Positions 1-64,000 of a DNA stretch of 64,000 bases are shown here, in pieces. The stretch's first letter is position 1. The number at the start of each line of letters is the position of its first letter. The DNA is from Candidatus Aldehydirespiratoraceae bacterium (GTDB lineage Bacteria > Actinomycetota > Acidimicrobiia > Acidimicrobiales > Aldehydirespiratoraceae), in the NCBI GenBank assembly GCA_965214565.1, contig OZ243951.1, positions 1,281,017-1,345,016 of the forward strand. Direction: 5' to 3'. A program made the translations under genes and the position numbers. The notes below the pieces were generated by a model, which worked only from the letters and a program-made list of their open reading frames with translations, had not been told where the DNA came from and did not search any database.

Positions 1-1516
1 CGGTCGCAGCGAGGCGGCTGAGGTACTCGGCGCTCAGGCGTTGATGGCAGAGGACCCGATGTTGGCCGATTCCGTCGCGGCGGGCGTTGAGGCCGGTGCG
101 ACTCTCGAGGAGGCGGTGACCAACACTTCTGCGGAGATCGCGGCCATGTTCGCCGCTATCGACGATCCTTACATCGCGGCCCGGGCGACCGATGTGGTGG
201 AGGTCACCGACCGGGTGCGGCGTCACCTTGCCGGGGTCGAGAGCACGGATCTGGGTGCTATCGAGGTTCCGTCGATCCTTGTGGCCACGGCGATCACCGC
301 GGCTGAGACCGCTCTGCTCGACCCGAAGGTGGTTCTCGGTTTCATCACTGAGGCCGGCGGCCCGACGAGCCATGTGGCGATCATCGCCCGGTCCTTGGGT
401 GTCGCCGCGGTGGTGGGTGCGACCGGTGTTGTCGAGATGGTGACCTCGGGCGATGTGGTGGCCCTCGACGGCACCAGCGGCGATGTGGCGATCCGCCCGA
501 ACGACGAGACCACAGCCGCTTTCACCGCTCGAAGGGACGCGTTCGCAGCCTCCCGGCAGGCCGCGGCCCGGTTCAGGGGGGTGCGGGTCAGTCTGGGGGA
601 TCGCCCGGTCGCCGTTCCGGCCAATGTCGGCTCGCGCGAGGACATCGAGTTGGCGATCGCCGAGGGTGCCGACGGCATCGGTCTGTTGCGCACCGAGTTC
701 CTGTTCCTTGACCGCGCGGCCGCACCGAGCGAAGAGGAGCAGTTCGAGTTCTATTCGCTGGCGGCTCAGGGGTTCGAGGACACCGTGGTCATTCGGACCT
801 TCGACATCGGCGGTGACAAGCCCGCCTCCTATCTCGACATCGACCCGGAGGAGAACCCGTTTCTCGGGGTGCGCGGCGCCCGTCTCTACTCCCAAGAGTC
901 GGACCTTTTCGACACCCAGGTGCGGGCGATTCTGCGGGCTGCGGTTCACGGTGACGTGTCGTTGATGCTGCCGATGATCTCCCATGTGGCTGAGATTCGC
1001 AGCGTGCGTGCCCAGATCAACGATGTGGCCCAGCAGCTCGCCGACGAGGGCGTCGCCCACGAGGTGCCGCCGATCGGCGTGATGGTCGAGGTGCCTGCGG
1101 TGGCTCTGGTGGCCGATGCGGTCGCTGCTGAGGTCGACTTCTTCTCGATCGGCACCAACGACCTCACTCAGTACACGATGGCCGCGGACCGCACCAACGG
1201 CGTTCTCGACGGCTTCCAGGATCCCCTGCACCCGGCTGTTCTGGCTCTGTGCAAGCTGACTGCCGACGCCGCTCATCGCAACGGGATCACTGTTTCTGTC
1301 TGTGGGCTGGCCGCCGCTGACCCCGCGGGTGCGGTGGTGCTCGCAGCTATGGGTATCGACAAGTTGTCGGTCAGCGCCCGGTCCGTCAACCCGACCAAGT
1401 CCGTCATCGATTCTCTCGAAGCCGCAACCGCTGAGCGTCTGGTTCAGCCGGTGCTCGCCGCGGCGAGTGCGCAGGAGGTGCGGGAAGTCGTTCGTTCCGA
1501 GAGCTCGGTGGCGTGA
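1..1516 (+). CDS. ptsI: PEP-protein phosphotransferase (PTS enzyme I), 5' end outside window
   Basis: The frame is open from nt 2 with no stop before the listed TTG at 41. It has the phospho-His motif 'GGPTSHVAIIARSLG' and the PEP-utilising C-terminal region 'FFSIGTNDLTQY'. Its stop overlaps the next start (GTGA at 1513-1516). Confidence 0.9.
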   Translation, partial: GRSEAAEVLGAQALMAEDPMLADSVAAGVEAGATLEEAVTNTSAEIAAMFAAIDDPYIAARATDVVEVTDRVRRHLAGVESTDLGAIEVPSILVATAITAAETALLDPKVVLGFITEAGGPTSHVAIIARSLGVAAVVGATGVVEMVTSGDVVALDGTSGDVAIRPNDETTAAFTARRDAFAASRQAAARFRGVRVSLGDRPVAVPANVGSREDIELAIAEGADGIGLLRTEFLFLDRAAAPSEEEQFEFYSLAAQGFEDTVVIRTFDIGGDKPASYLDIDPEENPFLGVRGARLYSQESDLFDTQVRAILRAAVHGDVSLMLPMISHVAEIRSVRAQINDVAQQLADEGVAHEVPPIGVMVEVPAVALVADAVAAEVDFFSIGTNDLTQYTMAADRTNGVLDGFQDPLHPAVLALCKLTADAAHRNGITVSVCGLAAADPAGAVVLAAMGIDKLSVSARSVNPTKSVIDSLEAATAERLVQPVLAAASAQEVREVVRSESSVA

Positions 1517-3021
1517 GCGTCGACATCGACACGAGGGTCATCCGGATCACACGCTGGCTCGTCGACCAGGACCGACCGAGAAGTACCGCGGATCTCGCTG
1601 CTGAACTCGGCTTGAGCCAGCGGGTGGTTCGTTATCGGCTCGACCAGGTTCAGCACTACCTCCGCGACAAGGGTGCCGAGCTGATTCGCCGACAGGGTCT
1701 CGGGCTGGCGATCGAGGCGACCGAAGACCTGCGCCGACAGATCCGCGATGATCTGTTGTCGCGTCCGCAGGCCCCTCGGGTATATGCCCCCGAGGAGCGG
1801 GCTCGGCTGCTGTTGGCAGCTTTGCTGTGGGCAGCGCCGGGGTTGACTTCTCTCGAGGAGTTGCACGACGAGTTGGAGGTGTCGAAGACTTCGGCTCGTC
1901 GGGATCTGCATGCATGCGAGTCCTGGCTCGAGCGCAACAGCCTGCCGCTTGTCCGACGGGCCGGCAGGGGGATCTCGGTGGTCGGTTCTGAACGCCGGAT
2001 TCGCCGGGTGATGGTGCAGTTCACACTTGAGTCGGTCCCTGAGGACGTCCTGCGGGCACAGATGGCTGACGACCTCCAAGCTCGTGAGCAGTCTTCGTTT
2101 CGTGTGCCGGTGGGGCTTCGGGAGCGGTTGTTTGTTCTGCCGCTGGCAGAGACTTCGGCGATCGTGCGGCGCAGCACACTTGGCAAGACTCTCACGTCCG
2201 GCCGAAGCGATGTTGTGTTTGCCCTGTTCCTGGCTGTGTCGATCAGCCGTCTGTGGGACGGTCATCGGGTTGTGATGGAGACCGGGCTGCACCGTTCGGT
2301 CATGGACCACCCGGTGGCATCCAGCGTCTTGGGCATGGTTCCCGATATTGAGCAGATCCTCGGGTTTGAACTGCCGACGGAGGAGGTCGCGGCCATCACG
2401 GAGTACCTGCTCGGTCTCGACGCCCTCGATGCGGTCTCCACCGAGTCGCTGCCGATCACCAAGCATCTGCTTGACAAGGTGATCGAAACCGCAGGTGAAC
2501 GGTTGCATGTTGCCTTGGGTGAGGATCGGGAACTGAGGCGGAGCCTGGCTCTGCATCTTGGCCGGTTGAGCGTCCGGCTCCGTCACGGCCTGCCGATTCA
2601 CAACCCGTTGCGGGGAGAGGTGTCAAGCCGCTATCCGGACGTGCATTCGGTTGCCGCCGACATCGCCACGCTGGTCGAAACGGAGATGGGCGTGTCGATC
2701 AATGACGATGAGGTCTGTTTCATCACCATGTACCTCGCCGGGGCGATGGAGCGTGCCCAGTTGCGCCCGCGTCGCAAGGCTCTGGTGGTGTGCCCGAGCG
2801 GTATGGCGACGGTCTGGGTTCTGGTCTCTCGGATCAAAGCGGAGTTCCCGGAGCTCGAACTTGTGGAGGTGCTCTCAGAACGGGGTTACGAGGCGTTGAG
2901 TCACGATCAGTTCGACCTGGTAATCAGCACGATCACACTTCCGGAGATCAACGCTCCCGTGGTTGTTGTGAGCCCTCTGCTGTCCGCATCAGACGTGGCC
3001 CGAGTCGCCCGCTATACCTAA
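1513..3021 (+). CDS. PRD-domain PTS-operon transcriptional regulator (BglG/MtlR-like)
   Basis: 502 aa with an N-terminal wHTH-like 'TADLAAELGLSQRVVRYRLDQV' and a central PRD-like region. The C-terminal EIIB-like segment is 'KALVVCPSGMATVWVL'. It is translationally coupled to ptsI and lies in a PTS context. Confidence 0.7.
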   Translation: MSVDIDTRVIRITRWLVDQDRPRSTADLAAELGLSQRVVRYRLDQVQHYLRDKGAELIRRQGLGLAIEATEDLRRQIRDDLLSRPQAPRVYAPEERARLLLAALLWAAPGLTSLEELHDELEVSKTSARRDLHACESWLERNSLPLVRRAGRGISVVGSERRIRRVMVQFTLESVPEDVLRAQMADDLQAREQSSFRVPVGLRERLFVLPLAETSAIVRRSTLGKTLTSGRSDVVFALFLAVSISRLWDGHRVVMETGLHRSVMDHPVASSVLGMVPDIEQILGFELPTEEVAAITEYLLGLDALDAVSTESLPITKHLLDKVIETAGERLHVALGEDRELRRSLALHLGRLSVRLRHGLPIHNPLRGEVSSRYPDVHSVAADIATLVETEMGVSINDDEVCFITMYLAGAMERAQLRPRRKALVVCPSGMATVWVLVSRIKAEFPELELVEVLSERGYEALSHDQFDLVISTITLPEINAPVVVVSPLLSASDVARVARYT

Positions 3022-3100
3022 TGCTGCACCCACCGTCAGCGGTCGCCACCATAGTCGACCCGGAGCGCCCGTTGATACCGAATGCCAGTCTGGCCGGCCC

Positions 3101-4606
3101 TCAGGCACCCTCATAGAGACGCTGAAGGTCGACGAGTTCCACATCAGGCCGGACAGCAGCGGCGGCGGTCAATTCTGGGGTGAAGCCTTCGGCGGAGAAC
3201 AGCAAGCGCTTCGCAGTGGGAGACAAGGTGACCCCCGAGCGGCCTGCCAGAAGATCTCCCAGACGGTCCAGGCGGGTCAGGGCGTCACCGCCGATCCGGT
3301 AGGACTTGGCCTCCCCGATCAGCTGGACGGTCTTGGTCTTCCCTTCAATACGGCCGCGCCGCAGCGCCGCCACGTCCAGCTCGAATGCCTGGCGTCGACG
3401 ACGGTCGTTCACCTGCAACGAAGCCGCTGTGTCGGCGGGGCCGCCCAGGGTCTCCTCTTGTGCATAGTGGTCTACCCAATAGCGACACATCGACTCGAAA
3501 TGGGGGCCGACGATCTGGGAGCGGTAGGTAGCTTCTGCGTCGGCCCACACCTCAAGGGCACGGCGGTCTTCCAGCCGGGCACGATGCCGTCGGTTGATCA
3601 GGTGATGAAAGCGCACAATCGGGTCGGCGATCCGGTAGACCGGTCGCCGGTCGGCCAGCAGGTCCTCGTGGCGGACGACGAATCCAGCGGTTGTCATCAC
3701 CCCTAGGTGGTGGCTGATCTCATTGGAAGTCCTGCCCACCGCCTCGGCAATTTTCGCCGGTGATGTCCGCCCGTGGGCCACCGCCTGAAGCATGGAGTAG
3801 TAGGCAGCCTCGTCGGTGACCCGGGGATCTTCTCGGAGAAGATAGTCGTCCTCCCGAAACAAGACATGCGACGGGTTCAACACCGTGGCAGCCAGCCATT
3901 GCGGCAGGTGCTCACAACGAGATGGAATCCCAGCGTCGGCAGTCAGGTCTTTGTAGCCGGCAACCCCGCCCACAACGGTGTCTACCGCAAATGCCGCGTC
4001 TAGTTCTCCGATTCCCCAATAGCCCCGCGCCTGCCGGTAGTCGAAGGCCGTCAGCGGCATATCCAGCGTCGCTCGGCCTCGCAGGGGCGATGTCCCACTC
4101 AAGATCTGGGCCATCACCGACATGGCCGAACCGCACAAGACAACACTCACCGGCGCTGTCCACATCTCATCGAGGCCTCCGGCCCCGGCTTCGTCCATTA
4201 CGGCCTGTAGCGCAGAATCCAACTCTGGGCTGTTCTGCCGGAGGTAGGGGTATTCATCGATTACCAATACCTGCGGTTGTGTTCCCCGCGTGCCCAGCAC
4301 GCTCACTGCCTGCGCCATGGCATCACGCCAGTCCCGGAACGGCTGAGATGGCGCCCATTGAAGCTGCCGACTGAGGCTCTCGGCGAACCGGCCCAGAGAA
4401 GGCCGGCGCTCCTCCCGCAGTGACAAGTGGTATACCCCGCCTGTGGCTTCTACCAGGCGGCGCAGAAGATAGCTCTTACCATAGCGGCGTCGGCCGTACA
4501 CGATCCCCAACCGAAGGCCCGGCCTTGGCGAAAGGACGAAACGCGACAAGTCTGCCCACTCGTTCTCGCGGTCGTAGAGGCTCTCCGGTCTCGTTGGCAT
4601 GTGCAC
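3101..4606 (-). CDS. ATP-binding protein, archaeal-type AAA ATPase with DUF234-like C-terminal region
   Basis: 501 aa with Walker A 'GRRRYGKSYLLRRL' and Walker B-like 'VLVIDEYPYL'. The C-terminal region is wHTH-like. The family call is by recollection of domain architecture only. Confidence 0.65.
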   Translation of the reverse strand: MHMPTRPESLYDRENEWADLSRFVLSPRPGLRLGIVYGRRRYGKSYLLRRLVEATGGVYHLSLREERRPSLGRFAESLSRQLQWAPSQPFRDWRDAMAQAVSVLGTRGTQPQVLVIDEYPYLRQNSPELDSALQAVMDEAGAGGLDEMWTAPVSVVLCGSAMSVMAQILSGTSPLRGRATLDMPLTAFDYRQARGYWGIGELDAAFAVDTVVGGVAGYKDLTADAGIPSRCEHLPQWLAATVLNPSHVLFREDDYLLREDPRVTDEAAYYSMLQAVAHGRTSPAKIAEAVGRTSNEISHHLGVMTTAGFVVRHEDLLADRRPVYRIADPIVRFHHLINRRHRARLEDRRALEVWADAEATYRSQIVGPHFESMCRYWVDHYAQEETLGGPADTAASLQVNDRRRRQAFELDVAALRRGRIEGKTKTVQLIGEAKSYRIGGDALTRLDRLGDLLAGRSGVTLSPTAKRLLFSAEGFTPELTAAAAVRPDVELVDLQRLYEGA

Positions 4607-4728
4607 TCACCGGCTCCATTCATATAAGTATAGTTATTAGAACTCTACTTACTATTATCAGGGTAACCCTAGATGTCAAGTTCCCTGCTGTCCGAATCCG
4701 ACAGTTGCCTGAGTCGGACCACACCTGA

Positions 4729-4767
4729 TCCTTGAAAATAATGTATGACATGGTGGATTTTCAAGGA
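4729..4767. promoter_or_regulatory. Perfect 10-bp inverted repeat (TCCTTGAAAA-N19-TTTTCAAGGA) 12 nt upstream of the 4780 start
   Basis: Read directly: 4729-4738 'tccttgaaaa' and 4758-4767 'ttttcaagga', inside a strongly AT-rich spacer (4607-4779) in otherwise GC-rich DNA. Confidence 0.35.
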
Positions 4768-4779
4768 TAAACTAAGCGG

Positions 4780-5943
4780 ATGCAGTTGATTGACCGTACT
4801 GTCGACGCCCAGAACCTGCGCGAGGCGATGGCTCACGCACCAGTGACCTTGTTGACTGGCCCTCGCCAAGCAGGGAAGTCCACACTGGCCCGTGAGACCA
4901 TCACCTCGTCGGCGGCAGCGTTCTTCGACCTTGAGGACCATCGCGACCTCGCTCGTTTAGCCGAGCCTACGCTGGCACTGCGCGACACCGGCGAGACGAT
5001 CGTGATCGACGAGGCCCAGCGGATGCCCGAACTGTTTCCGACGCTTCGGGTCCTCGTCGACGAGGACCGTCGCCCAGGCCGCTTCGTTGTGCTTGGCAGC
5101 GCATCGCCCGATCTCATCGGCCTGGGTTCGGAGTCGTTGGCCGGTCGAGTCTCCTTCGTCGAGTTGGGGGGGTTGCGGCTGTCCGATGTGGGAGCGCACC
5201 GACTCGATGATCTCTGGTTGCGCGGCGGCCTGCCCGAGTCGTTCCTGGCTCCGGTTAACGAGGTGTCGAACCGTTGGCGCGACGACTACATCTCTACGTT
5301 CCTCGAGCGCGACCTGGCCAATCTCGGCTTCCGTTTCCCCGCCACGACGATGCGGAGGTTCTGGACGATGTTGGCCCACTACCACGGGCAGACCTGGAAC
5401 AGCGCCCGAATCGCCCGATCAATCGACGTGTCGGAGTCCACTGTGAGGCGTTACATCGACGCCCTCACCGACGCTCTGGTCGTTCGCCAACTGCCCCCGT
5501 GGTTCGCCAACATCTCCAAGCGTCAGGTCAAGTCGCCGCGGGTCTACATTCGCGATTCGGGTCTGCTGCACCGGCTGCTGGGCATCGCCTCCATGGTCGA
5601 CCTGGAACGCTCACCGATGCTGGGCGCCAGTTGGGAGGGCATGATCCTCGAACAGCTCCTGACAAGGTTCACCCCCGCCGACCCCGCCTACTGGTCGACT
5701 CACGGAGGCGCCGAACTCGACCTGCGCCTGGAGATCGACGGACGAATCCTCGGCTTCGAGATCAAGCGTACCACCCGCCCGGCGGCCTCAAAGTCGATGC
5801 ACAGCGCCTTGGCCGACCTCCGCTTAGACCACCTATTCCTAGTCCACGCCGGCCCCCACAGCTTCCCCCTCACCGACCACATCACCGCCAGCACCGCCAC
5901 CGACCTCCTCACCGGAGACGCACCTCTCGCCGAACTGTTCTGA
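4780..5943 (+). CDS. AAA ATPase with DUF4143-like C-terminal domain
   Basis: 387 aa with Walker A '[13 protein letters not shown]' and Walker B '[11 protein letters not shown]'. The C-terminal 'GGAELDL...EIKRT' resembles the nuclease-like DUF4143 region. Confidence 0.7.
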
Positions 5944-6339
5944 AGTGGTCAGGCCGATCGGTCCTGAAGTTGTCGGGGGGTGTTCTTGGAACACCGCGAT
6001 ATCGCGCTCCGTCACAATGTGTGGCCTGTTATCAGCGCAGACAGGCTGCCTGAGCCCAAAGCTCCAGAGGTTGAGGTCAGCCCCTCTTCTTGTTCGCATC
6101 TGACATGGCCGGACTTGCACGCGACATCCAACCTCGTCCAATAGAGGCAGTCCGAGGTCTGGGAAGCTCAAGTGTCGACTCCGAGCAGGCCTTCGGCACA
6201 GAAGTTCAGAGCCGCGCCATCGGCGGGCAGAAGCGCCGATTTGTCATATCCTCCTATTGCCGTATTGGCAGTAGCGAAGCATGACGGCCATGTGACATGT
6301 TTACGTCAGCATTACGAAAAATAGGGGGAGGACCCGCGC

Positions 6340-7485
6340 ATGCAACGTATTCAACGTATCGGCGGTTTTCTGTCCAGCATGGTCATTCCGAACATCGGAG
6401 CGTTCATTGCTTGGGGCTTGATTACCGCTCTGTTCATTCCACCCGGGTGGCTTGAGAAGACCGGGCTTGACTGGGATTGGGATACCATCACAGGCAACAC
6501 GGTCGGCCCGATGATCAAGTATCTGTTGCCGCTGCTTGTGGCCTATACGGGCGGCAAGTTGATTCATGGGCACCGGGGTGGTGTGCTCGGAGCTGTCGCC
6601 GTCATGGGTGTTATCGGTGGCGCAAACTTCGAGATCACCGTCGGTGGCGATGTGATCGGTGGTGATCCCCCGCAGTTCCTCGGAGCCATGCTGGTCGGAC
6701 CCCTCGCCGGTTGGGTGATGCGAGAAGTCGACAAGATGCTCGAACCTCGCACTCCAGCGGGATTCGAGATGCTGGTCAACAACTTCTCACAAGGCATCTC
6801 CGGGCTCTTCTTGGCCATGTTGGGATATCGAATCATCGGCCCGATCATGAGCAACATCGCTGAGGCGTTCGGCGACATGGTGGAGAGCATCGACGATTCC
6901 GGTCTGCTGCCGCTGGTCGACTTGCCCATCGAGGTTGCCAAGGTGTTGTTCTTGAACAATGCCATCAACCACGGTGTGTTGACGCCGCTCGGTACGACCG
7001 ACGTGGGCGAGACAGGGCGTTCGGTGTACTACATGCTTGAGTCCAACCCAGGGCCGGGCCTTGGTCTACTGCTCGCCTACTGGTTCGCTGGCAAGGGGCT
7101 TGCCAAGCTCTCCGCACCCGGCTCGATCATCATCCACTTCTTCGGTGGCATCCATGAGGTGTACTTCCCGTACGTGCTCATGAACCCGGTGATGATCGTG
7201 GCAATGTGGGCGGGAGGCATCAGCGCCGACATCATCTTCACGATCTTCGATGCCGGATTGACGGGGCCACCTTCTCCAGGAAGTATCTTCGCCTACTTCA
7301 CGTTCACGCCGTCTGACGGGGCTGCGGCATTCGGTGTATATGCCGGGATCGCAGTCGGAGCAGCCGCCGCATTCTTTGTGGGCAGTATCTTGCTACGACT
7401 GTTCCCCGTGAGGGACATGACTGACGCCGACGACGAGAGCGACGACATGGCCGACGCCATGGCCGGCGTGCCAGGCATCTCATAG
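6340..7485 (+). CDS. PTS mannitol-family EIIC membrane component
   Basis: 381 aa, polytopic. The N-terminus 'QRIGGFLSSMVIPNIGAFIAWGLITALFIP' is typical of MtlA EIIC. SD 'gggggag' sits at 6324-6330. Confidence 0.8.
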   Translation: MQRIQRIGGFLSSMVIPNIGAFIAWGLITALFIPPGWLEKTGLDWDWDTITGNTVGPMIKYLLPLLVAYTGGKLIHGHRGGVLGAVAVMGVIGGANFEITVGGDVIGGDPPQFLGAMLVGPLAGWVMREVDKMLEPRTPAGFEMLVNNFSQGISGLFLAMLGYRIIGPIMSNIAEAFGDMVESIDDSGLLPLVDLPIEVAKVLFLNNAINHGVLTPLGTTDVGETGRSVYYMLESNPGPGLGLLLAYWFAGKGLAKLSAPGSIIIHFFGGIHEVYFPYVLMNPVMIVAMWAGGISADIIFTIFDAGLTGPPSPGSIFAYFTFTPSDGAAAFGVYAGIAVGAAAAFFVGSILLRLFPVRDMTDADDESDDMADAMAGVPGIS

Positions 7486-7581
7486 CGGGGCCTGAAGTCT
7501 GACATTTGTTGTGGGGTGGTCCGGCCGAAACTGGACCGCCCCACAACATGAGTACGACCACAAGACACTGGAGGGACCGAC

Positions 7582-7911
7582 GTGACAGAACGCGTGACCA
7601 AGCAGGCCGACGAGATCAAACTCATCGTCTACGCCTGCGAGGCTGGTATGGGCAGCAGCTTGATGGGCGCCAACCAGCTCAAAAAGATGGTGAAGAAGGC
7701 GAAGCTCGACATCAACGTCGTGCATTCACCTGTGGGCCAGTTGACAGACGCAGCCGATGTGGTGGTCGTCCACAAGGGTCTGGCCAAACAAGCCAAGGCC
7801 AAAGTTCCGGGGGCAGCGATCATCCCGTTCACGCTGTTCATGAACGACCCGGCCGTGAAGGCACTGGTCTCGAACCTGACCTCGGGCGAGCCAGTCGTTT
7901 CCGCAATGTGA
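7582..7911 (+). CDS. PTS EIIB component (mannitol type)
   Basis: 109 aa with a GTG start and SD 'ggaggg'. The active-site Cys context is 'IVYACEAGMGSSLMG'. Confidence 0.75.
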   Translation: MTERVTKQADEIKLIVYACEAGMGSSLMGANQLKKMVKKAKLDINVVHSPVGQLTDAADVVVVHKGLAKQAKAKVPGAAIIPFTLFMNDPAVKALVSNLTSGEPVVSAM

Positions 7912-7919
7912 GTTGACTG

Positions 7920-8375
7920 ATGGACGACTCGCTCTCCGCCGTTCTCACTCCCGATGACATTGTTCTCGGTCATCATTCCGATTCGATGAACGAGGCCATT
8001 GAGCACGCTGGCGGACTGCTGGTGGCGCGAGGGTCGATCTCCGACGAGTACATCGACGGGATGAAGCAGCGCGAGACCAAGGTTTCGACCTATCTGGGCA
8101 ACGGTGTCGCTCTGCCTCATGGAGTGCTTGAGAGCAAGGAATACATCCGTTCCACGGGGATCGTGGTGGTTCAGCACCCTGCCGGGGTCGACTGGCAGGC
8201 GGGAACCGCCCATCTGGTTGTGGGCCTGGCCGCGGTCGGCGACGACCATGTGCGGGTGCTCTCCCAGCTTGCCGAGGTCCTCCAGGACGAGGACCTGTGC
8301 GAGACGCTCTGGCGCACCACCGACGCCCAGTTCCTGTACGACTGCCTCACCGCTGACCCTGACGACGACGACTAG
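7920..8375 (+). CDS. PTS EIIA component (mannitol/fructose type)
   Basis: 151 aa with the phosphorylatable His context 'GNGVALPHG'. Confidence 0.8.
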   Translation: MDDSLSAVLTPDDIVLGHHSDSMNEAIEHAGGLLVARGSISDEYIDGMKQRETKVSTYLGNGVALPHGVLESKEYIRSTGIVVVQHPAGVDWQAGTAHLVVGLAAVGDDHVRVLSQLAEVLQDEDLCETLWRTTDAQFLYDCLTADPDDDD

Positions 8376-8402
8376 ACAACCTTTGACCTCTGGGGGGACC
8401 GA

Positions 8403-8660
8403 ATGGACCGTGAGATCATCATTACCAATCCGCAGGGTCTCCATGCACGCCCTGCATCTGCTCTTGTTGAGCAGATGAAATCCTTCGACGCGAAAGTGAG
8501 CGTCGAGGTTGGTGCAAAGTCCGCAAATGCAGCGAGCATCATGAGCGTGCTTGCCCTCGGTGCAACGACCGGCGACACCGCCCGGGTGACCGCTGAAGGC
8601 GCCGATGCGCAAGCCGCTCTCGATGCCGTTGAACTGATCCTGACTTCGGAGGACGACTGA
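8403..8660 (+). CDS. ptsH: Phosphocarrier protein HPr
   Basis: 85 aa with the His-15 motif 'NPQGLHARPAS' and the Ser-46 region 'KSANAASIMSVLALG'. Confidence 0.9.
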   Translation: MDREIIITNPQGLHARPASALVEQMKSFDAKVSVEVGAKSANAASIMSVLALGATTGDTARVTAEGADAQAALDAVELILTSEDD

Positions 8661-8661
8661 A

Positions 8662-8976
8662 ATGGCTCGATTGAATCACGATGCTCTCAGTGAGGCTGTA
8701 AGTACCGCCGTGGGCGCAACACCAGACCCGAGCGGCGAGGCTGACCTTGTGTTCGACAAGGGTTCGATCAAGGGTTCCATCATTGTGGCCTCTGAGACAG
8801 GGGATCTGAAGGGCGCCTTCAAGCGGGCCAAGAAGATCAACGGCTACCGCTGGGTTGCGATCAACCGCGAGGATCTGTTCGGTGCCAATCCCTTGTCTCT
8901 GGGTTCCAAAGCAGGGATTCTCGACGCTGCTGGCAAGGTCCTAAAGAACGCCGACACCCCTCGCCGCAAGGTCTGA
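8662..8976 (+). CDS. Hypothetical protein (2 nt after ptsH stop)
   Basis: 104-aa ORF tightly following HPr. I recognise no family. Confidence 0.35.
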   Translation: MARLNHDALSEAVSTAVGATPDPSGEADLVFDKGSIKGSIIVASETGDLKGAFKRAKKINGYRWVAINREDLFGANPLSLGSKAGILDAAGKVLKNADTPRRKV

Positions 8977-9011
8977 GCCTCCTAGTCGTTCAGGGAGAGC
9001 GTACGGATACC

Positions 9012-9058
9012 AGTAGCGCTCACGCTACTGAGAGGAAATATTCGCTACTCTCAGTAGA
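9012..9058 (+). promoter_or_regulatory. Two overlapping (mutually exclusive) hairpins between the PTS operon end and gmaS
   Basis: Hairpin 1 is 9012-9019 'cagtagcg' with 9024-9031 'cgctactg'. Hairpin 2 is 9026-9035 'ctactgagag' with 9049-9058 'ctctcagtag'. The two share nt 9026-9031. Confidence 0.3.
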
Positions 9059-9179
9059 CGCGCCCTGATTGATAGTGCTACGGTCGCCCCACGCCTGCAG
9101 AAGCTGACACCGCGGCGCTCGCCAACGCACCCCGGCCACGCCCACGCAGGTCGTACATTCATTTTCAATTGGGGGAGAC

Positions 9180-10580
9180 ATGGCCACTGATCTTGAGATG
9201 TTCGTAGGGGCCGATGGCCGCGAAGAGCAGGTAAGGGAGGTGGAAGCCCGTATCGAAGCCGACAACATCCAGTACTTGTACTGCCAGTTCCTTTCCGTCA
9301 CAGGACGGATCATGGGCAAAGGCATACCGGCTAAGCATTTCGGCATGATCGCCCGGAAAGGCTTCCAACTCGTCTACGGCTCGACAGCAAACCTGTTCAT
9401 CGACCGTCACGGTGACTACATCGGTTACGGGCCCGAGGCCCGCGAGTTGGTCGGCCTCGCCGAACCGGAGACTTTCATGCCTCTGCCGTGGGACAGTCGC
9501 ACGGCACGGGTCTGGTGCACGCTGTTTCGCGGTCGTGAAGAGGAAGTCGACGGCGGCGCCTTCCTGACCTCGGACTGCCGGGGCAACCTCAAGCGCATCC
9601 ACGCCGAGTTCGAGGCCAAGCACGGGCTGCATCTCCGTGCGGGCTGCGAGCCCGAGATGATGTGGCTGCGAGCCGACGAACACGGCAAACCCACCGTCGA
9701 GGGCTTGACCAAGCCCAACTGCTACCACATCGACCAGTTCGCGGAGCTGCAACCGCTGATCCACAGGGTCGTCGAGTACTGCGAGGCGATGGGTCTCGAC
9801 ATGATCCAGGGCGACCACGAGGACGCACCCGGGCAGCTGGAGCTCAACTTCAACTTCGACCGGGCCGAACTCACCGCCGACCGGCTGAGCACCTACCGAC
9901 AGGTGTGCAAGCAGGTGGGCCGGGAGTTGGGCGCGTTTCCGTGCTTCATGCCCAAGCCCTTCATGGGCGTGTCTGCCAACGGATGCCACCACAACATCTC
10001 GCTGTGGGACGCGGACGGAAACAACAAGTTCATGCCCGAGGGGGACAACCCGCAATTGCCGGGCCCGGTCGGCATGAAGGCCATCGGGGGGATCCTCGAG
10101 CATGTCCGTGCGCTCACCTGCTTGACGTCACCGACCGTCAACTCCTACCGCAGGCTGTGGGACACCGGCTTCTGGGCGCCTGTGTTCGCCGACTGGGGAT
10201 TCCAGAACCGCACCACTGCGCTGCGGGTCAGCGCACCGGGGCGCTTCGAATACCGCTCCGTGGACAGTGCGGTCAACCCAGCCCTGTCGTTCGCCGGTCT
10301 GCTGAAGGCCATGGACGATGGTCTGGACCGCAGTCTCGACCCGGGCGAGCCCGAGGAGCGCAACATCTACGAAGCCCTGAAGGAGGGCAAGCAGGTCAAG
10401 AAGATCCCGCTCACCTTGGGCGAGGCGCTCGAGGCGCTCGACAACGACGAGGTCGTCAAGTCGGCGCTTCCCGGCGAGATGTACAAGGTGTTCACGCACT
10501 ACAAGACCGACGAGTGGGAGCGGTTCCTGCACACCGTCTCAGACTGGGATGTTGAGGAGTACCTCGACGTCCTGCCCTGA
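9180..10580 (+). CDS. gmaS: Type III glutamine-synthetase-like enzyme, probable gamma-glutamylmethylamide synthetase
   Basis: 466-aa GS-family ORF directly upstream of mgsABC-type genes. This is the known gene order of the N-methylglutamate pathway. SD 'gggggag'. Confidence 0.7.
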   Translation: MATDLEMFVGADGREEQVREVEARIEADNIQYLYCQFLSVTGRIMGKGIPAKHFGMIARKGFQLVYGSTANLFIDRHGDYIGYGPEARELVGLAEPETFMPLPWDSRTARVWCTLFRGREEEVDGGAFLTSDCRGNLKRIHAEFEAKHGLHLRAGCEPEMMWLRADEHGKPTVEGLTKPNCYHIDQFAELQPLIHRVVEYCEAMGLDMIQGDHEDAPGQLELNFNFDRAELTADRLSTYRQVCKQVGRELGAFPCFMPKPFMGVSANGCHHNISLWDADGNNKFMPEGDNPQLPGPVGMKAIGGILEHVRALTCLTSPTVNSYRRLWDTGFWAPVFADWGFQNRTTALRVSAPGRFEYRSVDSAVNPALSFAGLLKAMDDGLDRSLDPGEPEERNIYEALKEGKQVKKIPLTLGEALEALDNDEVVKSALPGEMYKVFTHYKTDEWERFLHTVSDWDVEEYLDVLP

Positions 10581-10666
10581 TCCGCACTGCTCAACGGGCC
10601 CGCCTGTTGGGCTGCTTCAACGTCAACAACAATTCACAACATCAGAACAATTAGGGAGGTAGCACC

Positions 10667-11596
10667 ATGTGCGGCATCGCAGGAGTGATCCACCGCGACG
10701 GCACGGCCGATATAGGCGCCGAATTGACAGCCATGCTGCAGGCAATGAAGCACCGCGGGCCGGATTCCACCGGCTACGCGGTGTACGGACCGGCCGACGA
10801 TCTTGTCGTTATCCGCTTCGTGCTCGCCGAGCCGAACCGCAGCACCGGTTTCGGCATGGAGGAACGACTGGCTCGCAACCGGATGGAGGTGGAAGCTCGG
10901 CTCGCCAAGATCGGTGCCAAGGTGGCGACAGTCACCAGCGACACCGGATATGCGTTCCGGGCTACGGTCCGCTACAGCGGTGAACTCAAGCCACTGGCCG
11001 ACTACCTCGAAGATGTTCCAGGTTGTGAGGTGCTGTCGCTGGGCAATTCGCTGGAGATCATCAAGGACATGGGAGACGCCGACACCGTGAGTGACCAGTA
11101 CGGCCTGGGCTCGTTTAGGGGGACTCACGGAGTTGGGCATGTGCGCATGGCCACCGAGTCCGAGGTCGACCTGGCAAGTGCACATCCCTACTGGGCCTAC
11201 CCGTTCGCCGATGTGGCAGTGGTCCACAACGGGCAGTTGACCAACTATCACCAATGGCGCCGCCGGCTCGAGCAGGCGGGACATCGGTTCCAGAGCGAGT
11301 GCGACTCCGAGATCATCGCGGTGTATCTCGCTGAGAAGATGTCGGGCGGGTTGTCACTGGAGACGTCCATGAAGGACAGCCTCGACGACCTCGACGGTGT
11401 TTTCACCTACGTCTGTGTCACGGGCAACGAGTTGGGGATCGCCAAAGATGAGATGGCCGCCAAACCGCTGGTGCTGTTCGAGTCTGACGATCTGGTGGCG
11501 GTGGCCACCGAGGAAGTGTCGATCCGGACCCTGGTCAAGCGCGAGGTCGAGACCCGCGACCCGTATGAGCGGGAGGTGTTGGTATGGCAAGTGTAG
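10667..11596 (+). CDS. mgsA: N-methylglutamate synthase subunit A (class II glutamine amidotransferase-like)
   Basis: 309 aa with the N-terminal nucleophile 'MCGIAGV', followed by a GXGXG subunit and an FMN subunit. Confidence 0.75.
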   Translation: MCGIAGVIHRDGTADIGAELTAMLQAMKHRGPDSTGYAVYGPADDLVVIRFVLAEPNRSTGFGMEERLARNRMEVEARLAKIGAKVATVTSDTGYAFRATVRYSGELKPLADYLEDVPGCEVLSLGNSLEIIKDMGDADTVSDQYGLGSFRGTHGVGHVRMATESEVDLASAHPYWAYPFADVAVVHNGQLTNYHQWRRRLEQAGHRFQSECDSEIIAVYLAEKMSGGLSLETSMKDSLDDLDGVFTYVCVTGNELGIAKDEMAAKPLVLFESDDLVAVATEEVSIRTLVKREVETRDPYEREVLVWQV

Positions 11597-12375
11597 GTTC
11601 ACGCAGCGGCGTCTCTTACGACGCTCGGGGCCTTGTCGAACCCCAGGCCGAGATGCCCGACAACATCGAGGTCGACGGCGGCAAGGCGCGCTTCGACGCC
11701 ACCGACCTGACCATCCGCCAGATCAACATGGCCTTTCGGAAACTGATCTACAACGACGGCATAGTCGATGTGACGGTGCTCAACCCGTCCTCCAAGCATT
11801 CGCTTGCGGTTGGGATCTTGAAGCGCTGTCGGATCCATTTTGAGGGAAGCCCCGGCTGGTTCGCCTGCGGCCTGATCGACGGGCCCGAGGTGACGATCAA
11901 CGGTCGGGTCGGCTGGTCGCTCGCAGAGAACATGATGTCGGGCGTGGTCGTGGTCGAGCGCGGCGCAGGCTCGCTCACCGGAGCCGCGATCCGCGGCGGT
12001 GACCTGATCGTGAAGGGCGATGTGGGCGCTCGCACCGGCATCGACCAGAAGGGCGGCACGATCATCGTGATGGGCAACGTCGGGATCAACACCGGGTTCA
12101 TGATGCAGCGCGGCCGTCAGATCATCTGCGGCAACGCCGGCGAGAACCTCGGCGACTCGATGTATGACGGTCAGATCTACGTCGGAGGGAAGGTGAGTTC
12201 CCTGGGAGTCGACTGCGTGCCCGGTGAATGGACAGATGCCGACACCGAGTTGATCGAACGCAAGTTCCGGATCCACGGGCTGGGAGACCCGCCGCCGTTC
12301 GAGAAGTTCGTCTGCGGCAAGCAGCTGCACAACTACGACGCACTCGAACCGTCAGAGCGCAAGCTCGTGATCTGA
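11584..12375 (+). CDS. mgsB: N-methylglutamate synthase subunit B (GXGXG / GltB domain-3-like)
   Basis: 263 aa with repeated beta-helix G-rich motifs ('VVERGAGSLTGAAIRGGDLIVKGDVGARTGIDQKGGTIIVMGNVG'). It overlaps the mgsA stop by 13 nt. Confidence 0.75.
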   Translation: MASVGSRSGVSYDARGLVEPQAEMPDNIEVDGGKARFDATDLTIRQINMAFRKLIYNDGIVDVTVLNPSSKHSLAVGILKRCRIHFEGSPGWFACGLIDGPEVTINGRVGWSLAENMMSGVVVVERGAGSLTGAAIRGGDLIVKGDVGARTGIDQKGGTIIVMGNVGINTGFMMQRGRQIICGNAGENLGDSMYDGQIYVGGKVSSLGVDCVPGEWTDADTELIERKFRIHGLGDPPPFEKFVCGKQLHNYDALEPSERKLVI

Positions 12376-12426
12376 ACCCGGACACAACACCGAGAGAAGA
12401 CAGCGAGAGAACATAAGGAGACGACG

Positions 12427-13821
12427 ATGAGCGAAGTGAACAAGAGTACAGATGTGTTGGGGCAGAGCCGGATATTCACCCGCGAGGTGATCAACGACAT
12501 CCACGTGAAGTCCGAACTGGGCCGTTACCGGATGCGAGGCTTCTCGATCTTCAAGAAGATCCCGCACTGGGACGAGCTGGTGTTCCTGCCGGGAACCCTC
12601 ACCCGATTCGTGATCGAGGGTTACCGCGAGAAGTGCGAGACGAAGACCGTGCTCGGGTCGCGTTTCGCGGCCAAGCCGCTGGAACTCGACATTCCGGTCT
12701 ACATCACCGGCATGAGCTTCGGTGCTCTGTCGCTGGAGGCCAAAATGGCGCTGGCGAAGGGCGCCTCAATGGCCGGGACCGCCACCTGCTCGGGCGAGGG
12801 CGGCATGATCCCGCCCGAACGGGACCTGTCGACCAAGTGGTACTACCAGATCATTCAGAGCCGCTACGGTTTCAACCCTCATCACCTGATGTTGGCCGAC
12901 GCGGTGGAGTTCTTCATCGGCCAGGGATGCAAGGTCGGCCTCGGCGGCCACCTGATGGGCCAGAAAGTCACCGAGCAGGTGGCTGAGATGCGGTCGCTGC
13001 CCGCGGGTATCGATCAGCGTTCACCGGCTCGGCATCCCGACTGGCTCGGTCCCGACGATCTCTCGTTGAAGATCCAGGAGGTACGTGAGGCCACCGACTA
13101 CCAGATCCCGATCCAGCTGAAGCTGGGGTCGGCCCGGGTCTATGACGATGTGCGCATGGCCGCCAAGTGCGGTCCTGACGTGATCTATCTCGACGGCGCC
13201 GAGGGCGGTACCGGTGCCGGGCCGCACCTGGCCACCGAGGAAACCGGAATCCCGTTGATGGCGGCTATCCCGGAGGCTCGTCGAGCGCTCGAGGACGTGG
13301 GCCTCGCCGACGACATCGACCTGGTGGTAGCCGGCGGTATTCGCAACGGCGGCGATGTGGCCAAGTGCCTGGCGCTGGGTGCCGACGCCATCGCTATCGG
13401 CAGCGCGGCCCTGATGGCTCTCAACTGCAACAAGGAGATCCCGGGTGTCACCGACTATGAGGGCACCATCGGTGTACCCGCCGGCGAGTGCTACCACTGC
13501 CATACTGGTCGCTGCCCGGTGGGTGTGGCCACCCAGGATGTGGAGCTACGCAAACGCCTCGACGTCGACGAGGCGGCCCTGCGGGTCTACAACTTCTTGA
13601 TCACCCTCACGATGGAGGTGCAGATGTTGGCCCGGGCCTGCGGAAAGACCGACATTCATTCGCTGGAGCCCGAGGACCTCGCCGCTCTGACCTATGAGGC
13701 GGCGGCCATGGCCAAGGTGCCGTTGGCCGGCACCACCTACATTCCCGGTGTCACCGAGGAGAACACTCTGGCCGAGATACGCGAACTGTTCGACAAGCAC
13801 GTGATCGATGGAGGCAACTGA
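12427..13821 (+). CDS. mgsC: N-methylglutamate synthase subunit C (FMN-binding glutamate-synthase family)
   Basis: 464 aa with GltS FMN-domain motifs 'ITGMSFGALS', 'SGEGG' and 'LDGAEGGTGA'. Confidence 0.8.
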   Translation: MSEVNKSTDVLGQSRIFTREVINDIHVKSELGRYRMRGFSIFKKIPHWDELVFLPGTLTRFVIEGYREKCETKTVLGSRFAAKPLELDIPVYITGMSFGALSLEAKMALAKGASMAGTATCSGEGGMIPPERDLSTKWYYQIIQSRYGFNPHHLMLADAVEFFIGQGCKVGLGGHLMGQKVTEQVAEMRSLPAGIDQRSPARHPDWLGPDDLSLKIQEVREATDYQIPIQLKLGSARVYDDVRMAAKCGPDVIYLDGAEGGTGAGPHLATEETGIPLMAAIPEARRALEDVGLADDIDLVVAGGIRNGGDVAKCLALGADAIAIGSAALMALNCNKEIPGVTDYEGTIGVPAGECYHCHTGRCPVGVATQDVELRKRLDVDEAALRVYNFLITLTMEVQMLARACGKTDIHSLEPEDLAALTYEAAAMAKVPLAGTTYIPGVTEENTLAEIRELFDKHVIDGGN

Positions 13822-14278
13822 GATGGCCGGATCGGCAAGCACGGGCGAGAGCCCATCGGAAGTCCGCACTGTGGCGATCGACGCAGAGGTGTTGGCCGGC
13901 AAGCGTTTCCCCTATCAGGAGGACATAACGCTCGTGGCCGACATCGATCTGCTCGCCAACACGCCCGGGCCCGACATCAACTGGCTCGAAGACATCACCC
14001 TGTTGGAGGAGGACGGCGTGCCGGCGGTGTTCGACCGTTACTCGAACTCGTTCCTGAAGATCTATTTCGACATCCCCGAGGGCCAAGAGGACGACATCGC
14101 CCGCAAGGTTCTGATCAGGCATCTCGTGGACGGGAACTCCTATGGCATCGCCTTGAAGGACATCCACTGCAAGTTCCCGCAGGTTGAACTGGGGCCGTGG
14201 GTGGAGGAGTCGCGCATTGTGGGAGAGAACTGGAAACCGACCGAGCTTGAGGGCTGGTCTGCGCCTCAGGCGCATTGA
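13808..14278 (+). CDS. Hypothetical acidic protein translationally coupled to mgsC
   Basis: 156-aa ORF whose start overlaps the mgsC stop by 14 nt. It is followed by a SoxB-like flavoprotein. I recognise no family. Confidence 0.45.
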   Translation: MEATEMAGSASTGESPSEVRTVAIDAEVLAGKRFPYQEDITLVADIDLLANTPGPDINWLEDITLLEEDGVPAVFDRYSNSFLKIYFDIPEGQEDDIARKVLIRHLVDGNSYGIALKDIHCKFPQVELGPWVEESRIVGENWKPTELEGWSAPQAH

Positions 14279-14314
14279 GGCCCGGGTCAGGCCAGGAACA
14301 AACAAGGAGCAGTA

Positions 14315-15646
14315 GTGAGTCTTCCCCGAAGTTCCCGTTATGTGATCATCGGTGCCGGCATCCACGGTTTGTCGACTGCTTGGAACCTGGCCCGTGATCT
14401 GCGTTCATCGGGCCGCGGCTCCGGCGCCGACGTGATCGTCATCGACAAGGCCGGTGTCGGTGCGGGGGCTTCGGGCATTGCCTGTGGCGTGATCCGCAAC
14501 AACTATTTCCAGCCCGCGATGCGCGAGTTGATGGCGCATTCGGTGGATGTCTGGGAGAGCGATCCGGAGGCATTCTCGTATCATCCGGTGGGGTACTTGC
14601 AGATCAGCCATGAGGCGATGCATGAAGATGTCGCCTCGATTCATGCTCAACAGCAGGCCATCGGTTACGCGTCGACTTTCGTGGAGGGGGCTGAGGATTC
14701 CCGCCGCCACATGTTGGGTATTTTTGACGACTGGCAAGCGCAGGGCATCACCAGCGTTCTTCAGGAGCATCGCGGGGGTTACGCCAACAATATGGCCTCG
14801 CTCAAGGGCCTGTTGGGCAAGGCGGAGGCTGAGGGCGTGGCGGTGGTTGGGGGCGTGTCCGTGATGGGTTTTGAGCGTGACGCCACCGGGGCGGTGACCG
14901 GCGTGGTCACCGATCAGGGAAGCGTGGAGTGTGATCAGGTGGTGGTGGCGGTGGGGCCGTGGGTGCAGAAGATCTGGGCGATGCTCGACCTTCCGGTGGT
15001 CACCGACGTGCTCGGGCCCGACGGTGCGGTGTATCGGCGTCCGACCTGGACCTACATGTGTCTGCAGGAGGGCACGCTGGAGGTCGATCCAGGCTATCTC
15101 GTCGACAATGCCAACAATATGCCGCCGGTGGTGCATATCGATACCGACGCGCCGCTCTATGACGCAGACGGCCTGGTCACCGAGGGGCCGTGGGGTGTGT
15201 ACTACAAGCCCGATTTCAATTTCGGTGGCGTGCAGGGCGGGTATATGCCCTATGTGGTGGACAAGCCCGGCGAGGAGGTGGCGGTCGATCCCTACGGGCC
15301 GGAGTCACCGGATTTCGTGGTGGGTGAGGACTTCTATCGCACCTGGTCTGCGGCGCTGGCTCATTGTCAGAAGCGTTTCGAGGGCAAGGGTCATCTGATG
15401 AGCCGTGAGCCCTCTGGTGGTATCGGCAGTTTCTCGCCGGACAACTTTCCGGTGTTCGACATGTTCTGTGACAACGTGTACTTCATCGCCGATTCGAACC
15501 ACGGCTACAAGATGATCGGTGTGGGCGCGCTTGTGGCCCGGGAGTTGTTGGGTGAGCCTCAGGATCTGCTGGCTCCGTTCTGTTGGTCCCGTTATGCCAC
15601 CGGAGATCTGCATCCAGTGAGCAACTCGCCGTATCCGTGGAGCTGA
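14315..15646 (+). CDS. FAD-dependent oxidoreductase (sarcosine oxidase beta / DAO family)
   Basis: 443 aa with the dinucleotide fold 'YVIIGAGIHGLSTAWNLA'. GTG start with SD 'aaggag'. Confidence 0.75.
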   Translation: MSLPRSSRYVIIGAGIHGLSTAWNLARDLRSSGRGSGADVIVIDKAGVGAGASGIACGVIRNNYFQPAMRELMAHSVDVWESDPEAFSYHPVGYLQISHEAMHEDVASIHAQQQAIGYASTFVEGAEDSRRHMLGIFDDWQAQGITSVLQEHRGGYANNMASLKGLLGKAEAEGVAVVGGVSVMGFERDATGAVTGVVTDQGSVECDQVVVAVGPWVQKIWAMLDLPVVTDVLGPDGAVYRRPTWTYMCLQEGTLEVDPGYLVDNANNMPPVVHIDTDAPLYDADGLVTEGPWGVYYKPDFNFGGVQGGYMPYVVDKPGEEVAVDPYGPESPDFVVGEDFYRTWSAALAHCQKRFEGKGHLMSREPSGGIGSFSPDNFPVFDMFCDNVYFIADSNHGYKMIGVGALVARELLGEPQDLLAPFCWSRYATGDLHPVSNSPYPWS

Positions 15647-15658
15647 GATGGCTTGCAG

Positions 15659-16093
15659 ATGAATGTCACTGGTAGTTGTGCGTGCGGTGCGGTGCGGTTC
15701 ACGTTGAACGGGCCGCTGCGGCCTGTGATCAACTGTCACTGTTCGCGCTGTCGGCATTGGACGGGCCATTTCATGGCCGCCACGAACACACACCGGGACG
15801 ATCTCTCGTTCAAGCGGGGTGTCGACTCGGTGAGGTGGTGGACTCCCGACGAGGAGCCGACCGTGTCCTATGGATTCTGCGCTCTCTGCGGGGGCAGCCT
15901 GTTCTGGCGCTCGAGTGCCAAGCCCGGGAGGTATTCGATAACTGCCGGGGCGCTCGACCCGCCGACTGGTCTTGACACTGTGCATGCCCTGTTCACGGCC
16001 GAGGCGAGCGACTACCACCGCCTCGATTCCGATCTCCCCCACCATCCCTACGATTCTGGTGGCGGCGTCCAATTCGAGGGCGGCTGGACATAG
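15659..16093 (+). CDS. GFA-family (glutathione-dependent formaldehyde-activating / CENP-V-like) protein
   Basis: Cys-rich Zn motifs 'CACGAVRF', 'CHCSRCR' and 'CALCG'. I prefer the ATG at 15659 over the TTG at 15653. Confidence 0.75.
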   Translation: MNVTGSCACGAVRFTLNGPLRPVINCHCSRCRHWTGHFMAATNTHRDDLSFKRGVDSVRWWTPDEEPTVSYGFCALCGGSLFWRSSAKPGRYSITAGALDPPTGLDTVHALFTAEASDYHRLDSDLPHHPYDSGGGVQFEGGWT

Positions 16094-16106
16094 CCGTTCG
16101 GCGGGG

Positions 16107-17294
16107 TCAGGCGCGGGCGCCGGGGCCGTAGGCGCAGAACATGTGCTCGTTCTCGGCGTAGCGGGTGGGGCGCAATTGGTGAGGGTCGAAGGGCGGTTCG
16201 TGGCCGAGGACTATCGCCGCTACGACTTCGCCGATGGCGGGTGACAGTTTCAGTCCGTGGCCTGAGAATCCCAGGGCGAGGCACAGCCCGGCTATCTCGG
16301 GAGTCCAGCCGATGAGGGGGTGGTAGTCGGGGGTGACGTCGTAGGCACCGCTGGTGTGGCTGAGCGGGGTTGCGCCTCTCAGCGCGGGCATGCGGTCGCC
16401 CAGAGCCCGGTCGATTCGTTCCATGTGGTCCTGCTGTTCCGCTTCGTCGCCCAGCAGCAGCGGGTCGTCCACGAGCGGCATCTCCGAGGGGTAGGCGGCG
16501 GCGAGGAAGCGGCGGCCCATGTCGGGCCGCAACACGATGTTGGAGTTCCCGTCGGTGACGCAGGAGTGCATCTGGGGTTGACCTGGTTGGGTTTGCAGCA
16601 TGGTCATTTCGAGCCGACGCCGTTGCACGGGTACGCGAACACCGATCGGGTCGAGGAGTTCGGTCGCCCAGGCTCCGGTTGCTGTCACGACCACACCGGC
16701 GTCTATTTCGCCTGCGGTGGTGGTCACGCCAGTGAGCCGACCGCCGCCGGTTCGCAACGCTGTCACTCTGACACCGCTGATGATCTCTGCGCCGTGCGCC
16801 TGAGCAGCGGTGAGCCAGCTCAGCACCATTTTGGTGACGTCGATGTAGCCGCCGTCCGGCTCGTATGCTCCGCCTGCGAGGTCGTCGGTGATCAACAGGG
16901 GTTCGAGCGCGGCGATCTCGGCGGCGTTCACGAAGCGGGTGTCCACACCGCAGGACTTTCCCAGGTCGATGTTGCGGTGCAGGGCGTCGAGTTGGTCCTC
17001 CACGACCAGCAGCATGTAGCCGAGCTGGACGTATCCGGGGTCGCCGACTCCCACCTCGGTGTTCCAGTTCCGGATCACGTTGAAACCGTGCCGTGCCATC
17101 TGAACGAGCAGTTCGTTGGAGTAGTGCTGACGGATCTGGCCGAATGTTCTTCCGGAGATCCCCCCTACTGGTGGTCGTTCGTCGACCACCACGACCCGGG
17201 CGTCGGATCGGGACGCGAGCTGGTAGGCGATGCTGGCTCCCATGATGCCCGCGCCGACGACAACGATGTCTGCTGTCGCCGGGGGCGGCCTCAT
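16107..17294 (-). CDS. FAD-dependent oxidoreductase (DAO family)
   Basis: 395 aa with 'IVVVGAGIMGASIAYQLA'. It is the last gene of the minus-strand amt-tdm-tmm string. Confidence 0.75.
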   Translation of the reverse strand: MRPPPATADIVVVGAGIMGASIAYQLASRSDARVVVVDERPPVGGISGRTFGQIRQHYSNELLVQMARHGFNVIRNWNTEVGVGDPGYVQLGYMLLVVEDQLDALHRNIDLGKSCGVDTRFVNAAEIAALEPLLITDDLAGGAYEPDGGYIDVTKMVLSWLTAAQAHGAEIISGVRVTALRTGGGRLTGVTTTAGEIDAGVVVTATGAWATELLDPIGVRVPVQRRRLEMTMLQTQPGQPQMHSCVTDGNSNIVLRPDMGRRFLAAAYPSEMPLVDDPLLLGDEAEQQDHMERIDRALGDRMPALRGATPLSHTSGAYDVTPDYHPLIGWTPEIAGLCLALGFSGHGLKLSPAIGEVVAAIVLGHEPPFDPHQLRPTRYAENEHMFCAYGPGARA

Positions 17295-17313
17295 GGGCTT
17301 GGCGGTGAGCCAG

Positions 17314-18660
17314 TCAGGCTTCGGTGGCCAGGAACGATTCGAGCGAGTCGTCCAGGGCCTCGACCCAGTCGGTGTGGTGTGTCGGCGCGACCGTGCCGGT
17401 CATCGGTGAGGTGTGGCCGTTGTCGCGGTAACCGATGATCGACTGTTTCTTGTGCCCCTTCCAGTCTTTGAACATCTGGGAGACCAGCGGTGTGTTGAAG
17501 TCCGGGTAGTCGCTCTGTTCAAGCAGGTCCTGGGTGTAGGCGCCCTGGTAGTCGATGAGGCCGTAGTCGTCCTCGACGGCGTCCTCGATCGCTTGTTCCT
17601 CGGCGATGCTGCGGGCCTGCTCGTCGGCCGACGGCAGTTCGATACGTCCGAGGATGACGTCGCGGGCGTACCAGGCCTGCACGTCGAACATGTTGAACGT
17701 GTACCACTGGTCCTGCATGCCCAAATACATCACCCCGTTGTCGGGCTGGAAGACCACACCGCGGTAGAGCATCGAGGAGGCCAACCGGTTGGTGGTGGCT
17801 AGGCGCAGGTTGTCGTCCATGTACGGGAAGTGGTGCAGATATCCGGTGCAGGAGATGATGGCGTCGATCTCCGTTGAGGTGCCGTCGACGAAATGCACGG
17901 TGCGGCTGTCGACGTGGCTGAGGATCGGCTTCTCGGTGATGCCGTCGGGCCAGTTGAAACCCATGGGTCCGCTGCGTGATGAGCATACGACTGAGCGTGC
18001 GCCGTACTTCCAGCACTGCGAGGCGATGTCCTCTGCTGAGTAGCTCGATCCGATGATCATCACGTTCTGGCCGGCGAACTGCACTGCGTCGCGGAAGTCG
18101 TGGGCGTGCAGGAGTGTGCCGCCGAAGGTGTCGTAGCCGGGGTATTGCGGCATGTTGGGCGTGGAGAAGTGCCCGCTGGCCACCACCACGTAGTCGAACT
18201 CCTCGGTGTTGGTCGTGTCGCTCTCGTGGTCGTGTGCCCGCACGACGAACCGGCCCGTCTCAGGTGAGCGGCTCACGCTGCGCACTGCCTGGTTGAAACG
18301 GATGTACTTGCGGATTCCGCTGCGCGTGGCGCGGCCGACGATGTAGTCGTAGAGGACTTCTCGTGGCGGGAACGAGCCGATAGGCCTGCCGAAGTGCTCT
18401 TCGAAGGTGTAGTCGGCAAATTCCAGGCATTCCTTGGGGCCGTTGGACCACAGGTAGCGGTACATGCTCCCGTGGCACGGCTCGCCGTGTTCGTCGAGGC
18501 CGGTACGCCAGGTGTAGTTCCAGAGACCTCCCCAGTCGTCTTGTTTCTCGTAGCAGACCAGGTCGGGCATTTCTGCTCCGTCGGTTGCCTTGTCGCTCGC
18601 GAAGGCGTGTAGTTGTGCGAGCCCGCATGGTCCAGCACCAATGATGGCGACGCGTGTCAT
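17314..18660 (-). CDS. tmm: Flavin-containing monooxygenase, probable trimethylamine monooxygenase
   Basis: 448 aa with FAD 'GAGPCG', the FMO motif 'FGGTLLHAHDF' (FxGxxxHxxxF) and NADPH 'GSSYSAED'. It lies adjacent to a Tdm-type gene. Confidence 0.8.
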   Translation of the reverse strand: MTRVAIIGAGPCGLAQLHAFASDKATDGAEMPDLVCYEKQDDWGGLWNYTWRTGLDEHGEPCHGSMYRYLWSNGPKECLEFADYTFEEHFGRPIGSFPPREVLYDYIVGRATRSGIRKYIRFNQAVRSVSRSPETGRFVVRAHDHESDTTNTEEFDYVVVASGHFSTPNMPQYPGYDTFGGTLLHAHDFRDAVQFAGQNVMIIGSSYSAEDIASQCWKYGARSVVCSSRSGPMGFNWPDGITEKPILSHVDSRTVHFVDGTSTEIDAIISCTGYLHHFPYMDDNLRLATTNRLASSMLYRGVVFQPDNGVMYLGMQDQWYTFNMFDVQAWYARDVILGRIELPSADEQARSIAEEQAIEDAVEDDYGLIDYQGAYTQDLLEQSDYPDFNTPLVSQMFKDWKGHKKQSIIGYRDNGHTSPMTGTVAPTHHTDWVEALDDSLESFLATEA

Positions 18661-18756
18661 GGTCCAAATCCCCCCTGTGATTGGTTGTACCTCTAACGAG
18701 AGGAAACTTAGCGCACTCTGAGCTCTGTTGTCGTCCCCAAGATGCTTAGTGCTGAG

Positions 18757-21132
18757 TCAGGGGGCGGGGACGTCGCGGACTCGGGACTTCGTGGGGTCGT
18801 AGAAGGGGAAGGGAACGACGGTCGCGGGGATCCGTTTCTGGTGGCCGTCAATCTTGCCGACTTCGACTTGGGTGCCGGTCTCTGCGTATTCGACTGCCAT
18901 GCGGCACAGGGCGATGTTCTTGCGCAGGGTCGGCGAGATGGTGCCGCTGGTGACCGTTCCCACCTGAAACCGGCCGACGTACACCCCGTCTCCAAGGGCT
19001 CCTGGTTCTCCGCCCTGCAGTTCGAGGCCGACCAACCGGCGCTGCGGGTTGTCTCGGCGTTTGAGCAGCGCTTCGCGTCCGATGAAGTCGTCTTCTTTAG
19101 TCTTGAGGGGGACGGTGAAGCCGATGCCCGCCTCGTAGGGGTCGGTCTGGTCGCAGAACTCGTAGCCGGCGAAGATCAGGCCTGCTTCGATGCGGAGGAG
19201 GTCGAGCGCTTCGAGTCCCATCGGCACCAGCCCGTGCTCGGCGCCGGCCTCGAATATCGCGTCCCAGAGGTCCGGCGCGTTCGACGGGTGGCAGAAGATC
19301 TCGAATCCGAGTTCGCCGGTGTAGCCGGTGCGCGAGACGATCAACGGGACGCCGCTGTGGCCACCGATCCGGGCGATGGCGAAGCGGAACCATCCGAGCT
19401 CGCTGACGTTGGGCTGGTCGGGACGGGTCCAGATGATCTGTTCGAGGATCCTCCGGCTGTTGGGGCCTTGGACCTGCAGGTTGTGGAGCTGGTCGGTGGA
19501 GTCCTTCACCCAGGCCCGCAGGCCGCGTTCAGTTGCCTGTTGGCGGATCCACAGGCCGCTGACGTCGCTACCTCCGATCCAGCGGAAGTTCTCGCGGCTG
19601 AGGCGGAAGACCGTGCCGTCGTCGACCATTCCGCCGGTGTCGTAGCACATGGCTGTGTAGACGACCTGGCCGTCGGAGAGCTTGCGGATGTTGCGGGTGA
19701 CGCAGGTCTGCATCAGCAGTTCTGCGTCGGGGCCTGCGACTTCGTATTTCCGCAACGGTGAGAGGTCTATTGCGGCGGCTGCTTGTCGGCAGGCCCAGTA
19801 CTCCTCGGTGACGCCGTGGTCACGGTAGGAGTTGGCGAGCCAGTAACCGTTGTATTCGGTGAAGTTGCGGGTGAGGGCGGAGCTGCGGGGGTGAAAGCCT
19901 GTGTCTTCGGTGAGTTCGGCTTCAGAGTCGGCTGTCATGCGGAATGCGGTCCCTTTCTTGAACATGTTGTTGGCGGGGTAGACGCGGACCTGGATGTCGG
20001 TGGGGTTCCAGCCGTTGGCGGCGTCGATGTCGCAGGGGCAGGCGGTCGATACGCACACGAGGTCTTCGAGTGCCCGCATCAGCACATAGTCGCCGGGCCT
20101 CGACCAGGGTTCGTCGAAGTAGATCTGGTTTTTGTCGTCGACGTGGGTGTTGTAGAAGAAGTTGATGGCCTCCCAGCCGCGGCGGGCGGCCACTCCGTAG
20201 GGGGACCAGACGCGGTTGATATTGTCTGTGCAGTTGGCGTGGCCGGGGAATCCCATCTCTTCGTAGTAGCGGGAGTTGCAGGCGGTGTTGAAGGTGTCGT
20301 GCCGTCCGACAGTGTCCTGCACGACTTCGACGAGCGGCTGCATCTCGGCGTTGTAGAACTTGGAAAACAGCCCGGGCTCGGGGCAGGTGGCGCCCATCAG
20401 GGTCCGGGTGATGGTGCCGTCGAGGCAGTTCGCTCTGCCCTGCTCCAGGTCGCTGACGGCGAAGCACTGGAAGTCTGAGCATTCCCGGCCCTCGATGTCG
20501 ACCACCTGGAAGTAGTCGCCCTTGGCGACTTCGTAGGCTTGCGCGGTCGCGGCCGGGATTGTGAAGTCGTTGGCAGGGTCGGCGAGCGGGGCGGGGAGGT
20601 GGACTTCTCCGGGCTCTGGCAGCGCGGCCCGGTGGACGTAGACGATGAGGTCGGTGGGCGGGTTGTGGTCCTGTGGTTCCATCGGCCCGCCGGGGGCTGC
20701 CACGATCACCGCGATCGGCGCTGACGCAGTGTAGGTGGCCGTGCTGCCCGGCGGTGAGTCCGGTTCGAACACCAGCGCGGGGCGGGCCCCGCTCAGGTCG
20801 ATGCCCTGTCGCTCCAGTCCTGCTCGGACTCTTCGGGCGTCGCTGAGCGGAGAGGACAGGATCGTGTGGGTGGCATTGGTTGAGCCTCGATCAGCGGCGG
20901 TGGCGCCGAGCAGTCCCGGGTCGCTCACGCCCTGGGCGTCGAAGGCGCTCAGCTCGCACTGCTGGCGGCCTTCGGGGTCGATGATCTCGATGCGGTCTCC
21001 AGGGTCGAGCGCCAACGCGGTGGCGCCGCCTCCGGTGACCCGGTACCGTTCGGTGCCCGGGTCGAGCAGCCACAGACCGGGTTCGAGCACCCTCGGCAGC
21101 ACTTTGTCGATACTGATCGTGCTAATGCTCAT
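18757..21132 (-). CDS. tdm: DUF1989 + GcvT-domain fusion, probable TMAO demethylase
   Basis: 791 aa with an N-terminal DUF1989-like half ('KGDYFQVVDIEGRECSDFQCF'). The C-terminal aminomethyltransferase half has 'TGYTGELGFEIF'. This is the architecture described for Tdm. Confidence 0.8.
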   Translation of the reverse strand: MSISTISIDKVLPRVLEPGLWLLDPGTERYRVTGGGATALALDPGDRIEIIDPEGRQQCELSAFDAQGVSDPGLLGATAADRGSTNATHTILSSPLSDARRVRAGLERQGIDLSGARPALVFEPDSPPGSTATYTASAPIAVIVAAPGGPMEPQDHNPPTDLIVYVHRAALPEPGEVHLPAPLADPANDFTIPAATAQAYEVAKGDYFQVVDIEGRECSDFQCFAVSDLEQGRANCLDGTITRTLMGATCPEPGLFSKFYNAEMQPLVEVVQDTVGRHDTFNTACNSRYYEEMGFPGHANCTDNINRVWSPYGVAARRGWEAINFFYNTHVDDKNQIYFDEPWSRPGDYVLMRALEDLVCVSTACPCDIDAANGWNPTDIQVRVYPANNMFKKGTAFRMTADSEAELTEDTGFHPRSSALTRNFTEYNGYWLANSYRDHGVTEEYWACRQAAAAIDLSPLRKYEVAGPDAELLMQTCVTRNIRKLSDGQVVYTAMCYDTGGMVDDGTVFRLSRENFRWIGGSDVSGLWIRQQATERGLRAWVKDSTDQLHNLQVQGPNSRRILEQIIWTRPDQPNVSELGWFRFAIARIGGHSGVPLIVSRTGYTGELGFEIFCHPSNAPDLWDAIFEAGAEHGLVPMGLEALDLLRIEAGLIFAGYEFCDQTDPYEAGIGFTVPLKTKEDDFIGREALLKRRDNPQRRLVGLELQGGEPGALGDGVYVGRFQVGTVTSGTISPTLRKNIALCRMAVEYAETGTQVEVGKIDGHQKRIPATVVPFPFYDPTKSRVRDVPAP

Positions 21133-21493
21133 CGTCGGTTGCCTCGGAAGGCGCGGAGACCGAGGCGAACAGGTCCCAAAGCAGAAGCACCGCTGTCGCC
21201 AGTGCGGCGACAGTCACGATGATCACGCCGATGCCGAGATCGGGGGGACCGCTGCTGGAGAGGTTCAGCATGGCTCGCCCGGCGACGGCTGCGACGAATC
21301 CCGCGCCGCACCATGCCGGTCGAAACTTGACTCGGATCAGCACGAAGGTGACGAGTAGTGCGAGGAAGGCCACTTGGCCGTCGTTGGCACCGAAGCCGTT
21401 CGTGTCGGTATCGCCGGTCTCCCAGGGAAGGAGAAGGGAGGCGACGGCGATAACCAAGCAGAGCTGAGCCAGATGCGCACGCGTGAGCCTCAT
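21122..21493 (-). CDS. Membrane protein (4 predicted TM), start of tdm overlaps its stop
   Basis: 123-aa hydrophobic ORF overlapping the tdm start by 11 nt. Confidence 0.45.
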   Translation of the reverse strand: MRLTRAHLAQLCLVIAVASLLLPWETGDTDTNGFGANDGQVAFLALLVTFVLIRVKFRPAWCGAGFVAAVAGRAMLNLSSSGPPDLGIGVIIVTVAALATAVLLLWDLFASVSAPSEATDDEH

Positions 21494-21566
21494 GATCGGC
21501 TCAGCGTTGATGGCGGGAGTGTAGGGGGCACATCAACGTGAACTGTACCCCCTACCCCGCTGGGCG

Positions 21567-21698
21567 TCAGGCGCCCGCGACGACTTGAATGCAAATGACG
21601 GCGAAGATGATGCAGACGATGGAGAAGATCACCACCGCCCTCTCCACGCCTTTGTCGTGGCCTTGCATTTCGTCGAATTCAACTTGTTTTCCAGCCAT
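21567..21698 (-). CDS. Very small membrane protein (43 aa)
   Basis: 'MAGKQVEFDEMQGHDKGVERAVVIFSIVCIIFAVICIQVVAGA'. Its ATG lies 2 nt after the stop of the 79-aa ORF. It has one TM. Confidence 0.3.
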   Translation of the reverse strand: MAGKQVEFDEMQGHDKGVERAVVIFSIVCIIFAVICIQVVAGA

Positions 21699-21700
21699 GT

Positions 21701-21940
21701 TCAGCCCTCCATGCCCGCGTCTTGCGAGTTGTACTTGCCAGCGAGACGCTCGGCGGATTCGTTGAGCAGGGCATTCTCGCGCCTGGTCACCGCGACTCCG
21801 GAATACACCGAGATGACGATGGCTATGAGCGTGATGAGTACCGTGGCGAAGTTTCCGCCTGGTCCCCATGTGAAGTACCCCGTTGTTCCGTCAGCGGCTT
21901 CCAGCGCCGCTTCCCAACTATCGTAGGGAAATGTGTTCAT
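21701..21940 (-). CDS. Small membrane protein (79 aa)
   Basis: One central TM ('FATVLITLIAIVISVYSGVAV'). It lies between amt and tdm. Confidence 0.4.
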   Translation of the reverse strand: MNTFPYDSWEAALEAADGTTGYFTWGPGGNFATVLITLIAIVISVYSGVAVTRRENALLNESAERLAGKYNSQDAGMEG

Positions 21941-22109
21941 TTAGTTCTCCTTAATGAGTGAACGTTTGTTCAGGTCGTGTTGTCTCAGGTGGGGCGGTCC
22001 GGCTTCTTTCGTCGGCGCTTGCGCATCCCCCAGTACCCGGCGGACGCGACCACGAGGTACATGAGTGCGATTGCTGCGATGAACTGAAGCCATGAACCGG
22101 ACACCCTCG

Positions 22110-23495
22110 CTATTTGAGGTCGGCGTAGGCCGCTCGTAGAACAGCTTCAGCCGGCTCTTCGGAACCGTCGGCGTTGACGATCGGCTCAGTGGCACGACCG
22201 AACTCCGGATAGAAGTCCGTCTCGAACTCTGCCATGTCGAGGCCCTCGATCTCCACTTCGGGCGGGACCCGCAGCAGGTTCATCTTCTTGAGGATTCCAG
22301 ATCCGATGTAGCCGGAGAGGAATGCCAATGGGAACAGAGCTGCAACACCCACGAGCTGGCCGAGGAACGAGGTTTCGATTCCTGCGGCGCCGGTCGGGTA
22401 GCCCCCGGCGACGATGCCAACCAGCAGTACGCCCCAGAACCCCATGACTCCGTGGACTGCGACCGCTCCGACTGCGTCGTCGATCCGGGCTTTCTGCTCA
22501 ATCCAGTTGCCTACGTGGTAGGCGAGGCCAGCGGAGAAGAACGCAAGTATCAAGACCAGCGACGGGTTGTAGATGTCGGCGCCTGCCGACACCGCCACTA
22601 CCCCGGCGAGGCCTCCGGACAATGTCCAGAACGGGTCACCCTTGGCGAAGATGTATCCGCCGGCGAAGCCGCCCGCGAAGCCCATCGTGATCGTGAAGGT
22701 GATCGCTGACAGTGTTGCCGGGTTGAAGTAGATGTTGGCCCAACCGGGTGTGGTATCGGCGGTGATCGCCAGACAAGCTGCGTAGAAGGCGTAGAACGCG
22801 GTGAAGATGATCATCAGCCCCATCAACGTGAGATGAAGGTTGTGGGGCTTGAACACTCGGGTGCCTCCGTTGCGGTCGTATCTGCCGATTCTCGGACCCA
22901 GGTTGAACAACACCCCCAGGGCAAAGATTCCGGCGATGCCGTGGACCACGCCTGATGCAGCGAAGTCGTGGTAGCCGAAGTGGATTGGCAACCAACCTCC
23001 GTAGCTCCACCCCCAGGCTGCGGCGATCACCCAGATCAGACCACCCATGAGGGCGGTCAACCACAGGTATGCCGAGATGCGGATGCGCTCGAGCACAGCA
23101 CCGGACATGATCGAACCGGTCGTCCAGGAGAACAGTACGAATGCGGCCCAGAAGACACCGCTGATGTTGTCACCGAGGTTGGGGCCCATTGAGCCGTCCC
23201 ATGGGACGCCGTAGCCGTCACCGCAGAAATACGCTCCTTCCCCTGCGTTCCCTGCCCCGTCGGCTGTGGTCGTCGGTATGAAACCTTCCTCCATACAGAA
23301 GTAGACCCACCACCCGAGGTAGTAGAACGTCGGTGTGACCACCGCGATAGTCATAATGTTCTTCATCGCCGTGGACATGATGTTCTTGCGTCGGCTTACG
23401 CCAGCTTCGTAGGTCATGAAACCTACGTGCAGTAACCACATGATCGCGACGGTGAAGAAGTAATAGGCCTCTGTGAACACTACTGATGTGTCCAT
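22110..23495 (-). CDS. amt: Ammonium/methylammonium transporter (Amt family)
   Basis: 461 aa, polytopic, with Amt signatures 'DFAASGVVHGIAGIFALG' and 'AVAVHGVMGFWGVLLVG'. Confidence 0.9.
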   Translation of the reverse strand: MDTSVVFTEAYYFFTVAIMWLLHVGFMTYEAGVSRRKNIMSTAMKNIMTIAVVTPTFYYLGWWVYFCMEEGFIPTTTADGAGNAGEGAYFCGDGYGVPWDGSMGPNLGDNISGVFWAAFVLFSWTTGSIMSGAVLERIRISAYLWLTALMGGLIWVIAAAWGWSYGGWLPIHFGYHDFAASGVVHGIAGIFALGVLFNLGPRIGRYDRNGGTRVFKPHNLHLTLMGLMIIFTAFYAFYAACLAITADTTPGWANIYFNPATLSAITFTITMGFAGGFAGGYIFAKGDPFWTLSGGLAGVVAVSAGADIYNPSLVLILAFFSAGLAYHVGNWIEQKARIDDAVGAVAVHGVMGFWGVLLVGIVAGGYPTGAAGIETSFLGQLVGVAALFPLAFLSGYIGSGILKKMNLLRVPPEVEIEGLDMAEFETDFYPEFGRATEPIVNADGSEEPAEAVLRAAYADLK

Positions 23496-23618
23496 AGGCG
23501 CACCCCCAATTCTTCGTGCTAATTCCGACCTTGTGGCCGGACATCGGCGACACTAGCACACCGGCGGCAAAGTGTCGAATGTCACTTTTGCCCTTTGTGG
23601 CGTACGTGGCTGAAGTGG

Positions 23619-23981
23619 CTAACCGTCGGGGGCGGTGATCTCGATGTCGAGGACGTCGCCGGTGCTGGCGTCTACCCTCACGGTTGCGTGGTGGAGGAAA
23701 TCGTTGCGGCCTCCGTCCGGGTCGTGCACGGTGAACACGACGATCCAGACGGCGCTGGTCGGGATCCCCTGGCGCAGCACTCTGGCTTCGGTGTTCTCTG
23801 GCTCGAAATAGCCTTCGTGTACCTCGAATGCGGCTGTGGCGTTGGACACCGCTTCTTCTCGGTCTATATCAACTCCTGAGCATCCGCGCATCAAGAATAC
23901 GACGACCAACAGCCCGGCAGCTACGAACAGCAGCCTGCGCGAGTTCATCCGACCCTTGATTCTGTCGCTCCAGTTGCTCAC
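23619..23981 (-). CDS. Hypothetical exported/anchored protein
   Basis: 120 aa with an N-terminal hydrophobic anchor 'LLFVAAGLLVVVFLMRGC'. The family is unknown. Confidence 0.4.
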   Translation of the reverse strand: MSNWSDRIKGRMNSRRLLFVAAGLLVVVFLMRGCSGVDIDREEAVSNATAAFEVHEGYFEPENTEARVLRQGIPTSAVWIVVFTVHDPDGGRNDFLHHATVRVDASTGDVLDIEITAPDG

Positions 23982-23997
23982 GGGCCAGTCACCTCGG

Positions 23998-24267
23998 TTA
24001 GTTGGGGGGCCTGCGCACCAGACGCAGGATCACGTATCCGAACACATGGGTGATCGCCACGAAGCTCATCCACCACAGGGTCGTCTTCCGGTTGTAGGCG
24101 CGCTCCCGGCATTCCCAGAGCGTCAACAGCAGAGCTCCGACGAGGAACAGCCACAGCATGATGCTCTCGGCGGCATCATCGCCTATCAAGATCATCAGAC
24201 CCATGCGGTTGGAGCCTAAACCACATGGTGGCGCGTAACCAGACAAACACGTTGTTGAGCCAAACAT
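23998..24267 (-). CDS. Small membrane protein
   Basis: 89-aa ORF with 2-3 hydrophobic segments. Confidence 0.35.
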   Translation of the reverse strand: MFGSTTCLSGYAPPCGLGSNRMGLMILIGDDAAESIMLWLFLVGALLLTLWECRERAYNRKTTLWWMSFVAITHVFGYVILRLVRRPPN

Positions 24268-24332
24268 GTGGCCACCCGAAACTAACGGCTCGGCGCTTAG
24301 CCCTTGGGCAACAGTTGCTTCTATGCTTCGGG

Positions 24333-25484
24333 ATGCCTGAGATCATGTTCGGGCCTCGGGTCCGGAAATCCCCGTACTACGAGGCGACGGTGGCTGCGGG
24401 TGTCAGCGCCTTCACCGTCTACAACCACATGTACATGCCGATCTCTTACGGTGACCCGGCCGAAGAGTATCGCCGTCTGACTGAGCGGGTGGCGCTGTGG
24501 GACGTGGCCGCCCAACGCCAGATCGAGATTGTCGGCAGTGACGCCGCGGCATTCACCCAGTACCTGTCTGCGCGCGACCTCGGGGGAATGAAACCTGGTC
24601 GGGCTCGTTACGCGCCGATCTGTGATCACGACGGCAACCTGATCAACGATCCTGTGGCGCTGTGTCTCGAAGACGACCGGTTCTGGCTCTCGATCGCCGA
24701 CAGCGACTTGGGCTATCTGGCCAAAGCGGTCGCCGCGGAACGGCGTGCCGATGTGAGGGTTTTCGAGCCGGACGTTTCGCCGTTGGCGATTCAGGGGCCC
24801 TGCGCTGAAGAGCTTGCCGTCGACCTGTTCGGCGCTGATGTGGTGGGTTCGCTGGGGTTCTTCCACCATGTCGGGGTGGAGCTCGACGGGATCGAGTTGG
24901 TGCTGTGCCGGTCCGGATGGAGCAAGCAGGGCGGCTTTGAGCTGTTCTTGACCGACGGGTCTCGGGGTGTGGAGCTCTGGAACAGGGTGATGGCGGCCGG
25001 GGCTCGTTTCGGGATCGGGCCGGGTGCGCCCAATCCGGTTGAGCGGATCGAGAGCGGGCTGCTGTCGTACGGGTCGGACAACGATTCGAGGACGAATCCG
25101 TTCGAGGCCGGGCTCGGGAGGTGGGTGAACCTTGACGGTGAGCACGACTTCGTCGGTAAGGCGGCTCTGCTCGCGCGGGCTGAGCGCGGGATCGAGCGCA
25201 GTCTCATCAACGTCTCGTTCGTCGGTGTCGACGGCTCGAGTTTGGCCGGTGTGCTGCCCCTGGAGCATCCCCGTACGCTGCGGTTGGACGGGCGGGTCGT
25301 GGGCGAGCTTCGCAATGCTGTCTGGTCTCCGCGGCTGGGGCACGGCATAGGTATCGCCCTGGTGGCCACCTCCGCGGCGGTTCCCGGTACGTGCCTGGTG
25401 GTCGAGATCGACGGCACCGTATTCTCGGTGCTGGTATCGCCCGAACCGTTCGGCGCTCCCCGCCGCCCGATAATTCAAAGCTGA
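24333..25484 (+). CDS. Aminomethyltransferase-family (GcvT-like, folate-binding) protein
   Basis: I prefer the ATG at 24333 ('MPEIMFGPRVRKSPYYE'). It has GcvT-like features 'LWDVAAQRQIEIVGSDA', 'SGWSKQGGFELF' and 'ERIESGLLSYGSD'. Confidence 0.75.
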   Translation: MPEIMFGPRVRKSPYYEATVAAGVSAFTVYNHMYMPISYGDPAEEYRRLTERVALWDVAAQRQIEIVGSDAAAFTQYLSARDLGGMKPGRARYAPICDHDGNLINDPVALCLEDDRFWLSIADSDLGYLAKAVAAERRADVRVFEPDVSPLAIQGPCAEELAVDLFGADVVGSLGFFHHVGVELDGIELVLCRSGWSKQGGFELFLTDGSRGVELWNRVMAAGARFGIGPGAPNPVERIESGLLSYGSDNDSRTNPFEAGLGRWVNLDGEHDFVGKAALLARAERGIERSLINVSFVGVDGSSLAGVLPLEHPRTLRLDGRVVGELRNAVWSPRLGHGIGIALVATSAAVPGTCLVVEIDGTVFSVLVSPEPFGAPRRPIIQS

Positions 25485-25530
25485 GGTTCGACGGTGGAAA
25501 TCGGGGGGGTTTTGGGGTAGAAACAATGGT

Positions 25531-26313
25531 GTGTTGATCGTTGTTTCCCCGGCGAAGTCGCTGGATTACGAGTCGAAGTTGGCCACGAAGAAATGCAGTG
25601 AGCCGCGGCTTCTGGACCACAGCCGTGAGCTGGTCGAGGTGATGGCGCAGAAGTCGCCGTCAGAGCTCAGTGAGTTGATGTCGATCTCGCCGGCGCTGGC
25701 CGAGCTCAACCATGAGCGTTTCGGGGATTTCCAGATCCCGTTCACTCCCGAGAATGCTCGGCCAGCGGTGTTGGCCTTCAACGGCGACGTCTACATGGGG
25801 ATGGAACCGCAGACGTTCAGCGAGCGGGACTTCACGCATGCGCAGAAGACGTTGAGGATCCTGTCGGGTCTTTATGGTGTGCTTCGGCCGCTGGATCTGA
25901 TGCAGCCGTACCGGTTGGAGATGGGGAGCCGGGTGGCTACTGCTCGTGGCAGGGACCTGTACGGGTTCTGGGGCGATTCGATCACTGATCTGCTGAATGC
26001 CGATATCGAGGCGAGTCCCGGTGCGAGTGCGCTGATCAATCTGGCCTCGAACGAGTATTTCGGTGCGGTCAACCCCGGCCGACTCGAGGCGCGGTTGGTG
26101 AGCCCGGTGTTTTTGGACTCCAAGAACGGTGCTGAGCCGAGGATCGTGAGTTTCTTCGCCAAGCGGGCCCGTGGGTCGATGGCCGGCTGGATCATCCGCA
26201 ATCGGGTTCGGGCACCGAGGGCTCTGATGGAGTTCGCCGAGGACGGTTACGAATACGATCCCGACCGCTCCGACGCCGACCGCCCCGTCTTCGTCCGCTA
26301 CAACCGTCCGTAG
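25531..26313 (+). CDS. yaaA: Peroxide stress protein YaaA (DUF328)
   Basis: 260 aa with the N-terminus 'MLIVVSPAKSLDYES' and 'RILSGLYGVLRPLDLMQPYRLEM'. Confidence 0.85.
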   Translation: MLIVVSPAKSLDYESKLATKKCSEPRLLDHSRELVEVMAQKSPSELSELMSISPALAELNHERFGDFQIPFTPENARPAVLAFNGDVYMGMEPQTFSERDFTHAQKTLRILSGLYGVLRPLDLMQPYRLEMGSRVATARGRDLYGFWGDSITDLLNADIEASPGASALINLASNEYFGAVNPGRLEARLVSPVFLDSKNGAEPRIVSFFAKRARGSMAGWIIRNRVRAPRALMEFAEDGYEYDPDRSDADRPVFVRYNRP

Positions 26314-26376
26314 CCCAGCTCCACATTGAAGACACTGTAATTACATGGGGTCGTCAGTTCGGCGAACCCCTCAGTA

Positions 26377-26431
26377 ATGTACTTTATGTATAATTTTCAA
26401 AGTTTGTAGTCCTGATTTCAAATAGTACATA
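26377..26431 (+). repeat. 55-bp AT-rich direct repeat, copy 1 (upstream of the AlbA_2-type gene)
   Basis: 'atgtactttatgtataattttcaaagtttgtagtcctgatttcaaatagtacata'. It matches 28148-28202 with 3 mismatches. Confidence 0.85.
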
Positions 26432-26452
26432 ATCTATGTATATAATTCGTGG

Positions 26453-28114
26453 GTGGATCCTGACGAAGTAGCCGAACTTGCTAGCGCTGGCGAAACACTC
26501 ACCGTCGAGTTCAAGGGAGGCGGGATCGGCCAAGACGATCTCGCTGAAGCCGTTGCGTGCCTGGCCAACGCCGAAGGAGGGCTATTGCTGCTCGGCGTGA
26601 CCGACAGGGGTACGATCAAGGGGGTCAACCCAGACAAGGAGGATTGCGCCGATCCTCAGCGGCTCTCCGCAACGATATCAACCCGTACAGAGCCACCGAT
26701 CGTGGTAGCTGTTGAGATCGTCATGGTCGAGAACAAGCTGGTTGCCGTCATTGAGGTGCCCGCATCAGATTCGGTTCACGCCACGGTCAAAGGCCGTTAC
26801 GTTCGCCGAGTTCTCGATGTCAAGGGCAGACCGCAATGCCTACCAATGCGTCCGCATGAAGTGTTGGCGTCGGCAGCAGGCGAGACGGATTTTTCTCGGC
26901 GCGTGCTCGATCGGCTTTCGTTCCAGGACCTCGACGGGAACGAGCTGACCCGAATGCGCGAACTCGCCCGTCAAGGTGATGGTGACAGCGCACTCAGTTC
27001 ATTGTCGGACACCGAACTCTTGCGAGCACTCAACCTGGTTGATGTTGACGACCGGCTGACGGTCGGTGCCGTTCTACTGTTCGGGACTGCCGAATCCATC
27101 AACCGGTTCATACCAGCCTACGAGATGGGATTTCAAGAACTTAACGGCACTGAGATCCGAGCAAATGAAATCAACCGCAACCCTTTGCTGCGCGCGATGA
27201 CTCAGTTGGTCGAGCGAGTGGAGGCTCGAAACACAGAGGAAGATGTCGAGATCGGGCTGTTCCGTATTCCCCTGCCCCAATATGCGGAGTCCACGATTCG
27301 GGAGTTGATCGCTAATTCTCTGGTGCACCGCGACTACACCAAGATGGGGCTGACACTGGTTCAAATGAACGGGGATTCGCTGACGATCTCAAACCCGGGA
27401 GGGTTCCCACCTGGGGTCAACACGAGCAACTTGATGTCGGTAATGCCTCGCCCTCGCAACCCCGCTCTGGCCGACGCCTTCAAACGGGCCGGTCTCGTCG
27501 ACCGGATCGGACGCGGGATCAGTCGGGTCTTCGAGCAACAGTTGGCACTCGGCAGACCACCACCGGACTACAGCGGCAGTACGACCGACTCGGTGATTGT
27601 TCGCGTTCGATCTGGACCCGCTGATTCTGATCTCGCAGGCTATATCGCCCAATTCCGCCGCTCGGGAGAGGAGTTGAACCTGCGGGATCTGCTCACACTG
27701 CACGAGGTTCGGGCTGAACGCAGAATCACCACCGCTCGGGCCGCCGAGTTGTTCCAAATCGATACGTCTTCAGCTCGGGCCGAACTCAATGCACTGGTTG
27801 AACGGGGGTTGCTCGAGTCCCGCGGTGAGAGCAGAGCACGTACCTATCACATGTCCGCGGCCTTGTATCGGCAACTCGGCGAGCTGGCACAGTATGTTCG
27901 CACGAAGGGATTCGATCAGATTCAACAGCGGGAGATGGTGCTCACCTTTGTTGGACAGCACGGTTCCATCAGCCGAGCCGAAGCCGCTGAGTTGTGCCAG
28001 ATAGCTCCACTCCAGGCTGGACATCTCTTGCGCCGGTTACGCGACCGAGGCGAACTCGTGATGACCGGGGAACGGCGTACAGCCAGATACACAGCACGCC
28101 CGAAGCACTCCTGA
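26453..28114 (+). CDS. Schlafen/AlbA_2-domain protein with RecG-C-terminal-like (HATPase_c_4) and wHTH regions
   Basis: 553 aa with a GTG start. The N-terminus 'ETLTVEFKGGG...LANAEGGLLLLGV' is typical of AlbA_2. The middle 'LIANSLVHRDY' and 'NPGGFPPG' are typical of the RecG-like ATPase-fold region. Confidence 0.6.
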   Translation: MDPDEVAELASAGETLTVEFKGGGIGQDDLAEAVACLANAEGGLLLLGVTDRGTIKGVNPDKEDCADPQRLSATISTRTEPPIVVAVEIVMVENKLVAVIEVPASDSVHATVKGRYVRRVLDVKGRPQCLPMRPHEVLASAAGETDFSRRVLDRLSFQDLDGNELTRMRELARQGDGDSALSSLSDTELLRALNLVDVDDRLTVGAVLLFGTAESINRFIPAYEMGFQELNGTEIRANEINRNPLLRAMTQLVERVEARNTEEDVEIGLFRIPLPQYAESTIRELIANSLVHRDYTKMGLTLVQMNGDSLTISNPGGFPPGVNTSNLMSVMPRPRNPALADAFKRAGLVDRIGRGISRVFEQQLALGRPPPDYSGSTTDSVIVRVRSGPADSDLAGYIAQFRRSGEELNLRDLLTLHEVRAERRITTARAAELFQIDTSSARAELNALVERGLLESRGESRARTYHMSAALYRQLGELAQYVRTKGFDQIQQREMVLTFVGQHGSISRAEAAELCQIAPLQAGHLLRRLRDRGELVMTGERRTARYTARPKHS

Positions 28115-28147
28115 CACCCTGAGCCGCCGAGATTCGATCACTAAGTT

Positions 28148-28202
28148 ATGTACTTTATGTATAATTTTCAAAGTTTGTGGTACCGATTTCAAATAGTACA
28201 TA
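28148..28202 (+). repeat. 55-bp AT-rich direct repeat, copy 2 (downstream of the AlbA_2-type gene)
   Basis: 'atgtactttatgtataattttcaaagtttgtggtaccgatttcaaatagtacata'. Confidence 0.85.
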
Positions 28203-28220
28203 GCATGTGCACTAAAGCCG

Positions 28221-29426
28221 CTACTGGGAGGGGTGGGTTTGGGGTTCCAGGTGCAGGTGGGGGTCTTCGTAAGGGTTGGCGCGGGCCAGGTCTTCGTTGA
28301 GGCTGGCGCCGAGGCCTGCACCGGTTGGCGGGATGACGTAGCCGTCCTGCCAGTTGATGGGTGTGGTGAGGAGGTCGGCGTAAAAGTTGTCGAAGGTTTG
28401 GATCGATTCGAGGATCAGGAAGTTGGGGGTGCAGGTGGCCAGCGCGATGTTGGCGAGTGCTTCGATCGGGCCGCAGTAGAGGTGCGGGGCGATCTGCACA
28501 TGATGGGTTTCGGCTATCGCTGCGATCTTCTTGGTCTCCAGGATCCCCCCGGACCGGCCGAGGGCGGGTTGGAGGATGGCGGCGGCTTGGGCTTCGACCA
28601 CTCGAGCGAATTCGTATTTGGTGGTGAGGCGTTCGCCGGTGGCGATCGGGATCGAGGTTTGGCGGGCGACTCTGGCCATCTCTTCGATGTTGTCTGGCGG
28701 TACGGGTTCTTCGAACCACATCGGGTCGTAGGGTTCGAGGGCTTGGGCGAGGCGGATGGCTCCTGCTGCTGTGAACTGGCCGTGGGTGCCGAAGAGCAGG
28801 TCGGCTCTGCTCCCTACCGCTTCTCGGATCGCGGCGACGAAGGCTCGGCTGCGTTCGATGTCTTCGAGGCTGGGCATGTGGCCGTCGTAGACGGTGTAGG
28901 GCCCGGCGGGGTCGAATTTAACTGCGGTGAACCCTCGTCCGACTTCTTCTGAGGCTCGTTGGGCCGCGAGTTCGGGGTCGTTGTAGACGCGGTTCTCGGT
29001 GTAGGGGTCGGTGCCGTCGGACGCGGAGGGGTAGAGGTACGTGTAGCTGCGGAGCCTCTGGTGGACCTGGCCGCCGAGCAGTTCGTAGACGGGTTTGTCG
29101 ACTGCTTTGCCGATGAGGTCCCAGCAGGCGATCTCGATACCGCTGAGGACGCCGATGAGCGAGATGTCGGGCCGGGCCGTGTAGCCCCGTCCGTAGACGT
29201 TGCGCCACAGGGCCTCGATATGGAAGGGGTCGTGGCCGATGAGATGGCGTTCGCAGACGTCTTCGATCATGGCGGCTACGACATGCGGATGGAAGGTGGC
29301 GGTGTAGACCTCTCCGTAGCCGATGGTTCCGTCGTCGGCGACAAGTTTCACGAAGATGAAGTACCGGCCACCGAACGAGGGCGGCGGGTTTGCGACCACA
29401 AACGTTTCAAACGCGTCAACCTTCAC
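28221..29426 (-). CDS. Enolase-superfamily enzyme (mandelate racemase / muconate lactonizing, sugar-acid dehydratase-like)
   Basis: 401 aa with 'FVKLVADDGTIGYGEVY', 'FTAVKFDP', 'WFEEP' and 'PIATGERL'. Confidence 0.85.
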   Translation of the reverse strand: MKVDAFETFVVANPPPSFGGRYFIFVKLVADDGTIGYGEVYTATFHPHVVAAMIEDVCERHLIGHDPFHIEALWRNVYGRGYTARPDISLIGVLSGIEIACWDLIGKAVDKPVYELLGGQVHQRLRSYTYLYPSASDGTDPYTENRVYNDPELAAQRASEEVGRGFTAVKFDPAGPYTVYDGHMPSLEDIERSRAFVAAIREAVGSRADLLFGTHGQFTAAGAIRLAQALEPYDPMWFEEPVPPDNIEEMARVARQTSIPIATGERLTTKYEFARVVEAQAAAILQPALGRSGGILETKKIAAIAETHHVQIAPHLYCGPIEALANIALATCTPNFLILESIQTFDNFYADLLTTPINWQDGYVIPPTGAGLGASLNEDLARANPYEDPHLHLEPQTHPSQ

Positions 29427-29566
29427 CCGGCCCTCCTCGTATGTCTTCGATCAAAGACTAGTTGGAGAGTCTGTCCAAGGCGTCCTGAGCGATTTCTGGG
29501 CTACGCCACAGGCGAGTGCGCTTATCCGTCCTCAGGGTTCACGCGTAACATGAACGCCGTTGTGCA

Positions 29567-32500
29567 TCAGCCCCAGCAGACAACGGTGCCGTCAGCACGC
29601 AACCCGCAGGTATGGTCCGAGCCGGCAGCGACTGATTTGAACGAGTGGAGCTCGTCCGTCGGCGTTTCGTCGACGGCGGGGTCGACTAGCAAGTCGACTG
29701 GTACGTCGAATGGCACGTTGATTGCACCGTCTGCGTTTGAACCCCAGCAGACGACCCTGTTGTCGAGGCGCAGTCCGCACGAATGTTCATCACCAGAGGT
29801 GACAGCTTGGAACAAACCGCTGGGTGCGTTGATCTGGCCATCGGAATTCCATCCCCAGCAGGTGATTGTGCCATCGGTGCGCAAGCCGCACCAATAAGCC
29901 GAACCGGCCGAGACAGCTTGGAACGAACCTTCCGGCGCAGCGACCATCCACCTGCCAATATCGAAATAGTCGTTGACTCCCCAGCAGGTGATTGTGCCAT
30001 CGGTGCGCAACCCACACGAAAAAAAGTCGCCGACGGCGACGGCTTGGAACGAGCCCTCCGGCGCATCGTTCACCTCAGCGTCCATGACATCGGCGAGCAC
30101 GTCGTTGCCTCCCCAACAGGTGATTGTGCTATCGGTGCGAAGCCCGCACGAATGAACCAGACCGGCGGCGACGGCGGTGAACAGATCGGGCGGGTGCCGG
30201 GTCTCACCGAAATCGTCGCTGCCCCAGCAGAAAACGGTACCGTCCGTGCGCAGCCCGCAGGAATGGGCCGCACCAGTGACGACGGCTTGAAATGTGCCTG
30301 CCGGTGCGTTCGTCTCGCCGTTGAAGTCAGAGCCCCAGCAGGTGATTGTGCCATCGGTGCGCAAGCCGCACGAAAAAAAATCGCCGGTGGCAACCGTTTG
30401 GAACGAGCCTTCAGGCGCATCGCTCTGCCCTGATTCGTTGTTACCCCAGCAGGTGATCGTGCTGTCGCTGCGAATCGCGCAGGTGTTGCCGTATCCGGCA
30501 GCGACGGCTCGGAATTCGACGGGCGATATGTCGCGTTCTCGGGAGTAGTTGTTGCCCCAGCAGATGATGGTGGCGTCGTCGCGGATGGCGCAGGTGTGGT
30601 GCCCGCCTGCGGCGATCGCTCTGAACGTGCCGGTGGGTGCGCTGGTCTGTCCGTTCCAGTTGGAGCCCCAACAGTGGACCGTGCCGTTGAGACGCAGGCC
30701 GCACGAATGGTCATGACCAGCGGTCACGGCTTTGAAGAGTCCTCTGGGGTCGTCACTCTGCCCGTTGTTGTTGGAACCCCAGCAGCTGATCACCCCGTTC
30801 GTTCGCAGTCCACACGAATGAGCCAGGCCGGCATCAACAGCCTGGTACGCGCCCCCGCGAGCGTTAGTTTGGCCGTTCGGGGAGGCTCCCCAACAGCTGA
30901 GCGTTCCATCGGTTCGTATCCCACAGGTGTGGTTCCGGCCGGTGGTGATGGAATGGAACAAGAAAGCTGGCGCATTGGTCTGGTTGCTGATGTGTTCGCC
31001 CCAACAGATGACGATGCCGTCTATGCGCAGCCCACACGAAAAGTTCGCTCCGGTGGAGACGCTATGGAACGAGCCCGCAGGAGCATCACCCTGGCCGAAC
31101 CCGTTGCCGCCCCAACAGGTGATGCTGTTGTCGACGCGGACCCCGCAGGAGTGTCGGTCGTTAACACTCGCGGATTTGAACGAGCCCGTGGGGGCGGTTG
31201 TCCGCCCGTAGTCGCTATTGCCCCAGCAGGTGACGGTGTCGTCTGTGCGTATCGCGCACGTATGGTGTGCATCTGCGGCAAGCGTTTTGAACGAGCCTGC
31301 GGGTGCATCAGTTGTTCTGGTGAAACCGTAACCCCAGCAGGTGACGGTGCCATCGGTCCGTACCCCGCACGTTTGGTTTGCTCCGGCGGAGACCGCTTGG
31401 AACGAACCCGGCGGCGCATTGATCTGGCCGTGTTCGTTGCTGCCCCAACAGGTGACGGTGCCATCTATGCGCAACCCGCACGAGTGGCCCCAGCCCGAGC
31501 CGGCAGCGACGGCCTTGAACGAACCCGGCGGCGCGGAGGATTGCCCGACGGCATTGTTGCCCCAGCAGGTGACGGTGTCATCGGTGCGCAGGCCGCACGA
31601 ATGCAGTCCACCGGCGGAGACCGCTTGGAACGAACCCGGCGGCGCATCGATCTGGCCGTGTTCGTTGCTGCCCCAACAGGTGACGGTGCCATCTATGCGC
31701 AATCCGCACGAGTGGTTTCCGTTGCCACCGTAGTATCCGCCACCGGCCGACACCGCTTCGAATCTACCGGTGGGTGAGGTGGTCTGCCCGCGTGAGTTGT
31801 TGCCCCAACACTTGATCGTGCCGTCGGTGCGCAGTCCGCAGTTGTGATCGAGACCGGCATCGACCGCATCGAATCTACCGGTGGGTGAGGTGGCTTGCCA
31901 GTGCCAGTTGCCGCCCCAGCAGGTGACCGAATTGTCGGTGCGGAGTCCACACATGTGGCTCCCGCCAGCGGTGATGCCCTGGAAGGTACCCGTCGGTGGT
32001 TCTGCTTGCAGAACGTTGTTGTGGCCCCAGCAGGTGAGGGTGTCATCGGTGAGTATCCCGCACGCGTGGTGTGTGCCGGCCGCGACTGATTTGAACGAGT
32101 AGATCTCGGTTGTCGGGGTGTCGTCGAGGGTGGGGTGACATGTCGGGGTTTGGGGGTCGATCGTCACCTCCGGTTCGCCCTGGTAGCGGTACAGGAAGGT
32201 GATCAGGTGCGAACGAGTCAGGGTGGTGTCGGGCGAGAACGTTGTGGCTGAGGTCCCGTTTGTGATCCCGTTTGCGAACATCCACGAGACGGGTGCCTGC
32301 CGCCAGTCTCTGACCACGTCGGTGAACTGATGTGGGCCTGCTTCGGGTTCGCCTGCCAGGCGGTAAAGGAAGGCCGCCAGTTCGGCGCGGTTGAGCGTCT
32401 TCTCGGGAGAGAACTTCGTGGCTGAGGTGCCGGTCGTGATACCGGCCTCGAGCATCCACGAGACAGCGGGGTTCTGGGGCTCGACGGTCACGTCGGTGAA

Positions 32501-32770
32501 CGAATGGGGCTCAGCTGAGGGCTGGGCCTGCATGTTCCAGAGGATCTGTGCGGTCTCGCCCCGTGACACCGGCGCGTCCGGCGAGAAGCATGCACCGTCG
32601 AGGCCTGTGATCCCTTGGTCCACGGACCACTGGACCGCATTCGTGTAGTAGGTGTCTTCGCCCACATCGCCGTACCCGGCCACACCAGCCGCCGGCGAGC
32701 CCGAGACCATCAACGAGGCAGCTGCCAGGCTCAGCACCAACCCGCACAAACCAAGCAGTCGGAGCTTCAT
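29567..32770 (-). CDS. Secreted SLH-domain protein with 22 RCC1-like beta-propeller blades
   Basis: Signal peptide 'MKLRLLGLCGLVLSLAAASLMV' and three SLH-like segments ('FSPD..V.R.E.A.FLY'). I counted 22 repeats ending in 'CWG' ('HSCGLRTDGT(V/I)TCWG.N..GQ'). Confidence 0.85.
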   Translation of the reverse strand: MKLRLLGLCGLVLSLAAASLMVSGSPAAGVAGYGDVGEDTYYTNAVQWSVDQGITGLDGACFSPDAPVSRGETAQILWNMQAQPSAEPHSFTDVTVEPQNPAVSWMLEAGITTGTSATKFSPEKTLNRAELAAFLYRLAGEPEAGPHQFTDVVRDWRQAPVSWMFANGITNGTSATTFSPDTTLTRSHLITFLYRYQGEPEVTIDPQTPTCHPTLDDTPTTEIYSFKSVAAGTHHACGILTDDTLTCWGHNNVLQAEPPTGTFQGITAGGSHMCGLRTDNSVTCWGGNWHWQATSPTGRFDAVDAGLDHNCGLRTDGTIKCWGNNSRGQTTSPTGRFEAVSAGGGYYGGNGNHSCGLRIDGTVTCWGSNEHGQIDAPPGSFQAVSAGGLHSCGLRTDDTVTCWGNNAVGQSSAPPGSFKAVAAGSGWGHSCGLRIDGTVTCWGSNEHGQINAPPGSFQAVSAGANQTCGVRTDGTVTCWGYGFTRTTDAPAGSFKTLAADAHHTCAIRTDDTVTCWGNSDYGRTTAPTGSFKSASVNDRHSCGVRVDNSITCWGGNGFGQGDAPAGSFHSVSTGANFSCGLRIDGIVICWGEHISNQTNAPAFLFHSITTGRNHTCGIRTDGTLSCWGASPNGQTNARGGAYQAVDAGLAHSCGLRTNGVISCWGSNNNGQSDDPRGLFKAVTAGHDHSCGLRLNGTVHCWGSNWNGQTSAPTGTFRAIAAGGHHTCAIRDDATIICWGNNYSRERDISPVEFRAVAAGYGNTCAIRSDSTITCWGNNESGQSDAPEGSFQTVATGDFFSCGLRTDGTITCWGSDFNGETNAPAGTFQAVVTGAAHSCGLRTDGTVFCWGSDDFGETRHPPDLFTAVAAGLVHSCGLRTDSTITCWGGNDVLADVMDAEVNDAPEGSFQAVAVGDFFSCGLRTDGTITCWGVNDYFDIGRWMVAAPEGSFQAVSAGSAYWCGLRTDGTITCWGWNSDGQINAPSGLFQAVTSGDEHSCGLRLDNRVVCWGSNADGAINVPFDVPVDLLVDPAVDETPTDELHSFKSVAAGSDHTCGLRADGTVVCWG

Positions 32771-32867
32771 GACTGGCGTCCTCTTCCTCGGGCTCGGCGT
32801 AGGGCTACTGTACTGCCCGGTTGCGCCGTACCGCCAGAGCGCCGCCGAGCGCTGCAGTCGGCGGGGG

Positions 32868-35800
32868 CTACGGGACGGTTACCTGGTCGCCGGATTGGGT
32901 GTTGGTGTCGTAGGTGGAGAGCACTTCGCCGGTGCAGCCGATGGAGTTGCAGGCGCTGACCTTGGCGACATAGGTGCCCGGGGCTAGGCCGGTGACGGTG
33001 TAGGTCTGGGTGCCGATCGCGACTGTCGTCTCGCCGCTGGAGCCTCGAGCCCCGGCTTGGGAGGGGAACCACCGCACCTTGTAGGTGGTGACGCCGTCGA
33101 GCCCCTGTCCGCCGGCTTCCCAGGTGATGACTTTGGTGTTGTCGGGTTCGCTGGCGGTTGCGTCGTTGATCCGCACGGCGACGATCGACACGTTGGTCGG
33201 GATGCCTGCCGTCTTGAGGATGGCGGCATACCCGGAGGTGCCCACGGACCCCGAGCGTGTCACGGCCCTGACCCTCACTTCGTAGCTCGCGCCGACTTCG
33301 AGGTCCTGGATCTGTGCGGTCAGCGCGCCGAGCGGGAAGTCGGTTCCTGCTGTTTCGCTGTCGCCGTCGACGGTCTGCCAGACGTGTGCAGGGTAGCGGA
33401 CGTCGGGTACTGGTCTGTCGGGGTCGGCGAGGCGACGGTACTGCACTTCGTATCCGGTGATCGGGGGTCCACCGTTGGTTTGGGTGACGGCGGACCAGCT
33501 GACCGTGAGTTGTGTGCCGTCTCCGGGTGTTCCGTCGCTGTTGACGGTCGCGGCGGCGGCGGTGACCGTTGCCGGCGCGGGCGGCACCGACGAGGTGAAT
33601 CCGCTGATCTCGTGGCTGTACCCGCTGCTGCCGACGGCGTTGACCGCGCGGATTATCACGAAGTAGTTGATGCCGTCTTTGAGTCCGGTGATGGTGTGGC
33701 GGTTGGCGGGTGCGTCGATCCGGATCTCGGATCCGAACTGGCCGCTGTCACCTTCTGCGTATCTGAGCAGGTAGTGGGTGATGGGTGTGCCGCCGTCGTC
33801 TGGCGGGTTCCAGGTCACGGTCAGCAGCCGGAATCCCGTCTCGATGTCGATGTTGGTTTTGGATTCGGTTTCGTCGGCACCGATGCTGGCGGGTTGTGTG
33901 GCCGGGGTTGCCGAGGTCTGGGCCCAGGGTCCGCCTTCGTTCGGGCTCGGGTCGGCCGTGGCGGCGTCGCCGTCGTGGTCGTTGGTTGCTCGGACTCGTA
34001 TGTCGAAGGAGACGCCTCGTCCGGTTGCGGAGCCGCTGCGACGGTCTTTGAGCCCGGTGATGGTGAAGCTTCGGGTGGCGATGTCGTTGGCTGCGAGGGT
34101 GACTTCGGTCCAGTCCCCTGCGCGTATTTCGTCGTTGGTGTCCAGTGAGGTTCGGGGCACGAAGGACTCTCGGTATTCGAGGACGTAGCCGAGCACTGGG
34201 CTGGTGCCGTTGGCGGCGGGCGGGTCCCAGGTGACGAGCAGCGATTCGGGGTCGACGACTGCTGACGTGTCGCCGGTTTCGACTGCTGGGGGCGGGCCTG
34301 CGGTGAGGTTGCGCGGGGCGTCGGGCACGGCCTTGGGTATCGCGGTCACTTCGGCTGAGGGTTGGCTCTTGCCGGAGGCGGATACTGCTTTGACCGACAC
34401 GGTGTAGCCGAAGCCGTTGGTGAGCCCGGTGATGGTTGTTGAGGTGACTGTGCCGGCGACGTTGATCTGTTCGGGTGCTCCGCCTGATGCGTAGGTGATT
34501 TCGTAACCGGCGATTGTGCTTCCGCCGGTGCTGGTGGGTGGGGCCCAGGTGACTTGCAGGGCTTGATGGGCGGACACGACTCCGTTTGCGTCCAGGGTCG
34601 GGGGTCCCGGTGGCTGTACGGGGGTGGCGGTGGCCGAGGCCCAGAGCCAGGGGGCCGTGGGGCTGGTCTTGATATTGACTGAGCGGACTCTCACCTCGCA
34701 GGGCTGTCCGTTCTCGAGTCCGGTGATGGTGATCGTGTAGGTCTCGGTCGGGACGTTGGGGACATCGACTCGGCCGGCCGGGTTGCCGGGGATTCCGCTG
34801 GTGACCCAGCCGGTGCTGCCGCTGCTGGTGGTGCAGTTGCGTTCGACTCTGTAGCTTTCGACGGGTTCGCCGCCGTCGTCTTGCGGGGCTCCCCATTTGA
34901 CGACGAGTTCTGTGCCTGAGGTTTCTGAGACGGTGACTGCGAGGTTCGTGGGCAGTCCGGGGGCGACCGTGTCGGGGCTGATCGGGTCGCCGTTGGGCGC
35001 GGGGGTACGGGGGCCTGCGCCGGCGGCGTTGATGGCGGTGATCCATACGTAGTACGCCGAGGGGTTGGCGGTGGTGGTGTTGCGCAGTCCGGTGATGGTG
35101 TGGGTGCGCGCGGCCGGGTCTGCGATTTCGTGTTGGGACGGCTCGACTCGGCGGTCGGCGGTCCATTGGACGAGGTATCCGGTGATGTCGCTGCCGCCGT
35201 CGTCGGTGGGTGCTTCCCAGGTGAGGGTCAGTTCGGTGTTGCCGGGTTGGGCGTTGAAGTTGCCGACCAGTCCTGGTGTGGTTGACGGGGTGCCTGTCGT
35301 GTCTGCCGACCATGGTCCGGTGCCTGTGGCGTTTATGGAGGCGACTCTGAGCGTGTATTCGGTGCCTTTGGTGAGGCCGGTGATTGTGGTTGTTGCGGTT
35401 GTGGTGCTCTGTTGTCGGGTTGTGGCGTAGTCTTGGTCGCCTGATTTCCACTGTACGACGTAACTCGTCACCGCGGTTCCTCCGCTGATGGCGGGCGGGG
35501 TCCAGGTCACGGTCAGTTCGGTGCCGTCTCCAGTCGGTTGGGCTGCGACGTCTGTCGGGGCTTGGGCTTTGGTGTTGACCAGTGCGCGGTAGAGGCGGGC
35601 GACGAACGATCCCATTTGTTCGCGTGTCACTCCGGCTCTCGGGGCGAAGGTTGTCGGTGTGGTTCCGGTGGTGACTTCTAGGCCGTAGATCTGGGCGATT
35701 GCTTTGCGCTGTTCGGATGAGCGCCGTCCGATGTCGATGAAGTTGGTGCTGACGACCGGAGGTTCGAAGCCTCTGATCGCTTTGTAGAGGCGCACTAGGA

Positions 35801-36338
35801 ACAGGGCCATGTGGGATCGCAGCACCGGGTCCTTTGGCGAGTATGTGGTGGTGGTGGTGCCGGTGGTGATCTTGAGTCCGTAGATGCGGGCTATGTCGTC
35901 GACGGCGAAGGAGTCTTCTGGTATGTCGGTGAAGGGTGTCTCGACTATTTCTGCTTCTGCGCCGGTGACTGCCCGATAGGTGCGGGCCATGAAGGCAGCC
36001 ATTTCTTCGCGGGTTACTTCTTCTTTGGGCCGATAGCGGTTACTCGACGGATTGGTGATGCCGAGCTCGACGAGGCAGCGGATGTCTTCGTAGGCGAAGC
36101 TGTTGGGGTCGACGTCGGCGAATTCCAGCGTGCCTTCGTCGGATGGGCAGGTGATCTCGCCGCTGTCGTCGGAGGAGTTGTCGGTGGTTTGCGCGGTGGC
36201 TGTGGTTGTGGCCAGCCCGAGCGAACCGGCGAGCATGATGGGGGCGACCGCTGCTCGCATGAGCCGTTGCAGGTTTGCCCGAGTCGTGCGTTTTGACATC
36301 GGTGCTCGCGGTGTCCTGTCGCTGGCTGCTGATCTCAT
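32868..36338 (-). CDS. SLH-Fn3 cell-surface protein, paralog D (full length, signal peptide)
   Basis: 1156 aa with signal peptide 'AAVAPIMLAGSLGLATTTATAQ' and three SLH segments. A long array of Fn3-like repeats follows ('L.V.W..P...GG..I.GY...'). Confidence 0.85.
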   Translation of the reverse strand: MRSAASDRTPRAPMSKRTTRANLQRLMRAAVAPIMLAGSLGLATTTATAQTTDNSSDDSGEITCPSDEGTLEFADVDPNSFAYEDIRCLVELGITNPSSNRYRPKEEVTREEMAAFMARTYRAVTGAEAEIVETPFTDIPEDSFAVDDIARIYGLKITTGTTTTTYSPKDPVLRSHMALFLVRLYKAIRGFEPPVVSTNFIDIGRRSSEQRKAIAQIYGLEVTTGTTPTTFAPRAGVTREQMGSFVARLYRALVNTKAQAPTDVAAQPTGDGTELTVTWTPPAISGGTAVTSYVVQWKSGDQDYATTRQQSTTTATTTITGLTKGTEYTLRVASINATGTGPWSADTTGTPSTTPGLVGNFNAQPGNTELTLTWEAPTDDGGSDITGYLVQWTADRRVEPSQHEIADPAARTHTITGLRNTTTANPSAYYVWITAINAAGAGPRTPAPNGDPISPDTVAPGLPTNLAVTVSETSGTELVVKWGAPQDDGGEPVESYRVERNCTTSSGSTGWVTSGIPGNPAGRVDVPNVPTETYTITITGLENGQPCEVRVRSVNIKTSPTAPWLWASATATPVQPPGPPTLDANGVVSAHQALQVTWAPPTSTGGSTIAGYEITYASGGAPEQINVAGTVTSTTITGLTNGFGYTVSVKAVSASGKSQPSAEVTAIPKAVPDAPRNLTAGPPPAVETGDTSAVVDPESLLVTWDPPAANGTSPVLGYVLEYRESFVPRTSLDTNDEIRAGDWTEVTLAANDIATRSFTITGLKDRRSGSATGRGVSFDIRVRATNDHDGDAATADPSPNEGGPWAQTSATPATQPASIGADETESKTNIDIETGFRLLTVTWNPPDDGGTPITHYLLRYAEGDSGQFGSEIRIDAPANRHTITGLKDGINYFVIIRAVNAVGSSGYSHEISGFTSSVPPAPATVTAAAATVNSDGTPGDGTQLTVSWSAVTQTNGGPPITGYEVQYRRLADPDRPVPDVRYPAHVWQTVDGDSETAGTDFPLGALTAQIQDLEVGASYEVRVRAVTRSGSVGTSGYAAILKTAGIPTNVSIVAVRINDATASEPDNTKVITWEAGGQGLDGVTTYKVRWFPSQAGARGSSGETTVAIGTQTYTVTGLAPGTYVAKVSACNSIGCTGEVLSTYDTNTQSGDQVTVP

Positions 36339-36506
36339 CGCTGCTCCGTTCCGGTGTCGGCTTCTCGCGTTTCGCCGACTGTTGTCGAATCTACCGCTTA
36401 TGCGCTCAACATTCAGAACTATGGGCGCTTGATGCCCTCGATTCTGGGTTGTCCGACGGGATGCACCGGTTCAGGCTGTGGCGAGCCGCTCCCTGCTGAC
36501 CGATCG

Positions 36507-36570
36507 GTGACTTACGTGCGCCACCGTAACACCAAAACCATTCAGAGACTATCGAATCAGACCAACAGCG
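36507..36570 (+). repeat. Partial copy of the conserved leader element found upstream of the small coiled-coil genes
   Basis: 'gtgacttacgtgcgccaccgtaacaccaaaaccattcagagactatcgaatcagaccaacagcg' closely matches the reverse complement of about 47950-48020 and also 43085-43150. It ends 1 nt before the recombinase stop codon. Confidence 0.6.
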
Positions 36571-36571
36571 A

Positions 36572-37633
36572 TTAGGAAGGAGGGAGTACGAAGTCTGCCC
36601 ATCGCTGCATCACTTCGCGCCTGCGCTCGATCAGGTCTGAGCGTTGGTAGCTTCTCTCGGTGCTGTTGCCGACGACGTGACCCAGACACGCTTCTGCGAG
36701 GTCACGTTCGAGGCCTTGGTCTGCGCAGTAGGTGCGGAATGTCGATCTGAGACCATGGGTGGTGCCTTCGCCGAGTATCTGCTTGCGGACTGTCCTCAAC
36801 GAGTCGCTGTTGATTGCCTGATGAGGGTTGCGTGAAGCAGGGAACACAAACTCAGAGTCTCCGAGCGACGCATGGAACCTGGCCCCGCTTGTCCCGTGTC
36901 CCTTCCCGTAGAGAAGTTCCATGGCTTGGTTGCTCAGCGGTACTCTGTGCTCTGTTCTCGTCTTCGTGCGCTCTGCGGGTACGGTCCAGGTCCTCTCTTC
37001 GCGATCGATCTCCTCCCAACGCGCTCCGCTGGCTTCTTTCGCCCTGGTGGCAGTCAGGAGAATGAACAGCAGGGCTCGCCCTGACCCTCCTTTGTCTCGC
37101 AGACGTGCCGAGAGTTGTTCAGCAACCTCTCGGGCCTCGGGCCAGGGTGTATAGGGATGATGAGTGGGCCTGTAGATCAAGTCTCGTCTCTTCATGCCGC
37201 GCATCACAGCAGAGCCGGCAGCAGGATTGGCTTCTATGGCTCCTGCGAGCATTGCTTCATCGAGGACTTCTCTAATGTTCGACAGAATCTTCTTCGGAAC
37301 GCTGATTCCACCGTTTTTCGAGGCCGCGAGGGCATCGAGGACGTGACCCAGCGTTATGGTCTCGATGGGCATTGACCACAACGTTCCGGCATAGGTCCGC
37401 ATCCTTACTTCCCATTCTGTCCGCGTCTTCTCGGCACATACCTTGACGGCGAGGGTGTGAGTCGCCCACGATCCGAAGGTGCCTGACTCAGGAGCGGACT
37501 CAGGGACTTCTTGATTGTCGGTTGGGGCCGTATCGCGCTCCGTCATTGCGCCCGATGGGGGTCGCTGGCCTTCACTGAAGGCATGCCTTCCATTTGGCAG
37601 ATTCTCAATATCTGTCCATTGTTTTGCTACCAT
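36572..37633 (-). CDS. Tyrosine site-specific recombinase (phage-integrase family)
   Basis: 353 aa. Catalytic signature residues are present: R in 'LLTATRAKEAS', K in 'TKTRTEHRVPL', HxxR in 'HGLRSTFRT', H in 'CLGHVVG' and Y in 'ERSYQRSD'. SD 'aaggag' lies 7 nt before the ATG. Confidence 0.85.
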   Translation of the reverse strand: MVAKQWTDIENLPNGRHAFSEGQRPPSGAMTERDTAPTDNQEVPESAPESGTFGSWATHTLAVKVCAEKTRTEWEVRMRTYAGTLWSMPIETITLGHVLDALAASKNGGISVPKKILSNIREVLDEAMLAGAIEANPAAGSAVMRGMKRRDLIYRPTHHPYTPWPEAREVAEQLSARLRDKGGSGRALLFILLTATRAKEASGARWEEIDREERTWTVPAERTKTRTEHRVPLSNQAMELLYGKGHGTSGARFHASLGDSEFVFPASRNPHQAINSDSLRTVRKQILGEGTTHGLRSTFRTYCADQGLERDLAEACLGHVVGNSTERSYQRSDLIERRREVMQRWADFVLPPS

Positions 37634-37690
37634 ATTGTGCTCCTTCTGGGAGGTATCCGGTAATCAACACCAATACCTAAAGCAGCGTTC

Positions 37691-40600
37691 ATGGCGAACG
37701 CCTACGCGGCGCTCACTGGGATGGAGGCACCGGTCGAGGAGCACATGTTCGAAGATGTTGAGGGTGACCCCAACGCTGATGACATTGCTCGTATCAGCCC
37801 GAACGGGCTTGAGATCACGACGGGCACGTCGGCTACGACGTATTCGCCGGGTGACCCTGTGCTTCGCGGGCACATGGCTCTGTTCTTGACACGTCTGTAC
37901 AAGGCGGTGACGGGTGAGGACGCTCCGGCGGGCGACACTCCGTTCACCGACATCGGCGACCGTCCCGACTCGGAGCAGGCCGCGATCGGTTCGCTGTTCG
38001 AGTTGGAGGTCACGCGGGGCACTTCGACTACGACGTATTCGCCGCACAGCAATGTGACACGCGAGCAGATGGCTTCGTTTGTTGCTCGTATGTATCGGGC
38101 GATTGATGAGATGCCTGATCCAACTGAGGCACCGGGAGCTCCGACCGGTGTCATGGCAACACCGCACGGCACCGCAGGTACAGCGCTCGAGGTCACTTGG
38201 TCCGCCCCCGAAGACTCGGGCACCAGTGATGTCACTGGTTATGTCGTGCAGTGGGGTGCCGACTACAACAGCCAGCAGACCACCTCGGAAACCTCAGCCG
38301 CGATCTTCGGCCTCACCAAGGGCATGGACTACAGCGTCCGTGTAGCGGCGGTGAGCGACGACGGCCAGGGCGAGTGGGCGATGGCTACCGGCACGCCGGG
38401 CACCACGCCAGGGATGGTCTCCGATCTCAGGGCAGAACCTGGTGCGAGTCCCGGGACTATCAATGTCATGTGGACCGCACCCGCGGACGATGGTGGCACT
38501 CCGCTTACCGGATACATGATTCTGTGGGCTCAAGGCAACAACGAGCAGCAGTCCATGACGATCAGCAATCCAGGCGCTACCAGTTACACCCTCAGTGGAC
38601 TGAACAGCGCGGGGCTCTACTACGTGTGGGTCAAAGCAGTCAACGGTGCTGGCGACGGCGAAGCCTCCGCTGCCGCCTCAGCCACCCCGACCGGGAACGT
38701 TCCAAGCGGAACCGTCAAGGTCAACCCAACCAGCGGCAACGACGCCGGAAAGCGCTTCGCGTCGATGAGTTGGCCAACCGTGACAGCCAAAGCCGGTCAG
38801 GGTCTGGACAACTACACAATCCAACGCAAGTGCGGAAGCCAACTGTGGCCAGACGCAATCATCCCCAATGACGTTTCTCGTATTGTCATGCAGGATGCTG
38901 TCACCACCGCTGCCAACCAGGTACTCCCTGTAGACCATGCCTTGCTCGGCGGACCAGTCGGATCGGGCACGCTGATCAACGGGGTTGAGTGCACCTACCG
39001 AGTCCGAGCCAACGTCTACACTAATACAAACGGCAATGATCGCCAGGATTCCGGCGAGCCGAACGTAGGTGTGTGGGTTGAAGGCAAAGCCACACCAGCG
39101 GCCTCCACAGCGGCACCCGCTCCAGGGGTCGATGTGGTTCCAGCGGCCCCAGAGGGTGTAGGCGTTATCGCAGGTAACCGGACCATGCAGGTCAACTGGA
39201 CCCTCGTACCCGCCACGAGCCAGGGTACCGGTGGTTCGATCAGCGGATACAGGGTTACCTTGTTCTCGCCGTTCCCAGTGCCCGTGGCTTCCGTAACTGT
39301 CAGTGCTATCACCGAATCACACATGTTCACGGGCCTGACCAACGGTTGGACATACACCGCTAACGTCGTCGCTCTTAACCCCAAGGGCGCTGGCGCTTCG
39401 AACGATGTCACCGCGCAGGCTGCCATGGGGATCCCCGGGGCCGCGCAAGGCGCGCCGACCAACGTGCGTGTCACGCAAGGCACGACACGGGGCACAACGT
39501 TGAAGGTCGCCTGGAACGCTCCAGCGGCTAACAGCCTCGCAACAGTGACCGGCTACACCTTGCAGTGGCGTATCTCAGCCACCGCGAGAGCCGCCGCCGG
39601 TGGTTGGGCAGACACCTCGACCACGCCACCGGGTGGGGAATTGATGCCAACATCGGCCATGGTTGAAGTTGCAGGGCTCACCGCAGGTACGTCCTACGAC
39701 TTCCGGGTCCGGGCCACAGGCACCAGGCCTAATCCGGACTCGCCTGGAAGTACCCTCGATGCGACCGGTCCTTGGAGCGCCGTTGCTTCAGGAGCAGCCA
39801 CAGGTTTGCCCGCAGCAGCCACCAACGTTGCGGTGACCGGAAACGACGGCTCGTTGACTCTGGCGTGGACTCCCGCCGACGGTAACGGTTCGGATGTCAC
39901 CAGCTACTCGCTGGTGTACCGCCGTAACGCAGGTGAAGGTTACAACCCGCCGAACACCGTTAGCGTGCCTGCGTCATTGTTGCCGACCAAGACCATCACG
40001 GGACTGACGAACGGTGTCGAATACGAGATCCTTATTACGTCACGCAACGCAAATGGTTCTTCACAGCAACCGGCGAAAACAACAGGCACGCCTGAGGGCG
40101 GAGGCGGTAGCCTCGCAGCTCCGTCCTCGGTAAAGGCGACGGTGGTGCCCGTTGTGAACGCTGACGGCACGATTGGTAGCAACGCGCAGATCAACGTCAG
40201 TTGGAACGCGGTCTCACGAGCTACTGGCTACACCGTCCAATTCCTGCCGGTGCTTAGTAATGCTACTCCACCAGTCCCTGGTAATCCCGCCGACGACAAT
40301 TGGTCATCTGATGGCGTGATGATCGTGCCCAGGACGACCACTGCCGTCATCACCGGTTTGGCATATGACGCCACCTATGTGGTGCGGGTGCGAGCAGCAA
40401 CGCCGCAAGGTCGATGGGGATTCTCGGCGGCGGCTAGAACCGAAAGCGCGCCATCGACAGCACCAAGTGTGAGTGTTGTAAATATTGCTGGAACAACAAC
40501 GCTGCGAGTCAACTGGACTTCGCTCAACGCAATGGATTCCCGGACCCAAGGGGTCACCGGTTACAAGGTGTCTTGGGGACCAACCGAACCAACGGTTCCC

Positions 40601-40774
40601 GGTAACCGCGGTACTGCAACGGTTGCGGCGCCGGCCAATGCCGGAAGCGGGATGCCGATGAGCTACGACATAACCGGGCTCACCGCTATCGGCCAGCCAA
40701 TCCGGGTGACTGTCGCAGCAGTCAACAAGATCGGTGCAGGTGCCCAAGGCATGGGCACCTACCCGTCGTCATAA
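37691..40774 (+). CDS. SLH-Fn3 cassette A: 5'-truncated copy (no promoter-proximal region, signal peptide or first SLH domain)
   Basis: The ORF begins at the internal Met of 'FMANAYA' of paralog C, with no SD upstream. The first 156 aa differ from cassette B at only 4 positions, then a divergent Fn3 array follows. It is probably a silent cassette. Confidence 0.75.
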   Translation: MANAYAALTGMEAPVEEHMFEDVEGDPNADDIARISPNGLEITTGTSATTYSPGDPVLRGHMALFLTRLYKAVTGEDAPAGDTPFTDIGDRPDSEQAAIGSLFELEVTRGTSTTTYSPHSNVTREQMASFVARMYRAIDEMPDPTEAPGAPTGVMATPHGTAGTALEVTWSAPEDSGTSDVTGYVVQWGADYNSQQTTSETSAAIFGLTKGMDYSVRVAAVSDDGQGEWAMATGTPGTTPGMVSDLRAEPGASPGTINVMWTAPADDGGTPLTGYMILWAQGNNEQQSMTISNPGATSYTLSGLNSAGLYYVWVKAVNGAGDGEASAAASATPTGNVPSGTVKVNPTSGNDAGKRFASMSWPTVTAKAGQGLDNYTIQRKCGSQLWPDAIIPNDVSRIVMQDAVTTAANQVLPVDHALLGGPVGSGTLINGVECTYRVRANVYTNTNGNDRQDSGEPNVGVWVEGKATPAASTAAPAPGVDVVPAAPEGVGVIAGNRTMQVNWTLVPATSQGTGGSISGYRVTLFSPFPVPVASVTVSAITESHMFTGLTNGWTYTANVVALNPKGAGASNDVTAQAAMGIPGAAQGAPTNVRVTQGTTRGTTLKVAWNAPAANSLATVTGYTLQWRISATARAAAGGWADTSTTPPGGELMPTSAMVEVAGLTAGTSYDFRVRATGTRPNPDSPGSTLDATGPWSAVASGAATGLPAAATNVAVTGNDGSLTLAWTPADGNGSDVTSYSLVYRRNAGEGYNPPNTVSVPASLLPTKTITGLTNGVEYEILITSRNANGSSQQPAKTTGTPEGGGGSLAAPSSVKATVVPVVNADGTIGSNAQINVSWNAVSRATGYTVQFLPVLSNATPPVPGNPADDNWSSDGVMIVPRTTTAVITGLAYDATYVVRVRAATPQGRWGFSAAARTESAPSTAPSVSVVNIAGTTTLRVNWTSLNAMDSRTQGVTGYKVSWGPTEPTVPGNRGTATVAAPANAGSGMPMSYDITGLTAIGQPIRVTVAAVNKIGAGAQGMGTYPSS

Positions 40775-40909
40775 GTAATACCAAGATGTAGTCGGCTGGC
40801 TCCTGGGCTCTCCGCCGGGCCCAGAGAGCCGCTGGCTACTTAGCTGCAATTGCAACTAAGCATTAGTTCAGAGCCCGAGGTCTTGGCCTCGGGCTCTAAC
40901 TATTTTTCC
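40775..40909 (+). repeat. Conserved ~135-bp 3' element shared by cassettes A, B and C
   Basis: It starts right at the stop codon: 'gtaataccaagatgtagtcggctgg...cttagctgcaattgcaactaag...agagcccgaggtcttggcctcgggctct...ttttt'. Near-identical reverse-complement copies lie at 44099-44236 and 49684-49816. Confidence 0.8.
40870..40907 (+). terminator. Putative intrinsic terminator of cassette A
   Basis: 11-bp stem 'agagcccgagg'/'cctcgggctct' with a 6-nt loop, then 'aacta' and 'ttttt'. Confidence 0.45.
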
Positions 40910-41133
40910 CACGCTCCAACCCTCCACCATGTATTGGAGACCGACCCGGCAGGCCACAAGAACCCACCGGCAAGCGCAGACTTCCAACTCAGCGAAGCGG
41001 ATGCTGGTTTGGCAACAGAAAGTGCGGTCAGGTTCGATCGTCGGCTCGACGGCAAGGAAGACCCCGCCCGCTGCCCCTCACCCGAGTTCGACGGGGCCAG
41101 CCACGACAAGTTCTCCGCGCACAGCTCCTTGAG

Positions 41134-41206
41134 CGCTCCAGGCTGTCCGATCGTGTCGGTGAGGCTGCTGTGGATATCGGTTCGCTGCTGTTCTGTCAGG
41201 ACCAGG
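41134..41206 (-). pseudogene. 5' remnant of a type-2 small coiled-coil gene
   Basis: It encodes 'LVLTEQQRTDIHSSLTDTIGQPGA', matching the N-termini of the 42621-43040 and 48073-48513 products. Homology then stops and the GTG start is replaced. Confidence 0.45.
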
Positions 41207-41212
41207 TTGGTT

Positions 41213-41405
41213 CCCCCGTCCAATCCACCTGGTCGATTCAGGGGGCAAGTGGTGTACGAGCCTCACCGTAGCACCAAAACTATTCAGAGGCACTCGAATC
41301 AAATAAGAGCAGCCGACGCGCCGTCTGGGGTGGTACGGTGGAGGCACTCGCTGGGCAATGGCGACAACTTCCCTTCACAAGCAGCGACAACGAAGGGAAC
41401 TTGCC
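41213..41405 (+). promoter_or_regulatory. Conserved ~190-bp leader/promoter element, copy 1
   Basis: 'ccgtccaatccacctggtcgattcaggggg...caccgtagcaccaaaactattcagagg...aatggcgacaacttccc...acgaagggaacttgcc' directly precedes the ATG at 41406. Confidence 0.55.
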
Positions 41406-41813
41406 ATGGCGGCAGGCGAGCAGGAGCGTTTTGAGCTCCTCAACAGTTTGATCGAAGCGCTCGGGGAGGATGTGGCCTACAAACTCATGAACTCACTACC
41501 CCCATTCTCCTGGGACCAGGTCGCTACCAAAGAAGACCTCAACACACTGGCCACAGCGATCACCGCGAAGTTCGACCAAGTCGACGCACAATTCAAGTCC
41601 GTCAACGCACAGTTCGAGATGGTTGCGGCGGAGTTCGTGAACCTGCGCGGAGAGATCGCCAAAGAGGTCGCAGGTCTATCGACCAAGATCGGCGTGCTCG
41701 ACAGCAGCTTCTCCAAGAAGATCACCGACCAGACCCGAATCATGGTGACGATGATCGCCGGGTTCTCGTTATCCGTGTGCGCAGCCATGGCCGGCGGCAT
41801 CCTCTTCGCCTGA
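41406..41813 (+). CDS. Type-1 small tail-anchored coiled-coil protein (DUF1640/CCDC90-like by resemblance)
   Basis: 'MAAGEQERFELLNSLIEALGED...WDQVATKEDLNTLA...AQFKSVNAQFEMVAAEF...' with a C-terminal TM 'MVTMIAGFSLSVCAAMAGGILFA'. SD-like 'gaaggg' lies upstream. Confidence 0.65.
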   Translation: MAAGEQERFELLNSLIEALGEDVAYKLMNSLPPFSWDQVATKEDLNTLATAITAKFDQVDAQFKSVNAQFEMVAAEFVNLRGEIAKEVAGLSTKIGVLDSSFSKKITDQTRIMVTMIAGFSLSVCAAMAGGILFA

Positions 41814-41838
41814 CACCCGACCGGAGGGCCGGGGACTG

Positions 41839-42029
41839 CCCATCCAATCCGTCTGGTCGATTCAGGGGAAAGTGGATTACAGGCATCACCGTGACACCAA
41901 AGCCATTCAGAGGCCCCCGAATCAAATTACAGCTGCCAACACACTTTCTTGGTGATACGGTACGGGGTACTCGCTGCGCAATGGCGACAACTTCCCTCCA
42001 CAAGCAGCTACAACGAAGGGAACCTTGCC
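41839..42029 (+). promoter_or_regulatory. Conserved leader/promoter element, copy 2
   Basis: 'cccatccaatccgtctggtcgattcaggggaaagtgg...caccgtgacaccaaagccattcagagg...' precedes the ATG at 42030. Confidence 0.55.
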
Positions 42030-42500
42030 ATGACGGCAGGCGAGCAGGAGCGATTCGGGCTCCTCAACAGTTTCATCGAAGCGCTCGGAGAGGAAGCGGC
42101 CCACAAATTCATGGATGTCCTACCCCCATTCTCCTGGGACCAGGTCGCAACCAAAGACGACCTCAACGCCCTAGCCACGTCGATCACCGCGAAGTTCGAC
42201 CAAGTCGACGCACAATTCAAGTCCGTCAACGCACAGTTCGAGTCGGTCAACGCACAGTTCGAGATGGTCAACGCACAGTTCGAGATGGTTGCGGCGGAGT
42301 TCGTGAACCTGCGCGGAGAGATCGCCAAGGTCGAGGGCAACCTCGCCAAAGAGATCGCAGGGCTCTCGACCAAGATCGGTGAACTCGACAGCAGCTTCTC
42401 CAAGAAGATCACCGATCAGACTCGAATCATGGTGACGATGATCGCCGGGTTCTCGTTGTCCGTGTGCGCAGCCATGGCCGGCGGCATCCTCTTCGCCTGA
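42030..42500 (+). CDS. Type-1 small tail-anchored coiled-coil protein (longest heptad array)
   Basis: 'MTAGEQERFGLLNSFIEALGEE...' with four tandem 21-bp units at 42210-42293 (FKSVNAQ/FESVNAQ/FEMVNAQ/FEMVAAE). The C-terminal TM is identical to the 41406 copy. Confidence 0.65.
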   Translation: MTAGEQERFGLLNSFIEALGEEAAHKFMDVLPPFSWDQVATKDDLNALATSITAKFDQVDAQFKSVNAQFESVNAQFEMVNAQFEMVAAEFVNLRGEIAKVEGNLAKEIAGLSTKIGELDSSFSKKITDQTRIMVTMIAGFSLSVCAAMAGGILFA

Positions 42501-42620
42501 TACCCGACCGGAGGCCAGTGGACTGCTAATGGTCCCAGACATCGGGATCAGGGCCCCTCTTGGGTGGCGTAGATGCGCCAGCCGAGGAAATGGGGCTCTT
42601 CGGTGCGGGGAGACGAAGCC

Positions 42621-43040
42621 TCAGACGGCTAGGAAGATCGAGCCGCAGATGGAGACGGTCATCACCGCGATTGCCACGGCGAACCCCCAAACCTCTCTGC
42701 TGCGTCTTTCGGACAATTCGGCGAATCGCGTGTCGACCTTCGCGAATCGGGTGTCGATCGCCGCGAATCGGGTGTCGATCGCCGCGAACTGCTTCTGGAT
42801 CTCCGCGAACTGCTCTGCGAGTTGTTCGCGGAGCTGCGCGAACTGGACATCCATCTTGGCGTTGAGTGCGACGAATCCAGCCTGGGTCTTGGTCTCGAGG
42901 TCTGCGAGGTCGCGTTTGGTGGCGAACTGTTCCCATCCTCCTGGTGGTTGCTGTGCCATTAGGAATTCCGCTTCCGGCTGCCCGATCGTGTCGGCAAGGC
43001 TGCTGTAGATGTCGGTTCGCTGCTGTTCTGTCAGGGCCAC
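42621..43040 (-). CDS. Type-2 small tail-anchored coiled-coil protein
   Basis: GTG start, 'MALTEQQRTDIYSSLADTIGQPEAEF...ATKRDLADLETK...FAAIDTRFAAIDTRFAKVDTRFAELSER' and a C-terminal TM 'AVAIAVMTVSICGSIFLAV'. Confidence 0.65.
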   Translation of the reverse strand: MALTEQQRTDIYSSLADTIGQPEAEFLMAQQPPGGWEQFATKRDLADLETKTQAGFVALNAKMDVQFAQLREQLAEQFAEIQKQFAAIDTRFAAIDTRFAKVDTRFAELSERRSREVWGFAVAIAVMTVSICGSIFLAV

Positions 43041-43241
43041 TTCGGTCCCCCATCCAATCCGTCTGGTTGATTCTGGGGGAAGTGGCTAACGGGGGCCACC
43101 GTAACACCAAAGCCATTCAGAGACAACCGAATCAGACCAACAGCGCTCAACGCACCGTACGGATGATACGGTACGGGGGTACTCGCTGCGCAATGGCGAC
43201 AACTTCCCTCCACAAGCAGCTACAACGAAGGGAACCTTGCC
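43041..43241. promoter_or_regulatory. Conserved leader element, copy 3 (divergent intergenic region type-2 <-> type-1)
   Basis: A 201-bp spacer between divergent starts at 43040 and 43242. It is near-identical to the reverse complement of 47873-48072. Confidence 0.6.
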
Positions 43242-43635
43242 ATGACGGCAGGCGAGCAGGAGCGATTCGGGCTCCTCAACAGTTTGATCGAAGCGCTCGG
43301 AGAGGATGCGGCCCACAAACTCATGGATGCCCTACCTCCAGTATCTTGGGATCAGGTCGCAACTAAAGACGACCTCAACGCCCTGGCCACAGCGATCACC
43401 GCGAAGTTCGACCAAGTCGACGCACAATTCAAGTCCGTCAACGCACAGTTCGAGTCGGTCAACGCACAGTTCGAGATGGTTGCGGCGGGGTTCGTGAACC
43501 TGCGCGGAGAGATCGCCAAAGAGGTTGCGGGGATATCCAAGAAGATCACCGACCAGACTCGAATCATGGTGACGATGATCGCCGGGTTCTCGTTATCCGT
43601 GCGCAGCCATGGCCGGCGGCATCCTCTTCGCCTGA
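43242..43635 (+). pseudogene. Type-1 small coiled-coil gene with 2-bp deletion frameshift in the TM-coding end
   Basis: '...ttatccgtgcgcagccatgg...' here versus 'ttatccgtgtgcgcagccatgg' in the 41406 copy. The frame therefore runs on to 43982 and the ancestral stop lies at 43633-43635. Confidence 0.6.
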
Positions 43636-43688
43636 CCAACACCGGCTTGCGGTTCTTTGAGAGGCGATATGCTCCGCGGGCACCGCGT

Positions 43689-43832
43689 TGCCTCGACGCC
43701 CCAAAGAACCACGGATCGTTTGTGCACATCACGCTCCATCGGCAAAGTCTCGTTCTCCCGCAACCGCACCAACTCAGCGCGCTCATCGGTGCTCAACCCA
43801 CCAGCACGTTCGGCGACATCGCGGCGCATCCA
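43689..43832 (-). mobile_element. Remnant of an IS3-family transposase OrfA
   Basis: The minus-strand translation 'WMRRDVAERAGGLSTDERAELVRLRENETLPMERDVHKRSVVLWGVEA' resembles the leucine-zipper/frameshift region of IS3 OrfA (...ELxRLRxENxxLxxERDILKKAxAFF). No intact transposase or terminal repeats are seen. Confidence 0.45.
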
Positions 43833-43842
43833 ATTCCCCACG

Positions 43843-44091
43843 TCGATCACTGCGAAGTTCGACCAAGTCGCCGTCCAGTTCACCGCGGTGGCGGCAGAGC
43901 TCGTGAGCGAGCGCGGAGAATTCGCCAAAGTCGAGGGCAACCTCACCAAAGAGATCGCAGGGCTATCGACCAAGATCGGTGAACTCGACAGCAGCTTCTT
44001 CGAAAGGACCCCCGAACAGACCCGAACCTTGATACTGATGTTGGCGGGCTTCTCGGTGGCCGTGTGCGCCACCATGGTGCTTTCTGGTTGA
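43843..44091 (+). pseudogene. 3' fragment of a divergent type-1 small coiled-coil gene
   Basis: 'ITAKFDQVAVQFTAVAAELVSERGEFAKVEGNLTKEIAGLSTKIGELDSSF...LAGFSVAVCATMVLSG'. The 5' part is replaced by the IS3 scrap. Confidence 0.45.
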
Positions 44092-44098
44092 GGGGGTC

Positions 44099-44236
44099 AG
44101 GAAAAATAGTTAGAGCCCGAGGCCAAGACCTCGGGCTCTGAACTAATGCTTAGTTGCAATTGCAGCTAAGTAGCCGGCGGCTCGCTGGGCCCGGCGGAGA
44201 GCCCAGGAACCAGCCGACTACATCTTGGTATTTTCC
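44099..44236 (-). repeat. Conserved 3' element of cassette B
   Basis: Reverse complement of the 40775-40909 element with few mismatches. Confidence 0.8.
44102..44139 (-). terminator. Putative intrinsic terminator of cassette B
   Basis: Stem 44112-44122/44129-44139 ('agagcccgagg'/'cctcgggctct') and a T-tract on the minus strand (44102-44106). Confidence 0.45.
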
Positions 44237-47200
44237 TTACGAGGCTGGGATCGCTTCGGCCGTGGCCACAATTCCCCCGCTCGCACCGACAGAGTTCAGT
44301 GCATGCAAGCGCACTGAGTATATATTCCCCGGCGTAAACGAGATACCAGTGATTACGTACGAACCGGACGTTCCATCGGGGATAGTTGCCACGCCTGTAT
44401 CACCTGGCGCTCCGGCCACACTCGGGAACCAATGGAGCCTGTAGCCGCCGGTCAACGCCTTAGCAGCGTCACCCGACAGTGCAGTCCAAGTGACCTTCAG
44501 TCCCTTAGCGGTTGCGTCGTAGGCAACTTCGAGCCCGGAGGGCGAAGCCGGAACAGCAGTGGCTGTCACCTTAGCCGAATACCCGTAACTACCAACGACG
44601 TTTGCCATAGCGGCAACTCGCACGTAGTAATCGGAGCCTGCCGTCAAATCACTGATTTCGCCCTTCGTGACATTGTTGGAGCAAGTCTCGGTCGCTTCGG
44701 TGGTAGCTAAGTCGCAGTTGAGAGTGGCGGCACCCCATGTGAATCCGTCTGATGATGTCTCCGCAACATAAACCATCAGTGGTCCACCACCGTTGCTGGC
44801 AGTGACCCTCGACCAAGTGACGGTCAGAGCTGATCCATCACCGTCCTTCTTGGACACGGCCGTCACATTTGAAGGTGCGGACGGAACGCCACCGGTGGCG
44901 GCACTTGGATCCTGAATGCCCTCTGCGGAGCCATCGGCGTCATGGTACGGACCGGTACCAATTCCGTTCACGGCACGAACCTGCACAACATAGTTCGTGT
45001 CTGCTCTAAGGCCCGTCAAGACATGCACGAGAGGCGACTTGGAAGCATCGACACGGATGTCTGAACTCCAACGCCCTTGGTTAGTCGTGGCATCTGCGTA
45101 CCGCAGGAGATAGTGGGTTACCTTTGACCCGTTGTTCTCCGCAGGGCTCCAGTTCACGGTCAGAGATCTGTAACCGGTAGCAAGGTTGATCGTTGCCACT
45201 GCGGACGGAACAGTCGCAGGAGTAGCGCTAACCGTCGCATATGGTCCACCAGGATCAAGCTGTACCCCATCCGTATCCGGGTCAGAATCGTTCACCGCTT
45301 GAACCCGTACGTCGTGTGGTACGCCTTTGGGTAAACCGGTGATTGTCACTTTCGTTGTGCTCGCAGTGATCGGACTCGCTGCAGGTTCCGTCGTAGCAGA
45401 AGCCCAGTCACCAGCAGGTGTATCCGCGGCACCGTTCATGCCGGGTATAAACGATGTCCGCTGCTGCACCCTATAGCCCGTGACTGCCGAGGTGCCATTG
45501 TTCGGAGGAGCGCTCCACGAGACATCAAGGCTCGTAGCTCGGTCAGCGTTTGGAGTGGTCCCGTCGGCCTCAAATGCTGGAGGTACAACCACACGCAAAT
45601 TGGTTGGAGCAGCAGGAACCTGAGCGGGCGAACCCGATGCCGCGTCCGAAGCCGGGCTGTCACCGTTCGCGTTGACTGCTTTGACCGTAACGCTGTACGT
45701 GAAACGCTTGTCTAGACCAGTCAATGTGCGAGTCGTGGTATCAGCACCAACTGAGACCGTGGTTGAAGGCCCACCAGAGCTGTAGCTCACCTTATAACCC
45801 GTGACAGCGCTGCCTCCGTCGTTGGCCTTGCTCGATGCGGTCCACGAGACCTGTAGCGAGTTATTGGCCACACCTATCATTGGCGTAGCTGGCTTGTCGG
45901 GGACGGTACTCGGAACAATTGAAGCTTTGGCTGCATCGCTCAAGCCGGTGTCGGACGAGGTGTTAGATGCCAAGTTGTCGGCTCGAACCTCTACCTCGAG
46001 GGTGTCGCCGTAATTCGCTGCCGGCACTGGTATAGGTGACGATGAAATCACTGCTGTAAGCGGATCTGGCAAAATCACATTAGTCCACGTATCGCCAGTA
46101 GGAACCCAATCACCGGCACTGCCAGTCTCGCGGTCTTTGAACCTGTGGCGGATCTCGTAGTTCTCAATGTCACGACCGCCGGTATCGGATGGTTCGGACC
46201 AGCTAGCTGTCACACTTACAGCACCATCCGCCGCGACCATCTGAGCCAGCTTGAGGCCGCTCGGTGCAGTCGATTTCCCGGTGGTGGGTGTTGTGTTTGC
46301 TCCAGGGTTCACCGAAGCTGGATCACCAGCACCAACTGCGTTCATTGGTGTGACTGTGACCAAGTATTGACCTTCGTTCTTCTTCAACGTGATGGTGTAA
46401 CCCAAGGCATCGCCTTCAGCTTCAGCCATTTCTCCGCCCTCACGGCCAGAACGCCACTCAACGGTGTAACCGGTAACCGTGCTGCCGCCGTCATCGGGGG
46501 CATCCCAGGTGACCGAAAGCGTCTTGTTGCCAGCAGTTACCTTGAGGTTGCTCACCGCGCCTGGCACCGTCGCTGGTGTGCCGGAGGCTTCGTCGGACCA
46601 GTCGCTTTGGCCGTCGTCGCTCATTGCGGCGACACGGAACATGTACGTCATGCCCTTGGTGAGACCATCGAACATCGACATCATGCCGTCCACTGAACGC
46701 TGATTGTCCTCAGAGTAGTCATCATCGCCGGACTTCCACTGAACGACATAACCAGTCACATCCGAAGTGCCGCTGTCCTCAGGAGCCATCCAAGACACAT
46801 CAAGCGCGTCACCATCGTCGCCGCTGACCGCAGCCATGACACCGGTCGGAGCTCCCGGTGCCTCAGTTGGATCAGGCATCTCATCAATCGCCCGATACAT
46901 ACGAGCAACAAACGAAGCCATCTGCTCGCGTGTCACATTGCTGTGCGGCGAATACGTCGTAGCCGAAGTACCCCGCGTGACCTCCAACTCGAACAGCGAA
47001 CCGATCGCGGCCTGCTCCGCGTCGGGACGGTCGCCGATGTCGGTGAACGGAGTGTCGCCCGCCGGAGCGTCCTCACCCGTCGCCGCCTTGTACAAGCGTG
47101 TCAAGAACAGAGCCATGTGCCCGCGAAGCACAGGGTCACCCGGCGAATACGTCGTAGCCGAGGTGCCCGTCGTGATCTCAAGACCGTTCGGGCTGATTCG

Positions 47201-47455
47201 TGCAATGTCGTCAGCGTTGGGGTCACCCTCAACATCTTCGAACATGTGCTCCTCGACCGGCGCCTCCATCCCAGTGAGCACCGCGTAGGCGTTCGCCATG
47301 AACCCGCTGAGATGGCACTCAACGCTTTCCTGCTGGCCGTGCACCAACGTTTCGCGACGTGTCCGACGGTTACAGGTCCCTCGGACCATTCTCTCGGCTG
47401 GCGAATCTACGCGACCCAAGCGGGTCTCGATCCCGAAGTCTGGGGCCTTCAGCAC
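44237..47455 (-). CDS. SLH-Fn3 cassette B: 5'-truncated copy; homology to C starts at 47302, upstream 51 codons are unrelated
   Basis: The ORF N-terminus 'MLKAPDFGIETRL...ECHLSGF' has no signal peptide and no paralog match. From 'MANAYAVLTG' onward it is near-identical to C for about 250 aa (46548-47302 versus 52199-52960), then diverges. Confidence 0.75.
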   Translation of the reverse strand: MLKAPDFGIETRLGRVDSPAERMVRGTCNRRTRRETLVHGQQESVECHLSGFMANAYAVLTGMEAPVEEHMFEDVEGDPNADDIARISPNGLEITTGTSATTYSPGDPVLRGHMALFLTRLYKAATGEDAPAGDTPFTDIGDRPDAEQAAIGSLFELEVTRGTSATTYSPHSNVTREQMASFVARMYRAIDEMPDPTEAPGAPTGVMAAVSGDDGDALDVSWMAPEDSGTSDVTGYVVQWKSGDDDYSEDNQRSVDGMMSMFDGLTKGMTYMFRVAAMSDDGQSDWSDEASGTPATVPGAVSNLKVTAGNKTLSVTWDAPDDGGSTVTGYTVEWRSGREGGEMAEAEGDALGYTITLKKNEGQYLVTVTPMNAVGAGDPASVNPGANTTPTTGKSTAPSGLKLAQMVAADGAVSVTASWSEPSDTGGRDIENYEIRHRFKDRETGSAGDWVPTGDTWTNVILPDPLTAVISSSPIPVPAANYGDTLEVEVRADNLASNTSSDTGLSDAAKASIVPSTVPDKPATPMIGVANNSLQVSWTASSKANDGGSAVTGYKVSYSSGGPSTTVSVGADTTTRTLTGLDKRFTYSVTVKAVNANGDSPASDAASGSPAQVPAAPTNLRVVVPPAFEADGTTPNADRATSLDVSWSAPPNNGTSAVTGYRVQQRTSFIPGMNGAADTPAGDWASATTEPAASPITASTTKVTITGLPKGVPHDVRVQAVNDSDPDTDGVQLDPGGPYATVSATPATVPSAVATINLATGYRSLTVNWSPAENNGSKVTHYLLRYADATTNQGRWSSDIRVDASKSPLVHVLTGLRADTNYVVQVRAVNGIGTGPYHDADGSAEGIQDPSAATGGVPSAPSNVTAVSKKDGDGSALTVTWSRVTASNGGGPLMVYVAETSSDGFTWGAATLNCDLATTEATETCSNNVTKGEISDLTAGSDYYVRVAAMANVVGSYGYSAKVTATAVPASPSGLEVAYDATAKGLKVTWTALSGDAAKALTGGYRLHWFPSVAGAPGDTGVATIPDGTSGSYVITGISFTPGNIYSVRLHALNSVGASGGIVATAEAIPAS

Positions 47456-47476
47456 TCCCCAGTCTTGGTTCGGGTG

Positions 47477-47872
47477 TCAGGCGAAGAGGATCCCGCCGGC
47501 CATGGCTGCGCAGACGGCTAGCGAGAACCCGCCGATCATTGTCACCATGATCCGAGTCTGGTCGGTGATTTTCTTGGATATGCCCGCGATCTCTTTGGCG
47601 ATCTCTCCGCGCAGACTCACAAACTCCGCAGCCACCATCTCGAACTTCGCGTTGACCGACTCGAATTGTGCGTTGACGGACTTGAATTGTGCGTCGACTT
47701 GGTCGAATTTCGCGGTGATCGCTGTGGCCAGCGTGTTTAGGTCGTCTTTAGTTGCGACCTGATCCCAAGATACTGGAGGTAGCGAGTCCATGAGTTTGTG
47801 GGCCACATCCTCTCCGAGCGCTTCGATCAAACCGTTGAGGAGCTCAAAACGCTCCTGCTCGCCTACCGCCAT
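47477..47872 (-). CDS. Type-1 small tail-anchored coiled-coil protein
   Basis: 'MAVGEQERFELLNGLIEALGED...FKSVNAQFESVNAKFEMVAAEF...MVTMIGGFSLAVCAAMAGGILFA'. I prefer the ATG at 47872, which sits behind the same leader as the other copies. Confidence 0.65.
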   Translation of the reverse strand: MAVGEQERFELLNGLIEALGEDVAHKLMDSLPPVSWDQVATKDDLNTLATAITAKFDQVDAQFKSVNAQFESVNAKFEMVAAEFVSLRGEIAKEIAGISKKITDQTRIMVTMIGGFSLAVCAAMAGGILFA

Positions 47873-48072
47873 GGCAAGTTCCCTTTCGTTGTAGTAGCTG
47901 GTGGAGGGAAAGTTGTCGCCATCGCGCAGCGAGTACACGCACAATATCATCCGCACGCCGACTTGGGCGCTATTGGTCTGATTCAATCGTCTCTGAATGG
48001 TTTTGGTGTTACGGTGACGCCGGTAAGTCACTTCCCCCCGAATCGACCAGACGGATTGGATGGGGTACCGAA
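47873..48072. promoter_or_regulatory. Conserved leader element, copy 4 (inverted relative to copy 3)
   Basis: A 200-bp divergent spacer between starts at 47872 (-) and 48073 (+). Confidence 0.6.
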
Positions 48073-48513
48073 GTGACCCTTACAGAACAGCAGAGAACCG
48101 ATATCTACAACAGCCTCGCCGACACGACCAGACAGCCGGGAGCGGAGTTCCTAATGGCACAGCAACCACCAGGAGGATGGGAACAGCTTGCCACCAAACG
48201 CGACCTCGCAGACCTCGAGACCAAGACCCAGGCCGCATTCGTCGAACACCGAGCCGCGCTAGTCGCGTTCAACGCCAAGATGGACCTCCAGTTCGCGCAG
48301 CTCCGCGAACAACTCGCTGAGCAGTTCGCGGAGATCCAGAAGCAGTTCGCGACGATCGACACCCGATTCGCTGCGATCGACACTCGGTTCGCGAAGGTCG
48401 ACACACGATTCGCCGAGTTGTCTGAGAGGCGCAGCAAAGAAGTTTGGGCGATCGCCGTAGCGATCGCAGTGATGACCGTTTCCATCTGCGGCTCAATCTT
48501 CCTGGCCGTCTGA
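48073..48513 (+). CDS. Type-2 small tail-anchored coiled-coil protein
   Basis: GTG start, 'MTLTEQQRTDIYNSLADTTRQPGAEF...FATIDTRFAAIDTRFAKVDTRFAELSER...AIAVAIAVMTVSICGSIFLAV'. Confidence 0.65.
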   Translation: MTLTEQQRTDIYNSLADTTRQPGAEFLMAQQPPGGWEQLATKRDLADLETKTQAAFVEHRAALVAFNAKMDLQFAQLREQLAEQFAEIQKQFATIDTRFAAIDTRFAKVDTRFAELSERRSKEVWAIAVAIAVMTVSICGSIFLAV

Positions 48514-48641
48514 GGTCCCCGCAACCGCAGCCAGAGCTTTCGGTTACAGGCGGAATGTCTAGGCGGAGGCTACTGACACAATGCCGACGTATAGTATGTC
48601 ATTAGACCGACGTAAACCTAGACGAGGAAGGACGATTACAG

Positions 48642-48977
48642 ATGGCCACGGTCGCAACTCTGTTGGATCACCTCTACGAGGGGGATGTGCTTGATGCCGT
48701 TGATCTGGCTCGGATCACAAAGACCAATCCTCGAAGTGTGTCCAGGTGGCGGTCTGAGGCGACAACTCCTAGGCGGGCCGCGGAGGACCTTCTGCTTGAA
48801 CTGCGAGCCGTCGTTGATCTGGCCCGTACCGTGATGAACGATGATGCAGCGAGATTCTGGCTGCGTTCGCCCAACCGCGACCTCGGATACAAGAAGCCAC
48901 TGGAACTCATAGCGGAGGGTGAGTACCGGCGGGTTGTCGACCTCCTGCTGGCACTGGCGGAGGGCGTCACTGCATAA
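48642..48977 (+). CDS. Xre/MbcA/ParS-type antitoxin (DUF2384)
   Basis: 111 aa with 'ARFWLRSPNRDLGYKKPLELIAEGEYRRVVDLLLALAEG', typical of the antitoxin partner of RES toxins. Its stop lies 1 nt before the RES ORF start. Confidence 0.75.
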   Translation: MATVATLLDHLYEGDVLDAVDLARITKTNPRSVSRWRSEATTPRRAAEDLLLELRAVVDLARTVMNDDAARFWLRSPNRDLGYKKPLELIAEGEYRRVVDLLLALAEGVTA

Positions 48978-48978
48978 G

Positions 48979-49516
48979 ATGTTCGACATTGAAGCAAACG
49001 TGGCGGGGAGCGTGGCCGCGCGTCCGTTGTCAGTTGTTGGGTTCCGGAACCAAGCGATGGGTTTCGGCAATCCTCTGAGCGGTGAGGGCGCACGGCGGTT
49101 TGGTGGGCGCTTCAACCCACCGCAGAGCTACGCCGTCGTCTAACTCTGCACGACACTGGAGTGCTCGGCCGCTGAACTCCTTCGGCAGTCGAAAGGACAA
49201 GGCATTGCGCTGGAGGCGCTTCTTCCCCGCGTGCTTTGGCGGATCGAAGGCCAACTGAGCAGGGTTCTCGACCTCCTAGACGAGGCAACGCTCGAGATGC
49301 CCGGTGTAGGACGAGATTGACCTGATTCGAGATGACCTGACTCTTACCCGCCAAATCGGCGAATCCGCGTATGAGCATCAGTTCCAAGCTGTCTTGGCCC
49401 CGTCAGCAACAGGGGTCGATCAAGTGATTGCCGTCTTCACCGACAACCTCGCTGGAGCGGTTCTCGACCCAACACTGATCGGAGAATGGAAAGATCCGCG
49501 GAAACTTCCCTCCTGA
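48979..49516 (+). pseudogene. RES-domain toxin gene inactivated by an in-frame stop and a frameshift
   Basis: '...GGRFNPPQSYAVV*LCTTLECSAAELLRQ...': a TAA at 49141-49143 interrupts the typical 'GGRxNPPG...YL' region. The C-terminal part ('LTRQIGESAYEHQFQAVLAPSATGVDQVIAVF') continues in another frame to 49516. Confidence 0.65.
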
Positions 49517-49683
49517 AGCGTTTGGTTCATCTACGAGCGGAGCTGCCCGCATACCAGACGCGCCGCCTCGATATGCTGTTCGACCGTTGATCAGCGGTGT
49601 CGTCGGTGGGTGTCAGAGCTAGATCTCAAGACGCAACCAGCTTGGACCCATGGTGACCGGTCAACGGGGCAGTCACCCATGCG

Positions 49684-49816
49684 GAAAAATAGTTAGAGCC
49701 CGAGGCCAAGACCTCGGGCTCTGAACTAATGCTTAGTTGCAATTGCAGCTAAGTAGCCGGCGGCTCGCTGGGCCCGGCGGAGAGCCCAGGAGCCAGCCAA
49801 CTACATCTTGTATTAC
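49684..49816 (-). repeat. Conserved 3' element of paralog C
   Basis: Near-identical to 44099-44236. Confidence 0.8.
49685..49722 (-). terminator. Putative intrinsic terminator of paralog C
   Basis: Stem 49695-49705/49712-49722 plus a T-tract on the minus strand (49685-49689). Confidence 0.45.
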
Positions 49817-52800
49817 TTATGACGACGCTGGTGTCAGCGTAACGGCGTCGCTCCCGTCAGTAGCCATACCAACACCGATCTTGTTGACCGGGGCTACCGT
49901 CACCGTGATGCTCTGGCCGAATGCGGTCAGGCCGGTGATGTCGTAGCTCGTGGCGTCAGCCGCAACAGTCGCACTGCCACGGTTACCCACCACCTGTGTC
50001 GCCGTCGGGTACCAGGTCACCAGGTAACCGGTCACACCTTCGGTGCGGGCATTTGTCGGTGCGGTCCAGGCCACCCTCAGCGTTGTTGTCTTATCGACTT
50101 GGCTGAAGCTGGTGATGACTGGTGCCGTTGCCGGAGTGCTCTCCGCCTTGACTGGAGCAGAGAACCCTGGAGTGCCTAGCAGTGCGCGACCAGCGGATTT
50201 TCCACCCACCGTTCCTTGCGTCACGGCTTGGACCCGCACCACATAAGTGGTTCCCTCATCCAAACCACCGATGGTTACCTTCCTAGCCTTGGCGGCATCG
50301 AACGTAGCAAGATCATCGGTACCGACCTGCTTGACGGCCGCTCCTGTAATGCTCGTTGGATCCACAGTCATCCAACCGCCCTTGGGGTTACTTGTAGTGG
50401 AAATGTACTGAACTTGGTAACCAACTGCGTTGGCTACTGCCGACCAAGTGACGTCAATCATCCTTCCATCGGTGTTCATGGTCGCCGATGGCACGGCTGT
50501 CACGGAACGAGGTGCGGCCATGGCGTGCGTGGGCCTGTCGATGCCGTCCGTTTCAACCTCACCAGAGGAGCCGACCGCGTTGACCGCAGTGATCCCGACT
50601 ACGTAAGGCACACCATTTGACAAGCCAGTGATTGTCTTGGTCGGCAAAGCTGAGGCGTTAACGCGTCCCGCGGACATCCAGCGTTCGATGCCCTGTACGT
50701 TGCGGGCGTACCGCACGTTGTAATGGGTGACATCGTTGCCCTTGCCTACCGCTGGGGTCCAAGTCAGTGTAAGTGACCCGCTGCCTGGAATAATCTCGAT
50801 GTTGGCAACGTTGACCTTTCCTGGCAGAGCTGCGGCAGCAATCCCCGACGCCCATGCGCTCCACGGGCCATTACCGGAAGCGTTAATCGCCCTAACTCGG
50901 TAGTCGAACGATGTGCCCCTCTCCTCCTCAAGAATAGGGGCGTTATACATCGTGCCGGTGCCTGCGTGATCGGTGATCACCGGACCCGGGACACCAGGTG
51001 TGGGGTCGGTTGGGCTTGTCACGGTGGCCCGACGTTGCAGCGCATAACCGGTCACGGTGCCGGTGCCGTTGTTTGCGGGGGCGCTCCAAGTGACGATCAA
51101 CACATTTCCTCGGTTGTCAGCTTGGCCTGGCGCAGGTGCTGGCGGCTGCGACACTCGTATGGTGCTTGGTGCCGCGGGTACTGCGGCTGGAGTCCTCCCA
51201 GCAGGAGTGGTTCCTGCGGCTTCACTTGCACCCCTAGCGTTGATCGCTTCGATCGTGACGGTGTACTGCAACCCGTTGGTCAAACCCGTGATCGTGTACG
51301 AACTTGAGGTGGCGGGAACCGTGGTATCGCCGATCGGTGCCGTTGCCGGAGAAGCCCACGCAATCTTGTATCCGGTGATCGCAGTGCCCCCGTCGTTCAC
51401 CTTGGGAGGTGTGTCGGTTGTCATGGGTGCAGTCCATGTGACATTCAGCGACCCGTTGGCAACTTCGGCATCGACGGTTGCCGGCATCCCTGGAGCACCC
51501 AGCGGAGTACCCGTTCCCGTGACCCAAGCACCTTCGAGTGTAGGTTCATCGGCGTCTTGCTGCTTAGCGGTGTTGCCGTCTGTGGCCCGGTCGAAATAGG
51601 TGTTGGCCCGAACGCGGTAGGTGCACTCTTCCCCGTTAGCAAGCGAGCCACCGAGCAGTTCACTACGTTCTGCAAACTGAACAGCGACAGCGATCTCAGG
51701 TGGGAGTTGTGTGTCAGTACGGTCACCGTCATCCGTATGGGTTGCAGGCCATGTCTGCTTTCCGCACTTGCGTTGGATGTCGTAGTTAAGAACGTTCTGT
51801 CCTCTTCCGAGTGTGGGGGTCGGCCACGAAACGGCCTTAAACACACCGCCTGTGGCGAAAGCGGTATCCGCTGGTCCAGGCAACACAACCCTGACAGTTC
51901 CAGAACTAACCGACGTGGTAGGCGCAACAGCAGCCTGACCGGAATCGGCCGGGGCGGTGATCGCACCATCACCGGCACCATTTACTGCCTGGATGTGCAC
52001 GCGATATGAAACACCGGTCTTCAAGCCAGTGATGGTGTACGACGTGGCAGAACCGTCATTGATCATCGCCGTGTCTGGGGCATTACGGCCTGTAGCCCAC
52101 TGGACCACATAACCGGTGATCGGCGTGCCGCCGTCATCGGCGGGGGCTGCCCAAGACAGGTTCAAGGTGCCCGACGCCGCACCAACAGCCACGGCGAAGT
52201 TGCTCACCGCACCCGGCACGGTGCCAGGTGTGCCGGAGGCTTCGTCGGACCAGTCGCTTTGGCCGTCGTCGCTCATTGCGGCGACACGGAACATGTAGGC
52301 GGTGCCCTTGGTGAGACCATCGAACATCGACATCATGCCGTCGACTGACCGCTGATTGTCCTCAGAATAGTCGCCGCCGCCGGACTTCCATTGAACGACA
52401 TAACCAGACACATCTGAAGTGCCGCTGTCCTCAGGAGCCATCCAAGACACGTCGAGCGCGTCTCCGTCGTCGCCGCTGACCGCCACTTCAACACCGGTCG
52501 GAGCTCCCGGAGCCTCAGCTGGATCAGGCATCTCATCAATCGCCCGATACATACGAGCAACAAACGAAGCCATCTGCTCGCGTGTCACGTTGCCGTGCGG
52601 CGCGTAGGTGGTATCTGAAGTACCCCGCGTCACACCCAGCGCAAACAGCGAACCGATCGCGGCCTGCTCTGCGTCGGGACGGTCACCAATATCGGTGAAC
52701 GGAGTGTCGCCCGCCGGAGCGTCCTCACCCGTCGCCGCCTTGTACAGACGCGTCAAGAACAGAGCCATGTGCCCGCGACGCACAGGATCACCAGGCGAAT

Positions 52801-53269
52801 ACGTCGTAACCGACGTGCCCTGCGTGATCATCAACCCGTTAGGACTGATCCGCGCAATGTCATCAGCGTTGGGGTCACCCTCAACATCTTCGAACATGTG
52901 CTCCTCGACCGGCGCCTCCATCCCAGTGAGCACCGCGTAGGCATTCGCCATGAACGCCGCCATCTCAGAACGGGTCATGTCGTCGCCAGGACGGTACATG
53001 TCACCAGCATCGGAGATGCCCAGCTGTCGCAGGCATCGACTGTCGTCATAGGCAAAGCTGGATTCGGGTACATCCGAATAGGCCATCTCGCCGTCCGATG
53101 GGCACGATCCGCCGCTGGACTGCGCGGTCGCTGCGACCGTGGCCAAACCGAGACTGCCCGCGACGACGACAAAGGCCACCGCCATGCGCACTAGGCGAAG
53201 GACGCTCAACCGACTCGATCGGCTGGGCACCTTCACCGGCACTCCCTTTCCCGTTACTGCTGAACTCAT
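49817..53269 (-). CDS. SLH-Fn3 cell-surface protein, paralog C (full length; candidate expression locus)
   Basis: 1150 aa with signal peptide 'LVRMAVAFVVVAGSLGLATVAATAQ', three SLH segments and an Fn3 array. RBS 'ggag' lies before the ATG. Only this copy joins the shared 5' block to a secretion signal. Confidence 0.85.
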   Translation of the reverse strand: MSSAVTGKGVPVKVPSRSSRLSVLRLVRMAVAFVVVAGSLGLATVAATAQSSGGSCPSDGEMAYSDVPESSFAYDDSRCLRQLGISDAGDMYRPGDDMTRSEMAAFMANAYAVLTGMEAPVEEHMFEDVEGDPNADDIARISPNGLMITQGTSVTTYSPGDPVRRGHMALFLTRLYKAATGEDAPAGDTPFTDIGDRPDAEQAAIGSLFALGVTRGTSDTTYAPHGNVTREQMASFVARMYRAIDEMPDPAEAPGAPTGVEVAVSGDDGDALDVSWMAPEDSGTSDVSGYVVQWKSGGGDYSEDNQRSVDGMMSMFDGLTKGTAYMFRVAAMSDDGQSDWSDEASGTPGTVPGAVSNFAVAVGAASGTLNLSWAAPADDGGTPITGYVVQWATGRNAPDTAMINDGSATSYTITGLKTGVSYRVHIQAVNGAGDGAITAPADSGQAAVAPTTSVSSGTVRVVLPGPADTAFATGGVFKAVSWPTPTLGRGQNVLNYDIQRKCGKQTWPATHTDDGDRTDTQLPPEIAVAVQFAERSELLGGSLANGEECTYRVRANTYFDRATDGNTAKQQDADEPTLEGAWVTGTGTPLGAPGMPATVDAEVANGSLNVTWTAPMTTDTPPKVNDGGTAITGYKIAWASPATAPIGDTTVPATSSSYTITGLTNGLQYTVTIEAINARGASEAAGTTPAGRTPAAVPAAPSTIRVSQPPAPAPGQADNRGNVLIVTWSAPANNGTGTVTGYALQRRATVTSPTDPTPGVPGPVITDHAGTGTMYNAPILEEERGTSFDYRVRAINASGNGPWSAWASGIAAAALPGKVNVANIEIIPGSGSLTLTWTPAVGKGNDVTHYNVRYARNVQGIERWMSAGRVNASALPTKTITGLSNGVPYVVGITAVNAVGSSGEVETDGIDRPTHAMAAPRSVTAVPSATMNTDGRMIDVTWSAVANAVGYQVQYISTTSNPKGGWMTVDPTSITGAAVKQVGTDDLATFDAAKARKVTIGGLDEGTTYVVRVQAVTQGTVGGKSAGRALLGTPGFSAPVKAESTPATAPVITSFSQVDKTTTLRVAWTAPTNARTEGVTGYLVTWYPTATQVVGNRGSATVAADATSYDITGLTAFGQSITVTVAPVNKIGVGMATDGSDAVTLTPASS

Positions 53270-53713
53270 TGCTGCTCCATTCTTGGTTGGATTGTCTGGC
53301 TCTTCGCAGACGCCAGTCGAAATCTAGCGGTTATCCGCACCCGGCACCTTGCTGGGACACAGAAAACACCAATCGCGATCGGCATGCAAAGGTTAGCGCA
53401 GGCCGTTTTCTAACACAACCCACCCCCCGAGTCAACGACACAGGGGTTGGAAGAGGCGTCAGAAACGAATGGTGTCGGTCTAAAACCGCACATGTATTCA
53501 AGGCCCTCAGCATAACGCCACAATCAATAGCGCGCCATGCTTTCCCGGACTACTTGATGCACTGGGCCTCTTGTGGGGTTGCACAGAGCGGGGCGGGGGC
53601 TCGACTGAGGGGCGTTACGCTCGGTAGCGGCGGCCCGCCAGCCGCCACGGGGCCCACGGTTTCGGGCCCTGTGTCCCGTACGTTTGGCTGTCCCCCGACC
53701 CCATGGAAGCACC

Positions 53714-54322
53714 GTGATCGAACTCCCAGCACTCCCCTATCCCCAAGACGCCCTCGCCCCGCACATCAGCGAACGGACCATCGGTTACCACTACGGCAAA
53801 CACCACGCCAGCTACGTCGCCAACCTCAACAAGCTCCTTGCCGAGGATGGGAGTGCTGGTGCGGGCTCGGCCGGCGTGCTCAAGAGGCTCATCACCAGTT
53901 CAGGGCCCGGGGCCGTGTTCAACAACGCTGCCCAGATCTGGAACCACACCTTCTACTGGCAGTCGATGAGCCCCGACGGCGGGGGGGATCCCAGCGGCGA
54001 CTTCGCCGCAGCCATCGTCGACAGCTTCGGGTCGGTCGACGCGTTGCGTGCCGAGCTGACCGCCAAGGCGACCGGCAACTTCGGGTCCGGCTGGACCTGG
54101 CTCGTGCGCCCGGGCGGCGGGGCTGGGGGCGATGTGTTGGCTGTCGTCAACACCGACGACGCCGACAATCCGCTCGTGACCGGACACCAGCCGCTGCTCA
54201 CGATCGACGTCTGGGAACACGCCTACTACCTCGACTACCAGAACGCCCGGCCCGCCTACATCGCCACGTTCCTCGAGCACCTCATCAATTGGGACTTCGC
54301 CGCAGCCAACTACGCCGCCTGA
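53714..54322 (+). CDS. sodA: Fe/Mn superoxide dismutase
   Basis: 'IELPALPYPQDALAPHISERTIGYHYGKHH' and 'DVWEHAYYLDYQN'. I prefer the GTG at 53714 over the listed TTG at 53684. Confidence 0.9.
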   Translation: MIELPALPYPQDALAPHISERTIGYHYGKHHASYVANLNKLLAEDGSAGAGSAGVLKRLITSSGPGAVFNNAAQIWNHTFYWQSMSPDGGGDPSGDFAAAIVDSFGSVDALRAELTAKATGNFGSGWTWLVRPGGGAGGDVLAVVNTDDADNPLVTGHQPLLTIDVWEHAYYLDYQNARPAYIATFLEHLINWDFAAANYAA

Positions 54323-54407
54323 GCCGGAGTTGAGCCGATCCGGCTGGACGGGGGCGACAACTTCCGTGGATCGACAAGGTGTAATGGTTGCAACTGCTGT
54401 CAGCGCA

Positions 54408-54498
54408 GCCAGTCCTCCGCGACGCACGGGTGGCGGCCAGGTGGTCAGGGTCGTGTCACTAACGCTCAGGCCAGTCCTCCGCGACGCACGGGTGGCGG
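54408..54498 (+). repeat. Two perfect 29-bp direct repeats separated by 33 bp
   Basis: 'gccagtcctccgcgacgcacgggtggcgg' occurs at 54408-54436 and 54470-54498. Confidence 0.7.
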
Positions 54499-54658
54499 GC
54501 GGGCATGGCGGGCGGCGGGGCGGAGTCTGGGGCGGGGTGTGTCACGGAACGTGCTGTTGTAGTGCCACAAGGTATGTGATAACTTAATAAACAACAGCAA
54601 TCGGTCCTAATCGTGCCGCCTTGGCGGAGGGCGTGTTAGGGTTCACGAAAGGACAACA

Positions 54659-54943
54659 ATGGAGCCATCCGTGATCGCAACGATCATCAGCGTTACTGCA
54701 ACAATCGTGGTCAGCCTGTGCGGCTACTTCATGTGGGATATGCGCACGAAGATCGACAAGCTTGACAAGAAGTTCGACACGAAGATCGACCAACTCGACG
54801 AGAAGGTCAACACGTTGACGGCAACCGTCGCGGCGATAGCGGCGACCCAGGCCGAGCACGGCAAGAAACTCGACCACATGATGGGGCACGGGGAGCGCAT
54901 CAGCGCACTCGAAGGTGTCACCTTCGGCACCGCCGCTACCTAG
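54659..54943 (+). CDS. Small N-terminally anchored coiled-coil protein
   Basis: 94 aa with an N-terminal TM 'VIATIISVTATIVVSLCGYFMW', then the heptad-like 'KIDKLDKKFDTKIDQLDEKVNTL'. Confidence 0.45.
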   Translation: MEPSVIATIISVTATIVVSLCGYFMWDMRTKIDKLDKKFDTKIDQLDEKVNTLTATVAAIAATQAEHGKKLDHMMGHGERISALEGVTFGTAAT

Positions 54944-54972
54944 TTCACCCAGTTAGCTCAGCGCTCACCCAG

Positions 54973-56010
54973 TTAGCTCAGCCAGGACTTGACCTTACTT
55001 ATTAGGGGCAGCGGATCGCCGCCGACCGGTGTGACCTGCAGACGGGTCACGCCGGCGTTGGCATACGCCTCCACACGCTCCCGCACCCGACCCTCGTCGC
55101 CGACCATCGCCGTGGCATCGAGGAAGTCCTGGGGGACCGCAGCCATCGCCTCGTCCTTACGACCCGCAAGGTACAGGTCCTGAATCCGCTGGGCCTCCTG
55201 CTCATAGCCGTACTGGCAGAAAAGGTTGTTGTAGAAGTTCTGGTCCCTTGAGCCCATGCCTCCCACATACAACGCCACCATGAAACGGGCGCCGTCACGA
55301 ATCTTCCGCGCCTGCGGTTCATCGCAGATCGCAATCGTTCCGCCGGCCACCACCTCCAACGGCCCAAGAGACGGATCACGCTTGGCAGTGCCCTTCGCCA
55401 GGACGTCTCCCCAAACCGAGTTCGCCTTGTCGGGATGGAAGAACACCGGGATCCAGCCGCTGGCGACCTCGGCGGTCACCGCAACATTGGTCGGGCCGAG
55501 CGACGCAATGTAAATGGGTATGTCCGCACGCTTCGGATGGTTGATCAGCTTGAGGGGCTTGCCCAGGCCCGTACCCTGGTCTGGCGGAAGCGGCAACTGG
55601 TAGCTCGGGCCGTCGTGCACCACCACCTCACGGCGCCACACCTTGCGACAGATCTCGATCAGCTCACGCTGGCGGCCGACCGGGCGGTCATAGGGAACGC
55701 CATGCCAACCCTCAATCACCTGCGGGCCCGAGGCACCGATGCCGAGGATGAAACGGCCGTCGGAGACCGCGTCGAGACCGGCGGCGGTCATGGCGGTGAG
55801 CGTCGGCGTGCGCGAGTAGATGGGCAGGATGGCCGACCCGAGCTCCATGGTCTCGGTCTTGGCGGCCAGATAGCCCAGGATGCTGACCGCGTCGAAGCTG
55901 TAGAGCTCCGCCACCCAGCCGACATCGATCCCGGCCCGCTCCAGATCGGCGGCCTGCGCGGCCGCAGCCTTCGGATCGCCGGTGTAGTTGAGTGTCATCG
56001 ACAGCTTCAT
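54973..56010 (-). CDS. LLM-class (luciferase-like) F420-dependent oxidoreductase
   Basis: 345 aa with 'GIDVGWVAELYSFDAVSILGYLAA' and 'RFILGIGASGPQVIEGWHG'. Confidence 0.8.
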   Translation of the reverse strand: MKLSMTLNYTGDPKAAAAQAADLERAGIDVGWVAELYSFDAVSILGYLAAKTETMELGSAILPIYSRTPTLTAMTAAGLDAVSDGRFILGIGASGPQVIEGWHGVPYDRPVGRQRELIEICRKVWRREVVVHDGPSYQLPLPPDQGTGLGKPLKLINHPKRADIPIYIASLGPTNVAVTAEVASGWIPVFFHPDKANSVWGDVLAKGTAKRDPSLGPLEVVAGGTIAICDEPQARKIRDGARFMVALYVGGMGSRDQNFYNNLFCQYGYEQEAQRIQDLYLAGRKDEAMAAVPQDFLDATAMVGDEGRVRERVEAYANAGVTRLQVTPVGGDPLPLISKVKSWLS

Positions 56011-56107
56011 GGGACGTACCTCTATCTCGGTTGGCCTTCTGGGCGGTGGGCGGCGGGCGGTGGGCGGTTGGGGCGGCGGACGGTTGGGAGGGCGGTTCGG
56101 GGAGGAT

Positions 56108-56137
56108 AACTATTGTCAGTGTTGGCGACAATAGGTT
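56108..56137. promoter_or_regulatory. Palindrome in the divergent LLM/sulfatase intergenic region
   Basis: 'ctattgtc' at 56110-56117 and 'gacaatag' at 56127-56134. Confidence 0.25.
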
Positions 56138-56237
56138 ACGGGGTCGTAGTGTCACACCATCGGGCAAGGCTGGCAACCCCTGACCAACCAAACCCTGTCA
56201 ACCGACTCGACCAACCGACAACTCAGGAGAGCGACTC

Positions 56238-58658
56238 GTGCAGCAATACGGCGAATGGCAAGGCAGCATCGGCAGTACCCTCGCCGATTCGGAACCCTGG
56301 TTCCCCGAGCCGCCCCACCCCGGCGAAGACGCCCCCAACGTCGTCATCGTCCTCCTCGACGACCTCGGCTTCGCACAACTCGGCTGCTACGGGTCCGACA
56401 TAGACACCCCCAACATCGATGCGCTCGCCAGCAACGGCCTCCGCTACACCAACTTCCACGTCACCCCCCTTTGCTCACCGACCCGGGCCGCCCTGCTCAC
56501 CGGACGCAACCACCACACCGTCGGGATGCGGGCCGTGTCAAACTTCAACACCGGCTTCCCCAACATGACCGGACACATATCCAACCACGCCGCAACCCTC
56601 GCCGAAGTGCTCCACGACGAAGGCTACGCAACCTTCGCCGTCGGCAAATGGCATCTCGCGCCGATGGAGCAGACCAGCGCGGCCGGGCCCTTCGACCAGT
56701 GGCCGCTGCAGCGGGGATTCGACCGCTACTACGGATTCCTCGAGGGCGAGACCGACCAGTTCAGCCCCGCCCTCACCTACGACAACCACCACATCGACCC
56801 TCCGGGGCGGCCCGACGACGGCTACCACGTGAGCGAGGACCTCATCAACCACGCAATCGGGTTCGTGCACGACACCAAGAGCGTGCGGCCCGACAGGCCC
56901 TTCTTCTTGTATGTGGCCTTCGGGGCCACCCATGCCCCTCACCAGGCCCCCGCCGAATACCTCTCGAAATATCGGGGCCGTTACGACGAGGGTTGGGATG
57001 TCGTGCGGGAGCGGTGGTTCGCCAACCAGCTCGCCATGGGGGTGGTGCCTCCGGGGACCGTTCTGGCACCGCGCAACCCTGGGGTGGAGGCCTGGGACGA
57101 CCTGTCGACGAACCAGCAGCTGCTGGCCTCCCGGTTGCAGGAGGCCTTCGCCGCTTTCCTAGACCACACCGACGTGCAGATCGGGCGGTTGGTCGACGAC
57201 CTGGCCGCGCTCGGCGAGCTCGACAACACGATCATCATGGTGTTGGGCGACAACGGTGCTTCTCAAGAGGGCGGGCCGTTCGGGGTGCTCCACGAGATGA
57301 AGTTCTTCAACGGTGTGCTGGAGACGCCCGACGAGGCGGTGGCGCACCTCGACGAGATCGGCGGACCGCACTCCCACAGCAACTACCCGTGGGGATGGGC
57401 GCAGGTCGGCAACACGCCGTTCAAGTGGTACAAGCAGAACACCCATGAGGGTGGAGTGCACGTCCCGCTGGTGGTGCACTGGCCGAGCGGCCTTGGCGGC
57501 GGTGGCGGCGGTGGCGGCGGTGGCGGCGGTGCTGAGGCTGCGGCGGGCGGCGGTGCCGGGGACCGCGGGATTCGCCGGCAGTTCCACCATGTCAACGATC
57601 TCGCCGCAACGATCTATGATCTTGTTGATATACAACAGCCCGCTGTGCGGCTTGGGCTCGAGCAGATTCCGGTCAGCGGGACATCGCTGGCCTACACGTT
57701 CGACAACCCGGAGGCCCTCACCCGCAAGGAGATCCAGTACTTCGAGATGACGGGGCACCGGGGGCTCTGGCACGACGGTTGGAAAGCGGTGACCCGCCAC
57801 CAGCCGGGGGTCCCGTTCGAGGACGACACCTGGGAGCTGTACCACACCGACGTCGACCCCTCCGAATGCAACGACCTCGCCGCCTCGATGCCCGAGAAGC
57901 TTGAGGAGATGATCGCCCTGTGGTGGCAGGAGGCTGAGACGCACGGTGTGCTGCCCCTCGACGAGCGGCTGATCGAGCTGTTCGCCTCACGGTTCCGTGA
58001 TCGCTCGCCGCACCCCTCCAACAAGACCTATCGCTATTATCCGCCGATCTCGCCGATGGGCAGCCAGTCCGGCGTGCCCCTCGGCGGACAAAGCTGGCAC
58101 TTCACCGCCTCAGTCACCTGCGGAGGTGGTGCGGGTGTGGTCGCTGGGGCTGGAACGGGAGCTGGGGCTGGAACGGGAGCTGGGGCTGGAACGGGAGCTG
58201 GTGCGGGTCCCGCCGCGGAGGCTGGTGCTGGGCTGGACGGTGTGCTCTTCGCCACCGGGACCGAGAACGCCGGCATCTCGATCTACTTGGACGACGGACA
58301 CCTCGTGTTCGACTACAACGCTTTCGACGACCACACTGTCGTGCGCTCCGACGCCGTTGTCGGCCACGGCGTCCACAAGCTGAGCGTCGAGTTTCACCGC
58401 GGACCGTCACGTACGGCCCAGGTCCGGCTGTTGATCGACGGAGAAGCCGTCGGCGAAGGGCACGTCCCGTGGGTCATGTCGATGATCTCCTCGGTCGGGC
58501 CCAGCGTCGGTTACGACGCCGGCTCACCGGTCAGCCGCGACTACACCGACTCCAACCCCTACACCGGCACGCTTCACGATGTTGAGATCCGACTCCTGTC
58601 CCGAGAAGACGTCGAAACCCTCCAAGCCACCGCCCGCGCCGAACTGAGCCGCCAGTAA
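56238..58658 (+). CDS. Arylsulfatase-family protein (formylglycine-dependent)
   Basis: 806 aa with a GTG start after SD 'aggaga'. It has 'VVIVLLDDLGFAQLGCYG' and the 'CSPTRAALLTGR' (CxPxR) motif. Confidence 0.85.
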   Translation: MQQYGEWQGSIGSTLADSEPWFPEPPHPGEDAPNVVIVLLDDLGFAQLGCYGSDIDTPNIDALASNGLRYTNFHVTPLCSPTRAALLTGRNHHTVGMRAVSNFNTGFPNMTGHISNHAATLAEVLHDEGYATFAVGKWHLAPMEQTSAAGPFDQWPLQRGFDRYYGFLEGETDQFSPALTYDNHHIDPPGRPDDGYHVSEDLINHAIGFVHDTKSVRPDRPFFLYVAFGATHAPHQAPAEYLSKYRGRYDEGWDVVRERWFANQLAMGVVPPGTVLAPRNPGVEAWDDLSTNQQLLASRLQEAFAAFLDHTDVQIGRLVDDLAALGELDNTIIMVLGDNGASQEGGPFGVLHEMKFFNGVLETPDEAVAHLDEIGGPHSHSNYPWGWAQVGNTPFKWYKQNTHEGGVHVPLVVHWPSGLGGGGGGGGGGGGAEAAAGGGAGDRGIRRQFHHVNDLAATIYDLVDIQQPAVRLGLEQIPVSGTSLAYTFDNPEALTRKEIQYFEMTGHRGLWHDGWKAVTRHQPGVPFEDDTWELYHTDVDPSECNDLAASMPEKLEEMIALWWQEAETHGVLPLDERLIELFASRFRDRSPHPSNKTYRYYPPISPMGSQSGVPLGGQSWHFTASVTCGGGAGVVAGAGTGAGAGTGAGAGTGAGAGPAAEAGAGLDGVLFATGTENAGISIYLDDGHLVFDYNAFDDHTVVRSDAVVGHGVHKLSVEFHRGPSRTAQVRLLIDGEAVGEGHVPWVMSMISSVGPSVGYDAGSPVSRDYTDSNPYTGTLHDVEIRLLSREDVETLQATARAELSRQ
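57495..57530 (+). repeat. In-frame 9-bp tandem repeat x4 (GGCGGCGGT) inside the sulfatase gene
   Basis: Read directly. It encodes a poly-Gly tract. Confidence 0.85.
58143..58196 (+). repeat. In-frame 18-bp tandem repeat x3 (GCTGGGGCTGGAACGGGA) inside the sulfatase gene
   Basis: Read directly. It encodes (AGAGTG)x3. Confidence 0.85.
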
Positions 58659-58778
58659 CCCCACCCCGGGCATCAAGCCTCACACAGATCCGGTGACGGG
58701 CATTGCTTGAGAGCCGTCTACGGCGTGTTGTGATGTTTCCTGTGATGCAGTGTCACACCCCGGAATTAGGTTGTGATC

Positions 58779-58892
58779 ATGTTCGATTCGATGATCCAGC
58801 ATTCGGAAACGTTCACGAATCCAGAATGCACCCCGGGGGTGGCTGACGTCCGATGCCAATTCGACGGGGACAGCACACGGTCCCGAACTTGA
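58779..58892 (+). pseudogene. Orphan 5' end of a DUF222-HNH (REP13E12-like) gene
   Basis: The leader plus first codons, 'agtgtcacaccccggaattaggttgtgatcATGTTCGATTCGATGATCCAG', parallel 60481-60533 upstream of and into the intact gene. This ORF stops after 37 codons. Confidence 0.45.
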
Positions 58893-59100
58893 TTGATCGA
58901 AGACTTGGCGAGGAGCAGCCGCTCCAGGGAGGAGTACGCCGGTACTGTCGGAGAATCCATCGGACGTTTGCTGCAGGGTTCGGGGCGCCACATCACGGGA
59001 CCGGCCGGGTGGGCACCGGGATCCCCATTCACTCCCTCGTCACGTTTACGACAGGCTGATCCTCGCGCTCGACATCGCAGCGGGACTGACGCCGACGGCG

Positions 59101-60422
59101 TTGACCCGTCGCTCCTTGAGGGAGCTGAAGCCACCAACTCACCTGGGGGAGACGTCATCTCGGATGATCTTGCGTGGGCCGAGGCGCTCTCGATCGCGGA
59201 GTTCTGCATCGAGTCATGCTTCCGAAGCGATGCCATCCATTTCCAACTCACACACGGTCGTCGAGATCTCTAATCTGTACGAAGTCGACGTTAAGCACTC
59301 GGACGATCCGACCGACGTGGACATGAAGGCGTACCGCAACACCCGATCGGCGCACATGTTGCCTGTAGGCGTGCCTATCTCGACCGAGCAGCACGTCGAG
59401 GACGAGGCTGAGGACCCTGAGCCCCGACCGGTGACCGAGTTGATGCCCGAACTCGCTGCGATCGACGCGGCGCTGCGATCCAGTCTCGGTTTTGGCATCG
59501 ATGCCATCACGGGCGTGTTAAATGTGGAGACCCAGCACGACGCCACCCGTGACAGGCCTGCGACGGTCACAACTCCTTATCTATTCGTCCAGCAGTGCGA
59601 CATCTATTCGTCCAGCAGTGCGACAACCTGGCAGTCGGTGCGACCACCGACGAATACAGGGCGGCCCTCGACTGGCTGACCTTGCGTGGACCAGATCTCG
59701 CCGCGGACTTAATCCCGCACTGGGAGATCGAGCGGCGGGCGAAGCGGATCACCACGAACCCCTTCGTCCTCACCCGTGAAGGCATCTGGGTGTTGCCGTG
59801 GACCGCCGAGTCCACTCTGAGGATCCTTGCCAACTACCTCAGTGACGGCCGACTTCCGTGGCCGCCCACGGTCCTTCCTATGGAGGTGAGAAAGGCGCTA
59901 GATCAGTATCGACAACGTCGGAACCGTGAAGTAGAGAAGGACTGTGTAGCGCTGCTTTCAGACCGCGGCCTGATTGTCCGAGGTGCCGTCAAACCTGAGA
60001 AGGCCCACCACTACGGAATCGACAACCTTGCGGGAGAGATCGACGCTTTGTGCATCGACCCGGTTCGATCTCGGATCTGGGTCATCGAGGCCAAAGACCC
60101 CTACACCCCGTACTCTGCTCGGCAGATCCGGCGCCTCGTGAACGACTTCCTGGCAACCGGCAAGTACGTCGATCAACTGCTCCGCAAGGTTGATGACATC
60201 GAGGCGAGCGCTGCATCCGTCGCCGCCGCGCTTGATGCGCACGACCCAGACCGATCGTGGGAGGTGCAAGGATTGATCGTTACTCGACACCTTGAGCCAG
60301 CAGCGTTCGCAGCCGAGCCAAAAGTGGCCTTCTGCGTCCTGGACGACATCGCCGACGTTATTGACCAAGACGACCTCGCTGGCCCCAGAATACACCTAAG
60401 CAGCTACCCGCACGTAGGCTGA
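59101..60422 (+). pseudogene. Nuclease-like gene (C-terminal PD-(D/E)xK-type motif) disrupted by a 23-bp tandem duplication
   Basis: The ORFs 59101-59679 and 59595-60422 join in frame if one 23-bp copy is removed. The C-terminal motif is 'GEIDALCID...RIWVIEAKD'. The true 5' start is uncertain and may lie further upstream in another frame. Confidence 0.55.
59579..59624 (+). repeat. Perfect 23-bp tandem duplication (ATCTATTCGTCCAGCAGTGCGAC x2)
   Basis: Read directly: 59579-59601 equals 59602-59624. Confidence 0.9.
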
Positions 60423-60510
60423 CTCCCCCGCCTTAGCGGTCCCGCCCAGTGCTCTCCACTCGGGATATCTATTATCATGTAGTGTCATACCCTGTTGTTA
60501 GGTTGTGGTC

Positions 60511-61668
60511 ATGTTCGATTCGGTTATCCAACAGGCTCGGGGAGTGGCGGTTTCTGGGCTGTGCCGCGGTGAACTGGAAGGGTTGGTTGCGGGTGCTGGG
60601 CGGGCGATCGCGGCGTTGAACGCTTTGCAGACACGTTGCGCGATCGAGATCGAGGCGTTGGATGATGGTGGGGTGGGTTCTAAGGTGGTGTTGCGTGAGG
60701 CGGGTCGCATGTCGACTCGTGCGGCGAACAAGGTCGCCAAGACTGCTGCTGGGCTCGTGGAGATGCCCAGACTCGCGGAGTCGTTGGCCAGCGGCGCGAT
60801 CACTGCTGAGCATGCTGAGGTGGCTGTGGGGGCGGCGGCGAAAACTTCGCCTCAACAAGTCGAGGATCAACTGTCGGGTCTTGCTGAGGATTGTTCTGTT
60901 GATGCGTTCGCTGAGGCGTCGCGGCGGTGGGTGAACCGCAACCAGCCCGACGACGGAGCCGAACTGTATGAACAACAACGCAAGAACCGGTCGTTGAAGC
61001 ACTGGGTCAACGAAGAGGGCATGGGGGTGCTGTTAGCTGAGCTGGACCCGGTCAGCTATCAGCAGGTACGCAAAGCCATCGACGTCGAATACGACCGGTT
61101 GTGGCGCGACGACGGAGGCCGCGACGGCTCCCCTGATGATCTGCGCACAACACCACAACGCATGGCCGACGCGTTCGTCGCTTTGTTGACCAACCCGGCA
61201 CGCCGCGGACCTGGCAGCACACGCACCCAACTAATTGCAGTTGCCGACATTGAACGCTTACGAGCCGACAACCCGACCGGGGTGGCCGAGATCGTCGGTG
61301 GTGAAGCCTTGCCGCAGACCGTGCTCGAACGGCTCATCTGCACCGCCGCTGTTACCGGCGTGGTGTTTGACGGTGAGGGACAGCCCATCTGGGTGGGACG
61401 CACCCACCGGCACGCCACCGAAGCCCAAATCAAAGCCATCATCGCCCGAGACCGGCACTGCAGAGGCAAAGGCTGCGCGGCCGGTCCCGAACGCTGCGAA
61501 ATACATCACATCAAGCCATGGGAACAAGGCGGACGCACAGACATTGACGAGATGTGTCTCGCCTGTCCGCTGTGCCACCACAACATCCACGACCGCGGCT
61601 ACATCGTCATCAAAACCAAAACCGGTTACCAAATCATCAACCCCAACAACCCACCAAACGGGCCCTAG
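60511..61668 (+). CDS. DUF222 + HNH endonuclease protein (REP13E12-like family)
   Basis: 'MFDSVIQQARG...' with the C-terminal HNH 'RDRHCRGKGC...CEIHHIKPWEQGGRTDIDEMCLACPLCHHNIH'. Confidence 0.8.
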   Translation: MFDSVIQQARGVAVSGLCRGELEGLVAGAGRAIAALNALQTRCAIEIEALDDGGVGSKVVLREAGRMSTRAANKVAKTAAGLVEMPRLAESLASGAITAEHAEVAVGAAAKTSPQQVEDQLSGLAEDCSVDAFAEASRRWVNRNQPDDGAELYEQQRKNRSLKHWVNEEGMGVLLAELDPVSYQQVRKAIDVEYDRLWRDDGGRDGSPDDLRTTPQRMADAFVALLTNPARRGPGSTRTQLIAVADIERLRADNPTGVAEIVGGEALPQTVLERLICTAAVTGVVFDGEGQPIWVGRTHRHATEAQIKAIIARDRHCRGKGCAAGPERCEIHHIKPWEQGGRTDIDEMCLACPLCHHNIHDRGYIVIKTKTGYQIINPNNPPNGP

Positions 61669-61789
61669 AGCGAGCGCCGGCCGGTCCCGACTTGCCCGAA
61701 CGGCCCGGGCGCATCAAGTGGTCGTTCGATGGATCACTCCTTGTGCGGTCCGCAGACGCATGGCCAACATTCCGGCTCCTGGCAATAGG

Positions 61790-62086
61790 ATGCGATCGGT
61801 AACCACACGCGATCAGGGCCTTCCTGAATACGAGAGCCCGCCGGTGGTTGAGGTCTCCTTGGCTGCCCAACTTGACAGGGCTCTCGGTTACAAGGCACAC
61901 GATTTGGCCGAGATCGCACGCCGATGGGAGGACGATCACCCAAACGTGGAGGAGAGGAAGCCGCTTCCGACAATGCGATTCGGGTCGGGCAGGCCCGATC
62001 TGACGTTGGATGCCAAGAGCGCCCAACGCAAACTGAGGGAGGCATCCCGGTTCGTATCAAAGAATGAAATACGGTTGCCGAACTGA
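61790..62086 (+). pseudogene. Possible N-terminal fragment of a TIGR04255-like protein
   Basis: 'LPEYESPPVVEVSLAAQLD' resembles the N-terminus of that family, but the ORF is only 98 aa. This call is weak. Confidence 0.3.
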
Positions 62087-62155
62087 TAGTTGCAGCACGC
62101 TGGCACCATTGCTCGTCAGGGAGCACGATCCCTACGGCCGCGAGGCATCAGTAGG

Positions 62156-62521
62156 TCACATGGGCTCCATGAGCTCGAGGCGGTTGCCGAGAGGGTCGAA
62201 CACATGAGCTCGGAGATAGCCGTCGACGGCCCTGACCTCGGTCGTCTCCAAGTTCTCGGACCGGCAGAGATCGACCAGTTCTGCAACATCGTCGACAACA
62301 AACCCCACATGGGCCTTGCGGGCAGGGCGAAACTCCTGTTCCACACCCAAGTGAAGCTTGATGCTGGGTCCCTCGAACCAAGCCCCACCACGCTTGGCCA
62401 ACTCCGGAGGTTTCGGAACCTCGGTCAATCCGAGCACCCCCGCGTAGAACCCACTCACCAGCCCCTCTGCACCAGCAGGCATCGCCAGCTGAACATGATC
62501 AATCGAATTGACTCTGGCCAT
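62156..62521 (-). CDS. VOC-family (glyoxalase/bleomycin-resistance fold) protein
   Basis: 'IDHVQLAMPAGAEGLVSGFYAGVLGL...HVGFVVDD...DPLGNRLELME'. I prefer the ATG at 62521. Confidence 0.75.
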   Translation of the reverse strand: MARVNSIDHVQLAMPAGAEGLVSGFYAGVLGLTEVPKPPELAKRGGAWFEGPSIKLHLGVEQEFRPARKAHVGFVVDDVAELVDLCRSENLETTEVRAVDGYLRAHVFDPLGNRLELMEPM

Positions 62522-62555
62522 GGTTCCCTCCAGGGGTGCTGGATCACTTGCTGAA

Positions 62556-63341
62556 CTATCGGGTGTAGGCGAGGTTGCGGGCTGCGGTCTCGCCCCAATG
62601 AGCATCACCGGACCAGGAGATCTTGCCGGCGTCGATCTGCGACTGAGGGTCGATACGGCCCGCTGCGAGCATCACAAACGTGGAGACATCGGCGAACACC
62701 TCGACATCGGGGTCGTCAAGCTCGAAAACCCGGCCGGCTCGGCCATCCACACGCACCAAGATGTCGCGGTCAACCGCGCCGCGAATCCGAAAGGCAATAC
62801 TCATCTGATCCGGCAGACCAATCTTCTTGCCCACGATGTAGCCGATCGAGTCATCGACCTCCCGCAGCGAGTTCTCGGCGGTGAAACCCGAATCGTCGAG
62901 AGACTCACCCAGCGGAATTGAAATGTCACGCGCATGAACCCACATGTCGAACACTCGAACCTGCAGGAAACGGCCGTAGCTGGCAATACCAGCAGGCGTG
63001 AACGACGGGCGCTCCAGCACCGCCGGCCCCATCGCGGTGAGATCATCGAGTCGTGAAGCGGTCGTCTCGGCCACAACCTGGGCGAACCCCGACCTGCTCG
63101 AACCCCCCACACGGGCCGCAAAGTCGGCCATCCGCTCAAAGGGCGGCGGGGCCGTATCCGACGGCTCCCATCCAGTCAGCCAATACTCAGCCCCGACGAC
63201 GTGGGTGATAACCCCGCGCACATCCCAGTCGGGACACAGCGACTGCACAGCCATCTGCTCGTCACTCAGGCGACCGACAAGATCGTTGTAGTGGGCGAAC
63301 ATCTCTTGGTGGGCGGCAAAATACTCGTCAAAGGTGCTCAT
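62556..63341 (-). CDS. DinB/MDMPI-family (mycothiol-dependent maleylpyruvate isomerase-like, TIGR03083-type) protein
   Basis: 'MSTFDEYFAAHQEMFAHYNDLVGRLSDEQMAVQSLCPDWDVRGVITHVVG'. I prefer the ATG at 63341. Confidence 0.7.
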   Translation of the reverse strand: MSTFDEYFAAHQEMFAHYNDLVGRLSDEQMAVQSLCPDWDVRGVITHVVGAEYWLTGWEPSDTAPPPFERMADFAARVGGSSRSGFAQVVAETTASRLDDLTAMGPAVLERPSFTPAGIASYGRFLQVRVFDMWVHARDISIPLGESLDDSGFTAENSLREVDDSIGYIVGKKIGLPDQMSIAFRIRGAVDRDILVRVDGRAGRVFELDDPDVEVFADVSTFVMLAAGRIDPQSQIDAGKISWSGDAHWGETAARNLAYTR

Positions 63342-63399
63342 GGCATCGCAACTTACCAGCGGGGTGGCGACAAGAGAATCTGTCAGGCAAACTGACAGT

Positions 63400-64000
63400 A
63401 TGAGCGATAGCGAAATCACCGCAGTCAACAAAGCCCTCGATGCGCTGCTGGCAGAACACGACCCGACACAGGAGTCGTACCACGAATTTCGGGGTCACCA
63501 GTTCGACGCCGGACTCGCCTGGGTCCAATTCCCCAAGGGCCACGGCGGCCTCGAAGTGCGGCCCCAACTGCAACGTCAAGTCAACCGCCGGTTGGCTGAA
63601 GCCGGTGCCGACCCAATGGACACCAGCCAGTTCTTCATGGCACTGGCAGCACCCACGATCCTCGCCCACGGCACCGAAGAACAGAAGCGCCGCTTCCTCC
63701 GGCCCATGTTCACCGGCGAACAACGGTGGTGTCAGCTCTTCTCGGAACCCGGCGCCGGGTCAGACTTCGCCGGCCTCGCCACCAAAGCAGAACTCGACGG
63801 CGACGAATGGACCGTCAACGGACAGAAAGTCTGGAACACGATCGCCCACATCGCCGACTGGGGAATGCTCGTCACCCGCACCGACCCACAACTCCCCAAA
63901 CACAAGGGCATGACCTACTTCGCGCTCGATATGCACGCCGAGGGAGTCGAGGTCCGGCCGCTGCGACAGATCACCGGCGAAGCCGAGTTCAACGAGGTCT
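63400..64000 (+). CDS. Acyl-CoA dehydrogenase, N-terminal part (runs off window end)
   Basis: It is absent from the ORF track because there is no stop. My translation from the ATG at 63400 is 'MSDSEITAVNKALDALL...EEQKRRFLRPMFTGEQRWCQLFSEPGAGSDFAGLATKAELDGDEWTVNGQKVW', the typical ACAD N-terminal and middle domains. Confidence 0.85.
   Translation, partial: MSDSEITAVNKALDALLAEHDPTQESYHEFRGHQFDAGLAWVQFPKGHGGLEVRPQLQRQVNRRLAEAGADPMDTSQFFMALAAPTILAHGTEEQKRRFLRPMFTGEQRWCQLFSEPGAGSDFAGLATKAELDGDEWTVNGQKVWNTIAHIADWGMLVTRTDPQLPKHKGMTYFALDMHAEGVEVRPLRQITGEAEFNEV

Follow-up and report, generated by a model that had tools for sequence, protein, structure and literature searches.

Two types of small gene, T1 and T2, recur among the SLH cassettes of the 64,000-nt stretch of DNA analyzed here (the window). 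By profile comparison, they are two sub-lineages of a single, fast-duplicating Acidimicrobiales protein family. An earlier note on this DNA had described two families, a division that does not stand: T1 and T2 are homologous (hhalign probability 98.8%, E 1.4e-16), and P32, P33, W36, A40, T41, K42, D44, and L45 are invariant across both alignments. We lean toward an explanation in which each gene is a self-contained, gated module, the modules derive from an ancestral SLH expression unit, and the encoded protein is a membrane scaffold on the cytoplasmic face. Where a carrier has been named, it is ‘Ca. Aldehydirespiratoraceae’, a family with a sponge-symbiont clade among its members.

The gene copies, fragments, and spacer motifs were all found where the earlier note had placed them. 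They are arranged in the window as follows:

41134-41206, - strand: T2 remnant, codons 1-24 only, breaking after ...GGAGCG (tblastn and junction sequence)
41207-41405, no strand assigned: control region copy 1, the most diverged copy
41406-41813, + strand: T1a, intact, 135 aa (dN/dS 0.12-0.26 versus other copies)
41839-42029, + strand: control region copy 2, adjoining the T1a stop, without a T2 gene at its left
42030-42500, + strand: T1b, intact, 156 aa, with three extra heptads and one extra 14-residue block
42621-43040, - strand: T2a, intact, 139 aa, GTG start
43041-43241, no strand assigned: control region copy 3, with motif blocks and predicted folds; putative promoter
43242-43635, + strand: T1d, pseudogene, frameshifted by a 2-nt deletion near 43600 in the membrane-anchor codons
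43792-44091, + strand: T1e, diverged C-terminal fragment (stalk and anchor) without a head or family-type start codon
47477-47872, - strand: T1c, intact, 131 aa
47873-48072, no strand assigned: control region copy 4
48073-48513, + strand: T2b, intact, 146 aa, GTG start

Three T2/T1 pairs stand head to head around a common spacer of ~200 bp (41206/41406, 43040/43242, and 48073/47872), and only the T1 half of a pair is present at 42030. Repeat copies in the window are 75-96% identical across 250-400 nt. The first spacer motif occurs at four sites (at ≤3 mismatches) and the second at five, with 0 expected by chance for each; the fifth site of the second motif, at 36522, lies outside the interval 41134-44091. 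Each T1/T2 gene also contains 21-nt (heptad) tandem repeats.

Protein architecture and distant relatives

In every family member, a two-helix head is followed by an invariant [V/F/L]-A-T-K-x-D-L beta-layer, then by a heptad stalk whose length varies, and finally by a membrane anchor at the C-terminus. A PPxxW loop leads from the head into the beta-layer, whose first position is aliphatic. The stalk heptads carry Phe at position a and Val/Ile at position d, and are followed by a basic patch and a single predicted C-terminal transmembrane helix. Among paralogues, stalk length changes in steps of whole 21-nt units (T2, 105-206 aa; T1, 87-192 aa). The proteins in the window have 131-156 aa, ~110 residues of which are hydrophilic. 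A low-confidence AF2 monomer model (pLDDT 65) comprises two short helices, a loop, and one long helix.

The C-terminal membrane segment described earlier is upheld. It is the sole hydrophobic segment and lies at the extreme C-terminus (Kyte-Doolittle, best 19-residue window 1.95-2.43); such a segment is present in 105 of 114 T1 hits and 118 of 120 T2 hits. Hydropathy reveals no signal-peptide-like or N-terminal hydrophobic segment in T1/T2. Lys/Arg residues flank the anchor on its N-terminal side only, and the positive-inside rule thus predicts a cytoplasmic N-terminus. We infer that T1 and T2 are inserted in the cytoplasmic membrane by a tail anchor and that their head and stalk face the cytoplasm. 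In solved structures, the six-residue beta-layer motif N-caps a trimeric coiled coil, and by analogy with these T1/T2 are probably trimers.

The same plan could instead describe an extracellular stalk: an S-layer pedestal comparable to archaeal SlaB, supporting or spacing an SLH/fn3 canopy above the membrane. SlaB is a trimeric coiled coil with a C-terminal membrane helix, a design like that predicted for T1/T2, and both the whole-heptad differences in stalk length among paralogues and the operon-like order of T2 and SLH genes (see below) would suit a spacer. However, the lack of a signal peptide or any other hydrophobic segment, together with the one-sided charge of the anchor, argues against export of the stalk. 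Furthermore, the large proteins are already attached to the wall by their SLH domains, and many family members have no SLH neighbor. We consider a pedestal quite improbable.

The genes are real and encode tail-anchored coiled-coil proteins, as first proposed. Copies within the window differ from one another with dN/dS 0.12-0.26, and wider comparisons over 561 and 820 pairs give 0.1-0.26. Purifying selection is thus present, which removes one ground on which the earlier note would have abandoned its proposal. Chance reading frames in repeated DNA are refuted by these ratios and by the architecture common to homologues: length changes are in frame, and full-length homologues with the same architecture number in the hundreds. 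Only the repetitive context and the absence of a database name speak for chance frames, whose likelihood we regard as negligible.

No Pfam, NCBIfam, or PADLOC model matches T1 or T2. Profile searches place them in a large unnamed superfamily, mostly actinobacterial, of at least 5,880 clusters (clustered at 50% identity) that have this plan in common. The suggested resemblance to DUF1640/CCDC90 holds at the level of the motif and the superfamily, but T1/T2 themselves match no Pfam model; PF07798 gives no match even at E≤1. Among remote representatives of the superfamily, 14 of 89 match PF07798 at E≤0.01. The gathering score is reached by one of 10 remote relatives (33.7 versus 33.5 bits), and precomputed PF07798 hits are also found among distant relatives. 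Judged by these profile links, T1/T2 are distantly related to DUF1640/MCUR1.

The beta-layer motif was defined, and put at the start of the DUF1640 stalk, by Hartmann et al. (2016, PMC4786415). Like T1/T2, the DUF1640/CCDC90-like proteins (MCUR1, CCDC90B, yeast Put6/Put7, and prokaryotic members) combine a head, an [aliphatic]-A-T-K-polar-[D/E] beta-layer, a stalk, and a C-terminal membrane helix (PMC4786415). In contrast, profile search detected no similarity between the heads of T1/T2 and theirs, and the motif alone aligned. Multi-copy pairs or arrays, an SD-sequestering leader, and an SLH link are features of T1/T2 that have been reported for none of them. The top PDB hits of a head-plus-neck profile, 6h9l_A and 5apz (Tcar0761), both arise via the ATKxD motif only; the head part aligns with no significance to 6h9l (domain score -1.2). 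The entry 6h9l_A is labeled only ‘Uncharacterized protein’; we take it to belong to the DUF1640/CCDC90-like group. T1/T2 share the six-residue motif with beta-layer coiled coils such as Tcar0761 (PDB 5APZ) and GCN4-MATKDD fusions. However, Tcar0761 is a DUF3782 protein with 14 consecutive nonad repeats, whereas T1/T2 have one beta-layer, ordinary heptads, and a membrane anchor. The XhlA haemolysin model (PF10779) has no match in T1/T2, and two of 89 remote relatives match it below threshold.

The superfamily links the mitochondrial MCUR1/CCDC90B scaffold proteins to bacteria. Membership in DUF1640 would itself give T1/T2 no mechanism, as its prokaryotic members have no assigned function. The present analysis supplies an anatomy and a testable regulatory model for a very large, mostly actinobacterial family without a name. 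The practical gain is annotation: T1/T2 are at present annotated everywhere as ‘hypothetical protein’, and around SLH cassettes their fragments mislead gene calling.

The control region between paired genes

The spacer had been described as a highly conserved leader of ~200 bp. Its motifs and the spacing of the pairs are indeed present, but the region as a whole diverges at about the rate of third codon positions and only short blocks are conserved. We read it as a putative bidirectional promoter with SD-sequestering 5'UTRs rather than a free-standing structured RNA. Two back-to-back, promoter-like TGnTAnnnT elements are followed on each side by a predicted 5'UTR hairpin over the ribosome-binding site and start codon. 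In control region copy 3, these elements are:

43106-43098, - strand: T2-side TGTTACGGT
43164-43172, + strand: T1-side TGATACGGT
43087-43020 (-) and 43183-43262 (+): 5'UTR hairpins (predicted folds)

Across 34 T2 upstream regions, positions T10, A11, C12, and T15 do not vary, and a similar block precedes T1. A generic sigma-70 scanner found no promoter in the control region; we call the putative promoter because of this conservation and the TAnnnT/extended -10 pattern, which is typical of high-G+C Actinobacteria. The 95-100 nt upstream of each gene move together with it, and beyond that the sequence is unrelated. The sequencing runs that contain this sequence are DNA-type contig sets only.

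The predicted T2 hairpin has standard pairs in 96.7% of cells, compared with 43-57% when the partner strand is slid. Covariation is thin, with compensatory changes at two pairs (four cells, GUCAC/GUGAC) in two unrelated copies. For T1, the consensus fold (18 pairs, -16.4 kcal/mol) spans both the SD and the AUG; its helices are almost invariant, so covariation is uninformative either way. Single-sequence fold z-scores range from -1.3 to -4.0. A known RNA family was rejected, as Rfam 15 covariance models gave no match at gathering score in the whole window and none at E≤1 in 41100-43300.

We propose that each T1/T2 gene would be a self-contained module with its own TGnTAnnnT promoter-like element (an extended -10). 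In its 55-75 nt 5'UTR, CUUCCC(C) may pair with the ribosome-binding site, and flanking bases with the start codon, so that translation is probably gated. Two such modules set back to back would make up the ‘200-bp leader’.

Hairpins predicted to bury the SD and start codon could also indicate membrane-acting toxins or abortive-infection-type modules, kept off at translation and spread in multiple copies as selfish or defence elements. The mRNAs of type I toxins such as hok, tisB, and aapA1 likewise have a 5'UTR structure that occludes the ribosome-binding site of a small membrane protein gene. The T1/T2 genes have small membrane-anchored products, are multicopy, and lie in variable regions near Xre/MbcA-type antitoxin, AbiE, Fic, PIN, and SIR2 genes. 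They also have weak matches to PHROGs without known function, down to 1e-9 to 7e-13 for remote relatives. However, type I toxins are typically small, hydrophobic peptides of <60 aa, whereas T1/T2 proteins (125-190 aa) exceed that size two- to fivefold and combine a conserved soluble head with a long stalk. Motif positions suggest that the divergent T1 and T2 transcripts would not overlap, and hence no antisense RNA partner is evident. In addition, there is no credible PADLOC match, no relative occurs in IMG/VR viral contigs, and remote relatives lie between housekeeping genes without the hairpin. A toxin role thus seems distinctly improbable to us.

Linkage to SLH genes

The association with cassettes proposed earlier recurs in other genomes. 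In at least five Acidimicrobiales genomes, T2 precedes a full-length SLH/fn3 gene that has the same orientation. Between the end of the T2 or T2' match and the SLH start are 81-216 nt (loci L001/L007, L006, L010 at two sites, L020, L033, and L038). No terminator-like site was found between T2 and SLH in L007. In L008 and L039, T1 and an SLH gene diverge from each other at a distance of 270-331 nt, and SLH genes are present in all 10 of the 10 long loci with T1. Within the window, T1c and the 5'-truncated cassette SLH4' share a strand, and the T1c stop precedes the cassette by ~175 nt; the full-length SLH5 has no T1/T2 module upstream.

Upstream of another SLH gene, SLH2, the window contains the following features:

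32868-36338, - strand: SLH2
36339-36484, - strand: homologue of the T2-to-SLH intergenic region, forming the proximal 5' region of SLH2 (90% identity over 146 nt to L007:10413-10558)
36505-36568, - strand: T2-type promoter fragment without a T2 gene, pointing at SLH2 (motif at 36522; 89-92% identity to T2 upstream regions of the window and L007)
36572-37633, - strand: tyrosine recombinase (Pfam Phage_integrase, 6.4e-16), adjoining the T2-promoter fragment and divergent from the truncated cassette SLH3'

The T2-promoter fragment is fused directly to SLH2, beside the recombinase. The intergenic homologue is also 83-87% identical to L010, L019, L038, and L011, and the order of neighbors around the recombinase is repeated in L001/L007. 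On these alignments, the SLH2 upstream region is a deletion derivative of the L007 arrangement of recombinase, T1, control region, T2, intergenic region, and SLH gene.

We suggest that divergent T1 and T2 around a control region, with a full-length SLH/fn3 gene behind T2, would be an ancestral expression unit for S-layer-type proteins, and that this SLH gene would be transcribed from the T2 promoter lying upstream. In an unstable locus, whole copies, pseudogenes, and fragments may then have been scattered among silent cassettes by duplication, deletion, and unequal recombination. What seems to be the expression-site promoter of this multi-cassette locus for S-layer proteins offers a handle for asking whether these uncultured sponge symbionts vary their surface.

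The modules could alternatively be mainly portable homology blocks or recombination sites for SLH cassette switching, possibly via the adjacent tyrosine recombinase, with coding secondary. Both silent cassettes are flanked by T1/T2 copies and fragments, and they begin at an identical nucleotide beside the similar string GCG|..TTC..ATGGC. The recombinase adjoins the control region in the window, L001/L007, and L020, and T2 is broken at codon 24 both in the window remnant and in the T2' of two other genomes. However, the T1 and T2 proteins are under purifying selection over their whole length, and many copies are lone and far from SLH genes. The cassettes have homology of their own: at the 5' end, ~500 nt that encode the SLH domain and are conserved, and on the 3' side a terminator-containing flank of 133 nt with 98% identity. 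A role as recombination substrate, which the earlier note had raised, is thus not needed and gained no support. Alternative junctions are absent from the available assemblies, although these are contigs only and cannot exclude them. Overall, we judge this reading unlikely.

A bolder reading would see T1, the control region, and T2 as the fixed half, close to the membrane, of a variable S-layer system in sponge-associated Acidimicrobiia. Here, the T2 promoter would mark the expression site, the tyrosine recombinase would move promoterless, signal-less SLH/fn3 cassettes in at a recurrent GCG|TTCATGGC junction, and the tail-anchored coiled coil would be needed cytoplasmically to export or organize the expressed variant. 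We offer it as a long shot.

Possible function of the proteins

Roughly half of the T2 relatives stand alone at sites elsewhere in the genome, distant from any SLH gene, and each remote relative examined is likewise a single gene, set among housekeeping or defence genes unrelated to it. The family is thus partly a genome-wide repeat, an objection that the earlier note had anticipated. The lone T2 genes and remote relatives argue that the basic function of the protein is independent of SLH proteins.

Our best guess is a trimeric membrane scaffold on the cytoplasmic face, co-expressed with S-layer proteins. Such a role has been proposed for the distant relative MCUR1, and its extension to T1/T2 by analogy is the least certain step of our explanation. 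The SLH-linked copies might be expressed together with the very large S-layer proteins and play a part in exporting or anchoring them. Why a scaffold in the cytoplasm should be linked to an S-layer protein that is secreted is not obvious.

Other small anchored proteins offer partial parallels. Escherichia coli YqjD, ElaB, and YgaM (DUF883) are tail-anchored and ribosome-associated. Like T1/T2, they are small, pair a helical part in the cytoplasm with one membrane helix at the C-terminus, and have regulated expression; however, they lack the beta-layer motif and heptad-number variation, and Pfam DUF883 has no match in T1/T2. The Bdr proteins of Borrelia form a large paralogous family of small, plasmid-borne, inner-membrane proteins, with central repeats that vary in copy number and a C-terminal hydrophobic anchor. 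They differ from T1/T2 in phylum, repeat motif, and plasmid location, but on general description T1/T2 are likewise paralogous, variable in repeat number, C-terminally anchored, and scattered among variable gene families.

Family and architecture of the type-1 and type-2 proteins

The type-1 and type-2 small coiled-coil genes (T1 and T2) form a new branch, so far unannotated, of the tail-anchored beta-layer coiled coils of DUF1640-like type. By ORF listing and tblastn, their copies, the fragment and the remnant stand in the window where the earlier note had put them.

T1 and T2 copies in the window
41406-41813 (+): T1a, intact
42030-42500 (+): T1b, intact
47872-47477 (-): T1c, intact
start 43242: T1d, fourth T1 copy, a pseudogene with a 2-nt deletion within the anchor codons
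43792-44091: T1e, C-terminal T1 fragment
43040-42621 (-): T2a, intact
48073-48513 (+): T2b, intact
41134-41206 (-): T2 remnant, codons 1-24

Identity among copies is 75-96% across 250-400 nt, and each gene contains 21-nt tandem repeats. The group at 41134-44091 (T2 remnant, T1a, T1b, T2a, T1d, and T1e) is flanked by the 3' ends of SLH3' and SLH4', two 5'-truncated silent surface-protein cassettes that converge on it. A second group (T1c and T2b) lies just upstream of SLH4'.

T1 and T2 had been described as two families. We find that they are homologous to each other (hhalign probability 98.8%, E 1.4e-16, 138 columns). Alignments of 17 relatives per type reveal a common plan: a head of ~30 residues, two helices in a low-confidence AF2 monomer model (pLDDT 65); an invariant PPxxW...A-T-K-x-D-L stretch; a heptad run with Phe and Val/Ile at a/d spacing, whose heptad number varies between paralogues; a basic patch (KKITDQTR or ERRSK/R); and a 19-24-residue hydrophobic helix at the extreme C-terminus. 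Overall lengths range from 87 to 206 aa. Hydropathy confirms the C-terminal helix and the alignments confirm the heptads, as expected of the tail-anchored coiled-coil type first proposed. Since a hydropathy scan detected no second hydrophobic segment, and Lys/Arg flank the anchor on its N-terminal side only, both proteins are probably tail-anchored with their bulk in the cytoplasm.

Substitution patterns indicate purifying selection on both types, the absence of which the earlier note had named as grounds for rejecting its reading. dN/dS is 0.12-0.26 among window copies, and medians are 0.11-0.26 (0.38 in one seven-pair bin) across 561 T1 and 820 T2 pairs. T1 and T2 are thus genes, and the reading of their ORFs as chance frames is refuted, retaining next to no probability.

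Searches with T1 and T2 against Pfam, NCBIfam, and PADLOC returned nothing above threshold, only coiled-coil noise, and PHROGs yielded only weak matches to families of unknown function. The DUF1640 (CCDC90-like) Pfam model did not match them even at E<=1. A joint T1+T2 profile, searched against 1.84 billion cluster representatives, recovered 5,880 proteins at E<=1e-3 (1,543 at E<=1e-10), mostly of 130-200 aa and aligned end to end. ATKxD at residues 25-50 plus a C-terminal hydrophobic helix is present in 106 of the 136 inspected. The few with names come from Acidimicrobiales or Egibacteraceae, and all are called "hypothetical protein". Among 89 remote representatives, 14 match Pfam CCDC90-like at E<=0.01 (best 6.7e-9), one of them at the gathering score. 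No relative was found in IMG/VR, and a phage origin was rejected on that ground.

Full-length profiles against PDB were uninformative, being dominated by apolipoprotein and haemagglutinin coiled coils. The two best matches of a trimmed head-plus-neck profile were 6h9l_A and 5apz (a Tcar0761 construct), both aligned through the ATKxD motif only. The motif [aliphatic]-A-T-K-[polar]-[D/E] marks beta-layers, which N-cap trimeric coiled coils (Hartmann et al. 2016, PMC4786415) and are reported "prominently at the beginning of the C-terminal stalk" of DUF1640 membrane proteins (PMC4786415). The suggested DUF1640/CCDC90 likeness therefore stands in part: T1 and T2 share the motif, the superfamily, and the architecture of tail anchor and beta-layer coiled coil, but their heads have no detectable similarity and they are not formal members of PF07798.

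The putative control region between head-to-head genes

Each gene moves together with the 95-100 nt that precede it. Farther upstream, copies are unrelated (identity 0.44-0.49, the assumed baseline for unrelated sequence). The two strings quoted for the ~200-bp spacer, or leader, do recur, at 4 and 5 sites with <=3 mismatches where chance predicts none; the fifth site, at 36522, lies beyond the interval reported and proved informative. As a whole, the 95-100 nt diverge about as quickly as third codon positions, so the strong conservation within the window is mostly due to recent duplication. What remains of the claim of a highly conserved leader is a set of short blocks.

These blocks come from a comparison across about 12 genomes, with 34 upstream regions for T2 and 19 for T1. 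TGnTAC(G/T)GT, upstream of both types, is read as a putative extended -10. It is accompanied by (G/A)CCACUUCCCC(C) in T2 and AUGGCGACAACUUCCC in T1, and by a conserved GGGAG/GAAGGGA ribosome-binding site and start codon. A generic sigma-70 scan of the control region returned nothing, so conservation is the sole basis of the promoter calls. We infer that the 200-bp spacer comprises two back-to-back promoters with -10 blocks ~60 bp apart (43098-43106 and 43164-43172), each followed by a translation-gating 5'UTR.

For both types, the RNAalifold structure has the CUUCC block paired to the Shine-Dalgarno (SD) sequence and the bases beside it paired to the start codon. In the T2 hairpin, 96.7% of cells hold standard pairs, versus 43-57% with the 3' strand slid. 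Two unrelated copies show compensatory changes at two pairs (GCCAC/GUGGC to GUCAC/GUGAC), and the covariation score was reached by only 1 of 500 shuffles. The T1 helices are nearly invariant and thus carry no covariation information; their consensus energy is -16.4 kcal/mol. Single-sequence fold z-scores range from -1.3 to -4.0. The leader has no Rfam match, and remote family members lack the hairpin leader.

An occluded SD, like the island contexts of some copies, would also suit a type-I-like toxin or defence module. We consider this improbable, given the size of the proteins and their conserved head, the lack of PADLOC or viral matches, and the housekeeping contexts of relatives. A local invertible switch was also rejected: around the control region, only the PPxxW...ATK coding stretches of T1 and T2, which are paralogous, form an inverted repeat.

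Association with SLH/fn3 genes

The co-occurrence with surface-protein cassettes noted in the window recurs in other Acidimicrobiales genomes as T2-SLH adjacency. In loci L001/L007, L006, L010 (two sites), L020, L033, and L038, a full-length SLH/fn3 gene with a signal peptide starts 81-216 nt past the end of T2, or of T2' (a form without codons 1-23 and the SD), and shares its strand. No terminator-like site lies between T2 and SLH in L007. In L008 and L039, the SLH gene takes the place of T2, and T1 diverges from it across a 270-331 nt gap. The region upstream of SLH2, an SLH gene of the window, has three counterparts in L007.

SLH2 and its upstream region
32868-36338 (-): SLH2
146 nt upstream of SLH2: 90% identity to the L007 T2-SLH intergenic region
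36505-36568 (next 60 nt): 92% identity to the L007 T2 promoter block
gene adjacent to 36505-36568: 92% identity to the L007 copy of this tyrosine recombinase, at its 3' end

From these matches, the window carries what sequence comparison identifies as a deletion derivative, its T2 promoter now abutting SLH2, of a unit ordered tyrosine recombinase - T1 - control region - T2 - SLH. Whole copies, pseudogenes, and fragments are the expected residue of repeated duplication and unequal recombination of this ancestral unit.

On balance, we favor a family of tail-anchored, probably trimeric beta-layer coiled coils, each gene of which would have its own promoter and translation-gating hairpin, with the T2 module at the upstream end of an expression unit for an S-layer gene. 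The last element would explain the co-occurrence with cassettes. The same gene order, with the length variation, could instead point to an extracellular SlaB-like pedestal; the absent export signal and the charge bias make this quite unlikely. The modules might also act as recombination substrates, as an adjacent recombinase and recurrent breakpoints would suggest. This is unlikely too, if a little less so, because the protein is under selection and the cassettes bring homology of their own.

Nothing in current understanding is overturned by the expression-unit reading or the findings behind it. New for the DUF1640-like kind are the paired or arrayed genes, the dedicated SD-sequestering leader, and the conserved position before SLH/fn3 genes.

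Distribution and neighboring features

A one-genome-per-species scan detected 42 T2 loci, all in Acidimicrobiia/Acidimicrobiales and most in 'Ca. Aldehydirespiratoraceae', a family with a sponge-symbiont clade (PMC11706023). Several MAG names also suggest sponge metagenomes. Roughly half of the loci hold a solitary T2-type gene with unrelated neighbors, for instance next to AbiE genes, between serS and crcB, or within a SIR2/Fic/PIN/methylase island; remote relatives are likewise lone, amid metabolic genes. The remaining loci are clusters, and all 10 long loci with T1 also hold SLH genes. The proposed preference for the cassette locus thus applies to the long T1 loci, but not to the lone half of T2 loci. 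By analogy with MCUR1/CCDC90B, the proteins might be cytoplasmic-face membrane scaffolds, a role we hold weakly since many members have no SLH partner.

A tyrosine recombinase (36572-37633, minus strand; Pfam Phage_integrase and Phage_int_M) sits between SLH3' and the SLH2 expression site. It also adjoins T1/T2/SLH in L001/L007, and a relative takes that position in L020. SLH3' (37691) and SLH4' (47299) have exactly the same starting nucleotide, ...GCG|TTCATGGCGAAC (compare 52955), with differing upstream flanks. T2 is broken at codon 24 in three settings, beside the similar string GCG|GAATTCCTAATGGC (breakpoints at 41134, L003:2920, L006:17395, and L010:5896). The recurrent GCG| junction may mark the core site of a recombinase, or may be coincidental; recombinase-driven switching, if it occurs, might have junctions at GCG|TTCATGGC or T2 codon 24. 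Public runs with the locus are short contig sets only, and the single "joint" reported from them, with 31-nt sides, was taken as an assembler repeat artefact. In the same sets, word depth over neighboring ~10 is raised ~5-fold at 48020-48620 (T2b) and ~4-fold at 52828-53428 (the 5' end of SLH5, a full-length SLH gene, and its upstream region), so the sample holds several more near-identical copies of both.

SLH3' and SLH4' are each followed closely by one arm of a 133-nt inverted repeat (98% identity; 40777-40909 and 44100-44232). Both arms contain a terminator with a 12-bp stem and a T-run (40870-40897, plus strand; 44139-44112, minus strand), and ORF translations at 44154 and 49737 suggest a similar flank downstream of SLH5. 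The repeat looks like a 3' boundary that the cassettes have in common. T2b is separated from the 3' end of SLH5 by an Xre/MbcA/ParS-type antitoxin gene (48642-48977, plus strand; Pfam 4.5e-11) and a short ORF to ~49150, without a Pfam match, that by eye looks like the start of a RES-type toxin and appears truncated. Between T1d and T1e, 43655-43833 (~180 bp) is 81% identical to L007:5935-6115. Its minus strand reads ...ERAELVRLRENE...MERDV..., which by eye looks like an IS3-type transposase N-terminus; the enclosing ORF has no Pfam match.

Directly downstream of SLH2, 29567-32770 (minus strand) encodes an SLH protein with 22 RCC1 repeats and no fn3. Just upstream of the SLH cluster, a gene at 26453-28114 (plus strand) combines Schlafen/AlbA_2, HATPase_c_4, and wHTH domains, a combination that looks defence-like. 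In L003, at least 14 tandem T1/T2' units, versus only three in the corresponding position of the related assemblies L002 and L004, form an array (L003:1400-15500; ERZ25071132 ctg813150) with a period of ~1 kb and T1 lengths of 108-168 aa, adjoining duplicated cysS fragments.
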